This document shows, one piece after another, positions 1-64,000 of a stretch of 64,000 nucleotides of DNA. Source of the DNA: Candidatus Scatovivens sp. (GTDB taxonomy: Bacteria > Bacillota > Clostridia > TANB77 > CAG-508). Numbering within the stretch: position 1 is the stretch's first letter; each line of letters begins with the position of its first letter. The translations under genes were made by a program, and so were the position numbers. Below the pieces are notes generated by a model that saw nothing but the letters and a program-made list of their open reading frames with translations, searched no databases and was not told the DNA's origin. Where the stretch lies: the NCBI GenBank assembly GCA_045646345.1, contig JAZRKN010000009.1:19599-83598 (forward strand). Direction: 5' to 3'.

Positions 1-34
1 TAATAAAATCCTTATACTTATACAACTCTTAAAA

Positions 35-64
35 GAAGCACTTAAGATCTTAAGTGCTTCTTTT
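35..64 (+). terminator. Rho-independent terminator of the upstream (off-window) gene
   Basis: Near-perfect inverted repeat gaagcacttaag / cttaagtgcttc (35-46 / 49-60) followed by TTTT. Confidence 0.6.
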
Positions 65-85
65 AAAATGTATCAAAAACACAAG

Positions 86-113
86 TTGACATAAGCTTTA
101 AGTGTGATATAAT
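86..113 (+). promoter_or_regulatory. sigma-A type promoter for mtaB
   Basis: TTGACA (86-91), 16-nt spacer, extended -10 TGaTATAAT (105-113), about 35 nt upstream of the mtaB RBS. Confidence 0.5.
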
Positions 114-148
114 ATTTACAGTTAATAGATTTTAGAAAGGAAAACTAT

Positions 149-1447
149 ATGGAAAAAAGAAGTGTTGCTTTTTTAACGTTAGGATGTAAAGTAAATCAAT
201 ATGAAACAAATGGAATGATTCAATCGTTTCAAAATTGTGGTTATGAAATTGTTGAATTCGATTCAAAAAAAGCAGATATTTATGTAATAAATACTTGTAC
301 AGTAACGAATATGTCTGATAGGAAATCTAGACAAATGTTAAGACAAGCGAAGAAAAACAATAAAGATGCTATAGTTGTTGCTGTTGGGTGTTATGTTCAA
401 GTGGCAAAAGACGAATTAGAAGCAATCCCAGAAATTGATTTAGTTCTTGGAACTAATGAAAAAATAAATGTAGTAAATTATGTTGAAGAATTTATAAAAC
501 AAAAAGAAAAATTGAATAAAATAGATGATGTTATGCAAAATAAAGAGTATGGTGATTTTGGAAGTGTAACATATACAGAAAAAACTAGAGCAGTAATTAA
601 AGTTCAAGATGGATGTGATAGATTTTGTTCTTATTGCATTATTCCATATGCTAGAGGAAGAGTTAGAAGTAGAAAACCAGAAAGCGTTATAAACGAAGTG
701 ACTGAAATAGCAAAAAATGGAATAAAAGAAGTTGTAATAACAGGAATTCATGTTGCGTCATATGGAAAAGATTTTAAAGAAGAATATAGATTAATTGATT
801 TGTTAGAAGAAATTAATAAGATTGATGGAATTGAAAGAATAAGATTAGGTTCTATAGAACCATTATTAATTACAGAAGAATTCATATCAAGACTTGTGAA
901 ATTAAATAAAATTTGTCATCATTTCCATTTATCATTACAAAGCGGTTGTACAGAAACATTAAAAAGAATGAATAGAAGATATACAATCGAAGAATTTGAA
1001 GAGATTGTTGAAAGATTAAGAAGAAATTATGATGATGTTATTTTAACTACTGATATAATAGTTGGTTTTCCGGATGAAACTGAAAATGAATTTGAAGAAA
1101 CATATAAATTTTTAAAAAAAATAAAGTTTTATAAAATGCATATATTTAAATATTCTCCAAGGAAAGGAACTAAAGCAGAATCATTGAAAAATCAAATACC
1201 TGGTGACATTAAAGAAGAAAGAAGTAAAAAACTTTTAGATTTGTCTGACAAAAATGAAAATGAATATCTAGATACATATATAGGAAAAAATGTTGAAGTT
1301 TTATTTGAAGAAAATGATGGAGAGTTTTATAAAGGACATACTGCAAATTATATTATGGTAAAAATGAAAACACGTGAAAACATGGAAAATCAAATCAAAA
1401 AAGTTGAAGTAATAGGTAAAGAAAATCTAATATTAATAGCTAGATAA
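149..1447 (+). CDS. mtaB: tRNA t6A37 methylthiotransferase MtaB (radical SAM MiaB/RimO family, YqeV-like)
   Basis: N-terminal MTTase domain (VAFLTLGCKVNQYE), radical SAM CSYCIIPYARG cysteine triad and C-terminal TRAM-like region; strong resemblance to B. subtilis YqeV. Confidence 0.85.
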   Translation: MEKRSVAFLTLGCKVNQYETNGMIQSFQNCGYEIVEFDSKKADIYVINTCTVTNMSDRKSRQMLRQAKKNNKDAIVVAVGCYVQVAKDELEAIPEIDLVLGTNEKINVVNYVEEFIKQKEKLNKIDDVMQNKEYGDFGSVTYTEKTRAVIKVQDGCDRFCSYCIIPYARGRVRSRKPESVINEVTEIAKNGIKEVVITGIHVASYGKDFKEEYRLIDLLEEINKIDGIERIRLGSIEPLLITEEFISRLVKLNKICHHFHLSLQSGCTETLKRMNRRYTIEEFEEIVERLRRNYDDVILTTDIIVGFPDETENEFEETYKFLKKIKFYKMHIFKYSPRKGTKAESLKNQIPGDIKEERSKKLLDLSDKNENEYLDTYIGKNVEVLFEENDGEFYKGHTANYIMVKMKTRENMENQIKKVEVIGKENLILIAR

Positions 1448-1578
1448 TTTCCAATTGTTACAAATTAGTAATTAAAAATTAACATAAACTTAACTGAAAT
1501 AATATTGATAAAAGTTTTGTTATATAGTATAAAATATGTAAGTAGAAATACTTTTGTACTAGGGAGGAAATTATAATA

Positions 1579-1830
1579 ATGAAAGAATATAAATTAGTAG
1601 AAACAGAAAATGCTGGAAATTTACCAATGGTTGTTGGAACATGGGGAAAAATGAAAAAATTCTTTAACGAATTAGATTGGAATAAACCAATTGTTTTAGA
1701 ATTAACACCAAAAGAGGAAAAAGTGTTAACAGAGGTTCATGACTTTTTATTCCAAGAAGTTAAATTCCCAGAATTACATGATTTCTTATTCCAAGAAGTT
1801 AACATATTTAATTGGTTTAAAAAGAAATAA
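1579..1830 (+). CDS. Small hypothetical protein with an internal 11-aa tandem duplication (HDFLFQEV)
   Basis: ORF with good RBS (GGGAGGAAA, 7 nt before ATG); a direct repeat of about 33 nt lies at 1738-1803. Confidence 0.35.
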   Translation: MKEYKLVETENAGNLPMVVGTWGKMKKFFNELDWNKPIVLELTPKEEKVLTEVHDFLFQEVKFPELHDFLFQEVNIFNWFKKK

Positions 1831-1856
1831 AAATAAGTAAAAATGTATAAGGATTA

Positions 1857-1892
1857 GTTCGCTCGAATTGTCGTATTTGAGCGAACTTTTTT
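1857..1892 (+). terminator. Rho-independent terminator
   Basis: gttcgctc (1857-1864) / gagcgaac (1879-1886) hairpin followed by TTTTTT. Confidence 0.7.
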
Positions 1893-1979
1893 GTTACAAA
1901 AAAGTAAAAAAGTAACAAAAAAGATATATATCATATTTGTTATAATTATTTACAAAAAAATGGCACTATGATAGCATAA

Positions 1980-2609
1980 TTGGTGAATAGTGCTATAAAA
2001 AGGAGAAAAAAGGTGCAGAAATTTAAAAAGATTTTAAGTATAGTTGTTTTAATCGCGCTATTACCTGTATTAGTAGTTAATTCGGTAATTTTGATTAATT
2101 CAATTAGAAATCCAGAAGAAATACCATCATTTTGTGGATGGAAGCCATTTATTGTATTATCTGGATCAATGGAAACAGAAATATTTCCAGGGGATTTGGT
2201 AATTGTAAAAGAAGTGGATGCAGATACATTAAAAAAAGATGATATTGTTGCATTTCAAGAAGACAATATAGTAATAACTCATAGAATTGTTGATATTGTT
2301 GAAGTTAATGGCGAAAAGAGATACATAACTAAAGGTGATAATAACAACACAAAAGATAATGGTTTTGTAGTAGAAAAACAAATAGAAGGTTTATATCAGT
2401 TTAAAATATCTGGACTTGGAAACTTAGCAGTATTTATACAAACACCAATTGGAATGGTAGTTTCTTTATCGATTCCAATATTATTGCTTATATTAGTTCA
2501 AAGAGCTGAAAATCAAAAAATACAAAAGGAAAAAGACAAAAAAGAACAAAATTTAGAAAAAGAAATTGAAAAACTAAAGAGAGAAAAAGAAGAACTAATG
2601 AAAAAATAA
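1980..2609 (+). CDS. sipW: Signal peptidase I, SipW type (archaeal/ER-type SPase, S26B)
   Basis: N-terminal TM, SGSMETEIFPGDLVIV catalytic-Ser region, ITHRIV His box and KGDNN motif; the real start is probably GTG at 2013 (AGGAG at 2001); lysine-rich C-terminal tail. Confidence 0.8.
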   Translation: MVNSAIKRRKKVQKFKKILSIVVLIALLPVLVVNSVILINSIRNPEEIPSFCGWKPFIVLSGSMETEIFPGDLVIVKEVDADTLKKDDIVAFQEDNIVITHRIVDIVEVNGEKRYITKGDNNNTKDNGFVVEKQIEGLYQFKISGLGNLAVFIQTPIGMVVSLSIPILLLILVQRAENQKIQKEKDKKEQNLEKEIEKLKREKEELMKK

Positions 2610-2680
2610 AGTTAATAATGACTATAATGTCTTTATTATAAATTTACATTAAAAGATAAAAGAAAGGGGGAAATAAACAT

Positions 2681-3283
2681 ATGAAAAACGAAAGCAGAAT
2701 TGTTAAATTTACAGCATTTGTATTATTATTAACAATGATCGTATTATGTTTAGTTTCAGGAACATTTGCAAAATATACTTCTCATTTTGCAGGTACAGAT
2801 ACAGCTATAGTTGCTGTTTGGGATGTTAGTGATGGTGATATCGAAGAAAAATTTGATATTTTTGATCATTCAAAAATCTATGATTTGGAGAATGCAAATT
2901 TTGATGCTCCAGTAGCTGACGCTGATGTATATCAAGATGCTAGTGAAGAAGCAAAAATTGCACCAGGTACATGGGGAAGCTTTACATATGAATTAACAAA
3001 TGGTTCAGATGTTACAACTTTATACAAGATTGCGTATACTGCAGATGAAGCTGGAATTCCATTAGAATGGTCATTAAATGGATCTGATTGGGAAAATGAT
3101 GTTGCAGCATTAGATGTAGATGAAACTGTATTTACAGAATCAGAAGAATTAATTACATTATACTGGAGATGGGTATTTGAAGGTGGAAATCTATCAACAG
3201 ATGAAGCTGATACAGCTTTAGGTAAAGCTGGTGTAGCTGCTCCATCAATTAAAATTGATGTAACATTCACACAAAAAGATTAA
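2681..3283 (+). CDS. TasA/CalY-like secreted protein with SipW-cognate signal peptide
   Basis: Signal peptide ending ...LVSGTFAKYTSHFAGTD resembles the TasA/CalY GGGTFAYFSD cognate motif; immediately downstream of sipW; strong RBS AAAGGGGGAAA. Confidence 0.6.
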   Translation: MKNESRIVKFTAFVLLLTMIVLCLVSGTFAKYTSHFAGTDTAIVAVWDVSDGDIEEKFDIFDHSKIYDLENANFDAPVADADVYQDASEEAKIAPGTWGSFTYELTNGSDVTTLYKIAYTADEAGIPLEWSLNGSDWENDVAALDVDETVFTESEELITLYWRWVFEGGNLSTDEADTALGKAGVAAPSIKIDVTFTQKD

Positions 3284-3300
3284 TAAAAAACAAGATAGAT

Positions 3301-3337
3301 AAAAGCTCTATGACGTAATGAAAATAGGGCTTTTATT
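3301..3337 (+). terminator. Rho-independent terminator after the tasA-like gene
   Basis: aaagctctat / atagggcttt stem (one G-U pair) followed by TTTATTT. Confidence 0.5.
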
Positions 3338-3395
3338 TAAATATATTGACAAAAGGTTTTAACTTTTTGTGAGTATATTTAAGGAAAGAGTAAAT

Positions 3396-4112
3396 ATGGA
3401 AGAAAAAAATAATAAGAAACCAGAGAAAAAAATTAATATTGAAGAATTAGAAAAAGAAGTAGATGTTGATGAAGAGTTAGATGACGATGAAGAATACTAT
3501 GATATTGACGATTATGAAAGAAAAATTAGAAAAGATAGAAGAGATAAAATTGTTTTAATTATAATAATTATAATTTTATTACTTTTACATTTGTTATGTC
3601 ATAAATTAGGAAAAATAGGTTACAAAAAAGAAGTATCAACAAATGCTGGAGATTTAACAGATGTTGTAAGATTTGATGTAATAGAAATTTTAGATGGAGA
3701 TGTAAAAAAGATAAAGGATACGCAATTAAATATATTCAATAATAAAGATTTTAATGGAGAAAAAATAATTGCTCCAAGATCAAGTGGTGAATATAGATTT
3801 TGTGTTGAAAACTTAGTAAAAGGAGATTTGACATATAGTATAGAATTTTTAGATGAAATGACAAATCCTATAAATATGAAATATAGGTTGAAAATTGATA
3901 ATATCTATATAAGAGGAAACCAAAAAGAATATGTAGATATAGAAGAATTAAAAGTAGATGATATAGTTGTTTTGGAAAATTCTAACAATATATATACACT
4001 AGAGTGGAAATGGGAAGATGATGATAAAGCTGATACATTTGTAGGATCACGAAAAGAAACACAATCATATACTTTAAAACTAAAGATAAATGCAGATAAT
4101 TCTCAAAAATAA
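3396..4112 (+). CDS. Hypothetical single-pass membrane protein (acidic cytoplasmic N-terminus, beta-rich extracellular domain)
   Basis: ORF track gives 3369..4112; ATG at 3396 has the better RBS (AAGGAAAG); D/E-rich N-terminus, one TM (IVLIIIIIILLLLHLL), C-terminal domain with W-x-W motif. Confidence 0.45.
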   Translation: MEEKNNKKPEKKINIEELEKEVDVDEELDDDEEYYDIDDYERKIRKDRRDKIVLIIIIIILLLLHLLCHKLGKIGYKKEVSTNAGDLTDVVRFDVIEILDGDVKKIKDTQLNIFNNKDFNGEKIIAPRSSGEYRFCVENLVKGDLTYSIEFLDEMTNPINMKYRLKIDNIYIRGNQKEYVDIEELKVDDIVVLENSNNIYTLEWKWEDDDKADTFVGSRKETQSYTLKLKINADNSQK

Positions 4113-4133
4113 AGTTTATTTGAAAGGGTACAA

Positions 4134-4760
4134 ATGAAATTAACAGAAGCAGCTGTTTGGAATAGGAAAAAGAACTCTAATAAAATAAAAAAAAGACTAA
4201 ATATAATGTTTTACGTTATATTAATTCCTTTGCTTGCTTATAATATGGCTTTGATTGTACAAGCTGTAGTAAGGCCAAATGAAACACCAGCTTTTTTAGG
4301 ATATAAGATGTATGTCATAATATCTGGAAGTATGCAACCAGAATTAGAAGTGGGAGATATTGTTGTTGTAAAGAAAATTAATCCAAATGATTTAAAAAAA
4401 GATGATGTGATTTCTTTTAGAAAAGGTCAAACAATAATAACTCATAGAATTGTAGAAGTAAAAAACGCAGAGGAAAAACTACAGTTTTTAACCAAAGGAG
4501 ACAATAACAACACTAATGATAAAGACTTAGTTTCTGACAAAGAAATCGAAGGAATTGTAGTAAATAAAATACAAAAAATAGGAAAAATTGTATTGAAATT
4601 GAGAGATAAAACATTAATTATTGTGATAATTCTTATATATTATATATTCTTAATGTATGATCAATCAGTTCAAAAAAGAAAGAACTTAAGAAGAATAAAA
4701 AGAGAAGAATACGAAGAGAAAAAGAGAAAGGAAAACTTGGATGAAGGAGCGAAAGATTAA
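4134..4760 (+). CDS. sipW: Signal peptidase I, SipW type (second paralog)
   Basis: ISGSMQPELEVGDIVVV, ITHRIVEV and KGDNNN motifs parallel to the first SipW; C-terminal TM plus K/E-rich tail. Confidence 0.8.
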   Translation: MKLTEAAVWNRKKNSNKIKKRLNIMFYVILIPLLAYNMALIVQAVVRPNETPAFLGYKMYVIISGSMQPELEVGDIVVVKKINPNDLKKDDVISFRKGQTIITHRIVEVKNAEEKLQFLTKGDNNNTNDKDLVSDKEIEGIVVNKIQKIGKIVLKLRDKTLIIVIILIYYIFLMYDQSVQKRKNLRRIKREEYEEKKRKENLDEGAKD

Positions 4761-5256
4761 ATTACATAATTTAATTTTTATATATGTTATAACAACTATA
4801 ATTGTAACAGTATTTTCGTTTTCGAAATATGTTACAACAGTTTCTGCTGAGAATAAAGCTACACTTGCAGCTATGGCAACTAATATGTCTGTAAATATAG
4901 CGTTAACTCAAGAAGCATATCCAGGTTTTTCAATGGTTTTTCCAGTAGAGATATCAAATAAAGAAAACGATAAGATTTGTGAAGTTTCACAAGAATATGT
5001 TTTAAGAATAGATAGAGCTGACATGGAAAACTTGCCACTTGAATTTTCATTATATAATGATGAATTTTGCACAAGTGAAATTGAAGAAATACAAAAAGAT
5101 ACTTTTTTATCTGAAAGTTTTAAATTTACTGCAGGTGTTGAAGATACACAAACATATTATTTAAAAGTTTATTGGCCAGAGAATGAAAAAAATGAATTAT
5201 TAGCATTTGAAATTGGCTATTTTTCAGTAGAAATAATTGCGACACAAGTAGATTAA
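4741..5256 (+). CDS. Small secreted protein with SipW-cognate-like signal peptide
   Basis: MKERKIK...TVFSFSKYVTTVSAEN, i.e. a basic N-region, hydrophobic core and FSKY(V/T) motif; overlaps the sipW2 end by 20 nt (translational coupling). Confidence 0.5.
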   Translation: MKERKIKLHNLIFIYVITTIIVTVFSFSKYVTTVSAENKATLAAMATNMSVNIALTQEAYPGFSMVFPVEISNKENDKICEVSQEYVLRIDRADMENLPLEFSLYNDEFCTSEIEEIQKDTFLSESFKFTAGVEDTQTYYLKVYWPENEKNELLAFEIGYFSVEIIATQVD

Positions 5257-5275
5257 AATTTGGAAAGGACGTAAA

Positions 5276-6043
5276 ATGAAAACTAAAAAAATTAAATCTA
5301 GATTTAATTTTAATAAGTTACTTTTATTAATTATTCCAATTATATTTTTAACAGGTTCTGTTGCTAAATATATTAAAGAAAAAAATGCAGAACTTGTATA
5401 TGAGGCTAAAAGTTTCTATTTTGAAAGTGATTTGCTTTCTAATAATACTAAGGCATTAGCTTATACATATGATGTTGGAAATGATGAAATAACAATTAAT
5501 TTAAATAATAATATTGATGACTTAAGATATTCAGATGTTGATATTAAATATACTGTATCTATAAAAGATGCTCAAGGTAATCAAGTAAAAGATAAAAACG
5601 GAGATATATTAGAAGATATAACAGGTAAATTATCAAATAACAGTATAGATTCAAAAAAAATAACATTTGAAAATTTACCAGCGGGAAAATATATTGTTGT
5701 AGCAAAGGCAACAGAACCGTATGAGAAAACCTTGCAAGCATCATTTGTATTAAAATCAAGAAATGATGCGGTGGAGTACAATGTAAGTGATTCAGCTAAT
5801 AGTCCAGTATTACAACTAACAGTAAAAACGACAGATTATAAAGGTGATGTAAAAATAACATGGCCAGCTAACATTGTGCCAGATAATACAGATTCTAAAT
5901 TTGCAAATGTAAATTCTGGTTATAGTGGTGGAAATATAATAATTCCTTTTGAAGCTAATTCAGAATATACATTTCAATTTTTTAAAAAACAACCTAGTAT
6001 GAGTTATGGTAAAACAAGCTTTGTGGTAGAAAGGAGCGAATAA
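5276..6043 (+). CDS. Secreted protein with SipW-cognate-like signal peptide
   Basis: MKTKKIKSRF...FLTGSVAKYIKEK matches the G(T/S)xAKY pattern also seen in the 2681 gene; its stop abuts the giant gene start. Confidence 0.5.
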   Translation: MKTKKIKSRFNFNKLLLLIIPIIFLTGSVAKYIKEKNAELVYEAKSFYFESDLLSNNTKALAYTYDVGNDEITINLNNNIDDLRYSDVDIKYTVSIKDAQGNQVKDKNGDILEDITGKLSNNSIDSKKITFENLPAGKYIVVAKATEPYEKTLQASFVLKSRNDAVEYNVSDSANSPVLQLTVKTTDYKGDVKITWPANIVPDNTDSKFANVNSGYSGGNIIIPFEANSEYTFQFFKKQPSMSYGKTSFVVERSE

Positions 6044-6045
6044 TA

Positions 6046-9000
6046 ATGAGAAATAATTCAAAAAATAATATAAAATTATTACTTATACTTATTATTGTTT
6101 TAGCTTTCATACCATATAAGCTTATTTTTTCGAAAGCGGAAGAAACTAATAATGAAGTAGAAAAAAATACAATTATTGAATCTAATATAGAAACGACAAA
6201 TTTGAATTTAGGTCAAGAAGAGAATATTGTATCAAATGAAGTACAAATTTCAAATGATAGAGAAACAGAAAATATTGTAAGTGAAAAATCAAATACAGAA
6301 ACAAATACAACTGTAGAAAATGTGGTTACAGAAAAAAACAACGAAAATCAGGTTGTCGAAAATGAAGTAAATGAGAATACTATAAATCAAAATACTATAA
6401 ATCAAAATACAGTAGAGAATATTGTTTCAAAAGATGAATATGAAAATAAAGTTGCAACAAATGAAATATCAAATACAGTTGCTACATCAAATGAGAACGT
6501 TGCTATCGGAAATTTTGTTGTTAGTCAAGAAATGCAAGAATTATTAGGTGCTATGGCAGAACCAGTTGATGAACCGGAAGTACAAGAGATTTCTGAAATT
6601 GGGTTAAAAGCAACTCTTTGGGATTCTGAACAATATAGTGCAGGAACTGGAACAGAATTAACAGAAGTTGGAGCAACAGTTAATAATTGGCAATTTGAAA
6701 CAAATAAATATTTACAAATTGATCCAAAAGTAGTTGCTGATGGTAATACATACATTATAACGGTTGAACTACCACAAGAATTTTATATAATAGGATCAGA
6801 ATTATCTGTACCAACAGGATATCAAAATGTTAACTTTACAAAAAATGCAGAAATTGTGATAAATGATTCCCAAAAGTATGAATTAAAACCATATAGTGGA
6901 ACAGCTGAATATACATTAAATAATATGGTTGAAAGTGGAACTATACAAATTGGTATAGGATATGATGTTGTTTTGTGGGATAAACAAGAAAATTCTTCAT
7001 TAACTCCGGATGGGGTTAATCCAATAACAGTTAAACTTTCAAAAAAAGAATCTGATGGAACACTAACAGAATTAAATAGAGTACTAATTTCAAAAGCTTT
7101 TTCGGGAAGTAAAAATCAAGATGCGGTTAATGTAAATGGAATGTTAGAAGGGGAATCTTCAGGATTATCAACTATTGTTGCAAATAAAGATGATAGAATT
7201 AAATTTGTAAAATCTATTAATAATAATGATGGTATGGTTAGATATAAATATTATAAATCAGCAAAAATTACTGTAAAATTACCAAGCTATACTGATACTA
7301 ATGGAAAAATACATTATTTATCTTTTGATGAATCAACTTTAGATTTATCAAAAGTTGCACATACTTCCAAAAATGTGGATTTATCGCAAGCTGATGCTGG
7401 TATAGTTACAATTGATTTAGTAAATCCTTACTGGAATTCTGGAACGTTAGTTGGATTTGTTGTAGGCCCGCTTCCAGAAGAATTATTAGAACAAAATATA
7501 AATTCTTTTATATTTAAAAATGGAACTATAACAACTGTTGTTAATGGAAAAAATGGAAATAATAATATAACATATCGTACTTGTTCAATTCCATCAGTAG
7601 AATATCAAAAAGAAAGTTTAGAAAATGTAGTAATATCTTCACAAAATAAAGGTGTTACTATAGTTGAAAGACCAAATGACGCAGTGTCAATTTTGGGAGG
7701 AATATATTTAGAAAACAAAGGTACTGGTGTAAGTTGTCCAAAAAATATTGATTTGAAATTCGACATTAATAATACAAATTTAATAAAAGTTACAACAATA
7801 AATATATTTGCTGACACGATACAAGAATATATAGATGTTACATATACATTGGTTGATGAAAATGGAAATAGAGTATTTTTGGATAATAATGGAAATAGAG
7901 TTTCAGAAGGTTCTAATGAGGCGATTGGAGAATGGGTATATTCACTAAAAAATACATATAAAAATTCAACAAAGAAAGAAAATTTAAAAAATACAATAAC
8001 AAGAGGAAAATTACCTGAAGCACATAGACAATATTATTTTAAATCTGTAAATTATAATTTAGAATCAATAAATGAACAAACTAGATTATATGCACCATCT
8101 TCAGTTTTAACTCTTACAGCTGCTGGTAATTTTTTAGGATATGTTGATGATTCAAGTGGAAATAATGAAAAAACAGCAGCTTCAAAAATGGTTGTTACAT
8201 CATTAGATGCAGGTATTACTAATCTAGAAAGAACTGTAACTACAACACTTCAAAATACAAGTACGCCAACATATATAATTGATAATGCAACTATAAATAA
8301 AACAAAAATACAAGCTGGAGAATCATTTAATATTTCTGGAAAAGTAGTTACTCCTTCTTATCCATATGGAAATAGTACATGGTTAAAAAGAATAACTTTA
8401 GCTGTTAAACTTCCAAAAGATATTACAATAAATGAACAAGCAATTGTATTGAAAAATGCGAAAGGACTATTAATAAGTGGTTCTACTGTTACAACTCAAG
8501 ATATAGGTAATGGAAATATTTTATGGAAAATAAAATTACCAGAAGATATATGTATAGGAAGAGCTTCTGAAGATATAGGTACGTTACCTTCTGGAGATAC
8601 AATATCATTTGATTTACAATTAGATACTTCATATACAATGAATGCAGTAACAATATTTGTTAAAGATTTAGTAACTGTAGGTGCTTATAAACAATTGAAT
8701 AATGCAAGCGGATCATATTCGTGGGCTTCTAAAGCGGATATATATGATATAAACGAAAATGGATCTACAACAGATAATATAGGTGGTATAAAATCAAGTA
8801 ACGCTAGTGCATGTCAAATTATTTCTCAAACAGCTACGTTGGAAATTCAAGATTCTATAAGTGTTGAATCAAATGGAATTGTTTCAGAGGAATCAAATGT
8901 CGGTAAGATTTTTTCAGTAGAAGATACTATCAATTATAATTTAGATATAGGATGTTTTAGTGGTGGTAGAGCAGAAGGGTTTGTTTATTACATACCAATT

Positions 9001-11151
9001 CCTAAAAAAACAACAATTACAGATAATTTCTTAATTGAAAATAGTAAGAATGGTAAATTCGAACTTGAATTAACAGAAGAACCGATATATACAGGAACTA
9101 ACATATTTGATTTAAGTTATGTTATGCAAGATGGAATTACATATGCTTCAGCTCCAAGTGTAACTAATTGGTACACAGCAGAACAAATAAATAATGATGA
9201 TTCTTTAAATTTTGAAGATGTTACAATGATAAAATTAACAGTTAAAGATGCTGCTATAAAAAATGGTGATAAAGTAAGAATTACATTAAAATTGAAATAT
9301 GTAGGTGAAAGTTTTAGAGAAGAAGCTGGTAAAGAAAATATCTGGCATAGTGGTGGATATTATAGATTTATAAACAGTGACAGAGAAAGTGCAGGAAATT
9401 TTGCAACAGAAGGTGTTTCTATAAAATTAAATTGTGAAGATATTGAACTTGATGAAATAACATTAACTGCAGCAAGAGGTATGGTTCCAACTGGTGTGGG
9501 AAATGTTAATGTAGTAAATATATCAGAAACAGAATTCCCAATTTTTGAAAATGCTCACACATTTGAAATAACAGATGTAGAAACTTACAATGTAATTTTA
9601 AAATCAAAAGATTATATGCTTGCTAATCCAGATATGCCGGGTATAGATGCAAATCAAAATTTTGCTATAACGGTAAATATGGGAACAAAAGAAGTAAATA
9701 TATTAGAAAGTGCAAAAGAAAATCCTATTGAAATAGGAACTATTTCAGCAAATTCGTCACCAAGCTTCACTTACCAAATATATAATGCAGATGCTTTAAA
9801 TGATAATTCGCAAATAAGATATATAATTGTAACGTTACAAAGTGAAAATGGAATAACATTAAAACAAAAAATTAATATAAATAGAGAGGTTGTTCAAGCT
9901 TCAGATCCACAAATTGCTATAGTAGCAGGAAAAAGATATGTGACATTTGATGATTTAACGACAGATACAGTAATAAGTCAAGATTCATCATTTACAGCAC
10001 AATTTATATTAGAATATATACCAAATACATATAAAGATGAGAGAATTACTTTTTCAAATGCTTTACCTGTCGGAACAAAAATAATATTAGAAAATTTTAC
10101 TGATGAGGCAAATCCAACATATTGGTATTATTCAGTGAATTCTGCTATTTCTACAATTAAATTAGAAGATTTTGTTGCAATGGGAAGAACTGGAAGTGAT
10201 AATTACAATATGCCAAACGATTTGGATATTATAAAAGAAAAACTTTTAGTATTAGTTGATTTCTCTCAATGTTCAAATTGTCTTTCATCAGAAACATATT
10301 CAATAAAATTACAATTAACAGGAACAACTACAGATGTTGAAGATTTTGATTCAAATGAATTGAAATTTTCGCTAAGAAATAAAAATACTTTTGTGTTAAA
10401 TGAAATTTCAAATGCAAAAATGGGAGAAAAATTTAATATAAATTATACAATGAACTTGACCCAAGGTGCAGACACTAAATATGGAGGAAGAAAAGCTTCT
10501 TTGGTAATAACTGCTCCGGATAATATTCCATCAGATACTATGCTAACAATTCAAAATAATGTGTATAATTTGAATGCTGAAAAGCAATTTATAGTATCGC
10601 TTGGAGATATAAAAACACAAACAAGTTCATTAGAAATGAATATCTTTTCTAATATGCAACCAGATGTGGAAACGATATATGAATTTGATATAGCATTATG
10701 GATTTCAGCAACTGCTAATGCTGATGCTCCAAAATTAGGAGAATTAATTTCTGCTAAAAAAATAAATATAACAACTAATAATGAGTTGAATCCTGCTCTT
10801 AAAGTAACAAATATAAGTTCAAGAATTATTAAAAAAGATGAACTAAATCAATTATATACACTTGATTATAAGTACAAGCCGGATGCTAATTGCAAAGTAA
10901 CTGTAGAATTACAACAAAAAATTGGTAGTGCTTATAAGAAAGTAACTGATAAATTAAATCAAGTAAATGGATCAACGGCTCATACAATGGGAACATTTGA
11001 TATAAATCCTGATTCAGGAAATAATATATTAGAATTTAGATTGTCATCAATAACAGAAAAAGCAACATATAGAATTGTGTTTAAAGTTTGTGACGATGCA
11101 GGAACAACAATATTAGAAGTTCCATATAATTTTATAGTGTTAGACAAATAA
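6046..11151 (+). CDS. Giant secreted protein (1701 aa), putative fibre/adhesin
   Basis: N-terminal signal/anchor (LLLILIIVLAFIPYKLIFSKAEE), then an N/E/T-rich low-complexity stretch with NTINQNTINQ repeats, then about 1500 aa of beta-rich domains; no LPXTG, SLH or choline-binding C-terminus. Confidence 0.6.
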   Translation: MRNNSKNNIKLLLILIIVLAFIPYKLIFSKAEETNNEVEKNTIIESNIETTNLNLGQEENIVSNEVQISNDRETENIVSEKSNTETNTTVENVVTEKNNENQVVENEVNENTINQNTINQNTVENIVSKDEYENKVATNEISNTVATSNENVAIGNFVVSQEMQELLGAMAEPVDEPEVQEISEIGLKATLWDSEQYSAGTGTELTEVGATVNNWQFETNKYLQIDPKVVADGNTYIITVELPQEFYIIGSELSVPTGYQNVNFTKNAEIVINDSQKYELKPYSGTAEYTLNNMVESGTIQIGIGYDVVLWDKQENSSLTPDGVNPITVKLSKKESDGTLTELNRVLISKAFSGSKNQDAVNVNGMLEGESSGLSTIVANKDDRIKFVKSINNNDGMVRYKYYKSAKITVKLPSYTDTNGKIHYLSFDESTLDLSKVAHTSKNVDLSQADAGIVTIDLVNPYWNSGTLVGFVVGPLPEELLEQNINSFIFKNGTITTVVNGKNGNNNITYRTCSIPSVEYQKESLENVVISSQNKGVTIVERPNDAVSILGGIYLENKGTGVSCPKNIDLKFDINNTNLIKVTTINIFADTIQEYIDVTYTLVDENGNRVFLDNNGNRVSEGSNEAIGEWVYSLKNTYKNSTKKENLKNTITRGKLPEAHRQYYFKSVNYNLESINEQTRLYAPSSVLTLTAAGNFLGYVDDSSGNNEKTAASKMVVTSLDAGITNLERTVTTTLQNTSTPTYIIDNATINKTKIQAGESFNISGKVVTPSYPYGNSTWLKRITLAVKLPKDITINEQAIVLKNAKGLLISGSTVTTQDIGNGNILWKIKLPEDICIGRASEDIGTLPSGDTISFDLQLDTSYTMNAVTIFVKDLVTVGAYKQLNNASGSYSWASKADIYDINENGSTTDNIGGIKSSNASACQIISQTATLEIQDSISVESNGIVSEESNVGKIFSVEDTINYNLDIGCFSGGRAEGFVYYIPIPKKTTITDNFLIENSKNGKFELELTEEPIYTGTNIFDLSYVMQDGITYASAPSVTNWYTAEQINNDDSLNFEDVTMIKLTVKDAAIKNGDKVRITLKLKYVGESFREEAGKENIWHSGGYYRFINSDRESAGNFATEGVSIKLNCEDIELDEITLTAARGMVPTGVGNVNVVNISETEFPIFENAHTFEITDVETYNVILKSKDYMLANPDMPGIDANQNFAITVNMGTKEVNILESAKENPIEIGTISANSSPSFTYQIYNADALNDNSQIRYIIVTLQSENGITLKQKININREVVQASDPQIAIVAGKRYVTFDDLTTDTVISQDSSFTAQFILEYIPNTYKDERITFSNALPVGTKIILENFTDEANPTYWYYSVNSAISTIKLEDFVAMGRTGSDNYNMPNDLDIIKEKLLVLVDFSQCSNCLSSETYSIKLQLTGTTTDVEDFDSNELKFSLRNKNTFVLNEISNAKMGEKFNINYTMNLTQGADTKYGGRKASLVITAPDNIPSDTMLTIQNNVYNLNAEKQFIVSLGDIKTQTSSLEMNIFSNMQPDVETIYEFDIALWISATANADAPKLGELISAKKINITTNNELNPALKVTNISSRIIKKDELNQLYTLDYKYKPDANCKVTVELQQKIGSAYKKVTDKLNQVNGSTAHTMGTFDINPDSGNNILEFRLSSITEKATYRIVFKVCDDAGTTILEVPYNFIVLDK

Positions 11152-11154
11152 ATA

Positions 11155-11190
11155 AAAAAGAAGAAGTTGTTTTAACTTCTTCTTTTTTTA
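11155..11190. terminator. Bidirectional rho-independent terminator
   Basis: aaaaagaagaagttg / aacttcttcttttttt hairpin between convergent genes. Confidence 0.75.
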
Positions 11191-11191
11191 T

Positions 11192-12121
11192 TTAAATTTT
11201 ATTATTTGTTCTTCTTTTTGGAAGTGGCTTTGAAGAGATTACTGTTGGCGAAACTTCAAAAACAATATTAAAACAATCAAATTTATACATTTCATTATTA
11301 TCTAAATAATCTAAGTAAATATCAAGTTCATCAATATTTCTACAAGCCGCTATAATTGCTGGATGTAGGTTGTAATTGAAAAATAATTCAACTCCTAATT
11401 CTAGTCCGTCTTTTGTTGATAGATTTTCTTTGTTCTTTATCAATTTAAAGGCTTCTTTAAATCTAGATATTGAAGCATTTTTGAAGAACGATAATGGAAT
11501 TGTATAATGTGTTTGAATAATTTCTTCATATGATGAAAATTTATTTTTATTAGCAGAAAAGATTTGCTCTAATTCATGATATGTATATGGTAAAAAAACA
11601 GTTTGTTTTGTTTCTGAAATTACTAGAGTGTTTTCTCTTTTTAAGTCTTCTGGTAAATTATTTTTTAATTCTTCGAAATTGACAATAGGATCAGCTTCAG
11701 TTAATTCTAATTTTATATTTATGTTTTGGTCTGAAAATTGATTTAATGCTTTTTCAATTTGTAGAGTATTTAATTGAACAGTACTATAAGCTTCCGAAAA
11801 AGTAGAATTAAAGTTGTTAATTTTTTCTTCAGTTAGTGAATTCATGTTATTCTCTTTTATTGCATTTGTTAGAATTGTAAGCAATAGGTTTAATTTATTT
11901 AAAATTGCAATATTAGAATTAGAAACTTCAAGAGTTTCTTTTAGAAAATTTACTATTTCTGGGGTTGAATTATTTTTTTGAAATTTATCAAGATATTTTG
12001 AAATAGTTTCTTTTTTTATGTTTTGTACATCTAACATTGATGATAAAATCTTTTTTTCATAATCCAAAAGCATATTAAATTTTTCATGATTTTTAATTAA
12101 TTCTTCTGTAAAAAATATCAT
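11192..12121 (-). CDS. Hypothetical cytoplasmic protein (309 aa)
   Basis: Long minus-strand ORF convergent with the giant gene and sharing its terminator; no recognisable motif. Confidence 0.5.
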   Translation of the reverse strand: MIFFTEELIKNHEKFNMLLDYEKKILSSMLDVQNIKKETISKYLDKFQKNNSTPEIVNFLKETLEVSNSNIAILNKLNLLLTILTNAIKENNMNSLTEEKINNFNSTFSEAYSTVQLNTLQIEKALNQFSDQNINIKLELTEADPIVNFEELKNNLPEDLKRENTLVISETKQTVFLPYTYHELEQIFSANKNKFSSYEEIIQTHYTIPLSFFKNASISRFKEAFKLIKNKENLSTKDGLELGVELFFNYNLHPAIIAACRNIDELDIYLDYLDNNEMYKFDCFNIVFEVSPTVISSKPLPKRRTNNKI

Positions 12122-12334
12122 ATATTTACACCTCGAATATATTATATATTAAAAAATTTTAAAAATCAGTATTTTAATATAAATTTAATATAAGAGATAT
12201 TTTGATAAATAAAAGGAGTTTAACTTTCGTGAAAAAATAATTTAAAAAAGTATAAATGATACATAAAAGTTATTGTAAAAAAAATATATTATTTGTAAAA
12301 TATTGTTATAAACAAAAGATAATGGGAGGTTTCT

Positions 12335-15300
12335 ATGACTAGAAAAAAAGTAGGAAAATTTTTATTATATATAATAATTGCTATGCTTATTATTTCTTCA
12401 TGTTACTGTTTTTGGTCTTATTTTTCCAAAGGTAAACAAAAAATAACAGTAAAAACAAGTAACAATTGTTATAGTGGTGAAAGTATTAATGCTACTATTG
12501 CTGTAATGAATGTTAAAACTAATAAAGCGATAGATGCAAAAATCACAGCAACATTATATGATAGTGATGACAAGAAAGTAAAAGATGTTGTTACTAAAAT
12601 GGAAATTGAAAAAGGAGAAGCTGGAGAATTAGCTTTAAATGTACCGGAAGACTTAAAAAGTGGAAAGTATACTTTAAAGATAAAATCTAATTCGGGATTT
12701 TATTCCGATACAGCAGAAATTCCAATTAATGTTAAAAATGATAAAAAGTCAAATGTGATAATTTCTTTTGATAAAGGGATTTATAAACCTGGAGATGAAA
12801 TTAATTATAGAATTTTAATGCTTTCTAAAAGAGATGAAACTCCTTTGAGTCAGAATATTAAAGTTTCAATATATGATGGAAATGATAATAGAGTTTATAT
12901 AGAAGAAGCTGTGACTTCTGAATATGGTATTATTTCAGGAAAGTTTAAATTAGCAGATGAGGTTAATAGTGGTACTTATAAATTAAAAGTTGAATCTGAT
13001 AGACAGGAAGTTACAAAAACTTTTAATGTAAATCCATATATAATTCCAACCTTTGAAGTTGAAGTTTCATCAGATAAAGATAATTATATTGTTGGAGATG
13101 TGGCTAAAATAAAGGTAGATGCTAAATACTTTTTTGGAGAGCCTGTAAAAAAAGCTGAAATAAAAGGAACTGTTGACGGAAAAGAAGTTGTTGGATTGAC
13201 AGATGAAAACGGAAGTTTTACATACGAATATAAATTTGGAAAAGCTTCTAAAATAGTTGCAGATTTTACTGTGGTAGATTCATCTAATTATTTGATAGAG
13301 GCGTCAAAAATATTATGTTGTGGAACAGCATTATATGAAGTTGAAGTTATTCCAGAATATTCAGATATAGCTTATGGATTTGATAATGATATATATGTAA
13401 TTACTAAAAAAATAGATGGAACTCCAGTTAAAACTTATTCAACATTAAAAATAGGAAAAATTTCAAAACAAGTAATTTCTGATGAAAATGGAATCGGAAA
13501 AGTTACAATAACATCTAGCGAAACAGAAGAATTACCAAAAAAAGAAATGCTATCTGTTAAAGTTGAATCTGAAGATATGGAGTCAAACAAAGTAACAAAA
13601 ACACATCAATTATTAATTCATGATGCATTTCCTAATTTAATAAAAACGAACAAAACAAAATACAATGCTGGAGAAGATATTGAAATAAAATTAAATTCAA
13701 AAGTGAATACAAATACCAAAAATATATATGTCTTCAAAAGTAATGAACTTATTAAAACTATTGTTACAGATGATGATAATGTGAAAATTAATTTAGGCGA
13801 TGTCTCAGGGTTAGTTGATTTATATATTCCAAATCAAAAAAATATGTCAACAATATATAATTATTATGATGATTTTTATGAAACTTATAAAGTTAATATA
13901 GATTATTCTAAAAAGACAATTTTTATAAAACCAGAGAAAGAACTAAATATTTTAGTAGAACCGGTAAAAGATGAATATAAACCAGGAGATACTTTAGATG
14001 TTAAGTTCACTACAACTAATGAACAAAATGAGTTGGTAAATTCTGCTTTATTAGTGAGTATTTTAGATGAAGCGATACTTGCGTTAGCTGATAATGATTT
14101 GTCTATTGATAATATAAAATTAGCGTTAGAAGATATTGTTTTAGAACCAGGTATGACTGCTGCAGATTTATATGTAATGGCACTAGACGAATCTTCAGAT
14201 CTTGCTTTTAATTCTGTATTATTAAAACAAAAAGTAACAAATCCAGATATTTATACTAAAAATTATAGAAATTACGAAACAGAAATATATTTGATGTTTG
14301 GAATTATAGCTATTATAGTAGCTGCAATTTTAATAGCTTTAAGTTATATTGCTAAGAATAAAGAAAAAGTAGCTAAAGTGATAATTCCGGTAATAGATGT
14401 TTTGGCAATATTTATTTTAATGTATATATATGCTGAGGAAGTATTCGGTTTAATAGATAATTTATTTATGGTATTTGCAACATTTATTCTTTCAATAATT
14501 GCGTATTTGTTGTTCTTGTATAAAGAACGTGACTTTATATTTAAATTAGTATCAGAAATGATTGTAATTCCAATTGTCTCAATAATAGGAATATTCTTGA
14601 TTTCTATATTAGTATCTTTGGTATTTGATATATATATACCAAAAATATTTGCTTTAGTTTTAGGTGTAGTCGTTTTATTAATATTATTAGAGTTTGCTAT
14701 ATTAAAATCATTACAAAGAAAAAGAGGATTAAATAAAGTTTTAACAAAGATTTTTGAGTTTTCAAAACTAATTTCAAGAGCTGTTGTATTTTGGTTTTTA
14801 ACAATAGTATTAACAGAAATTACAGAATTTGGATTACTAATAGTTCTTGCTCTTTATTATTTATATAGAAAATTTATATTAAAAGAAGCAAAAACTAAAG
14901 TAGAAGATGGGAAAATAGTATTAAATTTAAATGTTTCTGAATTAGTGGGAATGCTAATAGGAATGTTATTAATTATAATTGTTATAGTAATAGTAATTTC
15001 TTCTAATTTAAATGATTATAGAGTAATGAATGATTCTGTAACTTCAGATGTTACGGCTCCTAGTTTACCTATGAAGGATTCGACAACAAATTCAAGTACT
15101 GTAACATTAGATTTTAGTCAAGTTACAGAGGATATGATAATCTCAGGAGCGTCTGATGCTACAGGAGCGGGAAGTAGCATAAATAATTCATTCGGTTCAA
15201 TGTTTGATTTTGATTTGAATATTATGCAAGATTCAAAAGCCGAATCATCTGTTGAGATGTCTACAGAAGATTTTGTTTCAGAAGGTGATAATTCAAATGA

Positions 15301-17392
15301 AATAGAAAATGAAATAGAAGAAAATGTTAGAAATGTATTTTTAGAAAGCTTAGCATTTATTCCAGAATTAGTTACAGAAAATGGTGTAGCAAATTTTAAA
15401 ACAGAGATTAGTGATAATATAACAACTTGGAATATTCAAACAATAGGAAATACAAAAGAAGGAAATGTAGGATTTGGTTCAGGAAGTTTTAAAGTATTTA
15501 AAGAATTTTTTGTAGAATATACTCTTCCGGCAAATTCGGTTGTTACAGATAAAGTAAGTATTCCAGTAACACTACATAATTATACAGAAAAAAATCTAAT
15601 AATTGATTTATTAGTAAAAGAAAATGATTGGGCGATTATTGGTGATTATGAAAAACAAAATGTAGTTGAAGCTAAATCAACAAAAATGATATATGTACCA
15701 ATTGAAATTTTAAAAGATGGAAACAATACATTAAGAATAGAAGCGAATTCAGGAAAAAAATCAGATATAGTTGAAAAAACGTTAGTTGTTAAACCTAATG
15801 GTTTAGAAAAAAATGTAGTAGTTTCAAGCGGAATGATTGAAAATAAATATTCTCAAGATATCATATTTAATGAAAAAGCGATTGAAAAAACTGAAAAAAT
15901 AAAAGTAAAATTATATGCATCGCCAGTTGTTCAAGCGATAGAAAATATAGATGCTATGTTAAGAATGCCAACAGGATGTTTTGAACAAACTTCTTCTTCG
16001 TTATATCCAGATATTTTAGTTTTGAAATATTTAAGAGAACATGATTTAAGTAATAAAGAATTAGAAGAAAAAGCGTTAAATTATATATCTAAGGGATATC
16101 AAAAGTTATTAACTTATGAAGTAAAAACTAAAAAAGGTGGATATTCATTGTATGGATATGCACCAGCAGAACCTGTAATAACAGCCTTTGGGTTAATGGA
16201 ATTTAATGAACTTTCAGAAGTTTATGAAGTTGAAGAAAAAGTTATTGATAATATGGTTGAGTATTTATTTGATGTTCAAAATGTAAATGGAAGTTTTGAT
16301 TATAATACTGTTTATATTGGTGGAACTGCTAGTAGAGATGATTTAGCAATGAATGCATATATTATTTGGGCTTTATCAGAGGTTGTTCCAAATGATAAGA
16401 GATTAGAAAAATCAATAAGTTATTTAGAAAATAAATTAGATAAAATTAAAGATAACTATACATTAGCATTAATTGCAAATATTTTTGCTAATACTGATAA
16501 TAAGAATTCAGCAAATGAAGTTTTAAAAATGATAAATCAAAATATTAAAGTAACAGAAAATGGTGCTTATATTGCTTCAAATATTTCGGATTATTATGGA
16601 ACAAGAGGTAATCATCAAAATAACCAAGCGACAGCACTAACATCAATGGCTTTGACTAAACTAAATTCAAATCAAAAAAATAATGAAGAATTTGTAAAAT
16701 TCTTAGTAAGTCAAAAAGATAAATATGGAAGTTGGGGAACAACACAAGCAACAGTACTTGCATTAAAAGCAATTAATAGCTTTACTCAAAATTCTGATAT
16801 TAAAGATCAAACAATAACTATAAAATTAAATGATAAAGAAGAAAAAATAGAAATAAAAGAAAATGCTTTAGATGTTTATGAAGTAGAGTTTGATAATGTA
16901 TCAAAAGAAAATAGATTATTAATTGATATGAAAAAAGGTAAAATAACATATGAAGTAATTAAAAATTATTATCAAAGTTATGCAGAAATAGATGATGATT
17001 TACAAAATGAGAATAAATTAAGTGTAGTACAGAACTTAAGTAGTGTAGCAAAAGTAAACGATATAATTACTCAAAACATATCAATAAAAAATAATAAAAC
17101 ATATATTGAAAATGGATTGATAGAAATTAATATACCACAAGGAACTACTCCGGTAGAAGCTTCATTAATGAATTTGAAATATAATGGAATAATTGAAAAA
17201 TATGAATATAATTATAATAAAATTAATCTTTATATAAGGGGATTTGAACCTGGAGAAGAAGTATTATTGGATATTCAATATAGAGCATTATATCCAGAAA
17301 ATATTACTGGTGGAGCAATAAGATTTTTTGATTATTATAATCCAGAAATTGAAGAAATTTGTTACCCAAAAGTTCTTATAGTAGAAGAATAA
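12335..17392 (+). CDS. Alpha-2-macroglobulin family thioester protein with an embedded polytopic membrane domain
   Basis: N-terminal signal anchor; MG-like repeats; about 8 TM helices (roughly nt 14280-15030); Ser/Thr/Asp-rich linker; FLESLAFIPEL...DNITTW (A2M FPETWLW...DSITTW region); MLRMPTGCFEQTSSSLYPDILVLKYL matching the A2M thioester [23 protein letters not shown]; TAFGL motif. Confidence 0.8.
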   Translation: MTRKKVGKFLLYIIIAMLIISSCYCFWSYFSKGKQKITVKTSNNCYSGESINATIAVMNVKTNKAIDAKITATLYDSDDKKVKDVVTKMEIEKGEAGELALNVPEDLKSGKYTLKIKSNSGFYSDTAEIPINVKNDKKSNVIISFDKGIYKPGDEINYRILMLSKRDETPLSQNIKVSIYDGNDNRVYIEEAVTSEYGIISGKFKLADEVNSGTYKLKVESDRQEVTKTFNVNPYIIPTFEVEVSSDKDNYIVGDVAKIKVDAKYFFGEPVKKAEIKGTVDGKEVVGLTDENGSFTYEYKFGKASKIVADFTVVDSSNYLIEASKILCCGTALYEVEVIPEYSDIAYGFDNDIYVITKKIDGTPVKTYSTLKIGKISKQVISDENGIGKVTITSSETEELPKKEMLSVKVESEDMESNKVTKTHQLLIHDAFPNLIKTNKTKYNAGEDIEIKLNSKVNTNTKNIYVFKSNELIKTIVTDDDNVKINLGDVSGLVDLYIPNQKNMSTIYNYYDDFYETYKVNIDYSKKTIFIKPEKELNILVEPVKDEYKPGDTLDVKFTTTNEQNELVNSALLVSILDEAILALADNDLSIDNIKLALEDIVLEPGMTAADLYVMALDESSDLAFNSVLLKQKVTNPDIYTKNYRNYETEIYLMFGIIAIIVAAILIALSYIAKNKEKVAKVIIPVIDVLAIFILMYIYAEEVFGLIDNLFMVFATFILSIIAYLLFLYKERDFIFKLVSEMIVIPIVSIIGIFLISILVSLVFDIYIPKIFALVLGVVVLLILLEFAILKSLQRKRGLNKVLTKIFEFSKLISRAVVFWFLTIVLTEITEFGLLIVLALYYLYRKFILKEAKTKVEDGKIVLNLNVSELVGMLIGMLLIIIVIVIVISSNLNDYRVMNDSVTSDVTAPSLPMKDSTTNSSTVTLDFSQVTEDMIISGASDATGAGSSINNSFGSMFDFDLNIMQDSKAESSVEMSTEDFVSEGDNSNEIENEIEENVRNVFLESLAFIPELVTENGVANFKTEISDNITTWNIQTIGNTKEGNVGFGSGSFKVFKEFFVEYTLPANSVVTDKVSIPVTLHNYTEKNLIIDLLVKENDWAIIGDYEKQNVVEAKSTKMIYVPIEILKDGNNTLRIEANSGKKSDIVEKTLVVKPNGLEKNVVVSSGMIENKYSQDIIFNEKAIEKTEKIKVKLYASPVVQAIENIDAMLRMPTGCFEQTSSSLYPDILVLKYLREHDLSNKELEEKALNYISKGYQKLLTYEVKTKKGGYSLYGYAPAEPVITAFGLMEFNELSEVYEVEEKVIDNMVEYLFDVQNVNGSFDYNTVYIGGTASRDDLAMNAYIIWALSEVVPNDKRLEKSISYLENKLDKIKDNYTLALIANIFANTDNKNSANEVLKMINQNIKVTENGAYIASNISDYYGTRGNHQNNQATALTSMALTKLNSNQKNNEEFVKFLVSQKDKYGSWGTTQATVLALKAINSFTQNSDIKDQTITIKLNDKEEKIEIKENALDVYEVEFDNVSKENRLLIDMKKGKITYEVIKNYYQSYAEIDDDLQNENKLSVVQNLSSVAKVNDIITQNISIKNNKTYIENGLIEINIPQGTTPVEASLMNLKYNGIIEKYEYNYNKINLYIRGFEPGEEVLLDIQYRALYPENITGGAIRFFDYYNPEIEEICYPKVLIVEE

Positions 17393-17404
17393 GTATGTAA
17401 AACT

Positions 17405-17438
17405 GAAGGAGTCATAAATAAAAGACTCCTTCTTTTTA
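17405..17438 (+). terminator. Rho-independent terminator after the A2M gene
   Basis: gaaggagtc / gactccttc hairpin followed by TTTTT. Confidence 0.75.
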
Positions 17439-17517
17439 TGGTTATGATTTTTGGGAGAAAAAATTAAATCTAATTATGAAAAAAGATTTGATAATGTAAC
17501 AAAATTGTAAAAAGTAC

Positions 17518-17546
17518 TTGAAAAGTTCGATAAAATATTATAGAAT
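17518..17546 (+). promoter_or_regulatory. sigma-A promoter of the gap operon
   Basis: TTGAAA (17518-17523), 17-nt spacer, TAGAAT (17541-17546); about 75-nt leader before gap. Confidence 0.5.
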
Positions 17547-17623
17547 GTCTTTGGTCAAAAGTAGGCCAAAATAAAAGAGATACTAAAAGACATTTAAGTA
17601 TCAGAAGTGGAGGAATTTATATT

Positions 17624-18643
17624 ATGTCAGTAAAAGTAGCTATAAATGGTTTTGGACGTATTGGACGTCTAGCATTTAGACAAATGTTTGGAGCAGAAGG
17701 GTATGAAATCGTTGCAATTAACGATTTAACAAGTCCTGTTATGTTAGCTCACCTTTTAAAATATGATTCTGCACAAAAAAGATATGATAAAGCAGATACA
17801 GTAGTAGCTGGAGAAGGATCTATTACAGTAGATGGAAAAACAATCAAAATTTATGCAGAAAAAGATGCGGCTAATTTACCTTGGGGAGAAATAGGAGTTG
17901 ATGTTGTTTTAGAATGTACAGGATTCTATACATCTAAAGAAAAAGCAGCAGCTCATATTACAGCAGGAGCTAAAAAAGTAGTTATTTCTGCACCAGCTGG
18001 AAAAGACTTACCAACAATCGTTTATGGAGTAAACGAAGGAACATTAACAGCAGAGGATAATATTATTTCTGCAGCATCTTGTACAACAAACTGTTTAGCA
18101 CCTATGGCTAAAGCATTAAATGATTATGCACCAATCCAATCAGGAATTATGACAACAGTTCATGCTTATACAGGAGATCAAATGGTACTTGATGGACCAC
18201 ATAGAAAAGAAGATTTAAGAAGAGCTAGAGCAGCAGCAGTAAATATCGTTCCTAACTCAACAGGAGCAGCAAAAGCTATCGGATTAGTTATTCCAGAATT
18301 AAATGGAAAATTAATCGGATCTGCACAAAGAGTTCCAGTTCCAACAGGATCTTCAACAATATTAGTAGCAACAGTTAGATCAAATGAAGAAGTTACAGCT
18401 GATTCTATCAATGCAGCTATGAAAGCAGCTTCAAATGCATCTTTCGGTTATACAGAAGAACCATTAGTTTCTTCAGATATTATCGGTATTACACACGGTT
18501 CTTTATTTGATGCAACACAAACAATGGTTGCTAAAGTAGAAGAAGGATTATACCAAGTACAAGTTGTATCATGGTATGATAACGAAAATTCTTACACAAG
18601 CCAAATGGTAAGAACAATAAAATATTTTGCTGAATTAGGATAA
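17624..18643 (+). CDS. gap: Glyceraldehyde-3-phosphate dehydrogenase
   Basis: [12 protein letters not shown]-binding motif; [10 protein letters not shown] catalytic cysteine region. Confidence 0.95.
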
Positions 18644-18678
18644 TAATTGTATAAAAGATAGCAATTATGTTTAATATA

Positions 18679-18740
18679 TGAGCAATAAAGAGCTAGTGGT
18701 GGAGGTCGGACCTTTATTGCTAGCTCTTTTGTATTAAAAT
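18679..18740 (+). promoter_or_regulatory. Structured gap-pgk intergenic element (two mutually exclusive hairpins; partial terminator/processing site)
   Basis: agcaataaag pairs with ctttattgct; alternatively aaagagctag pairs with ctagctcttt followed by TTTTG. Confidence 0.4.
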
Positions 18741-18770
18741 AAAACTTATTTTTAAGAAAGGAAAATAAAA

Positions 18771-19955
18771 ATGAATAAGAAAACAGTAAGAGATATTGAT
18801 TTAAAAGGAAAAAAAGTATTAGTTAGATGTGACTTTAACGTACCATACAATGATGAAAGAGTTATTACAGATAACAGAAGAATAGTAGCAGCTTTACCTA
18901 CAATTAAATATTTATTAGAAAATAATTGTAAAGTAATATTATGTTCTCACTTAGGAAGACCAAAGGGACAAGTTAAACCAGAGTTTTCTCTAGATATAGT
19001 AGCTGCTGAATTATCAAGACTATTAGGGTTAGAAGTAAAATTAGCTAAAGATGTAGTTGGAGAAGATGCAAAAGCTTTAGCTGCTGATTTACAAGAAGGA
19101 GAAGTTATGCTTCTTGAAAACGTAAGATATGAAGCTGGAGAAGAAAAAAATGATGAAGAATTATCAAAAGCATTTGCTTCTTTAGCAGAAGTTTTTGTAA
19201 ATGATGCATTTGGAACAGCTCATAGAGCACACAGTTCAACAACAGGTGTTGCAAGTTATTTACCAGCAGTTTCTGGATTCTTAATTGAAAAAGAATTAAA
19301 TTTCTTAGGAACAGCTTTAGAAAATCCTGAAAGACCATTCATGGCTATTTTAGGTGGTAAAAAAGTTTCTGATAAAATTGGTGTTATAGAAGCATTAATT
19401 GAAAAAGTTGATGTATTAATGATTGGTGGAGCTATGGCATACACATTCTTTAAATCAATGGGTTATAGTGTTGGAAATTCAATTTGTGAAGAAGATAAAT
19501 TAGATTTAGCAAAAGAATTAATGGCAAAAGCTGAAGCTAAAGGTGTTAAATTAATGTTACCAGTTGATACAAAAGTTGGTAAAGAATTTGATGCTAATAC
19601 AGAAAGCAAAACAGTTAAATATACAGAAATTCCTGATGGATGGGAAGGATTTGATATTGGTCAAGAAACAATTGAACTATATGCAAATGAACTAAAAAAT
19701 GCAAAAACAGTTATCTGGAACGGACCGGTTGGATTATTCGAATTTGATCAATTTGCTATTGGAACAAATAGTATTGCAAAAACATTAGCTGATATTGATG
19801 CAGTTAAAATAATCGGTGGTGGTGATTCTGCAGCTGCTGTTGAAAAAGCAGGATTAGCTGAAAAATTTACACACATCTCTACAGGTGGTGGAGCTTCACT
19901 TGAATTTTTAGAAGGTAAAAAATTACCAGGAATTGAAGCTTTACAAGATAAATAA
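18771..19955 (+). CDS. pgk: Phosphoglycerate kinase
   Basis: Typical PGK N-terminus ([12 protein letters not shown]) and C-terminal GGGASLE motif. Confidence 0.95.
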
Positions 19956-20040
19956 ATTTCAGAAAAGTAAAAGTGGGAAATATAAATCTCCCACTTTGAA
20001 TATATTTTTATAAGATTAAAAAATCTAGAAGGAGATTTTT

Positions 20041-20793
20041 ATGAGAAGAAAAGTTATTGCAGGAAACTGGAAAATGAACATGCTTCCAAATGAAGCAATT
20101 GATTATATTCAAGCATTTGAACCATTAGTTAAAGATGCTGAAGCAGAAGTTATTTTATGTGTTCCATATACAGATTTATTTTATTGTTTAATGAACGCAC
20201 AAGGAACAAATATTAAAATAGGTGCTCAAAACATGCACTTCGCTGAAACAGGAGCATATACTGGAGAAGTTTCAGCTAAAATGTTAAAATCAATTGGAGT
20301 TGAATATGTAATCATAGGACACTCTGAAAGAAGACAATATTATAATGAAACTGATGAAACAGTAAATAAAAAATTAAAAGCTGCTTTTGAAAATGAATTA
20401 AAACCAATTGTTTGTGTTGGAGAAAGTTTAGAAGAAAGAGAAGCTGGAAAAACAGAAGAAATTATTACTTCTCAAACAAGACTTGCTTTAGAAGGATTAA
20501 CAAATGATCAAGTTAAAGCAACAATTATAGCTTATGAACCAATCTGGGCTATTGGAACAGGAAAAACAGCAACTTCAGAAGATGCTAATAATTCAATAAA
20601 AGCAATAAGAGCTGAAGTAAAAAGAATTTACGGAGAAGAAGTAGCTGAAGAAGTTATTATTCAATATGGTGGAAGTGTTAAATCTTCAAATGCAAAAGAA
20701 TTATTCTCAACATCAGATATTGATGGAGGATTAGTTGGTGGAGCAAGTTTAAAACCAGATGAATTCAGTAAAATAGTAAATTATAATAAATAA
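20041..20793 (+). CDS. tpiA: Triosephosphate isomerase
   Basis: AGNWKMN, IGHSERR and AYEPIWAIGTG motifs. Confidence 0.95.
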   Translation: MRRKVIAGNWKMNMLPNEAIDYIQAFEPLVKDAEAEVILCVPYTDLFYCLMNAQGTNIKIGAQNMHFAETGAYTGEVSAKMLKSIGVEYVIIGHSERRQYYNETDETVNKKLKAAFENELKPIVCVGESLEEREAGKTEEIITSQTRLALEGLTNDQVKATIIAYEPIWAIGTGKTATSEDANNSIKAIRAEVKRIYGEEVAEEVIIQYGGSVKSSNAKELFSTSDIDGGLVGGASLKPDEFSKIVNYNK

Positions 20794-20880
20794 ATTATGC
20801 AAAATTAAAATATGGAATAGCAATATCATATTGCTATTCTATATGAACTTTTTTAGGAGAAATGAGGACGAAATAATATT

Positions 20881-22413
20881 ATGGGAAAACTTACAATGTT
20901 AATGATACTAGATGGTTTTGGTGTCAATGAAAAAGAAGAAGGAAATGGAGTAAAACAAGCTAATATCCCACATTTAAATGAAATATTTACAAAAAATCCA
21001 AATACAATAATTCATACAAGTGGATTAGAAGTTGGATTACCAGAAGGCCAAATGGGAAATTCAGAAGTTGGTCATACAAATATAGGTGCAGGAAGAATTG
21101 TATATCAAGATTTAGCTAAAATAACAAAAGCTATTGAAGATGGAGATTTCTTTAGTAGACCAGAATTTGTAAAAGCAATTGAAAATTGTAGAGCTAATAA
21201 TTCAAAATTACATTTAATGGGATTATTATCTGATGGTGGTGTACATAGCCATAATCGTCATTTATATGGACTTTTAGAATTAGCTAAAAGAAAAGATTTT
21301 GAAAATGTATATGTACATTGTTTTATGGATGGAAGAGATACTCCACCAGCTTCAGGAGAAGGTTACATTGCAGAATTAGAAGAAAAAATGAAAGAAAAAG
21401 GTGTAGGTCAAATTGCAACTATTTCTGGAAGATTCTATGCAATGGATAGAGATAAAAGATGGGAAAGAGTTCATGAAGCTTATAATGCAATGGTAAATGG
21501 TATAGGAGAAAAAGCTAATTCAGCTGTTTCTGCTATTGAAGAATCATATCAAAAAGAAGTTTTTGATGAATTTGTTAAACCAACAGTTATAACAAATAAA
21601 AACGGAGAACCAATTGCAAAAATTGAAGATGGAGATTCTGTAATATTCTTTAATTTCAGACCAGATAGAGCTAGAGAAATAACAAGAACAATTGTTGATA
21701 AAGAGTTTGACTGTTTTGAAGTGAAAAATATTAATACATATTTTGTTTGTATGACTCCTTATGATGAAACAATGCCAAACGTAGATGTTGCTTATAGAAA
21801 AGAAGAAATTAGAAATACTTTTGGAGAATATATTAGTAGAAGAGGATTAAAACAATTAAGAATTGCAGAAACAGAAAAATATGCACACGTAACATTCTTC
21901 TTTAATGGTGGAGAAGAAAAACAATATGAAGGTGAAGATAGAATTTTAGTGCCATCACCTAAAGTTGAAACATATGATTTAAAACCTGAGATGAGTGCTT
22001 GCGAAGTTTGTGAAAAAGTTGTTGAAGCAATAAAATCAGAAAAATATGATTCTATTATATTAAACTTTGCTAACCCTGATATGGTTGGACATACAGGAAA
22101 TATTGATGCTGTAATTAAAGCTTTAGAAACAATTGATGAATGTGTTCAAAATGTTGTTGATGCTGTAAAAGAAGTAAATGGTACTTTATTAATAACAGCA
22201 GATCATGGAAATTGCGAGCAAATGATTGATTATAAAACTGGAGAACCACAAACAGCTCATACAACAAACCCAGTTCCGCTTGTAATTGTTGGATTACCAA
22301 GTAATAAAAAAATTAAAGAAGGTCGTTTAGCAGACTTAGCTCCAACAATGTTGGATATCATGGGATTAGAAAAACCAGATGAAATGACAGGAGAAAGTTT
22401 AATTCAAAACTAA
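20881..22413 (+). CDS. gpmI: 2,3-bisphosphoglycerate-independent phosphoglycerate mutase
   Basis: iPGM architecture of about 510 aa with MGNSEVGH and ADHGN motifs. Confidence 0.9.
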   Translation: MGKLTMLMILDGFGVNEKEEGNGVKQANIPHLNEIFTKNPNTIIHTSGLEVGLPEGQMGNSEVGHTNIGAGRIVYQDLAKITKAIEDGDFFSRPEFVKAIENCRANNSKLHLMGLLSDGGVHSHNRHLYGLLELAKRKDFENVYVHCFMDGRDTPPASGEGYIAELEEKMKEKGVGQIATISGRFYAMDRDKRWERVHEAYNAMVNGIGEKANSAVSAIEESYQKEVFDEFVKPTVITNKNGEPIAKIEDGDSVIFFNFRPDRAREITRTIVDKEFDCFEVKNINTYFVCMTPYDETMPNVDVAYRKEEIRNTFGEYISRRGLKQLRIAETEKYAHVTFFFNGGEEKQYEGEDRILVPSPKVETYDLKPEMSACEVCEKVVEAIKSEKYDSIILNFANPDMVGHTGNIDAVIKALETIDECVQNVVDAVKEVNGTLLITADHGNCEQMIDYKTGEPQTAHTTNPVPLVIVGLPSNKKIKEGRLADLAPTMLDIMGLEKPDEMTGESLIQN

Positions 22414-22429
22414 CTTTTAGGAGAAATTT

Positions 22430-23167
22430 ATGATAAGTTTACCAGAAGAAAAAATTTTGTATTCAGAAATACAAAAAAAGTTGTTTTATATAATACCTGA
22501 GAAATGGGAAAGTATATATTTATATGCTTCTGTAATTGATATGCCAAATCAAAAACCTGTTGGAGAAATGTATTTTTACTACTTACCAAAAGGTATAATA
22601 AAAAAGAAATTTGTTAATGGCTATGAGATTCCATCAATTTTTAATATTGATGAAGAACAATATTCTAAATTAATTACAGATGTTTATAATTTAATAAAAT
22701 TATTACGTGAACGTGCTGTAGAAACAAAAAGAAAAGTTTGGAGTAATATAAATATCACAATTGAGAATTTTAAATTTAAAATAGAGTTTGATTACGAAGA
22801 TTTAAAAAAATCTGAATTTGATTCTTATGAACGTCATGTAATATGGAGATATAATTATTTAAAAGAGGATTCGGAAGTTTTAAGTAGAAAAGATAGAAAG
22901 ATAATTGATAAATATTTAAAATATACAGAAACAAGAATCCCGTTAAAGAAAGATTCTTATATTGAAGGAATATATAAACAACCTGTTAAAAATATTATAG
23001 ATTTTGAAAAGACTTTAACAGTTGAAGAAGCTATAGCTCAATCTAATGAACCGAAAGAGAAAAAGAAAAAAAGAATTTTTGGTAACAAGAATAAAATAGA
23101 TGATGTTATTGACGAGGATGATGAAAATCAAACATATAATAATCAGATATTAAATTGGAAAAAATAA
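22430..23167 (+). CDS. DUF600 / YezG-family (polymorphic-toxin immunity-like) protein with C-terminal K/E/D-rich extension
   Basis: LYSEIQKKLFYIIPEKWESIYLYASVID...EMYFYYLP...FDYEDL...HVIWRYNYL follows the DUF600 (YezG/TIGR01741) pattern; starts 16 nt after the gpmI stop with an AGGAGA RBS. Confidence 0.55.
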   Translation: MISLPEEKILYSEIQKKLFYIIPEKWESIYLYASVIDMPNQKPVGEMYFYYLPKGIIKKKFVNGYEIPSIFNIDEEQYSKLITDVYNLIKLLRERAVETKRKVWSNINITIENFKFKIEFDYEDLKKSEFDSYERHVIWRYNYLKEDSEVLSRKDRKIIDKYLKYTETRIPLKKDSYIEGIYKQPVKNIIDFEKTLTVEEAIAQSNEPKEKKKKRIFGNKNKIDDVIDEDDENQTYNNQILNWKK

Positions 23168-23171
23168 AGTT

Positions 23172-23206
23172 TAAAGAGTACTTAGAAATAAGTACTCTTT
23201 TTTTGT
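23172..23206 (+). terminator. Rho-independent terminator ending the glycolytic transcript
   Basis: aaagagtactt / aagtactcttt hairpin followed by TTTTTT. Confidence 0.75.
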
Positions 23207-23265
23207 TCTAAATAAAAAAATGTTGAATATATATTATTATATTAAAATGTGAAAGGTTATATTAT

Positions 23266-24264
23266 ATGGATCGAATTTTAAAATATTTTCCTATAAATAT
23301 AAAAGTGATTTTAGAAAAAGAAATTGGAGAGAAAAAGAACAGTTTAGAAGAAATTAGAATAAGAGTACAAAAACCAATTATTTTAAAATTTAATTCTGGT
23401 GAAAAAATTGTAAGATATTTTATAACTCAAGAAGAAATTTTAAATATATTGCAATATGTTTGCGAAAATTCAATATATAGTTATCAAAAACAAATTTCTG
23501 AAGGATTTGTAACTGTTACTGGTGGACATAGAGTGGGAATATCGGGCTCTTGTGTGATGGAAAATGGTAAAGTTATAAATATTAATTATATAAATGGCTT
23601 AAATTTTAGAATAGCGAGACAAGTTATAGGTGCTAGTGAAAAAATATTAGAAAGTATATTAGACGTTGATAAAAATTCTATTCGAAATACATTAATAGTG
23701 TCTCCTCCAGGATGTGGTAAAACTACTATTTTAAAGGATTTAGTAAAACAAATATCAAGTGGAATAAGGCAAAAAAAGTTTAAAGGAATTGATGTTGGAG
23801 TTGTTGATGAAAGAGGAGAAATTGCAGCACTATATAAAGGAGTTCCTCAAAATGAAATTGGAATAAAAACAGATGTAATGTCTAATGTTACTAAAAGTAT
23901 TGGATTAAAAATGTTAATAAGAAGTATGGCACCACAAATTGTTGTTGCAGATGAAATTGGAACGAAAGAAGATGTTGATATTATAAATTATGCGATGTGT
24001 TCAGGATGTAAAGGGATATTTACGGCTCATGGTTCAAATTTTGATGAGTTGTATTTGAATCCTATAATAAAAGAATTAATAAATAATCACATATTCGAAC
24101 TGATTGTTTTTTTAGATGAAAAAATCAAAGGAGAAATAAAAGAATTATATATTCTTGATAAGAAAATGACACAGTATAAAAAAGAAGAAAAAAGAAAAAT
24201 TAAAGATAATGTAGGGTTAGATTTTTTATTAGGTGAAAATGATGGAATTGATAAAATGTTTTAA
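23266..24264 (+). CDS. spoIIIAA: Stage III sporulation protein AA (ATPase)
   Basis: Walker A SPPGCGKTT; first gene of a conserved 8-gene operon. Confidence 0.85.
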   Translation: MDRILKYFPINIKVILEKEIGEKKNSLEEIRIRVQKPIILKFNSGEKIVRYFITQEEILNILQYVCENSIYSYQKQISEGFVTVTGGHRVGISGSCVMENGKVININYINGLNFRIARQVIGASEKILESILDVDKNSIRNTLIVSPPGCGKTTILKDLVKQISSGIRQKKFKGIDVGVVDERGEIAALYKGVPQNEIGIKTDVMSNVTKSIGLKMLIRSMAPQIVVADEIGTKEDVDIINYAMCSGCKGIFTAHGSNFDELYLNPIIKELINNHIFELIVFLDEKIKGEIKELYILDKKMTQYKKEEKRKIKDNVGLDFLLGENDGIDKMF

Positions 24265-24745
24265 TTTGATAGGAATATTTTGTTTATGTTCTTATATTGG
24301 TGTAATTAAAGCTCAAAAATATGAAATAAGAGTTATAGAATTAAATAGATTTAAAAATGCACTTTATGTGTTTAAATCAAAAATAGAATTTACTTATGAA
24401 CCTATCAAAAATATCTTTGAAGAAATATCAAAAATAATATATAAAGAAGAAAAAAATATTTTTAAAGAAGCTATAAAATGTGAAGAAAAAATAAATGAAA
24501 ATTGGGAATTGGCAGCAGAAGAATTAAATGACAAATTAGATAAAGAAGATATATATGCAATTAAAACATTAGGAAAATTATTGGGAAAAACAGATGTAAA
24601 AGGACAAGTTAGTGAGATTTTGTTAGTAGAAAGTTTGATTGAAAAACAAATTAGTAAAGCTGAATGTGAAAAACAAAAAAATTCAAAATTATGTAAAAAT
24701 ATGGGGATTATTATAGGATTAGGAATTTGTATAATGTTTGTTTAG
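24233..24745 (+). CDS. spoIIIAB: Stage III sporulation protein AB
   Basis: Position in operon, size (170 aa), N-terminal TM; overlaps AA. Confidence 0.7.
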   Translation: MKMMELIKCFNLIGIFCLCSYIGVIKAQKYEIRVIELNRFKNALYVFKSKIEFTYEPIKNIFEEISKIIYKEEKNIFKEAIKCEEKINENWELAAEELNDKLDKEDIYAIKTLGKLLGKTDVKGQVSEILLVESLIEKQISKAECEKQKNSKLCKNMGIIIGLGICIMFV

Positions 24746-24754
24746 GAGTTTTTT

Positions 24755-24949
24755 ATGAATATAGAGTTATTATTTAAGATTGCTGGAATTGGAATATTAG
24801 TTGCTGTTCTTCATCAAGTATTATCGAAAGCTGGAAGAGAAGATCAAGCGATGATGACAACTTTGGCTGGAATCGTTATTGTATTAACTGTTGTTGTTAA
24901 AGAAATTAGTACCTTATTTGAAACAGTAAGGACGGTGTTTAATTTATAA
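24755..24949 (+). CDS. spoIIIAC: Stage III sporulation protein AC
   Basis: 64-aa two-TM protein (...GIGILVAVLHQVLSKAGRED...) typical of SpoIIIAC. Confidence 0.75.
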   Translation: MNIELLFKIAGIGILVAVLHQVLSKAGREDQAMMTTLAGIVIVLTVVVKEISTLFETVRTVFNL

Positions 24950-25329
24950 TGGACATCTTAAAAATAATTGGAATTGGTTTTTGTAGTTTGATTATATCTA
25001 TAATTTTAAAAGAATATAAAAAAGAATATGCGGTTTATAGTATGCTAATAGGCGGAGCGATAATAATTTTTTTTTCTTTGGAAACAATAAATATTATTAT
25101 AAATTTTATAAGGCATTTTTCTAAAAATTATAATAACGGATTTATTGAAATTTTATTAAAAATTACAGGAATATCGATACTTGCAGAATATGCAACATCT
25201 ATATGTAAGGATTCGGGAGAGGTTTCGATAGCTAATAAGATTGATTTTGCATCTAAGATTATTGTTGTTTCAATGTCAATTCCAATAATATCAAGTACAT
25301 TGTCTTTATTACTCAAATTATTACCATAG
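24949..25329 (+). CDS. spoIIIAD: Stage III sporulation protein AD
   Basis: 126-aa polytopic membrane protein in canonical position. Confidence 0.7.
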   Translation: MDILKIIGIGFCSLIISIILKEYKKEYAVYSMLIGGAIIIFFSLETINIIINFIRHFSKNYNNGFIEILLKITGISILAEYATSICKDSGEVSIANKIDFASKIIVVSMSIPIISSTLSLLLKLLP

Positions 25330-25340
25330 GAGTAGTTTTT

Positions 25341-26417
25341 ATGAACGAAATTTTAACCACAGAGATAAATGTATTCGGAATAGATGAATTTTTGTATCAA
25401 GCAGAAAAATATACAAAAGAAGTGTTTCCAAATCTAGAAATAAAAGAATTTTTTAAAGAAAGTTTAACTGGAAATTTAGGAGATTTTTTTTCTACTAGTA
25501 ATATAAGTAATGTATTAACAAAAGAATTGCAAGAAACTCTAAATATATTAGCGAGTATATTAATAATTATTATTATACATAGCATATTGAAATCTATTGT
25601 AGAAAGTTTAGGAAATTCTTCATCAAGTCAGATTGTATATTTTGTTCAATATATTGCAATTGTAACAGTTATTGTTAATTCATTTGTTAATATTTTGGAC
25701 ATTACAAAAGAAGCTATAAATGAAATTATAAATTTTATGAATTTACTTACACCTATTTTTATAACTTTACTTATAACTACAGGAAATTTAGTAACAAGTA
25801 ATATTGTACAACCAGTATTACTGTTTATAGTTAATTTTATAGGAAATTTTACAAATGTTTTTTTAATACCTCTATTATTAATTTCTATTACTTTATCTAT
25901 AATTTCTAATATTTCTGATAAAGTTCAAGTAAATAAATTATCAAAATTTTTTAAAACTTCAATTGTTTGGATTTTGGGGATAATATTAACTATATTTGTA
26001 AGTGTACTCTCAATAGAAGGTACTTTAAGTAGTAGTGTTGATGGAATAACTAGTAAAACAGCTAAAGCTGCTGTTTCGAATTTTATTCCTGTTGTTGGTA
26101 AAATAATGGGAGATACAGTTGAAACTGTATTGGGATGTACAAATATATTAAAAAATTCTGTTGGGATAGTTGGAGTAATAATTATTATAGGTATTGTACT
26201 AGTACCGATAATTAAAATATCTGTTTTATGGATTTCATTTAATATTACATCAAGTATTTGTGAAGTTATTGCAGATGAAAAGATTGTTAAATTGTTGGAT
26301 AATATTGCGGATAGTTATAAAATTTTATTTGCAATATTAGTTTCTATTTCAATAATGTTTATTATCGGAATAACTATAGTTATAAAAATTACAAATAGTT
26401 CATTAATGTATAGGTAA
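25341..26417 (+). CDS. spoIIIAE: Stage III sporulation protein AE
   Basis: 358-aa polytopic membrane protein in canonical position. Confidence 0.7.
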   Translation: MNEILTTEINVFGIDEFLYQAEKYTKEVFPNLEIKEFFKESLTGNLGDFFSTSNISNVLTKELQETLNILASILIIIIIHSILKSIVESLGNSSSSQIVYFVQYIAIVTVIVNSFVNILDITKEAINEIINFMNLLTPIFITLLITTGNLVTSNIVQPVLLFIVNFIGNFTNVFLIPLLLISITLSIISNISDKVQVNKLSKFFKTSIVWILGIILTIFVSVLSIEGTLSSSVDGITSKTAKAAVSNFIPVVGKIMGDTVETVLGCTNILKNSVGIVGVIIIIGIVLVPIIKISVLWISFNITSSICEVIADEKIVKLLDNIADSYKILFAILVSISIMFIIGITIVIKITNSSLMYR

Positions 26418-26419
26418 AT

Positions 26420-26884
26420 ATGATATTAAAAATAAGAGTTTGGTGCGAAGAATTAATAATAGCAATAATTCTTTGTATAATAATTGAATGTTTAATTCCA
26501 AATGGAAATAATAAAAAATATGCAAAAGTAGTAATTGGTGTTTTTATTATGTTTATAACTATCAATCCACTGTTAGAAATCTTGAATTATGAATATGACT
26601 TTGATGAAGTATTTGATATGAGATATGAGGAAACTTATAGTAGTTTAGATTATGATATAAAAGATGTGTATATTATTGGGATTAAAGAGGAAATAAAAAA
26701 AGAAATAATGAATCTTGGTTATAAAGTAAATGATATAAAATTTGAGTTTGATTATGGTTATGAAAAAATAAGTAAAATTAAAATTGAATTTTTAGAAAAT
26801 GAAATAGATTATCAGAAGGTTTTGGATATGTTAAAAGAACGATATTTGGTTGAAAAAAATAATGTTATTATAACATTTAAGTAG
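26420..26884 (+). CDS. spoIIIAF: Stage III sporulation protein AF
   Basis: 154 aa, N-terminal TMs, canonical position. Confidence 0.65.
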   Translation: MILKIRVWCEELIIAIILCIIIECLIPNGNNKKYAKVVIGVFIMFITINPLLEILNYEYDFDEVFDMRYEETYSSLDYDIKDVYIIGIKEEIKKEIMNLGYKVNDIKFEFDYGYEKISKIKIEFLENEIDYQKVLDMLKERYLVEKNNVIITFK

Positions 26885-26892
26885 GAGGAGTT

Positions 26893-27471
26893 ATGTTTGA
26901 TAAATTAAAGAACATATTTGAAAATAAGGATAAAAAAATAGAAAATTTAGTGGTTTTTTTAATTATTTTGATAATAACTTTAATTGTTATTAATAAAATT
27001 TTAGATAAAGATGAAAATGATGTCACTGATTATGAAAATAAAACTGGAGTAGAACTAGCAACTGAAAAAAATATTGATATTAATTTAGAAAATACAAATT
27101 TTGAAAAAAGATTGGAAAATATATTAAGCAAGATTTCAGGAGTTGGAAAAGTTGCAGTTCTTCTTACATATACAGAATCAGATTCATTAGTTCCAATTTA
27201 TAATATTAATTCAAGTACAAGTGTTTCTGAAGAAAAAGGTAGTGATGGAATCAGCAAATTAACAGAATCAGAAAATGTTCAAAAAGATGTTGTTATGGAT
27301 GAAAATGGTAGTCTTAGTGTTGAAAAGCAAATAAAACCAGTTGTAGAAGGAGCGATAATTATTGCAGAAGGTGCATCTAATGTAAGTGTTAAAAGTAATA
27401 TAATATCTGCTGTAGAAGCTGTAACTGGAGTTAAAACTCATAAAATTCAAGTTTTTGAGATGGAGGAATAG
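26893..27471 (+). CDS. spoIIIAG: Stage III sporulation protein AG
   Basis: 192 aa, N-terminal TM, C-terminal ring-building-motif-like domain (PVVEGAIIIAEGA). Confidence 0.7.
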   Translation: MFDKLKNIFENKDKKIENLVVFLIILIITLIVINKILDKDENDVTDYENKTGVELATEKNIDINLENTNFEKRLENILSKISGVGKVAVLLTYTESDSLVPIYNINSSTSVSEEKGSDGISKLTESENVQKDVVMDENGSLSVEKQIKPVVEGAIIIAEGASNVSVKSNIISAVEAVTGVKTHKIQVFEMEE

Positions 27472-27473
27472 GT

Positions 27474-28085
27474 ATGAAATATAATAAAGAAAGTGTAAAA
27501 CAAGTTCTACTTATAACTGTTGCAATAATATTAATTTTTATGGGGTATTTTAATTATAGTTTGGATATAAATATTGATAAAGAAAATATAGCTAAGGAAG
27601 AAAGAAATGAACATTCATTAGGTGACGTGCAATTAGTAAATGCAGAACCGTCGCTTGTTGCTAATAATGATATTGTTCCGAATGAAGAGGTTAATGATAA
27701 TGGAACGACAAAAGAAATTGTAAATAATGTAAATGAAAATAAGTATTATGAAGAAACAAAGTTGGAAAGAAATAGAATGTATTCTGAAATGCTTGAGTCA
27801 TATCAAAATTTAATTGATTCACCAGAAACGCCACAAGATCAAAAAGCGATTGCAGCTAAAGAAATTTCTAATATAAATAAAAGAAAAAATGGTTTGATGA
27901 TTGCTGAAAACCTAATAAAAAATAAAGGTTTTGAAGATGTTGTTATTTTAGTAAATGATAACATAGTTAGTGTTGTTGTGAAATCATATATATTAAATCA
28001 AGAACAAATTTCTAAAATTCAAAATATTGTTGAACGAGAGTTGGATGTAGAAATTAAGAATATTAATATAAGTAATAGATATTGA
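27474..28085 (+). CDS. spoIIIAH: Stage III sporulation protein AH
   Basis: 203 aa, N-terminal TM, last gene of operon. Confidence 0.65.
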   Translation: MKYNKESVKQVLLITVAIILIFMGYFNYSLDINIDKENIAKEERNEHSLGDVQLVNAEPSLVANNDIVPNEEVNDNGTTKEIVNNVNENKYYEETKLERNRMYSEMLESYQNLIDSPETPQDQKAIAAKEISNINKRKNGLMIAENLIKNKGFEDVVILVNDNIVSVVVKSYILNQEQISKIQNIVERELDVEIKNINISNRY

Positions 28086-28179
28086 TTTCTCAAAAATTTC
28101 TTGAATATTTTTTTGCCGAAAACTAATAATAAGCTATATGAAATTAAATTTCATATAAATTATAAAAAAGAGGTATAAT

Positions 28180-28638
28180 ATGGCAAGAAAATCTATTATT
28201 TTTGTTCTAGCTATATTAATGCTTTCATTGTTTTCGAGTATTTGTTTTGCTGCTGATTCAGGAAACTCAATAAATTTGGGTAATGAAATAATGCAATCAA
28301 TAGATAAAACAGAAAATAGTATGAAGAATGTGGTTTCTGGAAATGCAGTAAGAGATGCAGGAAATATGATGAAAGATGGAGTGAATAGTGTAGGAAATGG
28401 AATAAATAATATGGGAAATTCTGTTAATAACGGTGTTAACCATATGGAAAATGGTATGAATGATGGAATGAATAGAATGGAAAACGGGGATGGTTATAAT
28501 GCTACGAGAACAACTGCAGAAGCAACAACAGTTAATAACACAATGACAACAACAACTTGGATGTGGATTATACTAGCTCTTGCTGCAACAATTATTTTTG
28601 TTGCAATTTGGTATTATGCTACACAAGATAACGGCTAG
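28180..28638 (+). CDS. Small secreted repeat protein with C-terminal TM anchor
   Basis: Signal peptide, G/N/M-rich heptad-like repeats (GNSVNNGVNHMENGMNDGMNRMENG), C-terminal TM. Confidence 0.45.
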   Translation: MARKSIIFVLAILMLSLFSSICFAADSGNSINLGNEIMQSIDKTENSMKNVVSGNAVRDAGNMMKDGVNSVGNGINNMGNSVNNGVNHMENGMNDGMNRMENGDGYNATRTTAEATTVNNTMTTTTWMWIILALAATIIFVAIWYYATQDNG

Positions 28639-28670
28639 AAAAAAACGGCTTTATAAAAGCCGTTTTTTTT
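28639..28670. terminator. Bidirectional rho-independent terminator
   Basis: aaaacggcttt / aaagccgtttt hairpin flanked by an A-run and a T-run, shared by convergent genes. Confidence 0.8.
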
Positions 28671-28683
28671 ATATATTTATAAA

Positions 28684-29028
28684 TTATTTTGATAATCTAA
28701 TTAAAAGAGCAATTGCAAATAAAATTAATAAAACTCCAATTGCGATCAAGATTATTGATAATATATTGTTTAATTGTAAGTTTGCTTGTTCATAACTATT
28801 TATATTTGAAACTTTTGTAACAGAAGATGTAGATAGCGCATCTAAAGTAGATGTACTTGGATTGTCTGGAGTTGGTATACTATTTTCTTCTGTAGTTTCG
28901 GTATTTTCTGAAATAGCATCTACTGTTTCTGGATTTTCTACATCAGAAGTAGCATGTACAAAGTTAAAATTTAAAGAAATTATTAACAATAAAAATAATA
29001 TTAAACAAAATTTTATAGTTCTAGACAT
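28684..29028 (-). CDS. Hypothetical secreted protein with C-terminal TM anchor
   Basis: Signal peptide (LILFLLLIISLNFNFVHA), T/S/E-rich region, C-terminal TM; convergent with the 28180 gene. Confidence 0.45.
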   Translation of the reverse strand: MSRTIKFCLILFLLLIISLNFNFVHATSDVENPETVDAISENTETTEENSIPTPDNPSTSTLDALSTSSVTKVSNINSYEQANLQLNNILSIILIAIGVLLILFAIALLIRLSK

Positions 29029-29260
29029 AATATCCTCCTAAATTGTACGATATAACTATAATATACAAAAATATAAAAAAAGTCTATAGATATTTATAAA
29101 ATATATTATTGTAATATTAAAAATATATGTTGAAAAAAATTTTTTTATATGTGATAATTTATGTGTATATTTATGTATTTTATATTTAAAAATATGTATA
29201 TACATATGAAAAAAGTTTATAATTTTTAATAAAAATATATATAAAGAGGAGGAACAAAAG

Positions 29261-30415
29261 ATGGCAGAAAGATTTATTCTAAATGAAACATCTTATTTTG
29301 GAAGAGGTTCAAGAGTTGAACTTGCAAATGAAATTAAAACAAGAGGATTTAATAAAGTATTAGTAGTAACAGATCAAACTTTATTAGATTGTGGAGTAGC
29401 TGGAAAAGTTATTTCAGTATTAGAAGAAGCTGGTATTGCATTTGATGTATATGCTGATGTAAAACCAAATCCAACAGTAAAAAATGTACAAGATGGTGTT
29501 AATAAATGTAGAGAAGTAGGTGCTGACGTAATCGTTACAATTGGTGGTGGTTCAGCTATGGATACTGCAAAAGGAATATCAATAATAATGACAAATCCAG
29601 ATAGATATGATGTTGTGTCATTAAATGGATTATCAAATACAGTAAACAAAGGAATGCCAGTTATAGCTTTACCTACAACACATGGAACTGCGGCAGAAGT
29701 AACAATCAATTATGTAATAACAGATGAAGAAAGACAAATAAAAATGGTTTGTGTAGATCCACATGATATACCAGTTTTAGCTATAGTAGATTCAGAATTA
29801 ATGGAAACACTTCCAAAAGGAACAGCAGCTGCTACAGGTTTAGATGCTTTAACACATGCGGTTGAAGGATATATAACTAAAGCTCACAATACAATGTCTG
29901 ATATGTTCCATATGAGAGCAATTGAATTAATATTTGAAAATTTACCAAAAGCAGTTAACGAAAAAGATTCAGCAGCTATTGAAAACATGGCTTTAGCTCA
30001 ATATATGGCTGGAATGGGATTCTCAAATGTAGGATTAGGAATTGTTCACTCAATGGCTCACCAATTAGGTGCTGTTTATGATACACCACATGGAATTGCT
30101 AACGCAATAATTCTTCCAACAGTAATGAGATTTAACGGAGAAGTATGTGCTGATAGATTTAGAGAAATTTTATGTCATATTGGAAGACCAGATGCAAAAG
30201 ATTTAAATGATCAAGATGTTATAAATACATTCGTATGGATGATACAAGAATTATCAAAATCAGTAGGAGTTACTCAAACTGTAAAAGATACTGGATGTAA
30301 AGAAGAAGATATAGAAATGCTTGCAGATAAAGCAATGGAAGATCCTTGTAAACCAGGAAATCCAAGAGAAGTAACTAAAGAAGATTTTATAAGATTATAT
30401 AGAGAAGCAATGTAA
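29261..30415 (+). CDS. Iron-containing (group III) alcohol dehydrogenase (1,3-propanediol / lactaldehyde / butanol dehydrogenase family)
   Basis: GGGSAMD NAD-binding motif and conserved His pairs for Fe binding (HAVEG, HSMAHQLG). Confidence 0.85.
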   Translation: MAERFILNETSYFGRGSRVELANEIKTRGFNKVLVVTDQTLLDCGVAGKVISVLEEAGIAFDVYADVKPNPTVKNVQDGVNKCREVGADVIVTIGGGSAMDTAKGISIIMTNPDRYDVVSLNGLSNTVNKGMPVIALPTTHGTAAEVTINYVITDEERQIKMVCVDPHDIPVLAIVDSELMETLPKGTAAATGLDALTHAVEGYITKAHNTMSDMFHMRAIELIFENLPKAVNEKDSAAIENMALAQYMAGMGFSNVGLGIVHSMAHQLGAVYDTPHGIANAIILPTVMRFNGEVCADRFREILCHIGRPDAKDLNDQDVINTFVWMIQELSKSVGVTQTVKDTGCKEEDIEMLADKAMEDPCKPGNPREVTKEDFIRLYREAM

Positions 30416-30420
30416 TAATA

Positions 30421-30461
30421 AAAAGAATCACCGCATATATAAATATGGGGTGATTCTTTTT
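30421..30461 (+). terminator. Rho-independent terminator after the adh gene
   Basis: aagaatcacc / ggtgattctt hairpin followed by TTTTT. Confidence 0.75.
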
Positions 30462-31374
30462 GATATATATAGAACTTGAAGATTATTTGGAAAATGATGA
30501 TGAAAGACGTGGATTTTTTTCTAAGAAAATACAGGCTATAAAAAATAAATTTTTAAAATTAAAAATTGAAAAATTTGAAGATATTGTCTTGATAAAAATT
30601 CCTAATACAGAAAAAAGTGTATTAGATAAGCTAGCTAAATATATAAAAATAAAATGTATTACAAGGGTTTGTTTGTCAAAAAAATTAATGAATAATTTTG
30701 AATTTATAAATTTTATAGAAAATCAAAAAGTGAAAATTTTTGATGGAAGATGGTTGTTTAAATATTTAATAAATGATTGTATTCAATATATTTGTTCATC
30801 CAAAAAAGAAAATATGCAATATCAAGAAATATCTTTTGTAATAAATAAGCTTGATAGAGTGGGCTTTTTTAATATATTAGAAATAGCTCCTAAAGTAAAA
30901 GTGTTAAATATAATAACGTCTAATGTGAAACAATTTAAAAGAATTGAAAATATATTATATGAAGAAAGTGGGATTGTTTTAAATATCAATAATAACTATT
31001 CAAAGAGTTTAATAAAAAGTGATATTATATTTAATTTTGATTTTTCTGAAGAAGAATTTAATAAATATGAGTTGCCAAGAAAAGCTTGTATAATAAATTT
31101 AAATCAAGAAATGAATATAAAATCTAAAAGTTTTGAGGGTATAAATTCTAATTTTTATGAGATTCAAATGCCGGTAAAGTATTTGAAAAATATATGTTTA
31201 AAAGATTTTTTCGATGAGATTTTATACGAAAGTTATATTTATAAAAATACTAATCCTGAAAATATAAAAAGGGAATTAAAACAAGATAATATTAGAATAA
31301 ATTTTCTTATAGGAAAGAATGAGCGAATAAGAAAAAATGAATATTTAAAATTATCAAAAAAAATGGTAAATTAG
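30460..31374 (+). CDS. Hypothetical protein (304 aa), start uncertain
   Basis: Long ORF with no recognised motif; the annotated TTG start lies inside the upstream terminator, so the real start is probably further downstream. Confidence 0.35.
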   Translation: MIYIELEDYLENDDERRGFFSKKIQAIKNKFLKLKIEKFEDIVLIKIPNTEKSVLDKLAKYIKIKCITRVCLSKKLMNNFEFINFIENQKVKIFDGRWLFKYLINDCIQYICSSKKENMQYQEISFVINKLDRVGFFNILEIAPKVKVLNIITSNVKQFKRIENILYEESGIVLNINNNYSKSLIKSDIIFNFDFSEEEFNKYELPRKACIINLNQEMNIKSKSFEGINSNFYEIQMPVKYLKNICLKDFFDEILYESYIYKNTNPENIKRELKQDNIRINFLIGKNERIRKNEYLKLSKKMVN

Positions 31375-31445
31375 CTTGACAAAACCTAAAATAAACCGTA
31401 TTATAATTTAAGTATAAAAGAAACAATTAAAGGAGGCCTTTTATA

Positions 31446-31922
31446 ATGGGAGAAAAAGAATATTTATTAACACAAGAAGGTTATGATAATTTAGAAAAAG
31501 AATTAGAAAGATTAAAAACAGTTGAAAGATATGAGATTGCTGAAAGAATAAAAGTAGCTTTAGGATTTGGAGATTTATCAGAAAACTCTGAATATGATGA
31601 AGCAAAAAATGCACAAGCAAATAATGAAATAAAAATAGCTGAATTAGAAGAAAAAATCAAATATGCTAAAATTATAGATGAATCTGAAATTGATACAGAA
31701 GTTGTTCAAGTAGGAAATATTGTTAAAGTTTTAGATATAGAATTTGATGAAACAGTAGAATATACAATTGTTGGTTCAACAGAAGTTGATGTTGTTGCAA
31801 ATAAAATATCAAATGAATCTCCAATCGGAATGGCTTTATTAGGTAAAAAAAGAAATAACGTTGTAGAAGTTCAAGCTCCTGTTGGAATAATTAAATTAAA
31901 AATATTATCAATAAAAAAATAG
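31446..31922 (+). CDS. greA: Transcription elongation factor GreA
   Basis: GreA coiled-coil N-domain ([17 protein letters not shown]...[13 protein letters not shown]) and FKBP-like C-domain. Confidence 0.9.
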
Positions 31923-31928
31923 AAAAAT

Positions 31929-31962
31929 AAAAAAAGATATATGCGTGCATATATCTTTTTTG
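31929..31962 (+). terminator. Rho-independent terminator after greA
   Basis: agatatatgc / gcatatatct hairpin followed by TTTTTT. Confidence 0.75.
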
Positions 31963-32098
31963 TTGTTTTATAAAGCTTTAAAATACTATAAATATCGAAA
32001 AACTATGTAGACAAATTATAAAAAATTAGATATTCTTAATGTGTATTAAAAGTCAAAAAAATATAAACAAATATAAATAAAAAGAAAGGGATGAAATT

Positions 32099-32539
32099 AT
32101 GAAAAGAATAAGAGTTGCAGGTTTAGTAGAAATGGAAAATGGATATGCACTTATGCATAGAATGAATGTAAAGAAAAAAGAAAATTCTAATGCACCATAT
32201 GGAGAGTATTATGTATTTCCTGGTGGAGGAATAGAAGGTGATGAAGCTTTCGAAGAAGGTGTTGCAAGAGAAGTTTTAGAAGAATTTGGAATAAATGTAG
32301 AAGTAAAAGAAAAACTATATTTTAGACAAATTGGTGAAGAATTAGATGAATATTTATATTTGTGCAAATATGTGAGTGGAACATTAGGAACTGGTACAGG
32401 GCCTGAATTTTCAGGGGATCCTAAATATGCTGATAGAGGACTTTATATTCCAACGATAGTTCCAAAAAATGAAATAAGAAACATAAGATTATTACCAGAA
32501 GAATTTAAAGAAAAATTAGTAAAAGATTTTAATTTATAA
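32099..32539 (+). CDS. NUDIX hydrolase
   Basis: NUDIX box GGGIEGDEAFEEGVAREVLEEFGI. Confidence 0.75.
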   Translation: MKRIRVAGLVEMENGYALMHRMNVKKKENSNAPYGEYYVFPGGGIEGDEAFEEGVAREVLEEFGINVEVKEKLYFRQIGEELDEYLYLCKYVSGTLGTGTGPEFSGDPKYADRGLYIPTIVPKNEIRNIRLLPEEFKEKLVKDFNL

Positions 32540-32553
32540 AAAGAGGTATTTAA

Positions 32554-33081
32554 ATGAAAGTATATATTGTAAGACATGGGCAAACCGATTCTAATTTAGC
32601 TAAAGTGTATAATTTTCAAGGTGAAGATATAAATAAAAATGGAATTGAGCAAGCAAAAATTTTAAGTGAAAAAATAAAAGATTTAAAATACGATGTGGTT
32701 TATTGTTCTCCATTTTTGAGAGCTAGACATACAGCAGAAATTATAAATAGAAACAACATTCAAACAATATATGATGAAAGAATTCAAGAAAGAAATCCAG
32801 GAAATCTAGAAGGAAAACCATGGGGGACTACAGATAGAAATGAATATTGGAATTATTATTCAAAGAATAAATTTGGAACTGAAGAATCAGTTGAGCATTT
32901 ATTTGAAAGAGTATATTCATTTTTAGAAGATTTGAAAAATAAAGATTATGAAAGTGTTTTAGTTGTTGCGCATAGCGGTGTATCTAAAGCTTTTTATGGT
33001 TATTTTAATGGTATTCCAGAAGATGGCAATTTTTTGGAATTAGGACTAAAAAATGGAGAGATTGCAGAATATAAATTTTAA
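32554..33081 (+). CDS. Histidine phosphatase (phosphoglycerate mutase-like) family protein
   Basis: RHGQT motif at the N-terminus; about 175 aa, typical of the small branch-1 histidine phosphatases. Confidence 0.7.
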   Translation: MKVYIVRHGQTDSNLAKVYNFQGEDINKNGIEQAKILSEKIKDLKYDVVYCSPFLRARHTAEIINRNNIQTIYDERIQERNPGNLEGKPWGTTDRNEYWNYYSKNKFGTEESVEHLFERVYSFLEDLKNKDYESVLVVAHSGVSKAFYGYFNGIPEDGNFLELGLKNGEIAEYKF

Positions 33082-33267
33082 TGTAAGAGGGTTTTACTTT
33101 TCATAAAATAAATAATAAAAAATTATGTTATCATAAGCGAAAAATGACGATTAAAAATATAAAAAATATGTAAAAAAATAGTGAAAAATAAAAACTTTTA
33201 TGATAGAATACAAAAAGTATAATTGTATACTTAATTAATAAAAATTAAATATAAAAGGAGAAGGATA

Positions 33268-33975
33268 ATGGTAGCCTATAAAAGAGTTCTATTAAAATTA
33301 AGCGGTGAAGCTTTATCTGGAAAAGAAGGTCATGGAATTGATCCAGAAGTAGTTGGTTCGATATGTGATAAAGTAAAAGAAATTGTAGATATGGGAGTTC
33401 AAGTATCAATTGTTGTCGGAGGAGGAAACTTCTGGAGAGGACTAAAAAATGGTAAAAAAATGAACGACAGAGCTACAGCTGATTACATGGGAATGCTAGC
33501 AACAGCTATGAATGGATTAGCACTTCAAGATGCTTTAGAGTACAGAGGTTTATACACAAGATTACAAACTGCAATTGAAATGAGAGAAATTGCAGAACCT
33601 TATATAAAAAGAAAGGCTGAAAAACATTTGGATAGAGGAAGAGTAGTAATATTCGCTTGTGGAACAGGTCATCCATTCTTCTCAACAGACACAGCAGCAG
33701 CTTTAAGAGCAGCTGAAACAGAATCAGAAGTAATATTACTTGCTAAAACAATAGACGGAGTATATTCTGCTGATCCTAAATTAGATCCAAATGCAGTAAA
33801 ATATGATGAAATTTCATATAAAGATGTTTTAGATCAAGACTTAAAAGTTATGGATTCAACAGCAACAGCTCTTTGCAAAGATAATAATATTCCATTATTA
33901 GTATTTGCAATAAGTGATCCAGAAAATATTGTAAGAGCTGTAAAAGGTGAAAATGTGGGTACAATAGTATCTTAA
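33268..33975 (+). CDS. pyrH: UMP kinase
   Basis: KLSGEAL and GGGNFWRG motifs. Confidence 0.95.
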
Positions 33976-33991
33976 AAAATAAAATATAAAA

Positions 33992-34558
33992 ATGAAAGGA
34001 AGTTTTAAAATGGATTTACAAGAATTAGAAGGAAGAATGATAAAATCAATAGATGTATTTAGTCAAAATTTATCAGAAATTAGAGCTGGAAGAGCAAACC
34101 CAGCAATATTAAACAAAATTAGTGTTGAATATTATGGAGTTCCAACTCCAATAAATCAAGTAGCTGGAATTTCAGTTCCAGAAGCTAGAACAATCGTTAT
34201 TCAACCATGGGATGCAAGTGTTTTAAAAGCAATTGAAAAAGCAATTTTAGCATCAGATATTGGATTGAACCCAAATAATGATGGAAAATTAATTAGATTA
34301 AATTTTCCTGAATTAACAGCTGATAGAAGAAAAGAATTAGCTAAAGATGTTAGAAAATTAGCTGAAGAAGCTAAAGTAAGTATTCGTGCTATAAGAAGAG
34401 ATGGTATGGATGTAATTAAAGATGAACTAAAAAAATCAGAAATAACAGAAGATGGAAAAGCTGATTTAGAAGATAAAATACAAAAATTAACAGATAAATA
34501 TGTTGCTGAAATTGATAAATTAACTGAAAACAAAGAAAAAGAAATAATGAGTATATAA
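33992..34558 (+). CDS. frr: Ribosome recycling factor
   Basis: RRF motifs (IRAGRANPAILNKI, VPEARTIVIQPWD); the true start is probably ATG at 34010 (MDLQEL...). Confidence 0.9.
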   Translation: MKGSFKMDLQELEGRMIKSIDVFSQNLSEIRAGRANPAILNKISVEYYGVPTPINQVAGISVPEARTIVIQPWDASVLKAIEKAILASDIGLNPNNDGKLIRLNFPELTADRRKELAKDVRKLAEEAKVSIRAIRRDGMDVIKDELKKSEITEDGKADLEDKIQKLTDKYVAEIDKLTENKEKEIMSI

Positions 34559-34569
34559 TTGGAGTAATT

Positions 34570-35277
34570 ATGGAAGAAAGAATAATGCCAAAACATATTG
34601 CCATCATAATGGATGGCAATAGAAGATGGGCTAAACAAAGAAGTTTACCAGTAAAATTGGGACATAAACAAGGTGCTGAAACTCTAAAAAAAGTAGTAAG
34701 ATATGCTAATGAAATTGGTATAAAATACGTTACAGTATATGCTTTTTCTACAGAAAATTGGAAAAGAAGCGAGGAAGAAGTTAGTGCATTAATGAATCTT
34801 TTAGAAACATATCTAGATGATTTTGCCAAAGAAGCTGATACAGAAAATATTGTAATTAGAGTTTTAGGAAATATGGCTCAATTGTCAGAATCTTTACAAG
34901 AAAGTATTAGAAAAACAATTGAGAGAACAGAAAATAATACAGGAACAATTTTTAATATAGCATTAAACTATGGTGGAAGAGATGAAATTACTAATGCAGC
35001 TAAGAGCTTAGCCAAAGATGTTAAAGAAGGAAATGTTGCATTAGAAGAAATTTCAGAAGAACTATTTGCTAAATATTTATATACAAAAAATGATCCTGAT
35101 CCGGATTTATTAATAAGAACAAGTGGAGAATTGAGATTAAGCGGATTCTTGCCTTGGCAATCTACATATTCAGAGTTCTTGTTTTTAGATAAACTATGGC
35201 CTGATTTTTCTAAAGAGGATTTAGATAATGCGATAGAAGTATTTTCAAAAAGAAATAGAAAATTTGGAGCTAAATAA
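34570..35277 (+). CDS. uppS: Di-trans,poly-cis-undecaprenyl-diphosphate synthase
   Basis: HIAIIMDGNRRWA and FSTENW motifs. Confidence 0.95.
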   Translation: MEERIMPKHIAIIMDGNRRWAKQRSLPVKLGHKQGAETLKKVVRYANEIGIKYVTVYAFSTENWKRSEEEVSALMNLLETYLDDFAKEADTENIVIRVLGNMAQLSESLQESIRKTIERTENNTGTIFNIALNYGGRDEITNAAKSLAKDVKEGNVALEEISEELFAKYLYTKNDPDPDLLIRTSGELRLSGFLPWQSTYSEFLFLDKLWPDFSKEDLDNAIEVFSKRNRKFGAK

Positions 35278-35297
35278 AATATATAACAAAGGATAGT

Positions 35298-36122
35298 GTG
35301 AGAAAAATGATGAAAAGAATTATTACAGCACTAATAGGTTTTCCTATTGTTGTTGCTGTACTTGCATTTGCTAACAAATATGTTGTTGATATAATAGTTG
35401 CAATTGTTGCATTAATATCAATGAACGAATATATTAAATGTGTCGCACATAAAGATGTTCATGTAATAAAATGGGTTAGTTATTTATCTGTTTTAGGAAT
35501 TGCATTAATACATGTGATACCACAAGCGTTATATTTGAATATTTTGATATTTGCAATGCCAGTATTACTTATGATTTTGTTTTTACATGTAATTGTAACT
35601 GATATGAAAATAACATTTCAAGATGTTGCTTATACATTAATAGGAATAATATATATATATTCATTTTTAGTATTTTTAGCAGCAATTTTCGGAATTGAAG
35701 GTTCAGTTTCAGGAAGATTATTAATATGGTATGTATTTTGTGCTGCATGGGGAACTGATACATTGGCATATTTTGCAGGAATGAAATTTGGAAAACATAA
35801 ATTTAGCAAAGTAAGTCCTAAAAAGTCAATAGAAGGCTGCGTTGCAGGAGTGATTGGATCACTAGTTTTATGTTTGATATATACTTTTGCAATAAATACA
35901 ATTTTTGGATTAACAATACCATATGTATGGGTTTCAATTATGAGTGTAATACTAAGTGTAATTGGTCAAGTAGGTGATTTTTCAGCATCAGTTATAAAAA
36001 GATATTTTGATGTTAAAGATTATAGCAATATCTTTCCAGGGCATGGTGGAATGCTAGACAGAATAGATAGCGCAATGTTTATATCACCATTTGCATATAT
36101 GTTTATTATGATAATATTATAG
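35298..36122 (+). CDS. cdsA: Phosphatidate cytidylyltransferase
   Basis: Polytopic membrane protein with CdsA C-terminal signature (FPGHGGMLDRIDS). Confidence 0.9.
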   Translation: MRKMMKRIITALIGFPIVVAVLAFANKYVVDIIVAIVALISMNEYIKCVAHKDVHVIKWVSYLSVLGIALIHVIPQALYLNILIFAMPVLLMILFLHVIVTDMKITFQDVAYTLIGIIYIYSFLVFLAAIFGIEGSVSGRLLIWYVFCAAWGTDTLAYFAGMKFGKHKFSKVSPKKSIEGCVAGVIGSLVLCLIYTFAINTIFGLTIPYVWVSIMSVILSVIGQVGDFSASVIKRYFDVKDYSNIFPGHGGMLDRIDSAMFISPFAYMFIMIIL

Positions 36123-36132
36123 GAGGAAGAAA

Positions 36133-37140
36133 TTGACATTTTTAATTAATGCTTTCAAAATAATATTTTTATTAGGTTTTTTAGTATTTATACATGAAGG
36201 TGGTCACTTTCTAGCTGCTAGATTATTTAAAGTAAAAGTAGAAGAATTTTCAATTGGTTTTGGACCAAAGATATTTACCAAAAAAGGGAAAGAAACACAA
36301 TATAGTATTGGTTGTATCCCTTTTGGTGGATATGTAAAGATGTTAGGAGAAGAAGAAAGAAGCGAAGAAGAAGGAGCTTTTAACAAAGCTAGTGTTTTTC
36401 ATAGAATAATAATTGTTGCTGCTGGAGCAATTGTAAATATTGTTTTTGCAGTAATAGTATTTTTCTTTCTATCAATTTTTTCAGGTTATAACATTTCGAC
36501 AACAATTAGTGAAATAATGCCGGAAGCAAGAGAAAATTTAGCAGATATTGAAATTGGTGATAAAATAATAAAAATAGATAATCAAAAAATAAGATTAAAA
36601 TCAGATATTTCAAATGCTTTGCTTGGTTCAGATGGATCTGAAGTTAAAGTGATTGTTGAAAGAGATGGAAAAGAATTAGAATTTGATGTAAAACCAATTG
36701 AATATGCAGAAAATACTTATATATTAGGGATTCAAGTTGCTTTATTAGATGCAACTTGGCAAGAAAAAATTTACTATGGATATTGGGAAACAGTAAATTT
36801 TGTTGAGTCAATGTTTAAAACAGTAAAATTATTATTTACAGGAAATATAAAAATAGATCAAATGACAGGACCTATTGGAATTTCAGAGATAGTAGTAAAA
36901 TCAAATGGAATATATAATTTTATATATTTACTTTGTTTAATTTCTTTATCACTAGGAGTAACCAATTTATTACCAATACCGGCGTTAGATGGAGGAAGAA
37001 TATTTTTACTAATTATTGAAGGAATTAGGGGAAAAGCACTAAAAGAAGAAATAGAATTAGGAATACAATCAGCTGGCTTTTTGCTATTAATTTTACTCTC
37101 ACTTTATGTGTCTTATAAAGATATTTTAAGAATTTTTTAA
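36133..37140 (+). CDS. rseP: Site-2 zinc metalloprotease RseP (S2P family)
   Basis: HEGGHFLAARLF HExxH motif, PDZ region, C-terminal LDGG motif; TTG start with an AGGAGGA RBS. Confidence 0.85.
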   Translation: MTFLINAFKIIFLLGFLVFIHEGGHFLAARLFKVKVEEFSIGFGPKIFTKKGKETQYSIGCIPFGGYVKMLGEEERSEEEGAFNKASVFHRIIIVAAGAIVNIVFAVIVFFFLSIFSGYNISTTISEIMPEARENLADIEIGDKIIKIDNQKIRLKSDISNALLGSDGSEVKVIVERDGKELEFDVKPIEYAENTYILGIQVALLDATWQEKIYYGYWETVNFVESMFKTVKLLFTGNIKIDQMTGPIGISEIVVKSNGIYNFIYLLCLISLSLGVTNLLPIPALDGGRIFLLIIEGIRGKALKEEIELGIQSAGFLLLILLSLYVSYKDILRIF

Positions 37141-37158
37141 AAGAAAGAGTGAAGAATT

Positions 37159-37731
37159 ATGAAATGTAGAATTTGTGGAGCAAAATTAAAAAAAGATGGA
37201 GATATATGTACAACATGTTACAAAGAATTCCAAGAAGAGGAAGATCTAAAAAAAGATACTAATGAAAGACTAAAAATTAAAAGAAAATATTCTATTAGTT
37301 ATGAAATCTCAAAATGTACAGAAATAATTATATTAGCAATACTTTCTATAATTTTATGTTTGTCAGCAGGAGGAATATTAGAAACATTAGGTGTTGTATT
37401 AATATTTGCTGCAATTATTGGAATTGTGCTTTTTATAGATAAAAGATTAGCAATGGCAACAAAAGCGGTTTTTTATGATAAGAAAACAGTATATACATTT
37501 AAATTTTTATTTTTTGATGTAACAAAAGTTGTAAAATATACGGATATTGCTGATGTTAGATATTTCCAAACACGTAGACAAAAGAAATATGGTTTTGGAG
37601 ATTTATGCGTATATGCAAAAGGAGTAATACCAGGAGCTGGCTTTTTAAATGGATATCAGATTAAAAATATTGAAAATGTAGAAGAAGTATTAAGTCAAAT
37701 TGGTGAAATTGTAGGACCAATCGAGGAATAA
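37159..37731 (+). CDS. Hypothetical membrane protein with N-terminal zinc-ribbon (CxxC...CxxC)
   Basis: MKCRICGAKL...DICTTCY followed by two TM helices; sits where dxr/ispG usually lie. Confidence 0.5.
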   Translation: MKCRICGAKLKKDGDICTTCYKEFQEEEDLKKDTNERLKIKRKYSISYEISKCTEIIILAILSIILCLSAGGILETLGVVLIFAAIIGIVLFIDKRLAMATKAVFYDKKTVYTFKFLFFDVTKVVKYTDIADVRYFQTRRQKKYGFGDLCVYAKGVIPGAGFLNGYQIKNIENVEEVLSQIGEIVGPIEE

Positions 37732-37746
37732 TGAGAAGAGGAAAAT

Positions 37747-40700
37747 ATGCCAAAATATATAAAAGAAGTTTTCAATGATTATGTGATTGATAATAATTTA
37801 ATAGAAGCAGAAATTGAGAATATAAATTTATATAAAAAAACGAATAAATTACAAATAAAATTAGCATCTTCAAAAGTTATAACTTTGCAAAACATAGAGA
37901 GTTTTGAGGAATATTTGGTAAAGACTTTTAAAGTAAATAAGGCTTCTATTGATATAAATTATAATGATGTAGTAATTGATCAAAATATATCAGAAAATTG
38001 GAATAATATAATTAAATATATTGCCAAAAAAGAACCTTTTAGTAAAGCAATTTTAACAAATAGTAAAATTGAAATACAAGACTCTGATGTTGTTAAGGTA
38101 AAGTTAGCTATGAAAGGTGCTTCTTTTTTAGTTGCTCAAAAATTTGATAAAGGATTAGAGCATCTATTTAGTAACCTTTATAACAAACAATACGTTGTAG
38201 AGTTTATTGAAGATGTTTCGGAAAATTTTGAAAAAGAGTTAATTGAAAGAAGGAAACAAGAAGAAAAAGAAGCTTTAATGGAACTTGAAAGACAAGCTTT
38301 AATTGAAGTAGAACAAGCAAAAGAAAGAAAGAAACAAGAAAAAGAAGCTGAAAAAGAAAGAAAACGTGAAGAAGATGAAAAACTAAAAGAAACTTTAAGA
38401 CAACAAAATCCAGAACTTGCTGCAAAAATTGAAGCTCATCAAAATAAAGACCCTGAAGTTAAGGACGAAGCATCACCTTTAATTTTAGGTAGAAGCATGA
38501 TGATAAGAACTGAACTTGTAAAAATAGAAAATATTCCAATGACAGAAGATGCGGATATAAGAGTTTGTGTTGATGGAGAAATTTTAGATGGTTCAATTGA
38601 TTCGAGAGATATAAAAGATGAAAAAACAATCTTGATGTTTAATCTTTTTGATGGAACAAGTACTATTGGTTGTAAAGCTTTCTTGCCTAAAGATAAATTA
38701 AAAGAAGTAAAAGGAAGAATTTCATCTGCAAAAGGTTTAAGAATAGAAGGGCAAGCAAGATATAGTCCATACTCAAAAGAAGTTGAAATTATGGCGAATA
38801 CAATATTAGAATCAACTGGTTTCAAAAAAGAAAAGAGAATGGATAATAGTGAACAAAAAAGAGTTGAGCTTCATATGCATACTCAAATGAGCCAAATGGA
38901 TGCTATTACTCCTTGTAGTGATTTGATAAAAAGAGCAATTTCATGGGGATGGAATTCAATTGCAATTACAGATCACGGTGTTGTTCAAAGTTTCCCGGAT
39001 GCGCATAAGCTTTTGGGAAAAGTAGGAGATGTTATTAAAGTTATATATGGAGTTGAAGCTTATTTCTGTCCAGATAAAGATCCTGCTGTAATAAATTCAA
39101 AAGGTCAAGAAATAGATACAGAATATTGTGTATTTGACTTAGAAACAACAGGTTTATCACATATAACAGAAAAAATTACAGAGATTGGTATTATAAAAAT
39201 AAAAAATGGTGAAGTAATTGATACTTTTGAGACATTTGTAAATCCAGAAAAACCAATACCACAAGAAGTTGTAGAAGTAACTCATATCACAGATGATATG
39301 GTAAAAGATGCAGAAACAATTGATAAAATAATGCCAAAAGTATTAGAGTTTATGAAAGGTTCTGTTTTAGTAGCTCATAATGCCGATTTTGATATTGGTT
39401 TTATGAAATATAATTGTGAGCAATTAGGATTACCTTTTAACTTTACTCATATAGATACACTTCGTTTAGCGAAAGCTATATTCCCAGAATTTACAAGATA
39501 TAAATTAGGATTTATAGCAGATAAATTAGGTATAAAAGTAGAAGTTGCACACCGTGCTTTAGATGACGTTAAAACTTTAGTTCAAGTATTTAACGAAATG
39601 ATTTTAAAAGCTAAAGACAGAGATGCAAAGACGATAGATGATTTTGATAATGTATTTGAAACTGATTTTAGAAAACTACCAGCATATCATATGATAATTT
39701 TAGCAAAAGACTATGTTGGACTAAAAAATCTTTATAAATTAGTATCTTATTCGCATTTGGATTATTTCTATAAAAAACCAAGGATATTAAAATCTATGCT
39801 TAATCAATATAGAGAAGGGTTAATTATAGGAAGTGCGTGTGAAGCGGGAGAACTTTATAGAGCGATTGTTTCGGGAAAATCTGATGAAGATTTAGAAGAA
39901 ATAGCAAGTTACTATGATTATTTAGAAATTCAACCTTTGGCAAATAATGAATATATGATTCGTGAAGGTCAAGTTGAAAGTTGGGATACATTAAGAAACT
40001 TCAATAAAAAAATAGTTGAGCTTGGAGAAAAGATGAATAAACCTGTAGTAGCTACATGTGATGTTCATTTCATGGATCCTCAAGATGAAGTATATAGAAG
40101 AATACTTCAAGCTGGTCAAAAATATGATGATGCAGATAATCAAGCTCCGCTTTATTTAAGAACAACAGAAGAAATGCTTGAAGAATTTAGTTATTTAGGA
40201 GAGGAAAAAGCATTTGAAGTTGTTGTAACAAATACAAATAAAGTTGCGGATATGTGTGAAAGAATAAGACCTATTTCACCTGAAAAATGTCCGCCACATA
40301 TCCCGGGATGTGAAGAGGATATTAAAAGAATTACTTTTGAAAAAGCTCATGAACTATATGGTGATCCACTTCCAGAAATAATTCAAACAAGGCTAGATAA
40401 AGAATTAAATTCTATTATAAATAATGGATATTCCGTAATGTATATTATTGCTCAAAAGTTAGTTTGGAAATCAAATGAAGATGGATATATAGTAGGTTCC
40501 AGAGGATCTGTTGGTTCATCTTTGGTAGCATTTATGACGGGTATTACAGAAGTAAACTCACTTCAACCACATTATAGATGTCCAAAATGTAAATATTCTG
40601 ATTTTACAGATTATGGAATTGGAAATGGATATGATCTTCCGGATAAAGATTGTCCAGTATGTGGTGAAAAACTTGCTAAAGATGGAATGGATATACCGTT

Positions 40701-42174
40701 TGAAACTTTCCTTGGATTTAATGGAGATAAAGAACCTGATATCGACTTAAACTTCTCAGGAGAATATCAAGCAAAAGCACATAAATATACTGAAGTTATA
40801 TTCGGAAAAGGTACTACTTATAAAGCTGGAACAGTTGGTACTGTTGCTGATAAAACTGCCTTTGGATATGCAAAAAATTATTTTGAAGAAAGAAATATAA
40901 TAAAACCAAATGCTGAGGTTGCAAGAGTTTCTGCAGGTTGTGTTGGAGTAAAAAGAACTACTGGACAACACCCGGGAGGAATCATAGTTGTACCTAAAGG
41001 AAGAGAAATTTTTGAGTTTACTCCTGTACAACACCCAGCAGATGATGCAGGTTCTGATATCGTAACAACTCATTTTGATTATCACTCAATAGATGCAAAT
41101 TTATTGAAGCTTGATATTCTGGGTCATGACGATCCGACAGTTATTCGTATGCTTCAAGATTTGAGTGGAATAGCGCCAACTCAAATTCCACTGGATGATA
41201 AAGAAACAATGTCTATATTTAATTCTACAGATGCTCTTGGAGTGACTCCAGAACAAATAGGTTCAGAAGTAGGAACTTTTGGGATACCAGAATATGGTAC
41301 AAAATTTGCTCGAGGGATGCTTGTGGACACTCGTCCAACAACATTTGATGAATTAATTCGTTTGTCTGGTTTATCACATGGTACAGACGTATGGCTTGGA
41401 AATGCTCAAAGTTTAATTGAAGAAGGAGTGGTTACTCTTAAAGAAGCAATATGCTGTCGTGATGATATTATGGTTTATTTAATGAAAAGAGGATTACCAC
41501 CAGATAAAGCATTTAAGATAATGGAAACAGTTCGTAAAGGAAAAGCTTTAAAAGATCCTGAAAAATGGGAAGGATTTAAAGCGGTTATGAAAGAGTTTGA
41601 TATACCAGAATGGTATGTAAAATCTTGTGAGAAAATAAAATACATGTTCCCTAAAGCCCATGCTGCAGCTTATGTAACAAATGCGTTTAGAATTGCTTGG
41701 TTTAAAGTACATATGCCACTTGCTTATTATGCTGCATATTTTACTATTAGAGCAAAAGCATTTGATGCTGAATTTATGATAAATGGAAAAAGAATTGTAG
41801 AAGATAAAATGAAAGAAATTACTGCACTTGGAAACAATGCTGCACCAAAAGATAAAGACATGTATGATGACTTAGAACTTGTGCATGAAATGTATGAAAG
41901 AGGATTAGAATTTTTACCAGTAGATTTATATAAATCGCATAGTACCAAATTCTTAATCGAAGATGGAAAACTTCGTCCACCTCTAAATTCAATTGCTGGT
42001 CTTGGAAATGTTGCTGCTGAAAGTATTTATGCGGCAAGATGTGAAGAACCATTCGAATGTATTGAAGACTTACAAGCGCGTTCTAAGATAGGAAAATCAA
42101 TTACTGAACTTTTAGAAAAGTTTGGTTGCTTAAAAGGAATGACTAAATCAAATCAAATGAGCTTATTTGTGTAA
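37747..42174 (+). CDS. polC: DNA polymerase III alpha subunit, PolC type (Gram-positive)
   Basis: 1475 aa; PHP domain (HMHTQMS), DEDDh 3'-5' exonuclease domain (CVFDLETTG...HRALDD), zinc-finger insertion (CPKC...CPVCG), polymerase core. Confidence 0.95.
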   Translation: MPKYIKEVFNDYVIDNNLIEAEIENINLYKKTNKLQIKLASSKVITLQNIESFEEYLVKTFKVNKASIDINYNDVVIDQNISENWNNIIKYIAKKEPFSKAILTNSKIEIQDSDVVKVKLAMKGASFLVAQKFDKGLEHLFSNLYNKQYVVEFIEDVSENFEKELIERRKQEEKEALMELERQALIEVEQAKERKKQEKEAEKERKREEDEKLKETLRQQNPELAAKIEAHQNKDPEVKDEASPLILGRSMMIRTELVKIENIPMTEDADIRVCVDGEILDGSIDSRDIKDEKTILMFNLFDGTSTIGCKAFLPKDKLKEVKGRISSAKGLRIEGQARYSPYSKEVEIMANTILESTGFKKEKRMDNSEQKRVELHMHTQMSQMDAITPCSDLIKRAISWGWNSIAITDHGVVQSFPDAHKLLGKVGDVIKVIYGVEAYFCPDKDPAVINSKGQEIDTEYCVFDLETTGLSHITEKITEIGIIKIKNGEVIDTFETFVNPEKPIPQEVVEVTHITDDMVKDAETIDKIMPKVLEFMKGSVLVAHNADFDIGFMKYNCEQLGLPFNFTHIDTLRLAKAIFPEFTRYKLGFIADKLGIKVEVAHRALDDVKTLVQVFNEMILKAKDRDAKTIDDFDNVFETDFRKLPAYHMIILAKDYVGLKNLYKLVSYSHLDYFYKKPRILKSMLNQYREGLIIGSACEAGELYRAIVSGKSDEDLEEIASYYDYLEIQPLANNEYMIREGQVESWDTLRNFNKKIVELGEKMNKPVVATCDVHFMDPQDEVYRRILQAGQKYDDADNQAPLYLRTTEEMLEEFSYLGEEKAFEVVVTNTNKVADMCERIRPISPEKCPPHIPGCEEDIKRITFEKAHELYGDPLPEIIQTRLDKELNSIINNGYSVMYIIAQKLVWKSNEDGYIVGSRGSVGSSLVAFMTGITEVNSLQPHYRCPKCKYSDFTDYGIGNGYDLPDKDCPVCGEKLAKDGMDIPFETFLGFNGDKEPDIDLNFSGEYQAKAHKYTEVIFGKGTTYKAGTVGTVADKTAFGYAKNYFEERNIIKPNAEVARVSAGCVGVKRTTGQHPGGIIVVPKGREIFEFTPVQHPADDAGSDIVTTHFDYHSIDANLLKLDILGHDDPTVIRMLQDLSGIAPTQIPLDDKETMSIFNSTDALGVTPEQIGSEVGTFGIPEYGTKFARGMLVDTRPTTFDELIRLSGLSHGTDVWLGNAQSLIEEGVVTLKEAICCRDDIMVYLMKRGLPPDKAFKIMETVRKGKALKDPEKWEGFKAVMKEFDIPEWYVKSCEKIKYMFPKAHAAAYVTNAFRIAWFKVHMPLAYYAAYFTIRAKAFDAEFMINGKRIVEDKMKEITALGNNAAPKDKDMYDDLELVHEMYERGLEFLPVDLYKSHSTKFLIEDGKLRPPLNSIAGLGNVAAESIYAARCEEPFECIEDLQARSKIGKSITELLEKFGCLKGMTKSNQMSLFV

Positions 42175-42209
42175 TAGGCTCATTTGATTACAAATGAAAG
42201 GAAGAAAAA

Positions 42210-42503
42210 ATGAAAGCATTACTTGGATTAATTAATTGGAAATATGTTTTAATTTATTTACTTGCTATAAATGTTATTGGTTTTCTTGCAATGGGAATCG
42301 ATAAATTAAAGGCAAAAAAAGATTGGTGGAGAATTCCAGAAGGCACTTTAATGACAATATGTTTATTGGGTGGAGGAATTGGAACAATTGCTGGTATATA
42401 TACATTTAGACATAAAACAAAAAAATTAAAATTTACAGTAGGAATGCCAACAATTTTGATTTCTGAAATTGCTTTAGTGATATATTTGTTTATAAAATAT
42501 TAA
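42210..42503 (+). CDS. DUF1294 family membrane protein
   Basis: 97 aa with 3 TMs, DUF1294 pattern (GIDKLKAKKDWWRIPE...LGGGIG). Confidence 0.6.
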   Translation: MKALLGLINWKYVLIYLLAINVIGFLAMGIDKLKAKKDWWRIPEGTLMTICLLGGGIGTIAGIYTFRHKTKKLKFTVGMPTILISEIALVIYLFIKY

Positions 42504-42636
42504 TACAAAAAATATTGTATTATATTATAAAAAACAGAAGAGGAATATTACATATTTTATACAAATACAGTAAGTATCTTGATTTTTAAACTAGTTGAGA
42601 TATAATTTTGTTGTAAAATATATTAGGATGTAGAAT

Positions 42637-45600
42637 ATGAAAAAATTAGTTAGTTTAACATATCCGCAAAAATCAATACTACTTACAGAGAAGTTTTACA
42701 AAAATGCTTCTATGAATAATATTTGTGGGACAGCAATTATCGATTCTGTTCTTGATTTTGATGCGTTAAAACAAGCAATAAAAGTTGTAATAAAGGAAAA
42801 TGATGTATTCCATATTCACTTATCTCAAAAGAAAAATGAAGTAAAACAATTTATATCATATAATGAAATTACTGATATAGAAATAATAGATATAAAAGAT
42901 GAATCAGAAGTATACTTAATAGAAGATGCATTGATGGCAAAACAATTTAATTTATATGAATCTGATTTATTTGAGTTTAAAATTTTTAGATTTGAAAATG
43001 GTGCTGGAGGTTTTTTATTAAACATTCATCACATTATTTCTGATGGTTGGACATTAGGTTTAACTTGTAGAAAAATTATGAAAGCATATTCAAATATTAA
43101 AAATAATGAAAACGGAGAAGAAGAGACTTTTTCGTATATTGATTATGCAAAAAATGAAGAAGAATATTTTAATAGTTTAAAATTTCAAAAAGATAAAGAA
43201 TACTGGAATGAATTATTTTCAGAAAATATAAATCCAGCAATTTTACCTTCAGATAGTTCTGAGAAAAATACAGAATTTTCATGTTTAGGAGAAAGAATGA
43301 CTTTCTCTATTCCAAAAGCCAAAATGAAAATAATTAATGAATATTGTAGTAAAAATAAATTGACTGTATTCAATTTTCTTATGGCAATTTATTCAGTTTA
43401 TATTTCAAAAATTATTGGTTCAGATGATTTTAGTATTGGAACACCAATATTAAATAGAACAAATTTTAAAGAGAAAAATATAATTGGTATGTTTGTAAAT
43501 GTTGTTCCTTTTAAAGTAAAGGTAGAACAATCTGCAGACTTTATTAGTTTTGCAAGTAATCTTTCAAAAGATACTGTTTCATTATTAAGACATCAAAAAT
43601 ATCCATATCAAATGTTATTAGAAGATTTGAGAAAAAAAGACTCTTCAATTCCAAATCTTTATAACGTTGTTTTGTCATATCAATTAACAAAAGCTAACAA
43701 TGAAACTGAATACAAATATTCAACTAGATGGGCATTCAATAAGAATGTAACTGACGATATGACTATTCAATTTTTGGATTTAGATGAACAAGGAATATTA
43801 ACTGTTTGTTATGATTTTAAAAAATTAAAATATTCAAATGAATATGTGAAAAATATGCATTCTAGAATTTTAGAAATGATTAATAAAGTCTTAGAAACAG
43901 AAAATATATGTGTAAAAGATATAGAAATCATTACTAAAAATGAAAGAGAAAAACTTTTAGTTGATTTTAATAATACTGAAGTTAAATATGATAAAAATAA
44001 GAATGTAATAAAAACATTTAAAGAAATGGTAAAAAAATACCCAGAGAAAATTGCTATAAGCTTTGAAAATAGACAAATGACTTATAAAGAATTGAATCAA
44101 AAATCAAATATTTTAGCTAATAGTTTAATTAAAGAAGGAGCAAAAGCAAAAGATATAATTGCTATTTGTGTAAATCGTTCTTTGGAATTAGCTATTGGTC
44201 TTTTAGCAATATTAAAAGTTGGAGCAGCATATTTACCAATAGATCCAGAATATCCAGAAGATAGAATTGAGTATATGTTAACAGATAGTAATGCTAAAAT
44301 GATACTTTCAAATAAGAGAACTCAAAGTGCAATAAATGAAAAAATAAAAATAAAAAGAATTGATATTGGATTAGAATCTACTGTTTACAATAGAGAAAAT
44401 ATAGAAATTGAAGAAAAAATATTACCAGAAGATTTGATTTATTTGATATATACTTCAGGTTCTACTGGAAAACCAAAGGGTGTTATGTTAAAACACAAAA
44501 ATATAATTAATTTCTTACTTGGAACAAAGGAAGTTATTGATTTTAATCCAGAAAAAATAATGGTATCAATAACTACAATATGTTTTGATATATTCGTTTT
44601 AGAATTTTGGGGTGCATTAACTTCTGGTATGACATTGGTTTTAGCAAATGAAGTAGAACAAAATAATGCTGTGGCGTTAAATAAACTTTGTTTAGAAAAT
44701 AAAGTAACTATGATTCAAACCACTCCTTCTAGATTTAAAGCATTACTTGAAAATAAATCTGCAACTGAGTTTGTCAAAAAAATGACAGATATTATGGTTG
44801 GAGGAGAAGGACTACCAAAAGGTTTGATTGACAAGTTTGAAGGTTTAACTAATGCTAATATTTTTAATATGTACGGTCCAACTGAAACGGCAGTATGGTC
44901 TACTATTAAAAAGGTTAGAAGCAAAGATAAAATTACAATAGGAAAACCGATTGCAAATACTAAATGCTATATTTTGGATAAAGATCAAAATATACTTCCA
45001 ATATATGTTCCAGGGGAATTATATATCGGTGGGGATGGAGTTTCTAGAGGATATTTAAATAGAGATGAATTAACAAATGAGAAATTCATTAAATCTCCAT
45101 TTGAAAAAAATGAGATTATTTATAATACAAATGATTTGGCTTATTATACAAATAGTGGAGAAATAGTTCATTTAGGAAGAACTGATTTTCAAGTTAAAAT
45201 TAGAGGTTATAGAATTGAGCTTGAAGAAATTGAAAACGAAGTAAATAAGATACCTGGAATTTTAAATAATGTGGTAGTGGCAGATGAAAATCAAAAATAT
45301 TTGATTTGTTATTATATATCTAATGAAATTCAAGATACCAATAAAATAACTGCTAGTCTACTAAAAGAACTTCCTAATTATATGATACCAGCGGTATTTT
45401 TCAAGATTGATGAATTTCCACTTACTCCAAATGGAAAATTGGATAGAAAAAAATTACCGAAAGTAAAATTAGAAACAACAAATCTTAATGTAGGACAAAC
45501 AAAGACAGAGAAAATCTTAACTAAAATTATTGCTGAAATTTTAGAAGTAGAAAAAGTAGATATAGATACACCTTTTATGGTATTAGGATTAGATTCTTTG

Positions 45601-46941
45601 GGAATTATTGAGGCGCAAACAATGCTTCTTCAATATAATTACAATTTAAATACACAAGACTTTTATAAATTTACAACTATAAGAAGTTTGGCTGAAAATA
45701 TAGACAGTAATTCGAAGAGTGATAAAAATCAAGATTATCAAATACCAGAAAAATTCAAACATAATATAGAAAAAAATGATTTAGATGATTTGACTAAAGA
45801 AAATGATTCACTAGGAAATGTATTTTTGACAGGAGCAAATGGTTTTATAGGAATACATTTGTTAAATGAATTATTAAAAAATACAGAGTCTAAAATTTAT
45901 TGCTTAGTAAGAGGTAAGAGAGAACAAACTCCAAAAGAAAGATTGATAGAACAATACAAATTTTACTTTGGAGAAGATTTATCAAGTTATTTAGAGAGTA
46001 GAGTTATTGTTGTTGACGGTTCTATTTCAGAAAATAATATAGGATTAACAGATAATGTGATAAAAAAATTAAAAGAAGATGTTTCAACAGTAATACATAC
46101 AGCAGCTAGAGTAAAACACTATGGAGAATATAAAGAATTTGAAAGAATAAATATTGATGGAACAAGAAATGTAGCTGAGTTTTCTTTAGAAAATAATTTT
46201 AAACTTATACATATATCTTCAATAAGTGTATCTGGAAATTATCTTGTAAAGCAAGATAATAGAGATTTAGATTTTACAGAAAATGATTTATATATAGGAC
46301 AAAATTATAAAGATAATGTATATGTTAATAGTAAATTCGAAGCGGAAAAAATAGTATTAGACTATATGGAAAAAGGATTAGTTTCGCAAATCCATAGAAT
46401 TGGAATTTTGTCAGGAAGATTTTCGGATGGTAAATTTCAAGAAAATATATCAGAAAATGCATTTTATACAAGAATAAAGTCAATGGTTGTTTTAGGATGC
46501 GTTTCAAAAGAAATGTTAGAACAAAAAATAGAATTTACACCAGTTGATGTTTGTTCTAAAGCGATAATAAATCTTGCAAAAACGAATGTTGCAGATAATA
46601 AAGTTTTCCATTTATACAATCATAATTTTATTGAAATTAGAGAGATTGTAGAAGGATTAAAATCTATTGGAGTTAATATTAAGATTGTTTTTGAAGAGGA
46701 ATTCCAAAATAAAATATTAGAAATTTCAAAAGGAAAAGATGCTCAAATTTTATTTGGAATAATAAATGATATAAATAATACAAAAAATTCAAAGATATCT
46801 ATTGACTATAATTTTTCTGTAAATATAAAATCTGATTACACACAAAAATATTTGAAAAGTTTAAAAACAGAATGGAATAAGATTGATAAAAAATATATAG
46901 AAAAAATTGTAAAATACATGAGAGAAGTTAAGTTTATTTAA
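42637..46941 (+). CDS. Single-module nonribosomal peptide synthetase, C-A-T-R (terminal thioester reductase)
   Basis: C domain with HHIISDGWTLG; A domain cores LIYTSGSTGKPKGV, NMYGPTETAV, GELYIGGDGVSRGYLN, YNTNDLAYY, GRTDFQVKIRGYRIELEEIE and LPNYMIPAVF...LTPNGKLDRKKL; PCP LGLDSLG (about 45586-45600); R domain with VFLTGANGFIGIHLL NAD(P) motif (about 45800-46941). Confidence 0.85.
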   Translation: MKKLVSLTYPQKSILLTEKFYKNASMNNICGTAIIDSVLDFDALKQAIKVVIKENDVFHIHLSQKKNEVKQFISYNEITDIEIIDIKDESEVYLIEDALMAKQFNLYESDLFEFKIFRFENGAGGFLLNIHHIISDGWTLGLTCRKIMKAYSNIKNNENGEEETFSYIDYAKNEEEYFNSLKFQKDKEYWNELFSENINPAILPSDSSEKNTEFSCLGERMTFSIPKAKMKIINEYCSKNKLTVFNFLMAIYSVYISKIIGSDDFSIGTPILNRTNFKEKNIIGMFVNVVPFKVKVEQSADFISFASNLSKDTVSLLRHQKYPYQMLLEDLRKKDSSIPNLYNVVLSYQLTKANNETEYKYSTRWAFNKNVTDDMTIQFLDLDEQGILTVCYDFKKLKYSNEYVKNMHSRILEMINKVLETENICVKDIEIITKNEREKLLVDFNNTEVKYDKNKNVIKTFKEMVKKYPEKIAISFENRQMTYKELNQKSNILANSLIKEGAKAKDIIAICVNRSLELAIGLLAILKVGAAYLPIDPEYPEDRIEYMLTDSNAKMILSNKRTQSAINEKIKIKRIDIGLESTVYNRENIEIEEKILPEDLIYLIYTSGSTGKPKGVMLKHKNIINFLLGTKEVIDFNPEKIMVSITTICFDIFVLEFWGALTSGMTLVLANEVEQNNAVALNKLCLENKVTMIQTTPSRFKALLENKSATEFVKKMTDIMVGGEGLPKGLIDKFEGLTNANIFNMYGPTETAVWSTIKKVRSKDKITIGKPIANTKCYILDKDQNILPIYVPGELYIGGDGVSRGYLNRDELTNEKFIKSPFEKNEIIYNTNDLAYYTNSGEIVHLGRTDFQVKIRGYRIELEEIENEVNKIPGILNNVVVADENQKYLICYYISNEIQDTNKITASLLKELPNYMIPAVFFKIDEFPLTPNGKLDRKKLPKVKLETTNLNVGQTKTEKILTKIIAEILEVEKVDIDTPFMVLGLDSLGIIEAQTMLLQYNYNLNTQDFYKFTTIRSLAENIDSNSKSDKNQDYQIPEKFKHNIEKNDLDDLTKENDSLGNVFLTGANGFIGIHLLNELLKNTESKIYCLVRGKREQTPKERLIEQYKFYFGEDLSSYLESRVIVVDGSISENNIGLTDNVIKKLKEDVSTVIHTAARVKHYGEYKEFERINIDGTRNVAEFSLENNFKLIHISSISVSGNYLVKQDNRDLDFTENDLYIGQNYKDNVYVNSKFEAEKIVLDYMEKGLVSQIHRIGILSGRFSDGKFQENISENAFYTRIKSMVVLGCVSKEMLEQKIEFTPVDVCSKAIINLAKTNVADNKVFHLYNHNFIEIREIVEGLKSIGVNIKIVFEEEFQNKILEISKGKDAQILFGIINDINNTKNSKISIDYNFSVNIKSDYTQKYLKSLKTEWNKIDKKYIEKIVKYMREVKFI

Positions 46942-46955
46942 ACGGAGGGATACTT

Positions 46956-48961
46956 GTGAGAAATAAGAAAAAGATAAAATGGAATAGTACACCAAGTAAT
47001 ATAATATCATTCAGATATGCTACTATAGCTTTTTTGATTATATTAGTATTAATGCTTATAATACCTAAAATTTTAAATTATGGACCTGGAACAATAAATA
47101 CACCATTTGATATACAAATGTCTTATGTTTCATTTAATACACAATTTTTGATTTTGGGAATTGTAATTGTTTTGGGAATTGTATTTTTCACAAAGATTGC
47201 CCTAAGAGATATTGATAAGTGGTATAAAATATCTTTAACCAAAAGATATAGTGATAAAGAAAAAATAAAGCAAATTAGAACGAAATGCTTAAGTCTACCG
47301 TATCAATTTTATGCATTTGAGATATTAACACCGTCATTGGTAACAATATTGTTTTTATCGTTAACGGGTAGCCATTTAAGTATAATGATTGCAAAAATTA
47401 TTATATTATTAGCAGCATTTTCAATACTATTGGGTGTTGTATCATTTATATTTTCAAAAAACTTATATGATGAAATATTAACGCAAACTTATATAGAAGG
47501 TTCTGATATTGGATTTAGAGTAAGTCTAAGAAAAAGAATTATTATACTATTATTTCCAATATTTATAGCATCTATAATACTTACTGCGCTTGTGGGATAT
47601 TCAGCTAGTGTTATAGAAAAAGAAGATGCTTTTTATAAAATTTACAATGAGGCTTTAGCAGAAAATTTTGATAAAGAAAAAATATATACACATGAGGAAA
47701 TAAAAAACATTGCCCAAAGAATTAATTTATACACTGATACAGATAGAGTGTTTATTTTAAAACAAAACAAAACCTATGATATGGTAAAAGGGGAAAAAAT
47801 AAGTAATTTTATTGTTGAGTATACGATTCAAATATCTGAACAAAATAATGGAAGATTATATGATAGTTATGGTGTTGATACACAAGGTGCTTCTATAAAA
47901 TTAAAAACAGATAATGGTGAAGTATATGTTGGAATTTTATATGATATTTATGCAGAAACTGCATTTAATTATTTAATACTAACAGCATTATTCTTATTTG
48001 GTATAAGTGGAATTATTATAACTATATTTGCGTCATCAATTTCAAAATCTTTAAGACAAATTCATAAAGGTTTTAGAAATATTTGCGCAGAAAGTGGAAA
48101 AGAAATGCTTTTACCTGTTGTATCGAATGATGAAATTGGTGATTTGGTTGTAGCATTCAATGATATTCAAAAATTAAATAATGCTCAAATAGAAGATATT
48201 CATAATAAACAAAATATGCTTGTTGAAAGAGAACGTTTAGCTTCTTTAGGACAAATGGTTGGAGGAATTGCACATAGTTTAAAAACACCAATTTTCTCAA
48301 TATCAGGAGGAGTGACAGGTTTAACTGATTTGGTAAATGAATTTGATGCATCAATAGGAAATCCAACTGTAAATGATCAAGATATGCATGAGATTGCAAA
48401 TGATATGAGAGTATGGCTTCAAAAAATAAAAGGACAGCTATCATACATGTCTGAAGTAATAACAACTGTAAAAGGACAAGCTGTTAATCTTTCTGGTGAT
48501 GATACGGTTGATTTTACAATAAAAGAATTATTTAGTCATACAAATATTTTGATGAAACATGAACTTCAATCAGCTTTGGTAACATTAAATATTAAAAAGG
48601 AAGTTGATAATAGTATAATTTGAGAAGGAAATATAAATAGTTTAGTACAAGTATTAAATAATTTAATCTCTAATGCAATACAAGCATATAAAAAAGCGCC
48701 AAATAAATCTATTGATTTAAGTGCTAAAATAAAAGATAATAATATTGTTATTTCTGTTAAAGATTATGGACCAGGAATTCCAGAAAATATTAAAGATAAA
48801 TTGTTTAAAGAAATGATAACAACAAAAGGAAAAGAAGGAACTGGGCTTGGAGTGTTTATGTCATATTCAATGATAAAAGCTAAATTTAATGGAGATATAA
48901 AATTAGATACTTCAAGTAACGGAACAGAATTTACGATATATTTACCAATGAATAATAAATA
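46956..48961 (+). pseudogene. Sensor histidine kinase interrupted by a single in-frame TGA (48621-48623) between the DHp and HATPase_c domains
   Basis: Fragment 46956..48623 has an N-terminal polytopic sensor, HAMP and H-box (LASLGQMVGGIAHSLKTP); the in-frame continuation 48624..48961 encodes N-box LVQVLNNLISNAIQAY, G1 VKDYGPGIPE, F-box and G2 GTGLGVFMS but has no start codon; GTG start with GGAGGGA RBS. Confidence 0.7.
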
Positions 48962-48978
48962 ATTTGTGGAGGTATACA

Positions 48979-50046
48979 ATGAGATTATCAGCACAGCAAA
49001 ATGAAAACTTAAATGAAAAGAAAAATTATAAAATTATAGCAGTAGACGATGAGATTGGAATCATAGATTCTTTATCTGTATTTTTAAGACATTCAGGATA
49101 TACATTAGTTGGATGTACAGATCCTTATGAAGCTATTGAAAAAGTTAAAAATGAAAAATATGATTTGATGCTATTAGACTTTATGATGTCACCAATTCAT
49201 GGAGATACTGTTGTTGAAGAAATTAGAAAATTTAATAAAGAATTATATATAATTTTATTAACTGGTCACAAAGACTTAGTACCACCACTTGAAACTATTA
49301 AAAGATTATCTATTCAAGCATATTGTGAAAAAGAGGATAAATTTGATCAATTATTATTGCTTATAGAATCTGCATTTAAATCAATAGAACAAATGCAAAC
49401 AATAAAAGAAATGAATGAAGAATTAAAAGCTTCAAAAGAAAAAATTGAAAAAGCATATTTAGAAACAATCCAAATGTTAAGATATACAGTTGAAGCAAAA
49501 GATACTTATATAAGAGGACATTCTGATAGAGTTTCTGCATATTCTGTTTTAATAGGACAAGAACTGGGTCTTTATGATAAGGATATTGCAACTTTGAGAA
49601 TAGGTGGACTTTTCCATGACATTGGTAAAATAGGAATATCAGATACCATTTTATTAAAACCATCAAAGTTAACTGAAGAAGAATATAGCGAACTAAAAAA
49701 ACATCCATCTATTGGAAAACAAATTGTATCAACATCTTCGATTTTTAGAGATATTGTTCCAATTATTTATTCTCATCATGAAAGATTTGATGGTAATGGG
49801 TATCCACAAAAATTAAAAGGAGATCAAATTTCATTTTTGGCAAGAATCGTGAGTGTTGCCGATGCATTTGATGCAATGACTTCAAGACGTTCTTATAGAG
49901 ATGAGATGGATTTAGAATATGTTACAAATCAAATAAGAGAAGGTGCGGGAACACAATTTGATCCAGAAGTTGCAAATGTAATGCTAAATATATTAACAAA
50001 TAAATTAGATAAAATAAACGAAATAAGAAGTAAATTTCCTTGCTAG
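48979..50046 (+). CDS. Response regulator with receiver domain and HD-GYP phosphodiesterase output (RpfG-like)
   Basis: REC domain (IIAVDDE...LMLLDFMM); HD-GYP motifs HSDRVSAYS, LFHDIGKIGI, HHERFDGNGYP; ORF track starts at 48964 but ATG 48979 has the GGAGG RBS. Confidence 0.8.
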   Translation: MRLSAQQNENLNEKKNYKIIAVDDEIGIIDSLSVFLRHSGYTLVGCTDPYEAIEKVKNEKYDLMLLDFMMSPIHGDTVVEEIRKFNKELYIILLTGHKDLVPPLETIKRLSIQAYCEKEDKFDQLLLLIESAFKSIEQMQTIKEMNEELKASKEKIEKAYLETIQMLRYTVEAKDTYIRGHSDRVSAYSVLIGQELGLYDKDIATLRIGGLFHDIGKIGISDTILLKPSKLTEEEYSELKKHPSIGKQIVSTSSIFRDIVPIIYSHHERFDGNGYPQKLKGDQISFLARIVSVADAFDAMTSRRSYRDEMDLEYVTNQIREGAGTQFDPEVANVMLNILTNKLDKINEIRSKFPC

Positions 50047-50077
50047 ATAAATACAAAAATAATATAAGAAATAAGAG

Positions 50078-50108
50078 TATAACCGAAAAAATATACTCTT
50101 ATTTTTTA
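50078..50108 (+). terminator. Rho-independent terminator after the response regulator
   Basis: aagagtata...tatactctt hairpin followed by ATTTTTT. Confidence 0.7.
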
Positions 50109-50174
50109 TGTAATAAAATGTCAAAAAAAGTTATAAAAATGATAGGAATTAATTAATATTTTGCACTATTTTTC

Positions 50175-50203
50175 TTGTCTAAAAAAACACTATATGATAT
50201 AAT
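50175..50203 (+). promoter_or_regulatory. sigma-A-like promoter for the TPR gene
   Basis: TTGTCT (50175-50180), 17-nt spacer, TATAAT (50198-50203). Confidence 0.45.
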
Positions 50204-50257
50204 CATTGAGTACTATGAGAAGTATACAAACAAGGATGTAGAAGTGGAGAAAAAATT

Positions 50258-51565
50258 ATGCTTGAAAAATTAATTTTTAGTTTGCTTGCATGTTCATTAT
50301 TTATAATAATCTTTTTCAAGATAATCAGAAGAAATGATGCGAACTATATAATTCTATTAGTATTACAAGCTATAGGAATAACAGTTAGTTTTATTGAAAT
50401 AAAGCTAAGAATAGGAGAAAATGCATTTTGGGGAACGATAAGATATGTGTTTTCGATAATACTTCCATTAGCAATAATAATTATGGAATTAAAAGGTTTT
50501 AACTTTTCTGAATTGTTGAGTGTTACAGCAGCTAAGTTTTTTATGATGATAGGTGATACTAAAACTGCCAAAACAATCTTGGTGAAACTTGTAACAAAAT
50601 ATCCAGAAAGTTATTTAGGACATAAATTACTTGCAGAATGTTATGAAAAAGAAGGCGGAATGAGAAGAGCAATTGATGAATATGTAACAGCAGTAGATAT
50701 AAATAAAAAAGATTATAAATCATATTTTAAAATAGCAGATTTATTAAGAGATTTAGGGAAAAAAGATGAAGCTATTCAGATGTTAGAGCATTTAGTAAAA
50801 ACAAAACCAGATTGTTATGAAGCTTCATGTTTGCTAGGAGAACTTCTTTGTGAACAAGAGAGATTTAAAGAAGCGGCGAATGTTTATAATGCAGCTTTAA
50901 TATATAATCCTGGGGCATTTGATTTGTATTACAATTTAGGAATTGTATACACGAGATTAAGTGATTTTCAAATGGCTAAAGAAATGTATGAAAAAGCAGC
51001 TGCGATAAACCATAAAATGTATGGTGCAAATTACAATTTAGGATTGATAGCATTTATTCAAAGAGATTATGATACAGCTGAAAAATATTTTGAAAACAGT
51101 TTATATGGTGAATTAGAAGCAATGTCTTATTATCAATTGGCTAAAATTTATGTTCAAAAAGGTGATAAAGATAAAGCTATAAATTTCTTGAATAAAGCAA
51201 TTGAAATAGAACCCAAACTTCTAAAACTTGCTGAGAAAGAAAAGAGTTTTGAAAAAATTAAAGAATATATAACTGTATCTGTAAAGATGGATGAAAAAGA
51301 AGATGTTGAAGAGTTAGAAAATGAAGAAGAAAAAGAAGAAAAATCTTTAATTTTAAAAGAACAAGAAGCAGAAGCGAGAAAATATTTAGAGTATACAGCT
51401 AGACTTGTTGAAGAAATGAGTGACGGGGTATCTAAACAAAAAATTGATGAAAAATTGGATTATATTTTTAATAAAGAAAAGAGAAAAAAAGAAATAGAAT
51501 TAGATTTTGAAAATAAAGAAATTAAAACTAAAGAAGAAAAATTAAAAGATCTAGGAAATAATTAA
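50258..51565 (+). CDS. Membrane-anchored tetratricopeptide (TPR) repeat protein
   Basis: 3 N-terminal TM helices, multiple TPR-like repeats (AxxYxxAL...YNLGIVY), acidic coiled-coil C-terminus. Confidence 0.65.
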   Translation: MLEKLIFSLLACSLFIIIFFKIIRRNDANYIILLVLQAIGITVSFIEIKLRIGENAFWGTIRYVFSIILPLAIIIMELKGFNFSELLSVTAAKFFMMIGDTKTAKTILVKLVTKYPESYLGHKLLAECYEKEGGMRRAIDEYVTAVDINKKDYKSYFKIADLLRDLGKKDEAIQMLEHLVKTKPDCYEASCLLGELLCEQERFKEAANVYNAALIYNPGAFDLYYNLGIVYTRLSDFQMAKEMYEKAAAINHKMYGANYNLGLIAFIQRDYDTAEKYFENSLYGELEAMSYYQLAKIYVQKGDKDKAINFLNKAIEIEPKLLKLAEKEKSFEKIKEYITVSVKMDEKEDVEELENEEEKEEKSLILKEQEAEARKYLEYTARLVEEMSDGVSKQKIDEKLDYIFNKEKRKKEIELDFENKEIKTKEEKLKDLGNN

Positions 51566-51621
51566 GAAAAGAAAATAATTTTAAGATACATAAGTTTAAA
51601 GAATAAAAAGAGAGGTAAAAG

Positions 51622-52494
51622 GTGAAATCTATGGAAAAATCAATAACAGTGGTTGGTGGAGATTTACGTATAGTAAAACTTATAGAAATGTTAGATAAAG
51701 ATGGCTATAAAGTATTTACTTATGGTTTAGAAAATTCAGAAGAATTATTAAATTTAGAAAGTGTTGAAATGTGTCCAACATTAGAAGAAGCGGTTAACAG
51801 TTCTAAGATTGTAGTTGGTCCTATTCCATTATCAAGTGATAGAAAAAGACTTTCAACACCATTTGGAAGAAATAGTGTTGAACTTACAGAATTTGTAGAT
51901 TGCTTAAAAGATAAATATTTAATTGCTGGAAATATTAATATCAGAGAAGAATTAGAGGCTAAAGGGGTTCAATTTACTGATTTATTAAAAAGAGAAGAAT
52001 TTTCAGTATTAAATACAATTGCGACTGCTGAAGGAACAATTCAAATAGCAATGGAAGAAACACAAAGAACAGTTCATGGTTCAAATGTACTTGTTATGGG
52101 ATTTGGTAGAATTGGTAAAGTTTTAGCAAAAATGTTAGATGGAATTGGCGCAAAAGTATACTGTGAAGCTAGAAAAAATGAAGATATTTCTTGGATTAAA
52201 GCTTATGGATATAATCCAGTTCATCTAAATGATTTAAATGAAAATTTAAATAAATTTGATATAATTATTAATACAATACCATTCCAAATTTTAGATGCTG
52301 AAAGACTAGATTTAATAAAAAAAGAATCAGTTATAATCGACTTGGCATCTAATCCTGGTGGTGTTGATAGAAAAGCGGCAAGAGAAAGAGGAATAAAAGT
52401 TATTTGGGCATTATCTTTGCCTGCTAAAGTAGCACCTTTAACATCTGCTGAGTTTATAAAAGAAACATTATATCATGTCTTAAAAGAATTATAA
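51622..52494 (+). CDS. dpaA: Dipicolinate synthase subunit A-like NAD(P)-binding protein (DpaA/SpoVFA family)
   Basis: ITVVGGDLRIVKLIEML N-terminal domain plus central Rossmann VLVMGFGRIGKVLAKML, as in SpoVFA; no dpaB follows. Confidence 0.5.
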   Translation: MKSMEKSITVVGGDLRIVKLIEMLDKDGYKVFTYGLENSEELLNLESVEMCPTLEEAVNSSKIVVGPIPLSSDRKRLSTPFGRNSVELTEFVDCLKDKYLIAGNINIREELEAKGVQFTDLLKREEFSVLNTIATAEGTIQIAMEETQRTVHGSNVLVMGFGRIGKVLAKMLDGIGAKVYCEARKNEDISWIKAYGYNPVHLNDLNENLNKFDIIINTIPFQILDAERLDLIKKESVIIDLASNPGGVDRKAARERGIKVIWALSLPAKVAPLTSAEFIKETLYHVLKEL

Positions 52495-52518
52495 AATATA
52501 AAAAAACGGAGGATAAAA

Positions 52519-53346
52519 ATGACTGTAATACAGGCGTTAATATTAGGTATAATACAAGGATTGACAGAATTATTGCCGGTTTCAAGTTCTGCACATTTAA
52601 ATGTTATTCCATGGATTTTTAATTGGACACAAAATGCCCAATTTGTAGAAGATTTTGGAGGTTCATTTGATGTAGCGCTTCATTTTGGAACATTAATAGC
52701 AATTGGTTTGTTTTTTATAAAAGATTGGTTAAAAATGATAAAAGCTGGTTTTAAACAAGTGTTTAAAAAAGAAGATTCAGTGGAAGGAAAAATGTTTTGG
52801 TATTTGGTGATTGCAACAATACCTGCTGGAATCTTGGCTTTAGTTTTAGATGAAGTTTCTGAAATGATTATAAATGGAAACTTTAAAGTAGAAATGGGAA
52901 TGATTGCTATAGCTTTAATTGTAATGGGGATAATTTTAGCAATAGTAGATAAGAAAGCTGAAAATAAAACTAAATATGAAGAAATAACATTTAAACAATC
53001 AATGTTAATTGGGCTTTCTCAAGCACTAGCTGCAGCTTTTCCTGGTGTATCTAGATCAGGGATCACAATGACTATTGCAAGAAGTTTAAAAATAGATAGA
53101 GAAAGTGCTGCAAAATTTTCATTTCTTTTATCAACACCTATAGTTGCAGCTGCAGTTTTAGTTGATATAACGGAATTTGCATTAATGTCAATTCCATTTT
53201 GGATTGGTGTTTTATCAAGTTTTATAGTAGGTTTGATAGTTGTGAAATTTTTAATGGATTATTTGAAAAAAGGTAGTTTTAAAATATTTGCAATATATAG
53301 AGTAATAGTTGGAGTTATAATATTAGGATTAATATTCATAAGATAA
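52519..53346 (+). CDS. uppP: Undecaprenyl-diphosphatase (BacA/UppP)
   Basis: LGIIQGLTELLPVSSSAHL signature and PGVSRSG motif. Confidence 0.9.
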   Translation: MTVIQALILGIIQGLTELLPVSSSAHLNVIPWIFNWTQNAQFVEDFGGSFDVALHFGTLIAIGLFFIKDWLKMIKAGFKQVFKKEDSVEGKMFWYLVIATIPAGILALVLDEVSEMIINGNFKVEMGMIAIALIVMGIILAIVDKKAENKTKYEEITFKQSMLIGLSQALAAAFPGVSRSGITMTIARSLKIDRESAAKFSFLLSTPIVAAAVLVDITEFALMSIPFWIGVLSSFIVGLIVVKFLMDYLKKGSFKIFAIYRVIVGVIILGLIFIR

Positions 53347-53361
53347 AAGGGGGAAATAAAT

Positions 53362-54033
53362 ATGGCACCTGGAAAACATTCGGCTGATTCTAAAGATTAT
53401 TATGAATCAGATTATAATTATTCACAAAATAGTTATGAAACAAATTATCAAAGACAAGAAGATTATGAAGATGACTATGATGACGCTGATTATGAAGAAG
53501 GATTTGGAAGAAGAAAAGCAATAATCTTAGGAGTGATAATAGGAATTCTTGTTGTAGTTGTTGCAATAATAGGTATTAATAGTAAGAAACAAGAAAATAT
53601 TGCTGCAAATAAAGTAGAGTCAGAAACAAGTGGTTTAATAGAAAAACACAATGGCTATGACGTATTAGGAAAAATTGTTATAGAAAAAATTGGTGTTGAT
53701 CAATATATTCTAGATTCAACTGAAGACAACGCTTTAGAAAGTGGAGTAATAAGACTTTACGGTGGAAGTTTAAATAATTATGGTAATTTTTGTATTGCAG
53801 GACACAATAAATCTGGAGTATTTGAAAAACTATCAGAAATGGAAGTTGGAGATTTATTTACAGTAATAGAACCAGATATGAAGGAAACAAAATATAAAAT
53901 TACAGAAATATACTCAGTTGAGGCAAATGACTTAAAATGTTTGCTTCAAGATGATGAAAAAATAGAAATAACATTAATTACATGTGAAAATGGATCAACA
54001 ACAAGATTAATTGTAAAAGCTGAAGAAGTATAA
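53362..54033 (+). CDS. Sortase (cysteine transpeptidase)
   Basis: Acidic cytoplasmic N-terminus, TM, catalytic His (CIAGHN), TLITCE active-site Cys motif, conserved Arg (RLIVKA). Confidence 0.8.
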   Translation: MAPGKHSADSKDYYESDYNYSQNSYETNYQRQEDYEDDYDDADYEEGFGRRKAIILGVIIGILVVVVAIIGINSKKQENIAANKVESETSGLIEKHNGYDVLGKIVIEKIGVDQYILDSTEDNALESGVIRLYGGSLNNYGNFCIAGHNKSGVFEKLSEMEVGDLFTVIEPDMKETKYKITEIYSVEANDLKCLLQDDEKIEITLITCENGSTTRLIVKAEEV

Positions 54034-54069
54034 TATTCAAAAGAAAATGTAAAAGAGGACGGTTGAAAA

Positions 54070-55344
54070 ATGAAAAAAGTATTATCACAAATTTCATTAA
54101 TTTTATTAGTAATAACACTTGGATTGGCATCTGTTTTTATAACTAACACATATGCAAGTTCAGCTGGAATAAAATGTCCTGCAAGCGTAAAAGAAGGAGA
54201 AGAATTTTCGGTTTCTCTAATATTTCCAGCAGGTCGTGAAATAACAGCAGCTCAAGCAAATGTAACAGTAACATATTCAGATGGAACTAAACAAACAGAT
54301 AAAATTGTATATACTGTAGATAAAGGTTTAAATTTAACAGTAGATACACCTGCTAAATTTAAAGCGAAAGTTGCGGGAAATGCTACTATATCTTTAACTG
54401 GTATATATATGTATGAAGGAGATGGCACTGCGATTGAAGAAGGGAAAAGTAAATCTCAAAGTTTAACTGTAATAGGAACAACTCCGCAACCAAATCCGAA
54501 CACAAATACATCTGGAGGTGGAACTAAACCAAATACTAATACAGCAACTTCTGGTAATACAACTAGTGGTGGAACAAAACCAGAAACAGGAAATACGACT
54601 GGAAGTGGTTCGAATACAGGAACAGGAAATACAACCGGTTCAGGAAATAAACCTTCAACAGATTCGAAAGAGCCTAAATTTACTGCGGTTAATGAAACTG
54701 TGTATACAACAAAAAAATGTAATTTGAGAAAAAGTTATTCTACAGAAAGTGATAAAGTTGCAGTAGTAGAAAAAGATACAAAATTAATAAGAAAAGCTAT
54801 TGGAGATAATGGATGGTCTAAAGTAGAATATGAAGGAAAAACAGTATATGTTGTTTCTGAATATTTAACTAAAGAAGAACCAAAAGAAGAAGTTGTCTTT
54901 AAAGATACACATGAGAATTTATATGCAAAACAAAGCTGTAATTTAAGAGCTAGCTGGAGTACAGATAGTGAAAAAGTAGGATATTTAGAAAAAGGACAAC
55001 CTGTTGAAAGAACTGGTTATGCTGATAATGGTTGGTCAAGAATATTATATGAAGGAAAAACTGTATATGTTGCATCAAGATTATTAGTTGTAGAAAAACC
55101 GGAAGATGATGAAGATGAAAATACAGTAGCCAACGAAGTTGTTAATAATAGTGTAGAAAATGAATCTATTATTGATGATCCAACACAAATGTCAGAAGAA
55201 GATAGATTAAAAGAAATACAAGAAGAAGTTGGTGTATTGCCAGAAGTTGGTACAAATGCAGCTAATATTGCTTATATGATTGTTACTTTAATAGCTGTAG
55301 CGGGACTTGTTGCTGTGATTATATATATCAAAAAAATTAAATAG
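54070..55344 (+). CDS. Cell-wall-anchored surface protein with two SH3b (SH3_3) domains and an LPEVG sorting signal
   Basis: Signal peptide; Ig-like N-domain; T/G/N-rich linker; two SH3b repeats (CNLRKSYSTESDKV...NGWSKVEYEGKTVYV); C-terminal LPEVG + hydrophobic + KKIK tail. Confidence 0.75.
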   Translation: MKKVLSQISLILLVITLGLASVFITNTYASSAGIKCPASVKEGEEFSVSLIFPAGREITAAQANVTVTYSDGTKQTDKIVYTVDKGLNLTVDTPAKFKAKVAGNATISLTGIYMYEGDGTAIEEGKSKSQSLTVIGTTPQPNPNTNTSGGGTKPNTNTATSGNTTSGGTKPETGNTTGSGSNTGTGNTTGSGNKPSTDSKEPKFTAVNETVYTTKKCNLRKSYSTESDKVAVVEKDTKLIRKAIGDNGWSKVEYEGKTVYVVSEYLTKEEPKEEVVFKDTHENLYAKQSCNLRASWSTDSEKVGYLEKGQPVERTGYADNGWSRILYEGKTVYVASRLLVVEKPEDDEDENTVANEVVNNSVENESIIDDPTQMSEEDRLKEIQEEVGVLPEVGTNAANIAYMIVTLIAVAGLVAVIIYIKKIK

Positions 55345-55349
55345 GAGGA

Positions 55350-56225
55350 TTGTTAGATTCTAACAAGGTAGAGAAAATGGCAGAAATAATTGATGGAAAA
55401 GAACTTGCAAAAAAAGTAAGAAAAGAGTTAAAAAAAGAAGTTGATGGATTAAAAGAAAAAGGTATTGTTCCAAAACTTGCAGTAATAATGGTTGGAAATG
55501 ATCCTGGATCAACCGTTTATGTAAGAAATAAATCGAAAGCTTGTGAAAAAGTTGGGATTGAATTTGAAGAATTTTTATTTGAAGAAACGATTTCAGAAGA
55601 ACTTCTATTAGAAACTATAGAAAAATTAAATCAAGATGATTCTGTTCATGGGATTTTATTACAATGTCCAGTTCCAAAACATATCGACGTAAATAAAGCT
55701 TTTAGAACAATTTCACCAAATAAGGATGTTGATGGTTTTAATCCAATAAATGTTGGAAACTTAACAATTGGAGAAGATGCATTTGTTTCTTGCACACCTT
55801 TTGGAGTAATAAAAATGTTAGAAGAATATAATATTGAAACAGAAGGAAAAAATGCAGTAATTCTTGGTAGAAGTAATATTGTAGGAAAACCAATGATTCA
55901 ATGTATGCTTAATAAGAACTCGACAGTTACAGTTTGCCATTCTAGAACAAAAGAAATTGGAGAAGTTATAAAAAGAGCAGATATTGTCATAGCAGCTATC
56001 GGAAAACCAAAATTTGTTAAAGCGGAAATGGTTAAAGATGGAGCTGTTGTTATAGATGTTGGTATAAATAGATTGGATGATGGTTCAATTTGCGGAGATG
56101 TTGATTATGATGCGATTTTTGAAAAAGCAAGTCATATAACTCCTGTTCCAGGTGGTGTTGGACCAATGACTATTGCAATGCTTTTGAACAATGTAGTTAA
56201 AGCGGCAAAATTAAAATTAAATTAA
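55350..56225 (+). CDS. folD: Bifunctional methylene-THF dehydrogenase / methenyl-THF cyclohydrolase
   Basis: IIDGK N-terminus, PVPGGVGPMT motif; the true start may be ATG at 55377. Confidence 0.9.
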   Translation: MLDSNKVEKMAEIIDGKELAKKVRKELKKEVDGLKEKGIVPKLAVIMVGNDPGSTVYVRNKSKACEKVGIEFEEFLFEETISEELLLETIEKLNQDDSVHGILLQCPVPKHIDVNKAFRTISPNKDVDGFNPINVGNLTIGEDAFVSCTPFGVIKMLEEYNIETEGKNAVILGRSNIVGKPMIQCMLNKNSTVTVCHSRTKEIGEVIKRADIVIAAIGKPKFVKAEMVKDGAVVIDVGINRLDDGSICGDVDYDAIFEKASHITPVPGGVGPMTIAMLLNNVVKAAKLKLN

Positions 56226-56235
56226 ATAAAAAAAT

Positions 56236-56267
56236 AAAAGAGCATAGAATTTTCTATGCTCTTTTTG
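56236..56267 (+). terminator. Rho-independent terminator after folD
   Basis: agagcatagaa / ttctatgctct hairpin followed by TTTTT. Confidence 0.75.
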
Positions 56268-56432
56268 AGTGCGACTTTTTGCTAGAGTAGACAATATTTT
56301 CGAGATTTTAAAAATAACAAAAAAATAACAAAAAAGACTTTATCTTTTTGCTAAATTGTAATATAATACATTTGTTAAAATAGTGAAAAAATGTGATTAT
56401 AAAATTATAATTTAAAAGACAAAGGAGGATTT

Positions 56433-59237
56433 ATGAGTAAAGATAAAAACGAAACAAAAAAAGTAAAAACAACAGCTAGAAAAAAACAAGTAAAAAGTAA
56501 AACAACTGACTCAAAATCAAAAAAATCAAAATTCAAAGATAAACATCCGAAAGCAGCAAAAGCAATTAAAATTTCAATAATTGCTATAATATTAATTGGT
56601 ATTATAGGAGCGGGAGTTTTAGTAGGAGCTTTTGTGGGAATTTTTGGTGATGAATTAAAAATAGATGAATCAATGCTTAAAGTAGGGTCTGAAAATTCAA
56701 CTGTATATGATGCAGATGGGAATTTAATTGCTACTTTAAGTGGAGGTACAAAAAGAAAAAGTATACCTCTTTCAGAAATGAATGAGTATTTGCCAAAAGC
56801 ATATGTTGCAATAGAAGACGAAAGATTCTATGAACATAGCGGTGTTGATATTGGAAGAACTGTATATGCTACTGCTACTTATGTTTTAAATGGAGGTAAC
56901 TCTAAATTTGGTGGTAGTACAATAACACAACAAGTAATAAAAAATATAACACAAGATAAAGAAAGATCATCTTTAGCTGGAGTTGTGAGAAAAGTAAAAG
57001 AAATATCTAAAGCTATTCAAGTAGAACACTATTTATCAAAAGATCAAATATTAGAATTATATTTGAATTTAATATTTGTTGGTGGAGACGATATTAATGG
57101 TGTTGAACTTGGTTCTATATATTATTTTAATAAATCAGCAAAAGATTTAACTATTGAAGAATGTGCTTACTTGGCTGGTATAAATCACTCTCCAAATGCT
57201 TATAAACCATTTTCGGATTTTTCTAACAAAGAAGATCCAGCTAAAGCAAAAGAAGAGATGAACGAAAAAATTAAATTTAGAACAAAAACAGTTTTAGCAA
57301 AAATGTTAGAAGTAGGTTACATTACAGAAGAACAACACAAAGCAGCTGTTAGTGAAGTTGATAAAGGTTTAAAATTCGAAAAAGGTGAGAGCGCAGATGC
57401 AACTGTAGATGTTTCTTATTTAGCAGGTGCGGCAATAGAACAACTTTTAGATAGAATTGTAGCCGAAGGTAATGAAGATATGGATAGAGATGCTGCTGAA
57501 ATGATTTTATACAGCAGTGGATTAAAAATATATACAACACAAAAAACTGATATTCAAAATGTATTAGAAGAAGAAATTGTTAAAGATAAATATATAACAA
57601 CTTCAAAATATAAAGAAGTTGTTAGGGATGAAAACGGAGAAATAGTAAAAGACGAAAAAGGAAATCCTAAAAAAGAAGATGTTATCCAATATTCTACTCC
57701 AACTATGGTAATTATGAATCATGAAACTGGAGAAGTTGTAGCAGCAGCTACAGCAACTGGAGATAAAACAACAAGAACTGCAAAAACAAAATTAGGATTT
57801 TTCAATTACCCAATAGATGTAAAAAAACAAACAGGTTCTTCAATGAAACCTCTTTCAGTAATAGTACCAGGATTATCAACAGGAACAATTACTGGAGCGA
57901 CAGTTTATATTGATCAACCAACAACTTGGGGAAACGGACCAAAACCATATAGTCCAAAAAACTATGATGGATTTGAAAAAAGATTTTTTGTAAATATGCG
58001 TCAAGCCATTGAAGTATCAGCGAATGTTCCGCATGTTAAAGCTTTATCAAATATTGGAACAGAAGCGGCGGTTGATTTCTGCGAAAGTATAGGAATGCCT
58101 AGATTTGAAGCTGAAGGTTTAAGTTTAGCTTTAGGTGGACTTCAAGATGGTGTATCACCAACACAAATGACTGCAGGATATGCGTCTATAGCAAGTGGTG
58201 GTATGTATAGAACACCAATTTTCTATACAAAAGTAACTGATAGCAAAGGTAATATTTTATATGAACCTGAAAAAACAGAAAATAGAGTTATGACAGAGCA
58301 AGTTGCATATATAACAAAAGATATCTTAAAACAACCAGTTATAAGTGGAACTGCAACTTATTGTAAGATAGCAGGAATGGATGTATCAGCAAAAACAGGT
58401 ACAACAAATGACGATAATGATAGATGGCTTTGTGGATTTACACCATATTATACAGCAGCAGTTTGGTATGGATATCCTGTTGCAAAAACAGTTCGTTATT
58501 CAGGAACAAACCCAGCAGGACAAATATGGGATAATGTTATGACTGCAATTCATAAAGAATTAGAAAATAAAACATTTGAACAACCTGAAGGAATTATAAA
58601 GAAAACAGTATGTAGAATTTCGGGAAAATTAGCAACACCAGCTTGTGGAGCTAATGTATATGCTGAATTATTTACAGAGGAATTAGCACCAAAAACAGCT
58701 TGCGAAGGGCATGGTCAAATTAGAGTATGTAATGATTCTAAACAAATGGCAACAAGTCAATGCCCAAGTGTTTTAGATGCAATGGGATATATTCCAGAAA
58801 AAGAAAGAGGAGCGGTTTGGAAAACAGAAAATGCAGTAACATCAGATATTACTGGAACATGTCCATTACATCCAGAACCAGCAGCACCTGTCGCACCACC
58901 TCCAACAACTAATACAACTACAGATAAAGATAAAGACAAAGATAAAAACCAAAATCAAGGAACAGATCCAAAACCAGGTGAAGGAACAACTCCAAAACCA
59001 GGTGAAGGAACAGATCCAAAACCAGGAGAAGGAACGACTCCAAAACCAGGTGAGGGAACAGAACCAAAACCAGGTGAAGGAACAACTCCAAAACCAGGAG
59101 AGGGAACAACTCCAAATCCGGGAGAAGGAACAACTCCAAATCCTGGAACTGGAAGCGGTGGAGGAACTACTCCTGCACCAGGTACTGGTTCAGGAGAAAA
59201 TCCTGGAACAACGGACCCACAAGCAACTGCAAGTTAA
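56433..59237 (+). CDS. Class A penicillin-binding protein (PBP1A: glycosyltransferase + transpeptidase) with repetitive C-terminal tail
   Basis: Basic N-terminus and TM; GT51 motifs (EDERFYEHSGVD, GGSTITQQ); transpeptidase SxxK-like GSSMKP, KTGTT; C-terminal PKPGEGTT repeats. Confidence 0.85.
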   Translation: MSKDKNETKKVKTTARKKQVKSKTTDSKSKKSKFKDKHPKAAKAIKISIIAIILIGIIGAGVLVGAFVGIFGDELKIDESMLKVGSENSTVYDADGNLIATLSGGTKRKSIPLSEMNEYLPKAYVAIEDERFYEHSGVDIGRTVYATATYVLNGGNSKFGGSTITQQVIKNITQDKERSSLAGVVRKVKEISKAIQVEHYLSKDQILELYLNLIFVGGDDINGVELGSIYYFNKSAKDLTIEECAYLAGINHSPNAYKPFSDFSNKEDPAKAKEEMNEKIKFRTKTVLAKMLEVGYITEEQHKAAVSEVDKGLKFEKGESADATVDVSYLAGAAIEQLLDRIVAEGNEDMDRDAAEMILYSSGLKIYTTQKTDIQNVLEEEIVKDKYITTSKYKEVVRDENGEIVKDEKGNPKKEDVIQYSTPTMVIMNHETGEVVAAATATGDKTTRTAKTKLGFFNYPIDVKKQTGSSMKPLSVIVPGLSTGTITGATVYIDQPTTWGNGPKPYSPKNYDGFEKRFFVNMRQAIEVSANVPHVKALSNIGTEAAVDFCESIGMPRFEAEGLSLALGGLQDGVSPTQMTAGYASIASGGMYRTPIFYTKVTDSKGNILYEPEKTENRVMTEQVAYITKDILKQPVISGTATYCKIAGMDVSAKTGTTNDDNDRWLCGFTPYYTAAVWYGYPVAKTVRYSGTNPAGQIWDNVMTAIHKELENKTFEQPEGIIKKTVCRISGKLATPACGANVYAELFTEELAPKTACEGHGQIRVCNDSKQMATSQCPSVLDAMGYIPEKERGAVWKTENAVTSDITGTCPLHPEPAAPVAPPPTTNTTTDKDKDKDKNQNQGTDPKPGEGTTPKPGEGTDPKPGEGTTPKPGEGTEPKPGEGTTPKPGEGTTPNPGEGTTPNPGTGSGGGTTPAPGTGSGENPGTTDPQATAS
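58956..59150 (+). repeat. Coding tandem repeat (24-nt unit, about 8 copies) encoding (D/T)PKPGEGT
   Basis: ccaaaaccaggtgaaggaacaactc-like units repeated head to tail within the PBP 3' end. Confidence 0.8.
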
Positions 59238-59279
59238 TAATTCTTTTTAAGAATTGAAAATGGTAGTTAAATAAAAATA

Positions 59280-59306
59280 GAGCGGATTCAAAAATCCGCT
59301 CAAGTA
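59280..59306 (+). terminator. Weak terminator hairpin after the PBP gene
   Basis: gagcggatt / aatccgctc stem; downstream T-run is weak. Confidence 0.4.
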
Positions 59307-59332
59307 TTATTATAAAAGTAAAGGAGAAAAAC

Positions 59333-60718
59333 ATGAGTATGAAGATTTTTAATACACTTACGAGAAAAAAAGAAGAGTTTAAACCACTAAATGAAAAAGA
59401 GATAAGAATGTATTCATGTGGTCCTACTGTTTACTATTTTGCTCATATAGGAAATTTAAGAGCATACTTATTTATGGATAATTTAAGAAGAGTTTTAAAA
59501 TATAATGGTTATAATTTAAAACATGTTATGAATATCACTGACGTTGGGCATTTAGTATCTGATGCTGACGAAGGTGAAGATAAAATGATGAAAGCAGCTA
59601 AAAGAGAAAATAAAAATCCGTTTGAAATAGCAGAATTTTATATGAATGCTTTTTTAGCAGATATTGATAAATTAAATGTAGACAGACCAGAGATTATTGC
59701 TAGAGCGACAGAACATATTGATGTTATGGAAGAATATGTTAAAAAGATAATTGAAAATGGATTTTCTTATCAAACAGAAGATACAGTATATTTTGATACA
59801 TCAAAATTAGATAAATATGGTGTATTATCTAATAGAAATGTTGATGAACAAAAAGCTGGTGCAAGAGTTGAATTTGACCAAAATAAAAAGAATATTTCAG
59901 ATTTTGCGATTTGGATAAAAGCACCTGAAAACCATATAATGAAATGGGATTCATTCTTTGGAAAATCTTATCCAGGATGGCACTTAGAATGCTCTGCAAT
60001 GGGATATAAATATTTAGGTGAACAATTTGATATTCACACAGGTGGAGTTGATCATATTCCAATTCACCATGAAAATGAAATTGCTCAAAGTAAAGGTTTT
60101 TCAGGAAAACTTCCAGCAAATTATTGGATGCATGTAGAATTTTTACAAATTAATGGTGGAAAAATGTCAAAAAGTTTAAATAATCTTTATACTTTAAAAG
60201 ATTTAGAAGAAAAAGGATATGAACCATTAGTTTATAGAATGTTCAATTATACATCAAACTATAGAGCTCAAATTAACTTCACATTTGAAGCTATGGATGC
60301 AGCAAAAGTTGCATTAAATAGATTAAGAGAAGGATATTTAAAACATTTAGAAGGAAATGAAGATGTTTCAGATGAATTAATTAAAGATTATGAAGAAAAA
60401 TTCTTAGATGCGATTAATGATGATTTAAATATGCCTGTTGCAATGAGTGTTGTGTGGGATGTAGTAAAAAATCCAAATAAATCTAAAAAATTACAAAATT
60501 TATTGTTAAAATTTGATGAAGTATTAGGATTAGATTTAAAAAATTATAAAAAACAAGAGAATGTTTTACCAGAAGAAATTACTGATTTAGTTAATCAAAG
60601 AAATGAAGCAAGAGCTAATAAGAATTGGGCTGAGTCAGATAGATTAAGAGATCTTTTAATTGAAAAAGGATATATAGTAAAAGATAGTAAAGAAGGAACA
60701 ATTGTAGAAAAACAATAG
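59333..60718 (+). CDS. cysS: Cysteine--tRNA ligase
   Basis: Class I HIGN (FAHIGN) and KMSKS motifs; Zn-binding Cys. Confidence 0.95.
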   Translation: MSMKIFNTLTRKKEEFKPLNEKEIRMYSCGPTVYYFAHIGNLRAYLFMDNLRRVLKYNGYNLKHVMNITDVGHLVSDADEGEDKMMKAAKRENKNPFEIAEFYMNAFLADIDKLNVDRPEIIARATEHIDVMEEYVKKIIENGFSYQTEDTVYFDTSKLDKYGVLSNRNVDEQKAGARVEFDQNKKNISDFAIWIKAPENHIMKWDSFFGKSYPGWHLECSAMGYKYLGEQFDIHTGGVDHIPIHHENEIAQSKGFSGKLPANYWMHVEFLQINGGKMSKSLNNLYTLKDLEEKGYEPLVYRMFNYTSNYRAQINFTFEAMDAAKVALNRLREGYLKHLEGNEDVSDELIKDYEEKFLDAINDDLNMPVAMSVVWDVVKNPNKSKKLQNLLLKFDEVLGLDLKNYKKQENVLPEEITDLVNQRNEARANKNWAESDRLRDLLIEKGYIVKDSKEGTIVEKQ

Positions 60719-60745
60719 ATAAAATTATTTTGGAGGATTAAAGTT

Positions 60746-61804
60746 TTGAGACTATTAGAAGAAAAAGATAAACAAGAATATAAGAAATTTTTGGAATCTC
60801 ATGATAGATGTAATTTCCAACAATCTCTTGAATGGGGTGAAGTAAAAACTAGTTGGAAAAAAGAAGTTATTTTATCAGAAGATAAAGATGGAAATATAAG
60901 AGGAAGTCTTTGTGTATGGATTAGAAAAATTCCTATATTTGGAAACATTATGTACTCTGCAAGAGGACCTGTATGTGATCTTTATAATGAAGAAATAATT
61001 AAAGATTTAAGAGATGGAGCAGATGCTTTAGCAAAAAAATATAAAGCTTTTGTTTTAAGAGTTGAACCTGATATTTTAAAATCAGATGAAGAGTTTAGAA
61101 AAATTATTACAAAACACGGTTTTAAAATAAAAGATGATAGTAAGGATTTTAAAGATGAAATTCAACCAAGATTCGTGTTTAGATTAAACTTAAAAGGAAA
61201 AACAGAAGAGCAAATTTTTGCAGAACTACATCCAAAAACAAGATACAATGTTCGTTTAGCAACTAAAAAAGGAGTTGTTATAAAAGAAGGAACAAGAGAA
61301 GATTTAAAAGATTTTCATAAAATAATGATCGAAACTGGTGAAAGAGATAATTTTATTATTAGATCATTAGAATATTTTGAAAAAATGTATGATGAAATGG
61401 CTCCAAATCATATGAAACTTTTAATGGCATATCATGAAGATAAACCTATTTCTGGAATTATTCCAATCATGTATGGAAATAAAGTTTGGTACTTGTATGG
61501 AGCAAGTAGTAATAGTCACAGAAATTTAATGCCAAACTATTTATTACAATGGACAATGATTCAAGAAGCTATAAAAAAAGGTGCAGATATGTATGACTTT
61601 AGAGGGGTTTCTGGAGTTGTTGATGAATCTCATCCTCAATATGGTCTTTATAGATTCAAAAAAGGATTTAACGCTGAATTTACGGAATTTATTGGAGAGA
61701 TATATGTTCCTTATAAGCCATTAGTTTATAAAATGTATAAATTCTCAGAAAAAGCTTTTAGAACATTAAGAACATTAAAGAAAAAATTAACTACTAAAAA
61801 ATAA
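60746..61804 (+). CDS. FemAB-family aminoacyl-tRNA-dependent peptidoglycan branch transferase (FemX-like)
   Basis: 352 aa, no coiled-coil insertion (FemX-type); conserved FemABX N-region (FQQSLEWGEVK...YSARGPV) and C-region (WYLYGASS...GLYRFKKGF); TTG start. Confidence 0.7.
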   Translation: MRLLEEKDKQEYKKFLESHDRCNFQQSLEWGEVKTSWKKEVILSEDKDGNIRGSLCVWIRKIPIFGNIMYSARGPVCDLYNEEIIKDLRDGADALAKKYKAFVLRVEPDILKSDEEFRKIITKHGFKIKDDSKDFKDEIQPRFVFRLNLKGKTEEQIFAELHPKTRYNVRLATKKGVVIKEGTREDLKDFHKIMIETGERDNFIIRSLEYFEKMYDEMAPNHMKLLMAYHEDKPISGIIPIMYGNKVWYLYGASSNSHRNLMPNYLLQWTMIQEAIKKGADMYDFRGVSGVVDESHPQYGLYRFKKGFNAEFTEFIGEIYVPYKPLVYKMYKFSEKAFRTLRTLKKKLTTKK

Positions 61805-61847
61805 GAATAAAAATAATAAATGTAATAATTTATGGAAAAGGTATTTT

Positions 61848-62948
61848 ATGAAAGTAGTAGAAATAGATAAAAATAATTTTAAAAATAATATTGAAGTAAT
61901 TAAGAAAATAACTCAAGAAAGTCCAAATACAAAAATTTATGCGGTTGTTAAAGGGAATGGTGGAGGACTTGATATAGTTAAGTATTCTAAATTTTTAATA
62001 GAAAATGGTATAACATCTTTGGCTGTTGCAACATATGAAGAATGTTTAAAATTAAGAAATGCAGAAATAAAAGAAGAGATATTAATGCTTTCTCCAGTTT
62101 CTATTGAAGAAGAAATGAGACAACTTGTAGAAAAAGATATAATTCTTACAATTGGAGATTATGAAGAACTTGAATTATTGAAAAAAGTATCAAAAGATTT
62201 AAATGTCGAAAAATGTAAAGCTCATTTAAAAATTGATACAGGATTTGGAAGATATGGAATTTTATATTCTAATATTGAAGAAATTATAAAAGTTTTAGAA
62301 AATGCTGAGAATATAGAAATTGAAGGAATGTTCTCTCATTTTAGTAAAGCAATAGATGAAAAAATGACTAAAGTTCAATTTGAAAGATTTATAAACGTTG
62401 TAAAAGCGGTCGAAGAGAAAAATTTAAGACCTAAAATTTTACACATATCATCATCAACTGCATTTTTGAAATATCCAGAAATGAGATTAGATGCAGTTAG
62501 AATAGGTTCACTATTCCAAGGTAGATCACTTGTAAAAAATATTGGATTAACACCAGTAGGAGTTTTAAAATCTAGAATTACTGAAATAAAAACTGTTCCA
62601 AAAGGATATACTATTAGCTATGGAAATACTTATATAACAAAACGAGAAACAAAATTAGCTACTATTCCAATCGGACATATGGATGGTTTAAATAAATTAC
62701 CAGTTAGAGAAGATTTTTCTTTAAGAAATAATATAATTGCTATATTGATGGAAATAAAAAAATTATTTAAAGATAATAGTTTTAAAGTAAAAATAAATAA
62801 CAAGGAATATAAAATACTTGGTAGAATTGGGTTATGTCATGTTACAGTTGATATAACAGGTAGTGATGACATAAAAACAGGAGACGAAGTAATTCTAAAT
62901 GTACATCCAATGAATGTTAATGAAGAAATTAGAAGGGAGTATGTATAG
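61848..62948 (+). CDS. Alanine racemase-family PLP enzyme with atypical active-site motif
   Basis: Ala_racemase_N/C fold (about 366 aa); PLP-lysine motif is AVVKGNGGGLD rather than the canonical AVVKANAYGHG; C-terminal ...VTVDITG...GDEVIL. Confidence 0.65.
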   Translation: MKVVEIDKNNFKNNIEVIKKITQESPNTKIYAVVKGNGGGLDIVKYSKFLIENGITSLAVATYEECLKLRNAEIKEEILMLSPVSIEEEMRQLVEKDIILTIGDYEELELLKKVSKDLNVEKCKAHLKIDTGFGRYGILYSNIEEIIKVLENAENIEIEGMFSHFSKAIDEKMTKVQFERFINVVKAVEEKNLRPKILHISSSTAFLKYPEMRLDAVRIGSLFQGRSLVKNIGLTPVGVLKSRITEIKTVPKGYTISYGNTYITKRETKLATIPIGHMDGLNKLPVREDFSLRNNIIAILMEIKKLFKDNSFKVKINNKEYKILGRIGLCHVTVDITGSDDIKTGDEVILNVHPMNVNEEIRREYV

Positions 62949-64000
62949 TGGAAGCAAAAGATGAAAAACGAATTAATTTTTTTCAAAGAATAAAAAAATC
63001 AATATTTGAATTAGAGGACTATGGATTTTTCTTGGGAGAAAAACTATCAGTAGCATTTAAATATTTATTTTTATTAACATTGTTAATATCTCTTCTAGTA
63101 ACTGGTTCGATATCATTTATGATGTCAAAAATATTAAATAAAGGATTGAATTATTTAGAAAATGAATTTCCTGAATTTTCTTTCTCAAATGGAGTTTTAG
63201 ATGTAACTAGATATGAAGAAGGTTATGATTCAGAGTTTGATTTTAAAATAATAGTAGATACAAAATCTGAAGTAAATGAAGAGAATATAAAAAAATATAA
63301 AAATAAATTATACCAAGCTTCAAATGGTGTGATTTTATTAAAAGATAAATTTATAGTTTCATTTCAAGGTTCAGAGCTTGAAAACTCTTATACAAGTATA
63401 ATTACATCAAATAATGAGGTTGAAAATATAAGTTTAGAAGAACTAAGTATTACAAGTAAGCAAGATGTTATTGCAGAAATAAACAATTTGGGAATTACTA
63501 GAATTGTATTATCATATGCAGCACTTATTTTTGTGGCTTTAGTTTTTGCTAACTTAATGTTTGTATTAAGTGATGTATTTGTTTTAACATTATTAGGATT
63601 AATATCTGCCAAAATATGTGGAGTTAATTTTAAAATGGATCCTATGATGACATTGTCTATTTATGCATTAACATTACCGTTATTGATTGATGCTATATTA
63701 GATATTGTGCTTCTTACAACAGGATTTAGTGTTCCATATTTTGAAGCAATTCGTATGTTAATTGCATATATTTATGTTATTGCAGCAATTTTTATGATAA
63801 AGTATGATTTGATAAAACAAAGAGAAGAATTACAAAAAATAATTGAGGTGCAAAAGCAAGTAAAAGAAGAAATAAAAGAAGAAAAAACAGACGAATTAAA
63901 AGAAGATGCTGAAAAAGAAAATGAAGAAGACAATAAAGAAGATAAAAATGATACTAGTGAAGAAAATCCAGCAGAAAAAGAAAATCGTGAGCCAGATGGT
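62948..64000 (+). CDS. Polytopic membrane protein with acidic/lysine-rich C-terminal tail (DUF1189-like), 3' partial
   Basis: Open frame from the GTG overlapping the racemase stop through the window end; multiple TM helices; K/E-rich low-complexity end. Confidence 0.4.
   Translation, partial: MEAKDEKRINFFQRIKKSIFELEDYGFFLGEKLSVAFKYLFLLTLLISLLVTGSISFMMSKILNKGLNYLENEFPEFSFSNGVLDVTRYEEGYDSEFDFKIIVDTKSEVNEENIKKYKNKLYQASNGVILLKDKFIVSFQGSELENSYTSIITSNNEVENISLEELSITSKQDVIAEINNLGITRIVLSYAALIFVALVFANLMFVLSDVFVLTLLGLISAKICGVNFKMDPMMTLSIYALTLPLLIDAILDIVLLTTGFSVPYFEAIRMLIAYIYVIAAIFMIKYDLIKQREELQKIIEVQKQVKEEIKEEKTDELKEDAEKENEEDNKEDKNDTSEENPAEKENREPDG

Follow-up and report, generated by a model that had tools for sequence, protein, structure and literature searches.

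The analysed window is a 64,000-nt stretch of contig JAZRKN010000009.1 from Candidatus Scatovivens sp. (Clostridia), and seven co-directional open reading frames, all on the plus strand, lie in it at the positions given in the original prediction: sipW-a (1980..2609), p200 (2681..3283), p247 (3396..4112), sipW-b (4134..4760), p171 (4741..5256), p255 (5276..6043) and the gene of a giant secreted protein of 1701 aa (6046..11151). Two of them encode dedicated signal peptidases and three encode related pilin-like proteins; the other two products are a two-domain accessory protein and the giant. Terminator-like hairpins stand on either side of the set: one at the 5' boundary of the cassette (1856..1887, plus strand; 13-bp stem and a T run), which closes an upstream 83-aa ORF, and a bidirectional one at the 3' boundary (11154..11188, plus strand). 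A promoter-like site with a TG extension (1949-1977) matches 9 of 12 positions, which is weak evidence. Several of the junctions between genes are gaps of 2-21 nt or, where the end of sipW-b runs into the start of p171, an overlap of 20 nt.

Both peptidases belong to the archaeal/ER type of signal peptidase I, since they exceed the TIGR02228 cut-off of 51.85 bits (sipW-a 95.9, sipW-b 101.5); their match to the bacterial-type model TIGR02227 lies below its cut-off. The SGSM, THR and KGDNN motifs are aligned in both and in 12 of the 13 peptidases of related loci, the catalytic residues being Ser (SGSM) and His (THR) as opposed to the Ser/Lys of bacterial P-type SPases, and each enzyme has two hydrophobic membrane segments. 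Judged from profile and active-site residues, the two are genuine SipW/archaeal-type enzymes, in agreement with the claim of two SipW-type peptidases. They are SipW-like but not SipW orthologues, because neither reaches the cut-off of 190 bits of the Bacillus SipW equivalog NF046067 (107.1 and 100.2 bits). The true start of sipW-a is probably GTG 2013, giving 198 aa, because an AAAGGAG Shine-Dalgarno sequence lies upstream and a 198-aa product is called in L010 and L006, two loci that are identical to this one or nearly so. The two peptidases share 35% identity. Position-1 peptidases (the sipW-a type) of distant loci are 33-38% identical to each other but only 24-31% to their own position-2 neighbours (the sipW-b type), and they have in common the motif of the C-terminal cytoplasmic helix of sipW-a (..EKEIEKLKRE..), which indicates an old, maintained duplication.

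p200, p247 and p171 constitute one superfamily, the p200 HMM finding p247 with E 5e-13 and p171 with E 1.2e-10. The p200 family, which comprises 7,770 cluster representatives, has not been named and has no model in Pfam or NCBIfam, and the literature yielded no experimental work on it; its members are small and acidic, with strong conservation at both termini. In p200, the N-terminal membrane/signal segment ends SGTFA|KYTS, the mature protein (pI 4.05; 21% Asp+Glu) has Tyr at position 2 and Ser at position 4, and the C-terminus reads TQKD (family consensus TQVD). The pattern G-T-aromatic-A-x-aromatic stands at the end of the hydrophobic segment in p200 as in TasA, and the same regular expression, [GSNAT]T[FWYLM][AS]x[FYW], matched 191 of 197 p200-family and 110 of 111 TasA-family sequences. 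p171 and p255 keep only [AS]-K-Y of this motif. The N-terminal motifs quoted in the original prediction were present in all three cargo genes (p200, p171 and p255) and conserved in their orthologues, where [AS]-[KR]-[YF] is kept in all but one, a p255 orthologue in L004 with A-S-Y.

The monomer model of p200 is an acidic beta-sandwich with a pLDDT of only 75. Only two Foldseek hits reached E <= 1e-3, namely FimG (8e-4) and, at 9.5e-4, the TasA fibre 8aur; FimA, FimI, PapA and CS20 came next. The best matches of the model are donor-strand pilins and the TasA fibre, with weak scores; an HMM search of PDB sequences gave no match. Residues 21-50 are among the most conserved of the family (majority fraction 0.68-0.72), yet their pLDDT is the lowest of the model (40-69), a combination to be expected of a strand that becomes ordered only in the groove of a neighbour. 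Within them, residues 31-50 are a candidate donor strand, and it is this conserved yet low-confidence segment of the model that points, indirectly, to donor-strand insertion in p200. Immediately 3' of the gene are two adjacent strong RNA stem-loops (3298..3381, plus strand; -32.6 kcal/mol, z = -7.25), a candidate partial terminator or mRNA-stabilising element that would give an excess of p200. A hairpin of unrelated sequence occupies the same position in L006, L007, L009 and L004, which makes five loci, this one included, with a strong hairpin after the gene. The p200 gene also has the strongest Shine-Dalgarno sequence.

p247 starts at ATG 3396, as originally given (an alternative ORF start lies at 3369), and has 238 aa in L010. 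It is 27% identical to p200 over 191 aa and consists of an acidic, cytoplasmic N-terminal stretch (44% Asp+Glu), a single hydrophobic segment (residues 57-83) and an extracellular p200-like domain, with LGKIGY in the place of the AKY cleavage motif. Its description as an acidic single-pass membrane protein was accurate but incomplete: by its sequence it is an uncleaved, membrane-anchored paralogue of p200, and hence a candidate fibre base, anchor or terminator. A membrane tether was present in the p247-type proteins of every locus examined. p171 carries the motif FSFS|KYVTT, two conserved Cys and the C-terminus ATQVD, and is a candidate minor or adaptor subunit. In p255, the N-terminal membrane/signal segment ends GSVA|KYIKE and is followed by an invariant FYFESDLL and two Ig-like domains, a fold that differs from that of the p200 family; its best structural matches are chaperone-usher chaperones, it also resembles TapA, and it may serve the giant as an adaptor or a chaperone-like partner. 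Three equivalent fibre subunits, as had been proposed, are not what is found here, p171 being a divergent relative of p200 and p255 having another fold.

The giant has one N-terminal hydrophobic segment, an ordinary A-x-A-type signal peptide (IFSKA|EE) instead of the SipW-class motif, and the first ~140 aa of the mature protein form an Asn/Glu-rich acidic linker. It was correctly described as free of a wall anchor (it has no LPxTG and no C-terminal membrane segment) and belongs to no characterised adhesin family. Nothing in distant loci corresponds to its N-terminal ~1270 aa; the N-terminal parts of giants vary by lineage, L004 having a GLUG beta-helix and L012 weak matches to Chlam_PMP and Flg_new. 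A C-terminal module of ~430 aa (9865..11148, plus strand) is common to otherwise unrelated giants (E 7e-31 against L009, 2e-72 against the independent locus L012, 5e-15 against L004). Neither a relation of this module to p200 or p255 nor a pilin-like domain anywhere in the giant was detected. Every locus with p255 also has the module and every locus with the module has p255; L008 lacks both. The giant is a candidate terminal adhesin, and its module may be where it docks to the remaining components.

L004, L006, L007, L009 and L012 show the order sipW / p200 / p247-like / sipW / p171 / p255 / giant again, and variants of it are seen in L002, L008 and L013. The synteny search for homologous loci thus found the gene order, peptidase pair included, again in seven other divergent loci, and this independent recurrence together with the hairpin brackets excludes a chance arrangement. 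The cassette is a conserved unit without a name in gut and environmental Clostridia; it was found across the class and in a Desulfotomaculaceae MAG, and the locus is not the lineage-specific expanded version it had been taken for, the two-peptidase, seven-gene layout being itself what is conserved. L001 has p171, p255 and giant genes and no peptidase within 9 kb. Some p200 homologues consist of an N-terminal p200 domain fused to apparent enzyme or beta-helix regions, which suggests that the domain can serve as a display handle; the sole Pfam match among such fusions is a GDSL lipase (P0204) in the cassette of L013, a 4.8-kb contig that ends soon after the start of a p255-like gene and carries no giant. 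Genes next to the cassette differ between loci and are mostly housekeeping genes; spoIIID and spoIIE flank L012, and a gene with a Spo0A_C domain flanks L006.

TasA and BsaA are SipW-dependent fibres that assemble by donor-strand exchange (PMC9674648; PMC11580942), so the term 'amyloid-like' used earlier for TasA is outdated, and AbpX and other loci of the TasA superfamily combine an SPase I with minor subunits, tip proteins and anchors (10.64898/2026.01.04.697558). The cassette resembles tapA-sipW-tasA of B. subtilis in having a dedicated SipW-type peptidase beside its substrates and an accessory protein in the operon, and p200 resembles TasA in the end of the signal peptide and, judging from its model, probably in a mature beta-sandwich with a conserved N-terminal strand. 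However, it has two peptidases instead of one, a membrane-anchored subunit paralogue, an additional two-Ig-domain protein and a terminal protein of 1000-2500 aa, the mature N-terminus is K-Y-T-S in p200 and A-F-N-D in TasA, and there is no sequence-profile relationship. PF12389 (Peptidase_M73; TasA/camelysin), carried by 120 of 120 listed TasA homologues, matched none of p200, p247, p171, p255 and the giant at E <= 0.1. TIGR04088 and TIGR04090 (BsaA) had no match among the window proteins even at permissive thresholds; among 38 p200-family members TIGR04088 matched none and TIGR04090 one, at E = 1.8. In hhalign, an alignment of p200 sequences (A1) scored 0.5% probability against TasA, and a 197-sequence p200 profile reached 11.9% against a 111-sequence TasA profile in greedy local mode, with nothing in global mode. 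By profile, none of the cargo proteins is therefore a member of the TasA/BsaA family (no match; hhalign for p200 at most ~12%). Of the assignment of the small proteins to the SipW-cognate/TasA class, the shared cleavage-region motif stands, with p200 showing the TasA pattern, and the TasA-like label at the HMM level falls by the very outcome that the original prediction had named as speaking against it.

Among the clostridial systems, sipW-bsaA-bsaB-bsaC of C. perfringens likewise combines a SipW with a pair of small, related matrix subunits and a secreted protein of larger size (PMC7395162; PMC11580942), and the model proposed for it is alike, with monomers tethered by their signal peptides undergoing donor-strand exchange before SipW cleaves them (PMC11580942). 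It differs in having a single peptidase and in BsaC, a 70-kDa vWA protein, whereas the cassette giant has the conserved C-terminal module. AbpX-type loci, which are grouped with archaeal ABP, threads and Tafi and which we compared by their description (10.64898/2026.01.04.697558), also have major and minor subunits, a predicted tip protein, an anchor and a TIGR02228-type SPase I, and their subunits share with p200 an acidic pI (~4) and an aromatic second residue in the mature protein. However, the AbpX-linked peptidases have ten membrane helices against two in each cassette peptidase, mature position 4 is acidic in AbpX and Ser in p200, anchoring in bacterial AbpX loci falls to SLH or LPXTG proteins but in the cassette to a candidate, the membrane-spanning paralogue, with no LPxTG present, and a DUF5305 protein is absent from the cassette. 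p200 is thus not placed in the AbpX subfamily: pI and Tyr 2 fit, Ser 4 and the two-segment peptidases do not. Chaperone-usher pili (Fim, Pap, Csu) provide the best structural matches of p200 (pilins) and p255 (chaperones), and their operons follow a similar logic, with the major subunit first and followed by a hairpin, then minor subunits, and last a large two-part adhesin with variable head and conserved C-terminal part. Such a pilus is nevertheless rejected, because an usher and a PapD-family chaperone are absent at the sequence level; the cassette also has no outer membrane and no sequence similarity to these systems, and its assembly would be coupled to signal-peptide cleavage, not to a chaperone-usher machine. 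A sortase-dependent Gram-positive pilus is excluded as well, since LPxTG-like motifs and C-terminal membrane segments are missing from all seven proteins and ORF and profile searches of 1400-12300 revealed no sortase.

The product of the cassette is most likely a TasA-style surface fibre with an adhesin, and a surface fibre or adhesin apparatus without a curated description, as first envisaged, is plausible. We lean, with slightly better than even confidence, towards a SipW-processed, sortase-independent donor-strand fibre of the TasA/BsaA/AbpX mechanistic type with a membrane anchor and a terminal adhesin, its polymerisation being a proposal. Against this reading speak the missing matches of the cargo proteins to TasA, BsaA, camelysin and SipW-cognate models, the hhalign probabilities of 0.5-12%, the empty search of PDB sequences, the modest pLDDT of the p200 model, the ordinary signal peptide of the giant with a C-terminal module unlike p200 and p255, and L001, whose p171, p255 and giant genes have no peptidase within 9 kb. 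In the mechanism that we infer, Sec would export the subunits, which their long N-terminal hydrophobic segment would keep in the membrane until a SipW-type peptidase dedicated to them cleaves on the C-terminal side of the small residue in (G-T-aromatic-)A|K-Y (A30|K31 in p200). Cleavage would free the N-terminal strand (~31-50 in p200), which could then fill the incomplete Ig-like sandwich of a neighbour by donor-strand exchange. p200 would be the major shaft subunit, because of its strongest Shine-Dalgarno sequence and the conserved hairpin after its gene; p247, which has no cleavage motif, would stay in the membrane as fibre anchor or terminator, and p171, p255 and the giant might form an adaptor or tip sub-module in which the lineage-variable N-terminal part of the giant is the adhesive payload and the C-terminal module docks to p255/p171. 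As a guess, sipW-a might serve p200/p247 and sipW-b p171/p255/giant.

The same components could instead build a released biofilm-matrix scaffold, with p200 forming extracellular fibres or gels as TasA and BsaA do, p247, p171 and p255 acting as TapA-like nucleators or chaperones, and the giant a separate matrix protein analogous to BsaC. The layout is that of tapA-sipW-tasA and sipW-bsaA-bsaB-bsaC (PMC11580942; PMC9245690), the giant has its own signal peptide and no pilin-like domain, and mature p200 is acidic like gel-forming AbpX; but the tethered paralogue in every locus argues for attachment to the cell, the co-variation of the C-terminal module with p255 argues for physical coupling, and the p200 fusions suggest display, so that we regard a released scaffold as possible though unlikely. 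Less probable still is a system for export and maturation of the giant without any fibre, in which the SipW pair and the tethered beta-sandwich proteins are a specialised peptidase complex that processes the giant and holds it at the membrane. Accessory proteins of SPase I that combine membrane helices with a beta-sandwich outside the cell (DUF5305) have been described beside such peptidases (10.64898/2026.01.04.697558), p247 and the p247-like protein of L009 share that general topology, p255 resembles periplasmic chaperones and the giant is the only obvious effector. However, the p200 family is huge, its proteins are small and acidic with strongly conserved termini, the hairpin after the gene is typical of abundant structural subunits, an ordinary signal peptide would need no special peptidase, p247 and its homologues lack a DUF5305 match, and the L013 cassette carries the p200-lipase fusion.

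The initial description of TasA was that of a protein associated with spores, and endospore appendages are known from Firmicutes. That the cassette makes such an appendage or a coat during sporulation, in the mother cell or on the spore, is nevertheless very improbable: although sporulation genes adjoin two loci and members occur in spore-forming Clostridia and Desulfotomaculaceae, the neighbours are mostly housekeeping genes, neither Ena nor another appendage family has a homologue here, and secretion by Sec/SipW together with a membrane anchor suits a vegetative cell envelope.

Most Clostridia of the gut and the environment have not been cultured, and how they attach to mucus, to fibre particles and to each other is poorly understood. 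Should the cassette form a fibre, the principle of TasA, BsaA and AbpX (tethering by the signal peptide, cleavage by a dedicated peptidase, exchange of donor strands) would be extended to a modular pilus that has a membrane anchor of its own and exchangeable giant adhesins, which would also give a concrete reason for the conserved peptidase pair. A further-reaching version of the donor-strand fibre, which we consider unlikely as a whole, would make it a third pilus route in Gram-positives besides sortase and type IV: a widespread 'signal-peptidase-coupled' donor-strand pilus on gut Clostridia, in which the two SipW paralogues are assembly catalysts for the shaft/anchor and tip modules, p255 is PapD/TapA-like, the uncleavable pilin paralogue ends and anchors the fibre, and the p200 domain displays exchangeable giants or enzymes (e.g., the GDSL lipase fusions). 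A SipW pair together with [GS]T[FYW]AKY...TQVD proteins provides an annotation signature for many 'hypothetical' operons, by which candidate colonisation factors could be found in metagenomes, and the cassette might serve as a protein-display scaffold. Adjoining the giant gene on the minus strand is a gene for a 309-aa cytoplasmic protein (11192..12121) without a family match in profile searches; it may be an associated regulator or accessory gene of uncertain membership in the cassette, and the closer loci keep it beside their giant genes, with identities of 73% in L006, 41% in L012 and 37% in L007.

All seven co-directional ORFs of the original prediction were found on the + strand at 1980-11151, in the order sipW1, p200, p247, sipW2, p171, p255 and a gene for a giant 1701-aa secreted protein (sipW1 and sipW2 encode SipW-type signal peptidases, the four p-numbered genes small proteins). 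Terminator-like hairpins bracket the seven genes upstream (1856-1887, +) and downstream (11154-11188, +), and the G+C content of the DNA is about 27%. A 21-nt gap precedes sipW2, whose reading frame overlaps that of p171 by 20 nt, and gaps of 19 nt and 2 nt lie ahead of p255 and the giant gene, respectively. The start of sipW1 is most likely GTG 2013, because AAAGGAG lies upstream and gene callers give a protein of 198 aa in L010 and L006, two of the related loci in other genomes or MAGs, the former identical to the window locus; p247 starts at ATG 3396. The neighbouring genes are of the housekeeping type (MtaB-like radical SAM, GAPDH, PGK, PolC, class A PBP), and the locus is therefore part of the chromosomal core and not an obvious mobile element. 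A promoter scan gave no information, with 82 sites where 83 would be expected, and an Rfam search of the whole window revealed no riboswitch or other known RNA, so that no link to a c-di-GMP riboswitch emerges. Pfam and NCBIfam scans of the seven proteins and two flanking ORFs gave matches for the peptidases only, and literature searches found the cassette described nowhere. Upstream of the cassette, an 83-aa ORF (1579-1830, +) with an internal repeat (HDFLFQEVKFPELHDFLFQEV) precedes a terminator-like hairpin, is conserved in L006 (96% identity) and has no family match.

The TIGR02228 model for archaeal/ER-type signal peptidase I has a curated cut-off of 51.85 bits, which both peptidases pass with 95.9 and 101.5 bits; against the Bacillus SipW equivalog model they reach 107 and 100 bits, well under its cut-off of 190. 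Aligned with 13 peptidases of related loci, both retain the SGSM, THR and KGDNN boxes, and each has two hydrophobic segments, one N-terminal and one C-terminal. The two share just 35% identity. The pair is not peculiar to the window genome: wherever a related locus comes with sufficient flanking sequence, one peptidase gene precedes the p200 gene (position 1) and another follows the p247-type gene (position 2). Position-1 enzymes of distant loci are closer to one another (33-38% identity) than to their own position-2 neighbours (24-31%), and they have a common C-terminal '..aELekLr..' helix, a pattern indicative of an ancient duplication that was retained. Of the three SipW-like genes in L002, the first (7587-8309) may encode a pseudo-peptidase: its THR box reads LGR, and the catalytic histidine is gone.

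Among the small proteins, p200 and p247 are paralogues that share 27% identity across 191 residues. When all ORFs of the window were searched with a p200-family HMM, only p247 (E 5e-13) and p171 (E 1e-10) were detected, which places the three proteins in one superfamily. The proteins p200, p171 and p255 each have a single N-terminal hydrophobic segment ending in [AS]-K-Y, and [AS]-[KR]-[YF] is retained in all orthologues of other loci except a p255 orthologue of L004 (A-S-Y). The p247 protein has about 50 acidic cytoplasmic residues and one membrane segment, with LGKIGY where the cleavage motif would be; its counterparts elsewhere are likewise membrane-tethered, one of them via an extra C-terminal membrane segment. 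The p255 family carries an invariant FYFESDLL segment right after the AKY motif, and the p255 model (pLDDT 86) shows two Ig-like domains. Two candidates for hidden p200 relatives were rejected after hhalign comparison: p255 matched in the signal segment/AKY region only, and the conserved C-terminal module of the giant protein (C-module, about 430 aa) gave no match. The p171 orthologue of L012 (11971-12490) is broken into two overlapping 96-aa ORFs, a frameshift or assembly error in a metagenome contig.

A word-indexed search had returned 54 unnamed proteins and suggested that the p200 family is rare, a view overturned by an exhaustive profile HMM search that yielded 7,770 cluster representatives at E <= 1e-3 (690 at E <= 1e-30). 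Cluster look-up gave no name for any representative checked, nor for the p255 of the window; NCBIfam had no match among the 10 distant representatives scanned, and a permissive scan of 38 members produced nothing meaningful. In the 148 top-ranking representatives, the motif [GS]T[FYW]AKY[TV] is found near residue 29 in 136 cases, and T-x-T-Q-V-D forms the C-terminus of almost every sequence. A few longer homologues carry the p200 domain at their N-terminus: in P0189, P0198, P0204 and P0209 (536-645 aa) the fused domain bears the AKY motif, the C-terminal part of P0204 being a GDSL/SGNH lipase (Pfam match on L013) and that of P0189 SGNH-like, while the other fusions look enzyme-like or beta-helix-like by eye. 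The cassette in which the GDSL lipase fusion of L013 (639-2576) lies has two SipW genes.

The cargo proteins had been labelled as TasA-like or SipW-cognate, and at the HMM level this label did not hold, as none matched PF12389, TIGR04088 or TIGR04090. Comparison of p200 with a single TasA sequence (confirmed against PDB 8aur) by hhalign gave a non-significant probability of 0.5%, and a 197-sequence p200 profile against a 111-sequence TasA-family profile reached 12%, also not significant. Given these curated-model and profile results, the p200 family appears to fall outside the TasA family. Searches of PDB chain sequences with p200 alone, the p200 profile and the C-module profile found nothing significant; matches to LptD and NetB (E 0.01-0.3) look like chance and were discarded. 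Some resemblance to TasA remains: the signal-peptide pattern [GSNAT]T[FWYLM][AS]x[FYW] occurs in 191 of the 197 p200-family and 110 of the 111 TasA-family sequences, and a greedy alignment sets GTFAKY of p200 over GTWAAF and its C-terminal TQVD over ATQW. In p200, residues 21-50 are among the best conserved in the family but are modelled with the lowest confidence in the monomer, as would be expected of a donor strand.

The p200 stop codon is followed directly by two strong stem-loops (3298-3381, +; -32.6 kcal/mol, z = -7.25). Strong hairpins with unrelated sequences are found at the corresponding site in L006 (about 10643-10725), L007, L009 and L004; across loci (z = -5 to -8) the position is kept and the sequence is not, and the elements have no Rfam match. 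We infer that RNA structure just downstream of the first structural gene would allow the major subunit to be overproduced, and with this putative function the stem-loops are consistent with p200 being that subunit.

The giant protein has one N-terminal hydrophobic segment with a conventional cleavage context (IFSKA|EE; FTEA|DT, SFA|EG, VFA|AE and AQA|AS in its relatives), lacks both LPxTG and a C-terminal anchor, and gave no significant domain in a Pfam scan. The giants of distant loci are unrelated along most of their length; that of L004 contains GLUG beta-helix repeats, and that of L012 has weak Chlam_PMP and Flg_new matches. Residues 1274-1698 of the window giant align with the C-termini of the L009 (E 7e-31) and L004 giants, and a C-module profile built without these two detected the independent L012 giant (E 2e-72) and the L004 giant (E 5e-15). 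The C-module and p255 occur together in the window, L001, L004, L006, L007, L009 and L012. Both are missing from the divergent cassette of L008 (3874-11277), whose terminal 2467-aa protein has DUF285/BspA-type LRR repeats and an AKY-type motif (SETDAKYLTS) at its own N-terminus. The locus L001 (9279-15621; a Hadza-gut Clostridia MAG) carries only p171, p255 and giant homologues, with no SipW, p200 or p247 gene in the 9 kb upstream of them or in the 4 kb downstream. Because of this co-occurrence, the joint absence in L008 and the separate occurrence in L001, gene content supports two putative sub-modules, sipW-a/p200/p247 and sipW-b/p171/p255/giant (sipW-a and sipW-b being sipW1 and sipW2).

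Drawing on published models of TasA (PMC9674648), TapA (PMC10151520), BsaA (PMC11580942) and AbpX-type loci (10.64898/2026.01.04.697558), we consider it moderately probable that the cassette as a whole encodes a surface fibre. Sec would export the subunits, tethered by their signal segments; a SipW paralogue would cleave behind the small residue preceding K-Y, and the released N-terminal strand would fill in the sandwich of a neighbouring subunit. The shaft would then consist of p200, the uncleavable p247 would serve as its anchor or terminator, and p171, p255 and the giant would form a terminal adhesive module. The products might instead build a released matrix scaffold, which we regard as rather unlikely, and it is more doubtful still that they form a fibre-less export or maturation complex serving the giant. 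A spore appendage is very improbable. The general kind to which the proposed donor-strand fibre would belong, SipW-linked fibres of this type, is already established, and a 2026 preprint (10.64898/2026.01.04.697558) describes loci in which SPase I is accompanied by minor subunits, tip proteins and anchors. New are the large subunit family that lacks annotation and lies outside all curated models, the conserved pair of two-helix peptidases, the membrane-spanning subunit paralogue as anchor candidate, the p255 family, and a conserved candidate docking-type module on interchangeable giant proteins.

Elsewhere in the window, a single-module non-ribosomal peptide synthetase with a terminal reductase (42637-46941, +; Condensation, AMP-binding, PP-binding, NAD_binding_4) is followed by a 555-aa ORF with no Pfam match. 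Closer to the cassette, a gene at 12335-17392 (+) encodes a 1685-aa bacterial alpha-2-macroglobulin-like protein (MG2, bait-region, A2M and TED domains, CFEQ thioester motif) with an unusual long multi-helix hydrophobic stretch mid-protein, at about aa 640-870. This gene also adjoins the cassette in L006; L007 and L012 do not have it at that position, and for this reason it was rejected as a component. Between the two, on the opposite strand (11192-12121, -), lies a gene for a 309-aa protein without signal peptide, membrane segment or family match. It is conserved: homologues directly follow the giant gene in L006 (73% identity) and L012 (41%), and the L007 homologue (37%) makes up the N-terminal half of a 605-aa product encoded on the + strand. 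The protein could be a regulator or an eighth component of the system, located in the cytoplasm.

Follow-up and report, generated by a model that had tools for sequence, protein, structure and literature searches.

The window, a 64,000-nucleotide stretch of clostridial DNA, contains a gene for a member of the A2M/TEP/complement superfamily whose thioester motif is intact and whose bait-region position is filled by eight predicted transmembrane (TM) helices. The complete open reading frame encodes 1685 aa (12335..17392; + strand, as for every feature given below) and was assigned from the sequence, Pfam matches and homologues to a membrane-integrated A2M/TEP-like thioester protein. By analogy with better characterized macroglobulins, we consider it rather probable that the product is a cell-surface covalent protease trap of the A2M/thioester-protein kind, integrated in the cytoplasmic membrane of a spore-forming gut Clostridium.

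Gene and Family

The A2M-like gene has its own strong ribosome-binding site and its own terminator. A Shine-Dalgarno sequence, GGGAGG, was read 5 nt before the ATG (12324..12329), and an intrinsic terminator (17405..17437) lies behind the gene, with a 9-bp GC-containing stem (17405-17413 paired with 17424-17432), a 10-nt loop and a T5 run. The terminator scan overlooked this hairpin because of its 10-nt loop; it was found by eye and by folding. Its RNA fold has an energy of -14.7 kcal/mol (z = -4.09), and none of 200 shuffled sequences was equally stable. The promoter scan was uninformative in this DNA of 26% GC, with 56 sites found against 51 expected, and the tRNA and Rfam scans gave zero matches.

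An exact look-up of the protein sequence returned no database record; P0001 is 99% identical. The earlier note had raised the question of whether orthologues share the membrane insert, and the insert proved to be common to more than 120 full-length homologues and to 43 species-level genomes, all of uncultured animal-gut Clostridia from various hosts and studies. The homologues have 42-99% identity and the same architecture, with lengths of 1640-1718 aa among more than 120 independent cluster representatives from several sources. Because the architecture recurs in this way, it is not an assembly artefact. The sole point favoring a mis-join, in which the assembler would have spliced a membrane-protein fragment into an A2M gene, is the unusual architecture itself; besides the recurrence, the uniform base composition and continuous reading frame across the region argue against it, and we regard its probability as negligible.

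Among 44 loci of the family, those of close relatives (about 11-19 loci, depending on the gene) have a radical-SAM methylthiotransferase gene upstream and a gap-pgk-tpi-gpmI group downstream; the neighbors are otherwise variable. No conserved partner gene, operon or PBP gene was found beside the A2M-like gene at these 44 loci. An upstream 1701-aa ORF and an S26-like peptidase were considered as partners and rejected, since both belong to an island (1980-12121) that is limited to this genome (1-2 of 43 loci) and absent from relatives, in which the radical-SAM gene directly precedes the A2M-like gene.

Macroglobulin and Thioester Domains

The hallmarks of A2M that the earlier note had claimed are borne out by domain searches and structure prediction. 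Pfam recognizes A2M-superfamily domains on both sides of the membrane insert, and AF2 models beta-sandwiches on either side of it. The matches to TED_complement (aa 1199-1481, E 3e-39), MG2 (aa 141-232, E 2e-22, in two stretches), A2M (aa 1006-1088, E 1e-16) and A2M_BRD (aa 436-584, E 2e-7) are significant, and a GCFEQ thioester motif is present. The match to MG3 (aa 235-272) is weaker, with an E of 5e-4 and 20.8 bits, below the 23.1-bit Pfam cut-off. The motifs quoted in the note were all located, FIPEL at aa 1008, DNITTW at aa 1027-1032 and MPTGCFEQTSSSLYPDILVLKYL at aa 1211-1233. Residues 585-1005 have no credible Pfam match, and the insert falls at the bait-region position, where the note had placed it, between A2M_BRD (ending at aa 584) and A2M (starting at aa 1006).

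The chain begins with an N-terminal signal-anchor helix, TM0 (aa 9-30; 12359..12424), detected by a Kyte-Doolittle scan. It is a 22-residue hydrophobic helix behind a Lys/Arg-rich tail of 8 aa, and across the family this tail has a mean of 3.9 Lys+Arg. TM0 has no conserved lipobox, because the Cys residues inside it are not conserved; a Cys at the lipobox-like column 23 occurs in only 13 of the 121 sequences. The N-terminal macroglobulin array that follows (aa 32-585; 12428..14089) was delineated by Pfam and AF2 and comprises MG2, the sub-threshold MG3 and A2M_BRD (MG5/MG6 first part). Its mean family identity to the query is 51%, and AF2 places beta-sandwich strands at aa 434-578. A conserved helical connector (aa 586-647; 14090..14275), with AF2 helices in aa 579-630 and a mean family identity of 54% over aa 586-650, precedes the membrane block.

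On the far side of the insert, MG6 second part/MG7 (the A2M domain, aa 1006-1088, with FIPEL and DNITTW) is followed by a beta-rich segment (aa 1089-1198) at the place expected for CUB, the two together spanning 15350..15928. AF2 gives beta strands at aa 1006-1153 with a pLDDT of 70-89, including strands at aa 1089-1153, and the mean family identity over aa 1006-1198 is 65%. The thioester domain (aa 1199-1481; 15929..16777), defined by TED_complement, aligns to the TEDs of CD109, A2ML1, A2M and TEP1. Its G-C-F-E-Q motif (aa 1214-1218; 15974..15988) is found in 121 of 121 family members and in almost all region-covering members of the best 150 cluster representatives. The second half of CUB and an MG8/receptor-binding-type domain are expected in the C-terminal region (aa 1482-1685; 16778..17389). 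PF07677 (A2M_recep) is precomputed for P0001 and for many homologues and is found in relatives as well; the query itself gave no match to it at E <= 0.1. A fold search matched C5, CD109, C3, A2M and ECAM with E down to 1e-13, and the best PDB sequence matches are CD109 (5e-45), A2ML1, A2M, TEP1 and C3. These results confirm that the protein belongs to the A2M/TEP/complement superfamily and that its thioester motif is intact.

C3 and CD109 have their catalytic His in a loop that is devoid of His in 110 of the 121 family sequences. Since HMMER and manual alignments of this loop disagree, we limit the claim to the absence of a conserved His in the loop, which suggests that the putative thioester is of the amine type. 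The same loop bears on an alternative role for the protein as a covalent surface adhesin or tagging protein. Acting like complement or TEP opsonins, the protein would use its thioester to bind the cell to host mucus, food particles, other microbes or phage, and the tether behind the bundle would serve as an activation switch, to be cut by proteases of the bacterium itself or of the host. The architecture alone is silent on what the thioester attacks, the closest solved relatives include the opsonin-type TEP1 and C3 besides inhibitors, and the family genomes all come from animal guts. However, hydroxyl (carbohydrate) reactivity of C3, C4B and TEP1 depends on a His in this loop, and those 110 sequences have none there, albeit in an ambiguous loop alignment. 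CD109 and A2ML1, both monomeric inhibitors, are the best matches. The characterized bacterial A2Ms, ECAM and MagD, trap proteases (PMC4498604, PMC5764988). We therefore consider an adhesin unlikely and favor the protease trap.

Membrane Bundle, Topology and Tether

The eight-helix transmembrane bundle (aa 648-891; 14276..15007) is supported by AF2, family hydropathy and loop charges, and it coincides with the hydrophobic block of about eight TM helices that had been claimed at nt ~14280-15030. In the AF2 model of aa 635-905 (pLDDT 83.5, pTM 0.71), the helices are H1 (648-674), H2 (676-704), H3 (710-728), H4 (732-764), H5 (768-797), H6 (801-829), H7 (833-848) and H8 (867-891), with a cytoplasmic beta-hairpin at aa 855-862 between H7 and H8. 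A Kyte-Doolittle scan and the hydropathy averaged over 121 sequences agree with the hydrophobic block. Conserved positions in the bundle are N/D688, Y724, Y729, K730, E/D/N/Q741, P746, Y841, E/D869 and G872xxxG876.

No solved fold, Pfam family or described polytopic membrane-protein family matched aa 648-891. The membrane block has 31% identity, compared with 51-65% in the MG and TED domains, and therefore evolves faster than they do. In relatives, the minimal form of the insert is a plain hairpin, as in P0136 with two helices, and the cytoplasmic loops of the bundle are at most 25 aa long. Given the missing Pfam family, the faster evolution, the plain-hairpin form and the short cytoplasmic loops, the bundle is likely to be a two-point anchor and re-export device, not an enzyme or transporter. 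The conserved polar residues of the bundle (N/D688, E/D/N/Q741, E/D869, Y724 and P746) hint at a role beyond anchoring. The N-terminal anchor by itself would tether the protein, and eight further helices are not needed for that.

The topology was derived from the positive-inside rule, AF2 and the parity of helix counts in relatives. Automated counting of TM helices was unreliable, as the A2M_BRD strand 'ALLVSILDEA / IVDEAVFAL' was scored as a helix and H6 and H7 were merged. Parity was therefore judged by combining AF2 with the family profile and with inserts short enough to be read manually. Over 121 sequences, the segment ahead of H1 is weakly acidic (net -0.6), and the net charges of the successive loops are +3.2, -2.6, +1.3, -1.3, +3.8, -1.5 and +2.3, with -1.9 after H8. 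The eight helices and this alternation of basic and acidic loops uphold the earlier reasoning that an even TM count would leave both flanks outside. Among relatives, the clearly readable inserts have two (n=5), four (n=7), six (n=1) or eight helices, and odd counts are not found; P0210, P0219 and P0242, with ambiguous odd counts and a weaker extra hydrophobic segment, were counted neither way.

An odd count would result if H6 and H7 were one long helix. The TED-bearing C-terminal half would then be cytoplasmic and its role unrelated to extracellular proteases. A simple hydropathy/dynamic-programming scan does fuse aa 816-840 into a single segment, and the hydrophobic cores of H6 and H7 are short, at 12-13 aa. 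However, AF2 splits the segment into two helices at aa 830-832. Residues 816-848 are Lys/Arg-rich at both flanks with an acidic center in 84% of the sequences, the tether that follows H8 is acidic in 100% of them, and wherever the insert of a relative is unambiguous, its helix count is even. Such a fusion of H6 and H7 is thus highly improbable, and the computational analysis shows both halves of the protein at predicted positions outside the cell.

H8 is followed by a disordered, acidic tether rich in Ser, Thr, Asp, Glu and Asn (aa 892-1005; 15008..15349), defined by AF2 and the family alignment. The flexible Ser/Thr/Asp-rich stretch described in the earlier note corresponds to this segment, which is indeed disordered (AF2 pLDDT <35) and hypervariable in both length and sequence. 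Across the family (aa 890-995), it is 71-131 aa long with 21% mean identity, has a net charge of about -13 and is acidic in 121 of 121 sequences. These features make the tether the candidate bait, and its cleavage may lead to protease trapping.

Comparison with Known Systems

The best solved sequence match is human CD109 (PDB 8s3o, 9fx2), with E 5e-45 over the full length and 5e-22 for the TED. Both proteins are membrane-tethered and thioester-bearing and have the same order of MG, bait, MG7, TED and C-terminal domains. Without its insert, the query has about 1265 aa, a metazoan size, compared with 1445 aa for CD109. CD109 is a monomeric metazoan protease inhibitor with a C-terminal GPI lipid tether and an ordinary soluble bait region, whereas the query is clostridial, with an N-terminal helix and eight helices in the bait slot, and the identity is about 20-25%.

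ECAM/YfhM and Sa-A2M (PDB 5a42, 4u4j) are, like the query, bacterial thioester macroglobulins anchored to the cytoplasmic membrane. In the fold search they ranked 44 and 47, and their chains are absent from the best 60 PDB sequence matches. By sequence, the query is closer to metazoan CD109, A2ML1, A2M and TEP1 than to E. coli ECAM. The thioester motif of ECAM is CLEQ, compared with GCFEQ in the query. ECAM is a periplasmic lipoprotein of Gram-negative bacteria with its lipid at the N-terminus, whereas the host of the query is a Firmicute and the query family has no conserved lipobox. ECAM-type A2Ms are monomeric and are thought to guard the envelope against proteases (PMC4498604, PMC5764988), and ECAM has extra N-terminal domains (PMC12939704). 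Matches to the extra bacterial MG domains (MG0/NIE; Pfam bMG3, bMG5, bMG6, bMG10) did not reach the cut-off in the query, the best being bMG5 at E 0.028 and 15 bits against 26.5. The ECAM gene is often found beside pbpC (PMC5764988); this pbpC (PBP1c) linkage is absent at the 44 query-family loci.

The absence of a conserved operon also separates the query from type II bacterial A2M (MagD/YfaS), as does the presence of a thioester motif. The type II proteins are without this motif and belong to a six-gene mag operon with a membrane partner, MagB. Labels of 'YfaS' on some relatives are generic COG names and do not indicate type II A2M identity.

In complement C3, C4 and C5, an anaphylatoxin domain and the beta/alpha chain processing site lie between the MG6 halves. 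The MG6 slot therefore tolerates insertions and chain breaks. The complement insert is a small soluble helical domain in soluble proteins, whereas that of the query is a membrane bundle. Human A2M and A2ML1 and insect TEP1 share with the query the domain set and the thioester signature. Their bait lies between the two MG6 parts and its cleavage leads to covalent capture (PMC9181621, PMC9156758); the bait region domain has about 66-126 aa (PMC12939704). In contrast to the query, with its TM bundle, these proteins are soluble and secreted and their bait domain has no transmembrane helices.

Proposed Mechanism

In the topology derived computationally, the N-terminal signal-anchor helix exports the MG1-MG6 array, and the chain enters the membrane at the bait-region slot as the eight-helix bundle. 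H8, with its N-in/C-out orientation and a Lys/Arg-rich loop before it, re-exports the remaining chain, so that MG7, the C-terminal domain and the TED with its Cys-Gln thioester come to lie outside, near the N-terminal half. For this topology, we propose a mechanism modeled on A2M, ECAM, A2ML1 and CD109. The disordered, acidic, fast-evolving tether of 71-131 aa between H8 and MG7 would serve as the bait. A protease arriving at the membrane surface would cut the tether, and the cut would free the strained native conformation and expose the thioester, leading to covalent capture of the protease. The captured protease would stay on the cell because nine helices anchor the N-terminal chain and the shared MG6 would hold both chains together. 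Distant homologues of 20-25% identity are the source from which we extrapolate the formation of the thioester, the cleavage of the bait and the capture of the protease. After the bait cut, the TED-bearing chain would have no covalent tie to the membrane, and its retention relies on an assumed MG6 complementation.

Cutting of the tether could also alter the conformation or stability of the bundle and thereby signal to the cytoplasm, regulated intramembrane proteolysis being one conceivable route; the protein would then be a sensor of proteases or envelope damage. The polar residues conserved within the bundle support such a sensor, as does the anti-sigma-type N-terminal domain of some distant TM-insert relatives (P0397, PF13490; P0408, 'RsiW'). 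In the query family, however, the cytoplasmic N-tail has 8 aa, the cytoplasmic loops have at most about 25 aa and an output domain is absent. Nor do the family loci have a conserved neighboring gene for a sigma factor, kinase or site-2 protease. Moreover, since the bait is not attached to TM0, a tether cut would yield no short stub for site-2 proteases. We regard a sensor as quite improbable in this family, and the protease trap remains our preferred reading.

The Wider GCFEQ Clade

The earlier note knew of no A2M with a polytopic membrane insert. This holds for the open-access PMC and bioRxiv literature searched, in which no description of a TM-insert A2M was found, but the protein is not a one-off. 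TM hairpins or bundles of 2-8 helices commonly occupy the bait slot in a large, unannotated bacterial GCFEQ clade, and the design recurs in unannotated bacterial proteins by the hundred. At E <= 1e-30, about 1,800 cluster representatives fall into the wider clade, some of which may be metazoan A2Ms. The content of the slot varies across this clade, from helical hairpins or bundles to a GspG-like domain or a CarboxypepD_reg domain.

A sister clade of TM-less GCFEQ macroglobulins (Myxococcota, Planctomycetota, KSB3 and Poribacteria; e.g., P0165) has 30-35% identity. Like the query family, these proteins have the GCFEQ motif, the same Pfam set including A2M_recep and an N-terminal signal or anchor. 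Unlike the query, they have no internal TM helix in 116 of 118 cases. Their slot is filled by a soluble segment, with a GspG-like 'DPWG' motif in 92 of the 118, and P0153 has a CarboxypepD_reg domain there. The occurrence of TM inserts in Clostridia, Chloroflexota/Anaerolineae and Parcubacteria, and of TM-less forms in Myxococcota and Planctomycetota, fits the idea that the TM insert is a monoderm adaptation. As a rule this idea fails, since the Planctomycetota proteins P0397 and P0428 have six and two internal helices, respectively.

The last helix of the membrane-embedded forms combines a hydrophobic core with a basic n-region. A lipobox Cys is found at the end of this helix in 5 of 59 distant TM-bearing representatives, compared with 4 of 291 other helix ends; P0136, P0140, P0144, P0156 and P0179 are lipobox relatives. 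A tentative and rather unlikely possibility is that the bait slot is a swappable cassette and the last helix an internal signal, the precursor being cut and lipidated to give a two-chain, doubly anchored trap. In bacteria, the proposed cut and lipidation after the last helix would correspond to the beta/alpha processing of C3, which takes place at the same site. A cytoplasmic N-terminal zf-HC2 anti-sigma domain precedes TM0 in some distant TM-insert relatives, and TM0 lies at about aa 85-120 in many representatives; the domain is PF13490 in P0397, and the source of P0408 gives its name as 'anti-sigma factor RsiW'. In these anti-sigma-fused relatives, the TM-insert device could report protease attack to the cytoplasm.

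Significance

Reviews of 2026 still place A2Ms in metazoans and Gram-negative bacteria (PMC12939704, PMC13069473). New here are a thioester macroglobulin family in Gram-positive gut commensals and a trap whose predicted trigger loop is threaded through the membrane. The wider GCFEQ clade bears on the long-standing question of which way A2Ms passed between animals and bacteria. If proteases are trapped at the surface, the protein may offer a natural scaffold for capturing proteases covalently by surface display, and it would be a candidate way for uncultured Clostridia to survive the pancreatic and microbial proteases of the gut.

Domain Architecture and Family

The uninterrupted translation of ORF 12335..17392 (+) is 1685 aa long, in a window of 25–34% GC whose plus strand holds nearly all genes. 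Pfam matched MG2 (aa 141–232, E 2e-22), A2M_BRD (aa 436–584, E 2e-7), A2M (aa 1006–1088, E 1e-16) and TED_complement (aa 1199–1481, E 3e-39); MG3 (aa 235–272, E 5e-4) stayed below threshold at 20.8 bits against a cut-off of 23.1. No NCBIfam model matched the 1685-aa protein, and aa 585–1005 gave no credible Pfam family match. An earlier note on this DNA had read the ORF as an A2M from the motifs FIPEL, DNITTW and MPTGCFEQTSSSLYPDILVLKYL; all of these are found in the translation, the domain matches agree with that reading, and its coordinates are right to within a few codons. Computationally, the protein is clearly a member of the A2M superfamily with an intact thioester motif, and its insert lies between A2M_BRD, which ends at aa 584, and A2M, which starts at aa 1006. 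The observation is real, and the interpretation is supported.

In a database of 5.8 billion proteins, the query has more than 120 full-length homologues (1640–1718 aa, 42–99% identity), almost all of which cover its entire length; the sole named one is a "hypothetical protein [Clostridia bacterium]". GCFEQ is kept in 121/121 family sequences. The gene was also found at 43 loci in a scan with one genome per GTDB species, all of them MAGs of uncultured Clostridia from animal guts (rabbit, sheep, roe deer, mouse, human, chicken, Hadza samples), among them Candidatus Scatovivens, UBA1234 and UBA7001. The gene is thus one of a family rather than an artefact. Mean family identity to the query is 51% in the N-terminal MG array, 54% in the connector ahead of the membrane block, 31% in the block, 21% in the tether that follows it, 65% in MG7 plus TED and 54% at the C-terminus.

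Topology of the Membrane Block

A Kyte-Doolittle scan shows a hydrophobic N-terminal helix at aa 9–30 (TM0) and a densely hydrophobic block (aa 651–890); after the block comes a Ser/Thr/Asp/Glu-rich stretch. The family-averaged hydropathy profile resolves eight hydrophobic segments (H1–H8). AlphaFold2, with an alignment of 53 sequences, modelled aa 635–905 as a confident bundle (pLDDT 83.5, pTM 0.71) of eight helices at aa 648–674, 676–704, 710–728, 732–764, 768–797, 801–829, 833–848 and 867–891, with a small hairpin (aa 855–862) in the basic H7–H8 loop. In a longer model (aa 420–1200), beta-sandwich domains flank the insert; this model gives the tether (aa 893–1005) a pLDDT below 35. The eight-helix block and the disordered stretch after it agree with the earlier note, which had described about eight TM helices between the N-terminal MG domains and the DNITTW/MG7 region, and a flexible Ser/Thr/Asp/Gly-rich stretch behind them. 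Conserved positions within the block are N/D688, Y724 (120/121), Y729, K730, E/D/N/Q741, P746, Y841, E/D869 and G872xxxG876.

The loops of the block alternate in charge (n=121 sequences). The segment before H1 is weakly acidic (net charge −0.6). The H1–H2, H3–H4, H5–H6 and H7–H8 loops carry +3.2, +1.3, +3.8 and +2.3 (positive in 99, 82, 98 and 91%), and the H2–H3, H4–H5 and H6–H7 loops and the segment after H8 carry −2.6, −1.3, −1.5 and −1.9 (negative in 93, 76, 84 and 81%). The whole tether carries about −13 and is negative in 100%. Together with about 3.9 Lys+Arg in the tail ahead of TM0, the positive-inside rule places TM0 N-in, the MG1–6 array outside, eight spans, and the C-terminal half outside. 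We thus predict eight helices with an N-out/C-out topology, followed by a tether that is disordered, hypervariable and acidic in the models and alignments.

Inserts in Relatives

Searching query aa 990–1685 against 1.84 billion cluster representatives gave 7435 matches at E ≤ 1e-3 and 1831 at E ≤ 1e-30. Among the best 150 representatives, almost all that cover the motif region have GCFEQ, and about 30 belong to the close family. The rest, at 30–35% identity, divide roughly equally between forms without an internal TM helix and forms with TM segments in the bait-region slot. Every insert short enough to be read by eye has an even helix count: two in P0136, P0144, P0156, P0183 and P0258, four in P0138, P0140, P0145, P0199, P0221, P0228 and P0243, and six in P0179. 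This is expected if both flanks must share one side of the membrane and, with the loop charges, bears out the proposal that both lie outside. The minimal form is a plain helical hairpin.

In several distant relatives the last insert helix ends in a lipobox (P0136 LASC, P0140 IIGC, P0144 LASC, P0156 IVGC, P0179 LSGC), with a basic loop before and a Pro/Ala/Ser-rich acidic linker after. Lipoboxes occur at the last helix in 5/59 TM-bearing representatives, against 4/291 other helix ends and 0/120 in the query's own family. This suggests an internal lipoprotein signal peptide, with two-chain processing possible.

A sister clade collected with P0165 as query (118 matches) has GCFEQ in 118/118, and 116/118 lack internal TM helices. 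In 92/118 the slot holds a "DPWG" motif like that of GspG, the type II secretion pseudopilin; the TM-less P0163 and P0174 have "DPWG...Y", typical of GspG, in this segment, PF08334 is precomputed for some TM-less members, and NCBI names one GspG. A CarboxypepD_reg domain fills the slot in P0153. The bait-region slot thus looks like a cassette with variable content. Named organisms with TM-less forms are Myxococcota, Deltaproteobacteria, Planctomycetota, KSB3, Poribacteria and Armatimonadetes. Named TM-insert forms occur in Clostridia (the query family, Acetivibrio alkalicellulosi, Thermoclostridium), Chloroflexota/Anaerolineae, Parcubacteria and Planctomycetota (P0428, two helices; P0397, six helices and a zf-HC2 anti-sigma domain at its N-terminus). 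Monoderm lineages are thus enriched for the insert, yet it is not confined to them.

Some relatives (P0397, P0408, many representatives) have a cytoplasmic N-terminal extension of 85–120 aa before the first helix, with TM0 at about aa 85–120 in, for example, P0177, P0190, P0208, P0214 and P0230. Annotated as zf-HC2 (PF13490) or "anti-sigma factor RsiW", such extensions are anti-sigma domains fused to a thioester macroglobulin embedded in the membrane, an arrangement that could sense proteases and signal their presence.

Genomic Context

A strong Shine-Dalgarno sequence, GGGAGG (12324–12329, +), precedes the gene, and an intrinsic terminator (17405–17437, +; −14.7 kcal/mol, z = −4.1) follows. 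On its downstream side the gene is followed by gap, pgk, tpi and gpmI, and these by a gene for a YezG-like immunity protein (22430–23167) and spoIIIAA (23266–24264); the latter region (22430–24264) indicates that the source organism is probably an endospore-forming Firmicute. Close relatives (11–19 of 44 loci, depending on the gene) keep the order radical-SAM methylthiotransferase (149–1447 here), A2M, gap-pgk-tpi-gpmI. Across the 44 loci compared, more distant ones have no neighbours in common, and no conserved functional partner gene was found.

An island of about 10 kb (1980–12121), which nearly all related genomes lack, separates the radical-SAM gene from the A2M gene. Its ORFs include one that weakly resembles S26 signal peptidases (4134–4760), one with weak Ig-like matches (5276–6043), one for a 1701-aa Asn/Thr-rich secreted protein (6046–11151) and a minus-strand ORF of 309 aa; neither the 1701-aa protein nor several small ORFs of the island match Pfam. 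A strong bidirectional terminator hairpin lies at 11154–11188. The island may encode surface fibres or be a cluster of the SipW/TasA type.

In 4/43 related genomes a +1 frameshift breaks the A2M gene (L024 ~11697, L025 ~11682, L028 ~11168, L026 ~11190), always at NNN C GGN (TCT C GGC, TCT C GGA, ATG C GGA, TCA C GGA): this gives CGG in the 0-frame, and reading goes on in a frame that begins one base later. Three of the four sites share about one protein position (~aa 560), and past the shift the frames run on for more than 1000 codons. These genomes otherwise hardly use CGG (0–2 per 5,000–8,000 codons); in the four interrupted loci, the few CGG codons seem to be mostly or entirely those of the shift sites. 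The +1 frameshifting may be programmed, at a "hungry" CGG codon; pseudogenes and a recurrent assembly error are the other candidates.

Relation to Known Macroglobulins and Proposed Function

By sequence, the nearest solved proteins are metazoan: CD109 (E 5e-45), A2ML1 (6e-44), A2M (1e-42), TEP1 (4e-39) and C3 (5e-27). The bacterial ECAM and Salmonella A2M are absent from the best 60 of 65 sequence matches to solved structures; only the fold search recovered them, ranked 44 and 47. Minus its insert, the query has about 1265 aa, the size of a metazoan A2M. No bacterial bMG domain reached its Pfam threshold in the query, and unlike type I (ECAM), its family has neither a conserved lipobox nor a pbpC neighbour. 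It therefore fits neither type I nor type II (MagD) as these bacterial A2Ms are defined (PMC5764988), though it is clearly in the superfamily. The loop in which C3, C4B and CD109 carry the hydroxyl-directing His holds no His in 110/121 members, which faintly suggests an amine-reactive thioester, as in protease-inhibitor A2Ms; the hint is weak because the alignment of this loop is ambiguous.

Two 2026 reviews list A2Ms solely for metazoans and Gram-negative bacteria (PMC12939704, PMC13069473). Among 8 million full texts, a corpus outside subscription journals, no description of an A2M with bait-region transmembrane helices, or of a clostridial A2M, was found. For Archaea, Makarova et al. (2021) report CxEQ homologues that carry signal peptides and vary in architecture; no mention of a TM insert was found there.

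By analogy with A2M, ECAM, A2ML1 and CD109 (PMC9181621, PMC9156758, PMC4498604), we propose that the tether would be the bait: a protease near the membrane would cut it, exposing the thioester for covalent capture. The complex would be retained on the cell, as nine helices would hold the N-terminal chain and both chains would build MG6. The bundle has short cytoplasmic loops and drifts fast in sequence, and some relatives have no more than a hairpin; together this favors anchoring and re-export over catalysis or transport. Against a pure anchor, TM0 would already tether the protein without eight further helices, and the conserved polar residues of the bundle may have another role. Overall, our analysis points to a new architecture within a known superfamily, widespread yet unannotated, for which protease capture at the membrane is the proposed function.

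Follow-up and report, generated by a model that had tools for sequence, protein, structure and literature searches.

The locus described here lies in a 64-kb stretch of DNA that was analysed as a whole (the window), and comprises a large NRPS gene followed by the genes of a histidine kinase and a response regulator. The features assigned to it are the following:

42210-42503: DUF1294 gene, the upstream neighbour (E 1e-23)
42579..42606, + strand: predicted sigma-70-type promoter-like element, TTGATT-spacer-TATAAT, 5' of the NRPS gene (consensus scan)
42637..46941, + strand: NRPS gene, 1434 aa, C-A-T-R, ATG start (ORF and domain search)
42646..43959, + strand: condensation (C) domain, aa 4-441 (Pfam PF00668, E 6e-77)
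44017..45438, + strand: adenylation (A) domain, aa 461-934, predicted substrate glycine (Pfam and pocket alignment)
45517..45696, + strand: carrier (T/PCP) domain, aa 961-1020 (Pfam PF00550, E 1e-8)
45817..46938, + strand: thioester reductase (R) domain, aa 1061-1434 (TIGR01746 and PF07993)
46956..48962, + strand: histidine kinase gene, 668 codons, interrupted in the window strain; GTG start 7 nt 3' of a GGAGGG RBS
48621..48623, + strand: in-frame TGA at kinase codon 556; the orthologous codon is TTA (Leu)
48979..50046, + strand: response regulator gene, REC + HD-GYP phosphodiesterase, 355 aa; ATG at 48979, 7 nt 3' of a GGAGG RBS
50062..50111, + strand: hairpin and T-run, putative operon terminator (MFE -19.5 kcal/mol, z = -8.65 versus shuffles)

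The NRPS gene has a GC content of 25% and its 4.3-kb ORF runs without interruption. The C-A-T-R enzyme that had been claimed at 42637-46941 is real and every catalytic motif is intact, including the two that the original prediction had named, i.e., HHIISDGW (residues 131-138), which provides the condensation motif HHxxxDG, and LGLDSLG (residues 983-989), which carries the phosphopantetheinyl Ser987. HHxxxD is kept in the listed motif variants of 43 single-module homologues, and the serine is found in 43/43 of them. The adenylation domain (TIGR01733, 410 bits versus a cut-off of 317) is matched by the Pfam models AMP-binding (residues 461-807, E 5e-86) and AMP-binding_C (864-934), and shows the core motifs A3 LIYTSGSTGKPKG, A5 YGPTE and A8 GRTDFQVKIRGYRIELEEIE; the equivalents of Asp235 and Lys517, on which its activity had been said to depend, are present as D651 and K934. 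The PP-binding model (PF00550) scores 35.8 bits on residues 961-1020, versus a cut-off of 20.8. The reductase domain is matched by NAD_binding_4 (PF07993, residues 1064-1310, E 4e-47, Pfam) and over residues 1061-1434 by the thioester-reductase model TIGR01746 at 203 bits, slightly below the NCBIfam cut-off of 213. It contains TGANGFIG (1065-1072) and a complete Ser/Thr-Tyr-Lys triad formed by S1195, Y1229 and K1233, where S1195 aligns with the Thr of 'STISV' in AusA; these motifs are kept in 43/43 homologues, and the catalytic positions align with those of the best solved homologues, the PCP-R didomain of Mru_0351 (6VTJ, 225 bits) and AusA-R (4F6L, 168 bits). The complete R domain supports the earlier claim of reductive release by a single-module C-A-T-R enzyme of a gut anaerobic Firmicute. 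Compared with a conspecific strain (L031, 99% identical), the NRPS differs by 24 synonymous and 5 non-synonymous changes. The module is shown to be an intact C-A-T-R enzyme, and these changes indicate purifying selection. No second NRPS-like sequence was found in the rest of the 64-kb window, which agrees with the claim that the enzyme stands alone.

The specificity code of the adenylation domain, read from residues 651, 652, 655, 694, 720, 722, 745, 753, 754 and 934, is DILQMGMVWK, and it is common to all 43 single-module homologues with L/M variation at two positions. Over the stretch that forms the pocket, the nearest PDB matches are 5U89, 8XJZ, 4ZXH and LgrA-A2; the pocket aligns with that of DhbF-A1 (5U89, DILQLGLIW) and of AB3403 (4ZXH, DILQLGVVW), and 5U89, 4ZXH and LgrA-A2 activate glycine (PMC10510592). 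The pocket is of the glycine type, and glycine is the predicted substrate. The condensation domain starts at residue 4 with no carrier domain ahead of it in the protein, and its mean identity to the first and second condensation domains (C1 and C2) of 78 bimodular relatives is 45% and 25%, respectively. The description of this domain as starter-like is favoured by its N-terminal position and its C1 homology, but in the raw similarity ranking against PDB it is nearer to the LCL-type domain of TycC6 (102 bits) than to the lipo-starter domains RzmA Cs (61 bits) and CDA-C1 (45 bits). A blocked amine is predicted since HHxxxD is intact and conserved in this N-terminal domain; N-acyl tails have been reported on gut clostridial peptide aldehydes (Guo et al. 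2017, summarised in PMC8210680). The expected product, to judge from the domain content, would be a reduced N-acyl-glycine lipid, i.e., an N-acyl-glycinal or an N-acylethanolamine; release as aldehyde or alcohol is not predictable from sequence (PMC8024701). No PPTase, ACP or acyl ligase was found within the 64-kb window.

A family of reductase-terminated NRPSs from gut Clostridia, described by Guo et al. (2017, Cell), is reported to yield pyrazinones or dipeptide aldehydes, and the ruminopeptin rup cluster (Schneider & Balskus 2018) also encodes such an enzyme (reviewed in PMC8210680 and PMC12327764). The window NRPS resembles the family of Guo et al. in its gut anaerobic clostridial host and its terminal thioester reductase, and in some members an N-terminal C domain likewise adds an N-acyl tail. 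The family differs from it in having two modules (A-T-C-A-T-R or C-A-T-C-A-T-R) instead of one; because of the single module and the glycine-type pocket, a dipeptide aldehyde or pyrazinone is an unlikely product of the window NRPS. Its C-A-T-C-A-T-R relatives of approx. 2475 aa, which are uncharacterised MAG proteins, are 45-53% identical to it over C-A of module 1 and 38% over R.

Other reductase-terminated or stand-alone enzymes share single traits with the window NRPS. MxcG (myxochelin) has the same C-A-T-R order, and its model NF038078 scores 513 bits versus an equivalog cut-off of 2300 (NCBIfam). The substrate of MxcG is Lys, in contrast with the glycine-type pocket found here, and it works with an aryl carrier protein. 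The AusA (aureusimine) model NF047350 reaches 778 bits versus an equivalog cut-off of 2500, over model positions 998-2370 only; AusA is bimodular and lacks an N-terminal C domain, while its R domain is, as mentioned above, a close solved homologue. Among solved T-R didomains, that of Mru_0351 from the rumen archaeon Methanobrevibacter ruminantium is the nearest; it aligns over its whole length, and its source is likewise a gut/rumen habitat. Structure 6VTJ shows the last part of an archaeal NRPS with several modules, for which no product is known (PMC8024701). AB3403 of Acinetobacter baumannii is also a stand-alone single module; its C domain is N-terminal, glycine is seen in its active site, and its Gly pocket is almost the same (DILQLGVVW versus DILQMGMVW). 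However, it is a C-A-PCP-TE enzyme whose product is released by a thioesterase instead of a reductase, it receives its donor from a neighbouring carrier protein, and it has no linked two-component system.

The NRPS is predicted from sequence signals to head a three-gene operon with the histidine kinase and the REC-HD-GYP regulator, because of a conserved promoter, GGAGG ribosome-binding sites, gene spacings of 14 nt and 16 nt, and a strong terminator. The promoter-like element has 10/12 consensus matches; both hexamers are identical in the orthologous loci L001 and L029, though at the protein level the NRPSs share no more than 82% and 71% identity, and an AGGA RBS 3' of the element is also kept in both. 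The DUF1294 gene noted earlier as the upstream flank is present, although it is not conserved alongside the NRPS in relatives and lies outside the unit. A search of the window for Rfam families, c-di-GMP riboswitches included, found none.

The two-component system predicted downstream does exist as a kinase gene and a regulator gene, but the kinase ORF is interrupted and the regulator output is not DNA-binding. The kinase consists of a multi-TM sensor (aa 1-355) that includes an extracytoplasmic domain of approx. 115 aa and has no Pfam match, followed by HAMP, DHp (H-box GGIAHSLKTP, His440) and HATPase_c. The TGA at codon 556 cuts off the ATPase domain and is a strain-specific change from TTA, given that TTA or Leu occupies this position in L031, L032, L001 and L024. 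The lesion is either very recent or a sequencing error, since positions 48624-48959, 3' of the stop, still encode a perfect HATPase_c (80 bits). Independent frameshifts in the kinase transmitter were found in three other lineages, in which the NRPS is intact; with the kinase broken in these and in the window strain, the sensing arm can be dispensed with, at least for a short time. The regulator shows the Pfam domains Response_reg, HD_5 and HD, and its best solved homologues are V-cGAP3 (5Z7C, 154 bits) and PmGH (4MCW, 135 bits), with which its intact HDIGK and HHERFDGNGYP motifs align. It differs from its counterpart in L031 by 2 synonymous and 0 non-synonymous changes. Since its output is an HD-GYP phosphodiesterase with no DNA-binding domain, there is no sign that it feeds back on the transcription of the NRPS gene.

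The closest genome match to the NRPS (82% identity) lies in a MAG of Clostridia obtained from roe-deer cecum. All the relatives belong to uncultured Clostridia, known as MAGs from gut samples of roe deer, human, rabbit, sheep and Hadza. Among loci L001-L013 and L024-L034, the NRPS and kinase genes are adjacent in 22/22 with downstream DNA present, and the regulator gene or its start follows the kinase in 20/22; the exceptions are L027, whose contig stops within the kinase gene, and L028, which is without the regulator gene. In L034 the regulator gene is split. The flanking genes differ among these loci and the genomic contexts are unrelated. The two-component system had been regarded as a mere flank, but in all the relatives examined it accompanies the NRPS as its conserved partner. 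Furthermore, the kinase sensor type co-varies with NRPS architecture: the single-module loci encode an orphan multi-TM sensor with an extracytoplasmic domain and HAMP, and the bimodular loci encode HisKA_7TM and PAS. Sensor-family members with identities as low as approx. 26% are still NRPS-linked, and one distant member (22% identity) is not beside an NRPS. No description of an NRPS-kinase-HD-GYP cassette was found in the searchable literature, nor any mention there of a kinase and HD-GYP partner for the reductase-terminated NRPSs of gut Clostridia.

The conservation of NRPS, kinase and regulator suggests a producer-plus-sensor signalling unit and not only a protease-inhibitor pathway. We give a probability of about one in two to a self-contained signalling operon, in which the NRPS product acts through the co-encoded kinase on the HD-GYP regulator. 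Glycine would be loaded by the A domain onto Ser987 and N-acylated by the N-terminal C domain, for which primary metabolism would supply the acyl thioester (as acyl-CoA or acyl-ACP), after which the R domain would use NAD(P)H to release an N-acyl-glycinal, possibly reduced further to an N-acylethanolamine. This small amphiphile may be the ligand of the kinase, which would phosphorylate REC, switch the HD-GYP domain and lower c-di-GMP (or 3'3'-cGAMP). Sensing of the NRPS product by the kinase is inferred here; the adjacency would also fit a kinase that senses something else. In the window strain the kinase is truncated by the recent nonsense change, and therefore only the synthetase and an unphosphorylated regulator would be active.

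A different role is possible but rather doubtful, namely that the N-acyl amino aldehyde inhibits host or microbial proteases while the two-component system answers an unrelated cue. Related clostridial enzymes from the gut do yield protease-inhibiting peptide aldehydes (Guo 2017; Schneider & Balskus 2018; summarised in PMC8210680 and PMC12327764), the R domain is intact, and the NRPS is kept in several lineages where the kinase is dispensable. Nevertheless, a glycine-derived aldehyde would be an unusual P1, as a lone glycine offers no side chain for recognition by the protease S1 site, and an unrelated cue does not explain why the gene order is conserved across contexts or why sensor type co-varies with NRPS architecture. 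It is also improbable that the protein is a terminal module working in trans, in the manner of AB3403, EntF or MxcG. Its C domain would then take an aminoacyl, aryl or peptidyl donor from another locus that encodes a carrier protein or an NRPS, to form a larger peptide or an aryl-glycinal. The LCL-like condensation domain would agree with this, and the stand-alone C-A-T-X modules AB3403 and EntF do obtain their donors from separate carrier proteins (PMC10510592); nevertheless, neither the 64-kb window nor the conserved part of the relative loci contains a carrier protein, a stand-alone A domain or a second NRPS, and the same three-gene unit reappears in differing contexts. Of the NCBIfam architectures, MxcG gives the best match over the full length, but its score lies far below the cut-off.

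The pyrazinone that the original prediction offered as a product is very improbable, as is any pyrazine formed when an amino aldehyde leaves un-acylated and then dimerises or cyclises. A-T-R and A-T-C-A-T-R enzymes such as AusA do lead to pyrazines or pyrazinones through amino aldehydes (PMC8210680), and among the NCBIfam models that of AusA scores highest; however, this match covers module 2 only and is far below the cut-off. A pyrazinone requires a dipeptide aldehyde with a free amine, and this glycine-type enzyme has a single module, with which a dipeptide cannot form, and an intact, conserved HHxxxD that predicts a blocked amine. Little credence can be given to a decaying locus, in which the kinase stop would mark the loss of the cassette and the NRPS would no longer be functional or expressed. 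The kinase lesions here and in three other lineages, the regulator lost in L028 and the one split in L034 are what would be expected from decay, but the uninterrupted NRPS ORF with its intact motifs, the 24:5 ratio of synonymous to non-synonymous changes, the absence of non-synonymous changes in the regulator and the HATPase_c still encoded after the stop all speak against it.

If the locus is indeed a signalling operon, it would link a signal producer and its sensor to a second messenger, as an analogue of RpfF/RpfC/RpfG or CqsA/CqsS. In the DSF system of Xanthomonas, RpfF is the synthase of a lipid signal, RpfC a multi-TM sensor kinase and RpfG a REC-HD-GYP regulator that degrades c-di-GMP. 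The window gene set, considered as genes alone, follows the same synthase/kinase/REC-HD-GYP logic, and its regulator has the architecture of RpfG. The cassette is an analogue of the Rpf-type system and not a member of it: RpfF is a crotonase and CqsA of Vibrio a PLP enzyme, whereas the synthase found here is an NRPS; RpfC is a hybrid kinase (HisKA-HATPase-REC-HPt), in contrast with a window kinase of HAMP-HisKA-HATPase_c that has no REC or HPt and bears an unrelated orphan sensor; and the host in this case is a Firmicute.

The NRPS gene is a single ORF on the + strand (42637-46941) with an ATG start and a product of 1434 residues, and the single-module C-A-T-R organization originally predicted for it was confirmed by Pfam and NCBIfam searches. 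The features of this region, including the domains of the protein, are the following:

37747-42174, polC, upstream of the NRPS gene
42210-42503, DUF1294 gene, upstream of the NRPS gene
42637-46941, + strand, NRPS gene
aa 4-441, + strand, Condensation (Pfam, E 6e-77)
aa 461-807, + strand, AMP-binding (Pfam, E 5e-86)
aa 864-934, + strand, AMP-binding_C (Pfam)
aa 961-1020, + strand, PP-binding (Pfam)
aa 1061-1434, + strand, thioester reductase (NCBIfam model)
aa 1064-1310, + strand, NAD_binding_4 (Pfam, E 4e-47)
46956-48962, + strand, histidine kinase gene
48979-50046, + strand, REC-HD-GYP regulator gene

The A domain also scored above the cut-off of the NCBIfam amino-acid-adenylation model, and the two motifs quoted in the original prediction, HHIISDGW and LGLDSLG, are found at residues 131-138 and 983-989. 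The A domain is not of the inactive type that had been allowed for, given that the equivalents of Asp235 and Lys517 are both present (D651 and K934); likewise, the R domain has its Ser-Tyr-Lys triad, formed by S1195 and Y1229xxxK1233, as well as the sequence TGANGFIG. S1195 occupies the site of the Thr in the AusA sequence STISV, and Y1229xxxK1233 matches both AusA-R (4F6L) and the PCP-R didomain of Mru_0351 (6VTJ). All 43 single-module homologues that were retrieved keep the motifs checked in the C, A, T and R domains. An exact-sequence look-up of the NRPS gave no match, and a 99.7% identical protein (P0001) was used to reach a conspecific contig; the relatives are all from gut Clostridia that have not been cultured, and no functional name is attached to any of them. 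The carrier motif LGLDSLG (window 45583-45603) is closer to those of PKS and ACP proteins than to the usual NRPS GGxS, and Pfam accordingly gives PP-binding a low score (36 bits in this protein; weak or faint in the relatives).

The substrate of the A domain was addressed by reading the specificity residues, as the original prediction had proposed, with the pocket placed by GrsA numbering and residue-level alignments to solved A domains. The ten positions (D651, I652, L655, Q694, M720, G722, M745, V753, W754 and K934) give the code DILQMGMVWK, which is of the glycine type. When the A4-A5 specificity stretch alone was compared with PDB sequences, the top matches were DhbF-A1 (5U89), 8XJZ, AB3403 (4ZXH) and LgrA-A2, and the pockets of 5U89 and 4ZXH aligned to it as DILQLGLIW and DILQLGVVW, respectively. 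Glycine domains are present in DhbF module 1, in LgrA module 2 and in AB3403, which was crystallised with this amino acid (PMC10510592). The code DILQ[M/L]G[M/L]VWK is present in every one of the 43 single-module relatives; among the bimodular relatives A1 has mostly the same pocket type and A2 is variable. From these pocket matches and the family-wide code, glycine is predicted as the substrate, with a probability of about 0.85. A PDB match to LgrA of 629 bits had been taken as support and was dropped, since two A-domain matches (291 and 336 bits) had been added up in it; it was replaced by the pocket-stretch search and the extraction of the code across the family.

The C domain, which begins at residue 4, had been described as starter-like. 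In the 78 bimodular relatives (approx. 2475 residues, C-A-T-C-A-T-R) its mean identity is 45% to the N-terminal C1 and only 25% to the internal C2, therefore it belongs to the chain-initiating C type within this NRPS clade. By raw similarity to solved structures, however, it is nearer to the LCL domain TycC6 (102 bits) than to the lipo-starters RzmA (61 bits) and CDA-C1 (45 bits), so that the starter label holds by position and by homology to C1, and should be understood as positional. N-acyl tails have been reported for gut clostridial peptide aldehydes, according to reviews of Guo et al. 2017 (PMC8210680), and here we infer the N-acylation of glycine from a donor of primary metabolism. The nearest solved T-R didomain is that of Mru_0351, from the rumen archaeon M. 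ruminantium, and the study of this didomain states that aldehyde- and alcohol-forming R domains are not yet distinguishable (PMC8024701). Therefore, reductive release is expected to yield N-acyl-glycinal or, after a second reduction, an N-acylethanolamine.

Two other views of the chemistry were weighed against this product. One is the pyrazine or pyrazinone compound put forward in the original prediction; a pyrazinone is unlikely, since it would require a dipeptide aldehyde with a free amine. The other, also less probable, is that the protein acts in trans as a terminal module on a chain made elsewhere; no second NRPS-like sequence, PPTase, ACP or acyl ligase was found in the 64-kb window.

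The NRPS gene is the first of a conserved three-gene operon that also encodes a sensor kinase and an HD-GYP regulator. The promoter-like pair TTGATT/TATAAT at 42579-42606 recurs without change in two orthologous loci, with NRPS proteins of 82% and 71% identity to the one described here. The kinase gene starts with a GTG (46956) 14 nt past the NRPS stop codon and 7 nt past GGAGGG; similarly, the ATG of the regulator (48979) lies 16 nt past the kinase stop codon and 7 nt past GGAGG. A hairpin followed by a T-run is present at 50062-50111 (-19.5 kcal/mol, z = -8.65). The regulator consists of a REC domain and an HD-GYP domain with intact HDIGK and HHERFDGNGYP motifs, and among solved structures it best matches V-cGAP3 (5Z7C), a phosphodiesterase for cGAMP, and PmGH (4MCW), one for c-di-GMP; it has the architecture of RpfG and is not a transcription factor. 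An Rfam scan of the window for riboswitches, such as those for c-di-GMP, gave none at gathering score.

The gene order was compared in clostridial loci found through homologues of the NRPS or of the sensor (L001-L013 and L024-L034; L014 was left out because its contig ends within the NRPS gene). The kinase gene directly follows the NRPS gene in 22 of 22 loci, and the regulator gene, or its start at a contig end, comes next in 20 of them; the contig of L027 stops within the kinase gene, and no regulator gene follows the kinase in L028 (4917-5495). The flanks vary, i.e., polC, DUF1294 and TPR genes in the window, L001, L029, L031 and L032, Zip and ArgRS genes in L024, T4SS pilin genes in L026 and a TraG-like gene in L028. 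NRPS identity ranges from 33 to 82% and the regulator is generally more conserved (56-96% where it aligned in one piece, and 45-61% in the partial or split matches of L003 and L005). The DUF1294 gene was considered as a member of the cassette and rejected, being common only to the close syntenic loci L001, L029, L031 and L032, and missing from L024, L026 and the more distant loci. The regulator itself shows some variation: in L034 (2917-3979) REC and HD-GYP are parted by a frameshift, and in L033 (3984-5486) an extra DUF3369 lies between them. The cassette adjoins several T4SS pilin paralogues and a TraC-like gene in L026 (1-4825), and the NRPS-kinase pair adjoins a TraG/VirD4-like coupling protein gene in L028 (5563-7065), a hint that mobile elements carry the cassette.

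Kinases of the single-module loci have 663 to 692 residues, with about five TM helices, an extracytoplasmic domain of approx. 115 residues and a sixth TM helix, followed by HAMP-DHp-CA. Those of the bimodular loci are mostly of about 600 residues (the ORF in L006 has only 361), and the two that were scanned (L011 and L012) have HisKA_7TM and PAS domains. These two kinases (L011 14273-16078 and L012 19035-20837) have a different sensor and the same DHp-CA module and HD-GYP regulator. Across these loci the sensor type follows the NRPS architecture, the sensor module being exchanged and the transmitter and output retained. The 355-residue sensor region of the window type has no Pfam match, and an exhaustive HMMER scan of 1.84 billion proteins yielded 208 representatives of 50% clusters with this sensor. 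Neighbouring genes again code for an R-terminated NRPS and an HD-GYP regulator in members with 35% and 26% identity, but not in one member with 22% identity. The AF2 model of the sensor has a mean pLDDT of 68.6, with values of 84-92 in the extracytoplasmic part, which is modelled as a helix plus a five-stranded unit and looks PAS/Cache-like; a Foldseek search of this model against the PDB gave no match at E <= 1e-3. The region is a candidate for a new ligand-binding module.

The kinase gene of the window is interrupted at codon 556 by a TGA (48621-48623), where L001, L024, L031 and L032 have Leu (TTA), and the frame beyond it still codes for a full HATPase_c domain (80 bits). An alternative genetic code was rejected, given that other long ORFs, of up to 1701 residues, are intact under table 11, and it is also contradicted by the TTA of the orthologues. 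In the 99% identical conspecific contig (L031) the kinase is intact, with 668 residues. Altogether the kinase has been disrupted independently in four lineages, by the nonsense codon in the window and by 1-nt frameshifts in three others: just 5' of the phospho-His codon in L024/L025 (L024 15611-15613; the frameshift in two separate assemblies, the product on 21 contigs), at codon ~431 in L028 (~4163), and in the G1 box in L029/L030 (L029 ~9815; two separate assemblies). Each lesion affects the DHp/CA transmitter, the sensor is spared throughout, and the NRPS ORF is intact in all these loci.

These lesions could mean that the kinase is dispensable; decay of the locus is an unlikely reading. Compared with L031, the kinase gene has 29 synonymous and 8 non-synonymous differences (L556* among these), the NRPS gene 24 and 5, and the regulator gene 2 and 0; the synthetase is a complete C-A-T-R of the glycine type under purifying selection. 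The lesion pattern also resembles the recurrent loss of quorum-sensing receptors. Products of reductase-terminated NRPSs from gut Clostridia are discussed as host-protease inhibitors, and this role, with an unrelated two-component system, is a further, less likely explanation of the locus; here the kinase gene retains its place behind the synthetase gene while the flanks change. More speculatively, and by analogy with RpfF/C/G and CqsA/S, the kinase would sense the NRPS product and set cyclic-dinucleotide levels. In its broadest form, in which the reductase-terminated NRPSs of gut Clostridia are primarily autoinducer synthases and each product is the ligand of the membrane kinase encoded with its synthetase, we regard this proposal as tentative and rather doubtful. 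The signal would be an N-acyl amino aldehyde or alcohol (N-acyl-glycinal or N-acylethanolamine for the single-module glycine clade), the sensor domain of the kinase would have diversified along with it, and an RpfG-like HD-GYP regulator would relay it to cyclic-dinucleotide levels. The frequent loss of function of the receptor kinase would then parallel the signal-blind variants of agrC or lasR, and the Firmicutes would have an NRPS-based, Rpf-like quorum-sensing family.

Throughout this clade, single-module and bimodular synthetases alike are tied to a sensor kinase of their own and to a cyclic-dinucleotide phosphodiesterase. A specific alternative for the native function thereby becomes directly testable, namely that the products would be cell-cell or self-sensing signals for c-di-GMP-dependent behaviour. 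Predicting glycine leaves N-acyl-glycinal or N-acylethanolamine as the expected compounds, both easy to synthesise and to seek by LC-MS. These are endocannabinoid-like lipids, and their production by gut bacteria, if it occurs, would be relevant to host signalling; the recurrent natural kinase knock-outs are ready-made genetic contrasts in metagenomes. In the literature searched, neither the NRPS-kinase-HD-GYP cassette nor a product of a glycine-specific C-A-T-R synthetase is described, although figures on characterised gut clusters might still show both genes; in a rumen survey, AusA-like NRPSs are counted apart from RpfC/RpfG-like systems (PMC9540692).

The GC content of the window is about 26%. 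All but one of the long ORFs are on the + strand and the GC skew is positive throughout (1-64000), therefore the window lies wholly on the leading strand. The remaining genes are those of the core chromosome of a spore-former, i.e., gap-pgk-tpi-pgm, the spoIIIA operon, pyrH-frr-uppS-cdsA-rseP, dpaA, uppP and a sortase gene. Between rseP and polC lies a 190-residue ORF (37159-37731, +) that matched neither Pfam nor NCBIfam models, and a YezG-like immunity-protein gene (22430-23167, +), with no obvious toxin partner nearby, is located between pgm and the spoIIIA operon. Finally, a 1701-residue ORF without Pfam match (6046-11151, +) and, on the opposite strand, a 309-residue ORF without match (11192-12121) precede a gene (12335-17392, +) that encodes a 1685-residue bacterial alpha-2-macroglobulin-like protein with MG2, bait region, A2M and thioester TED domains.
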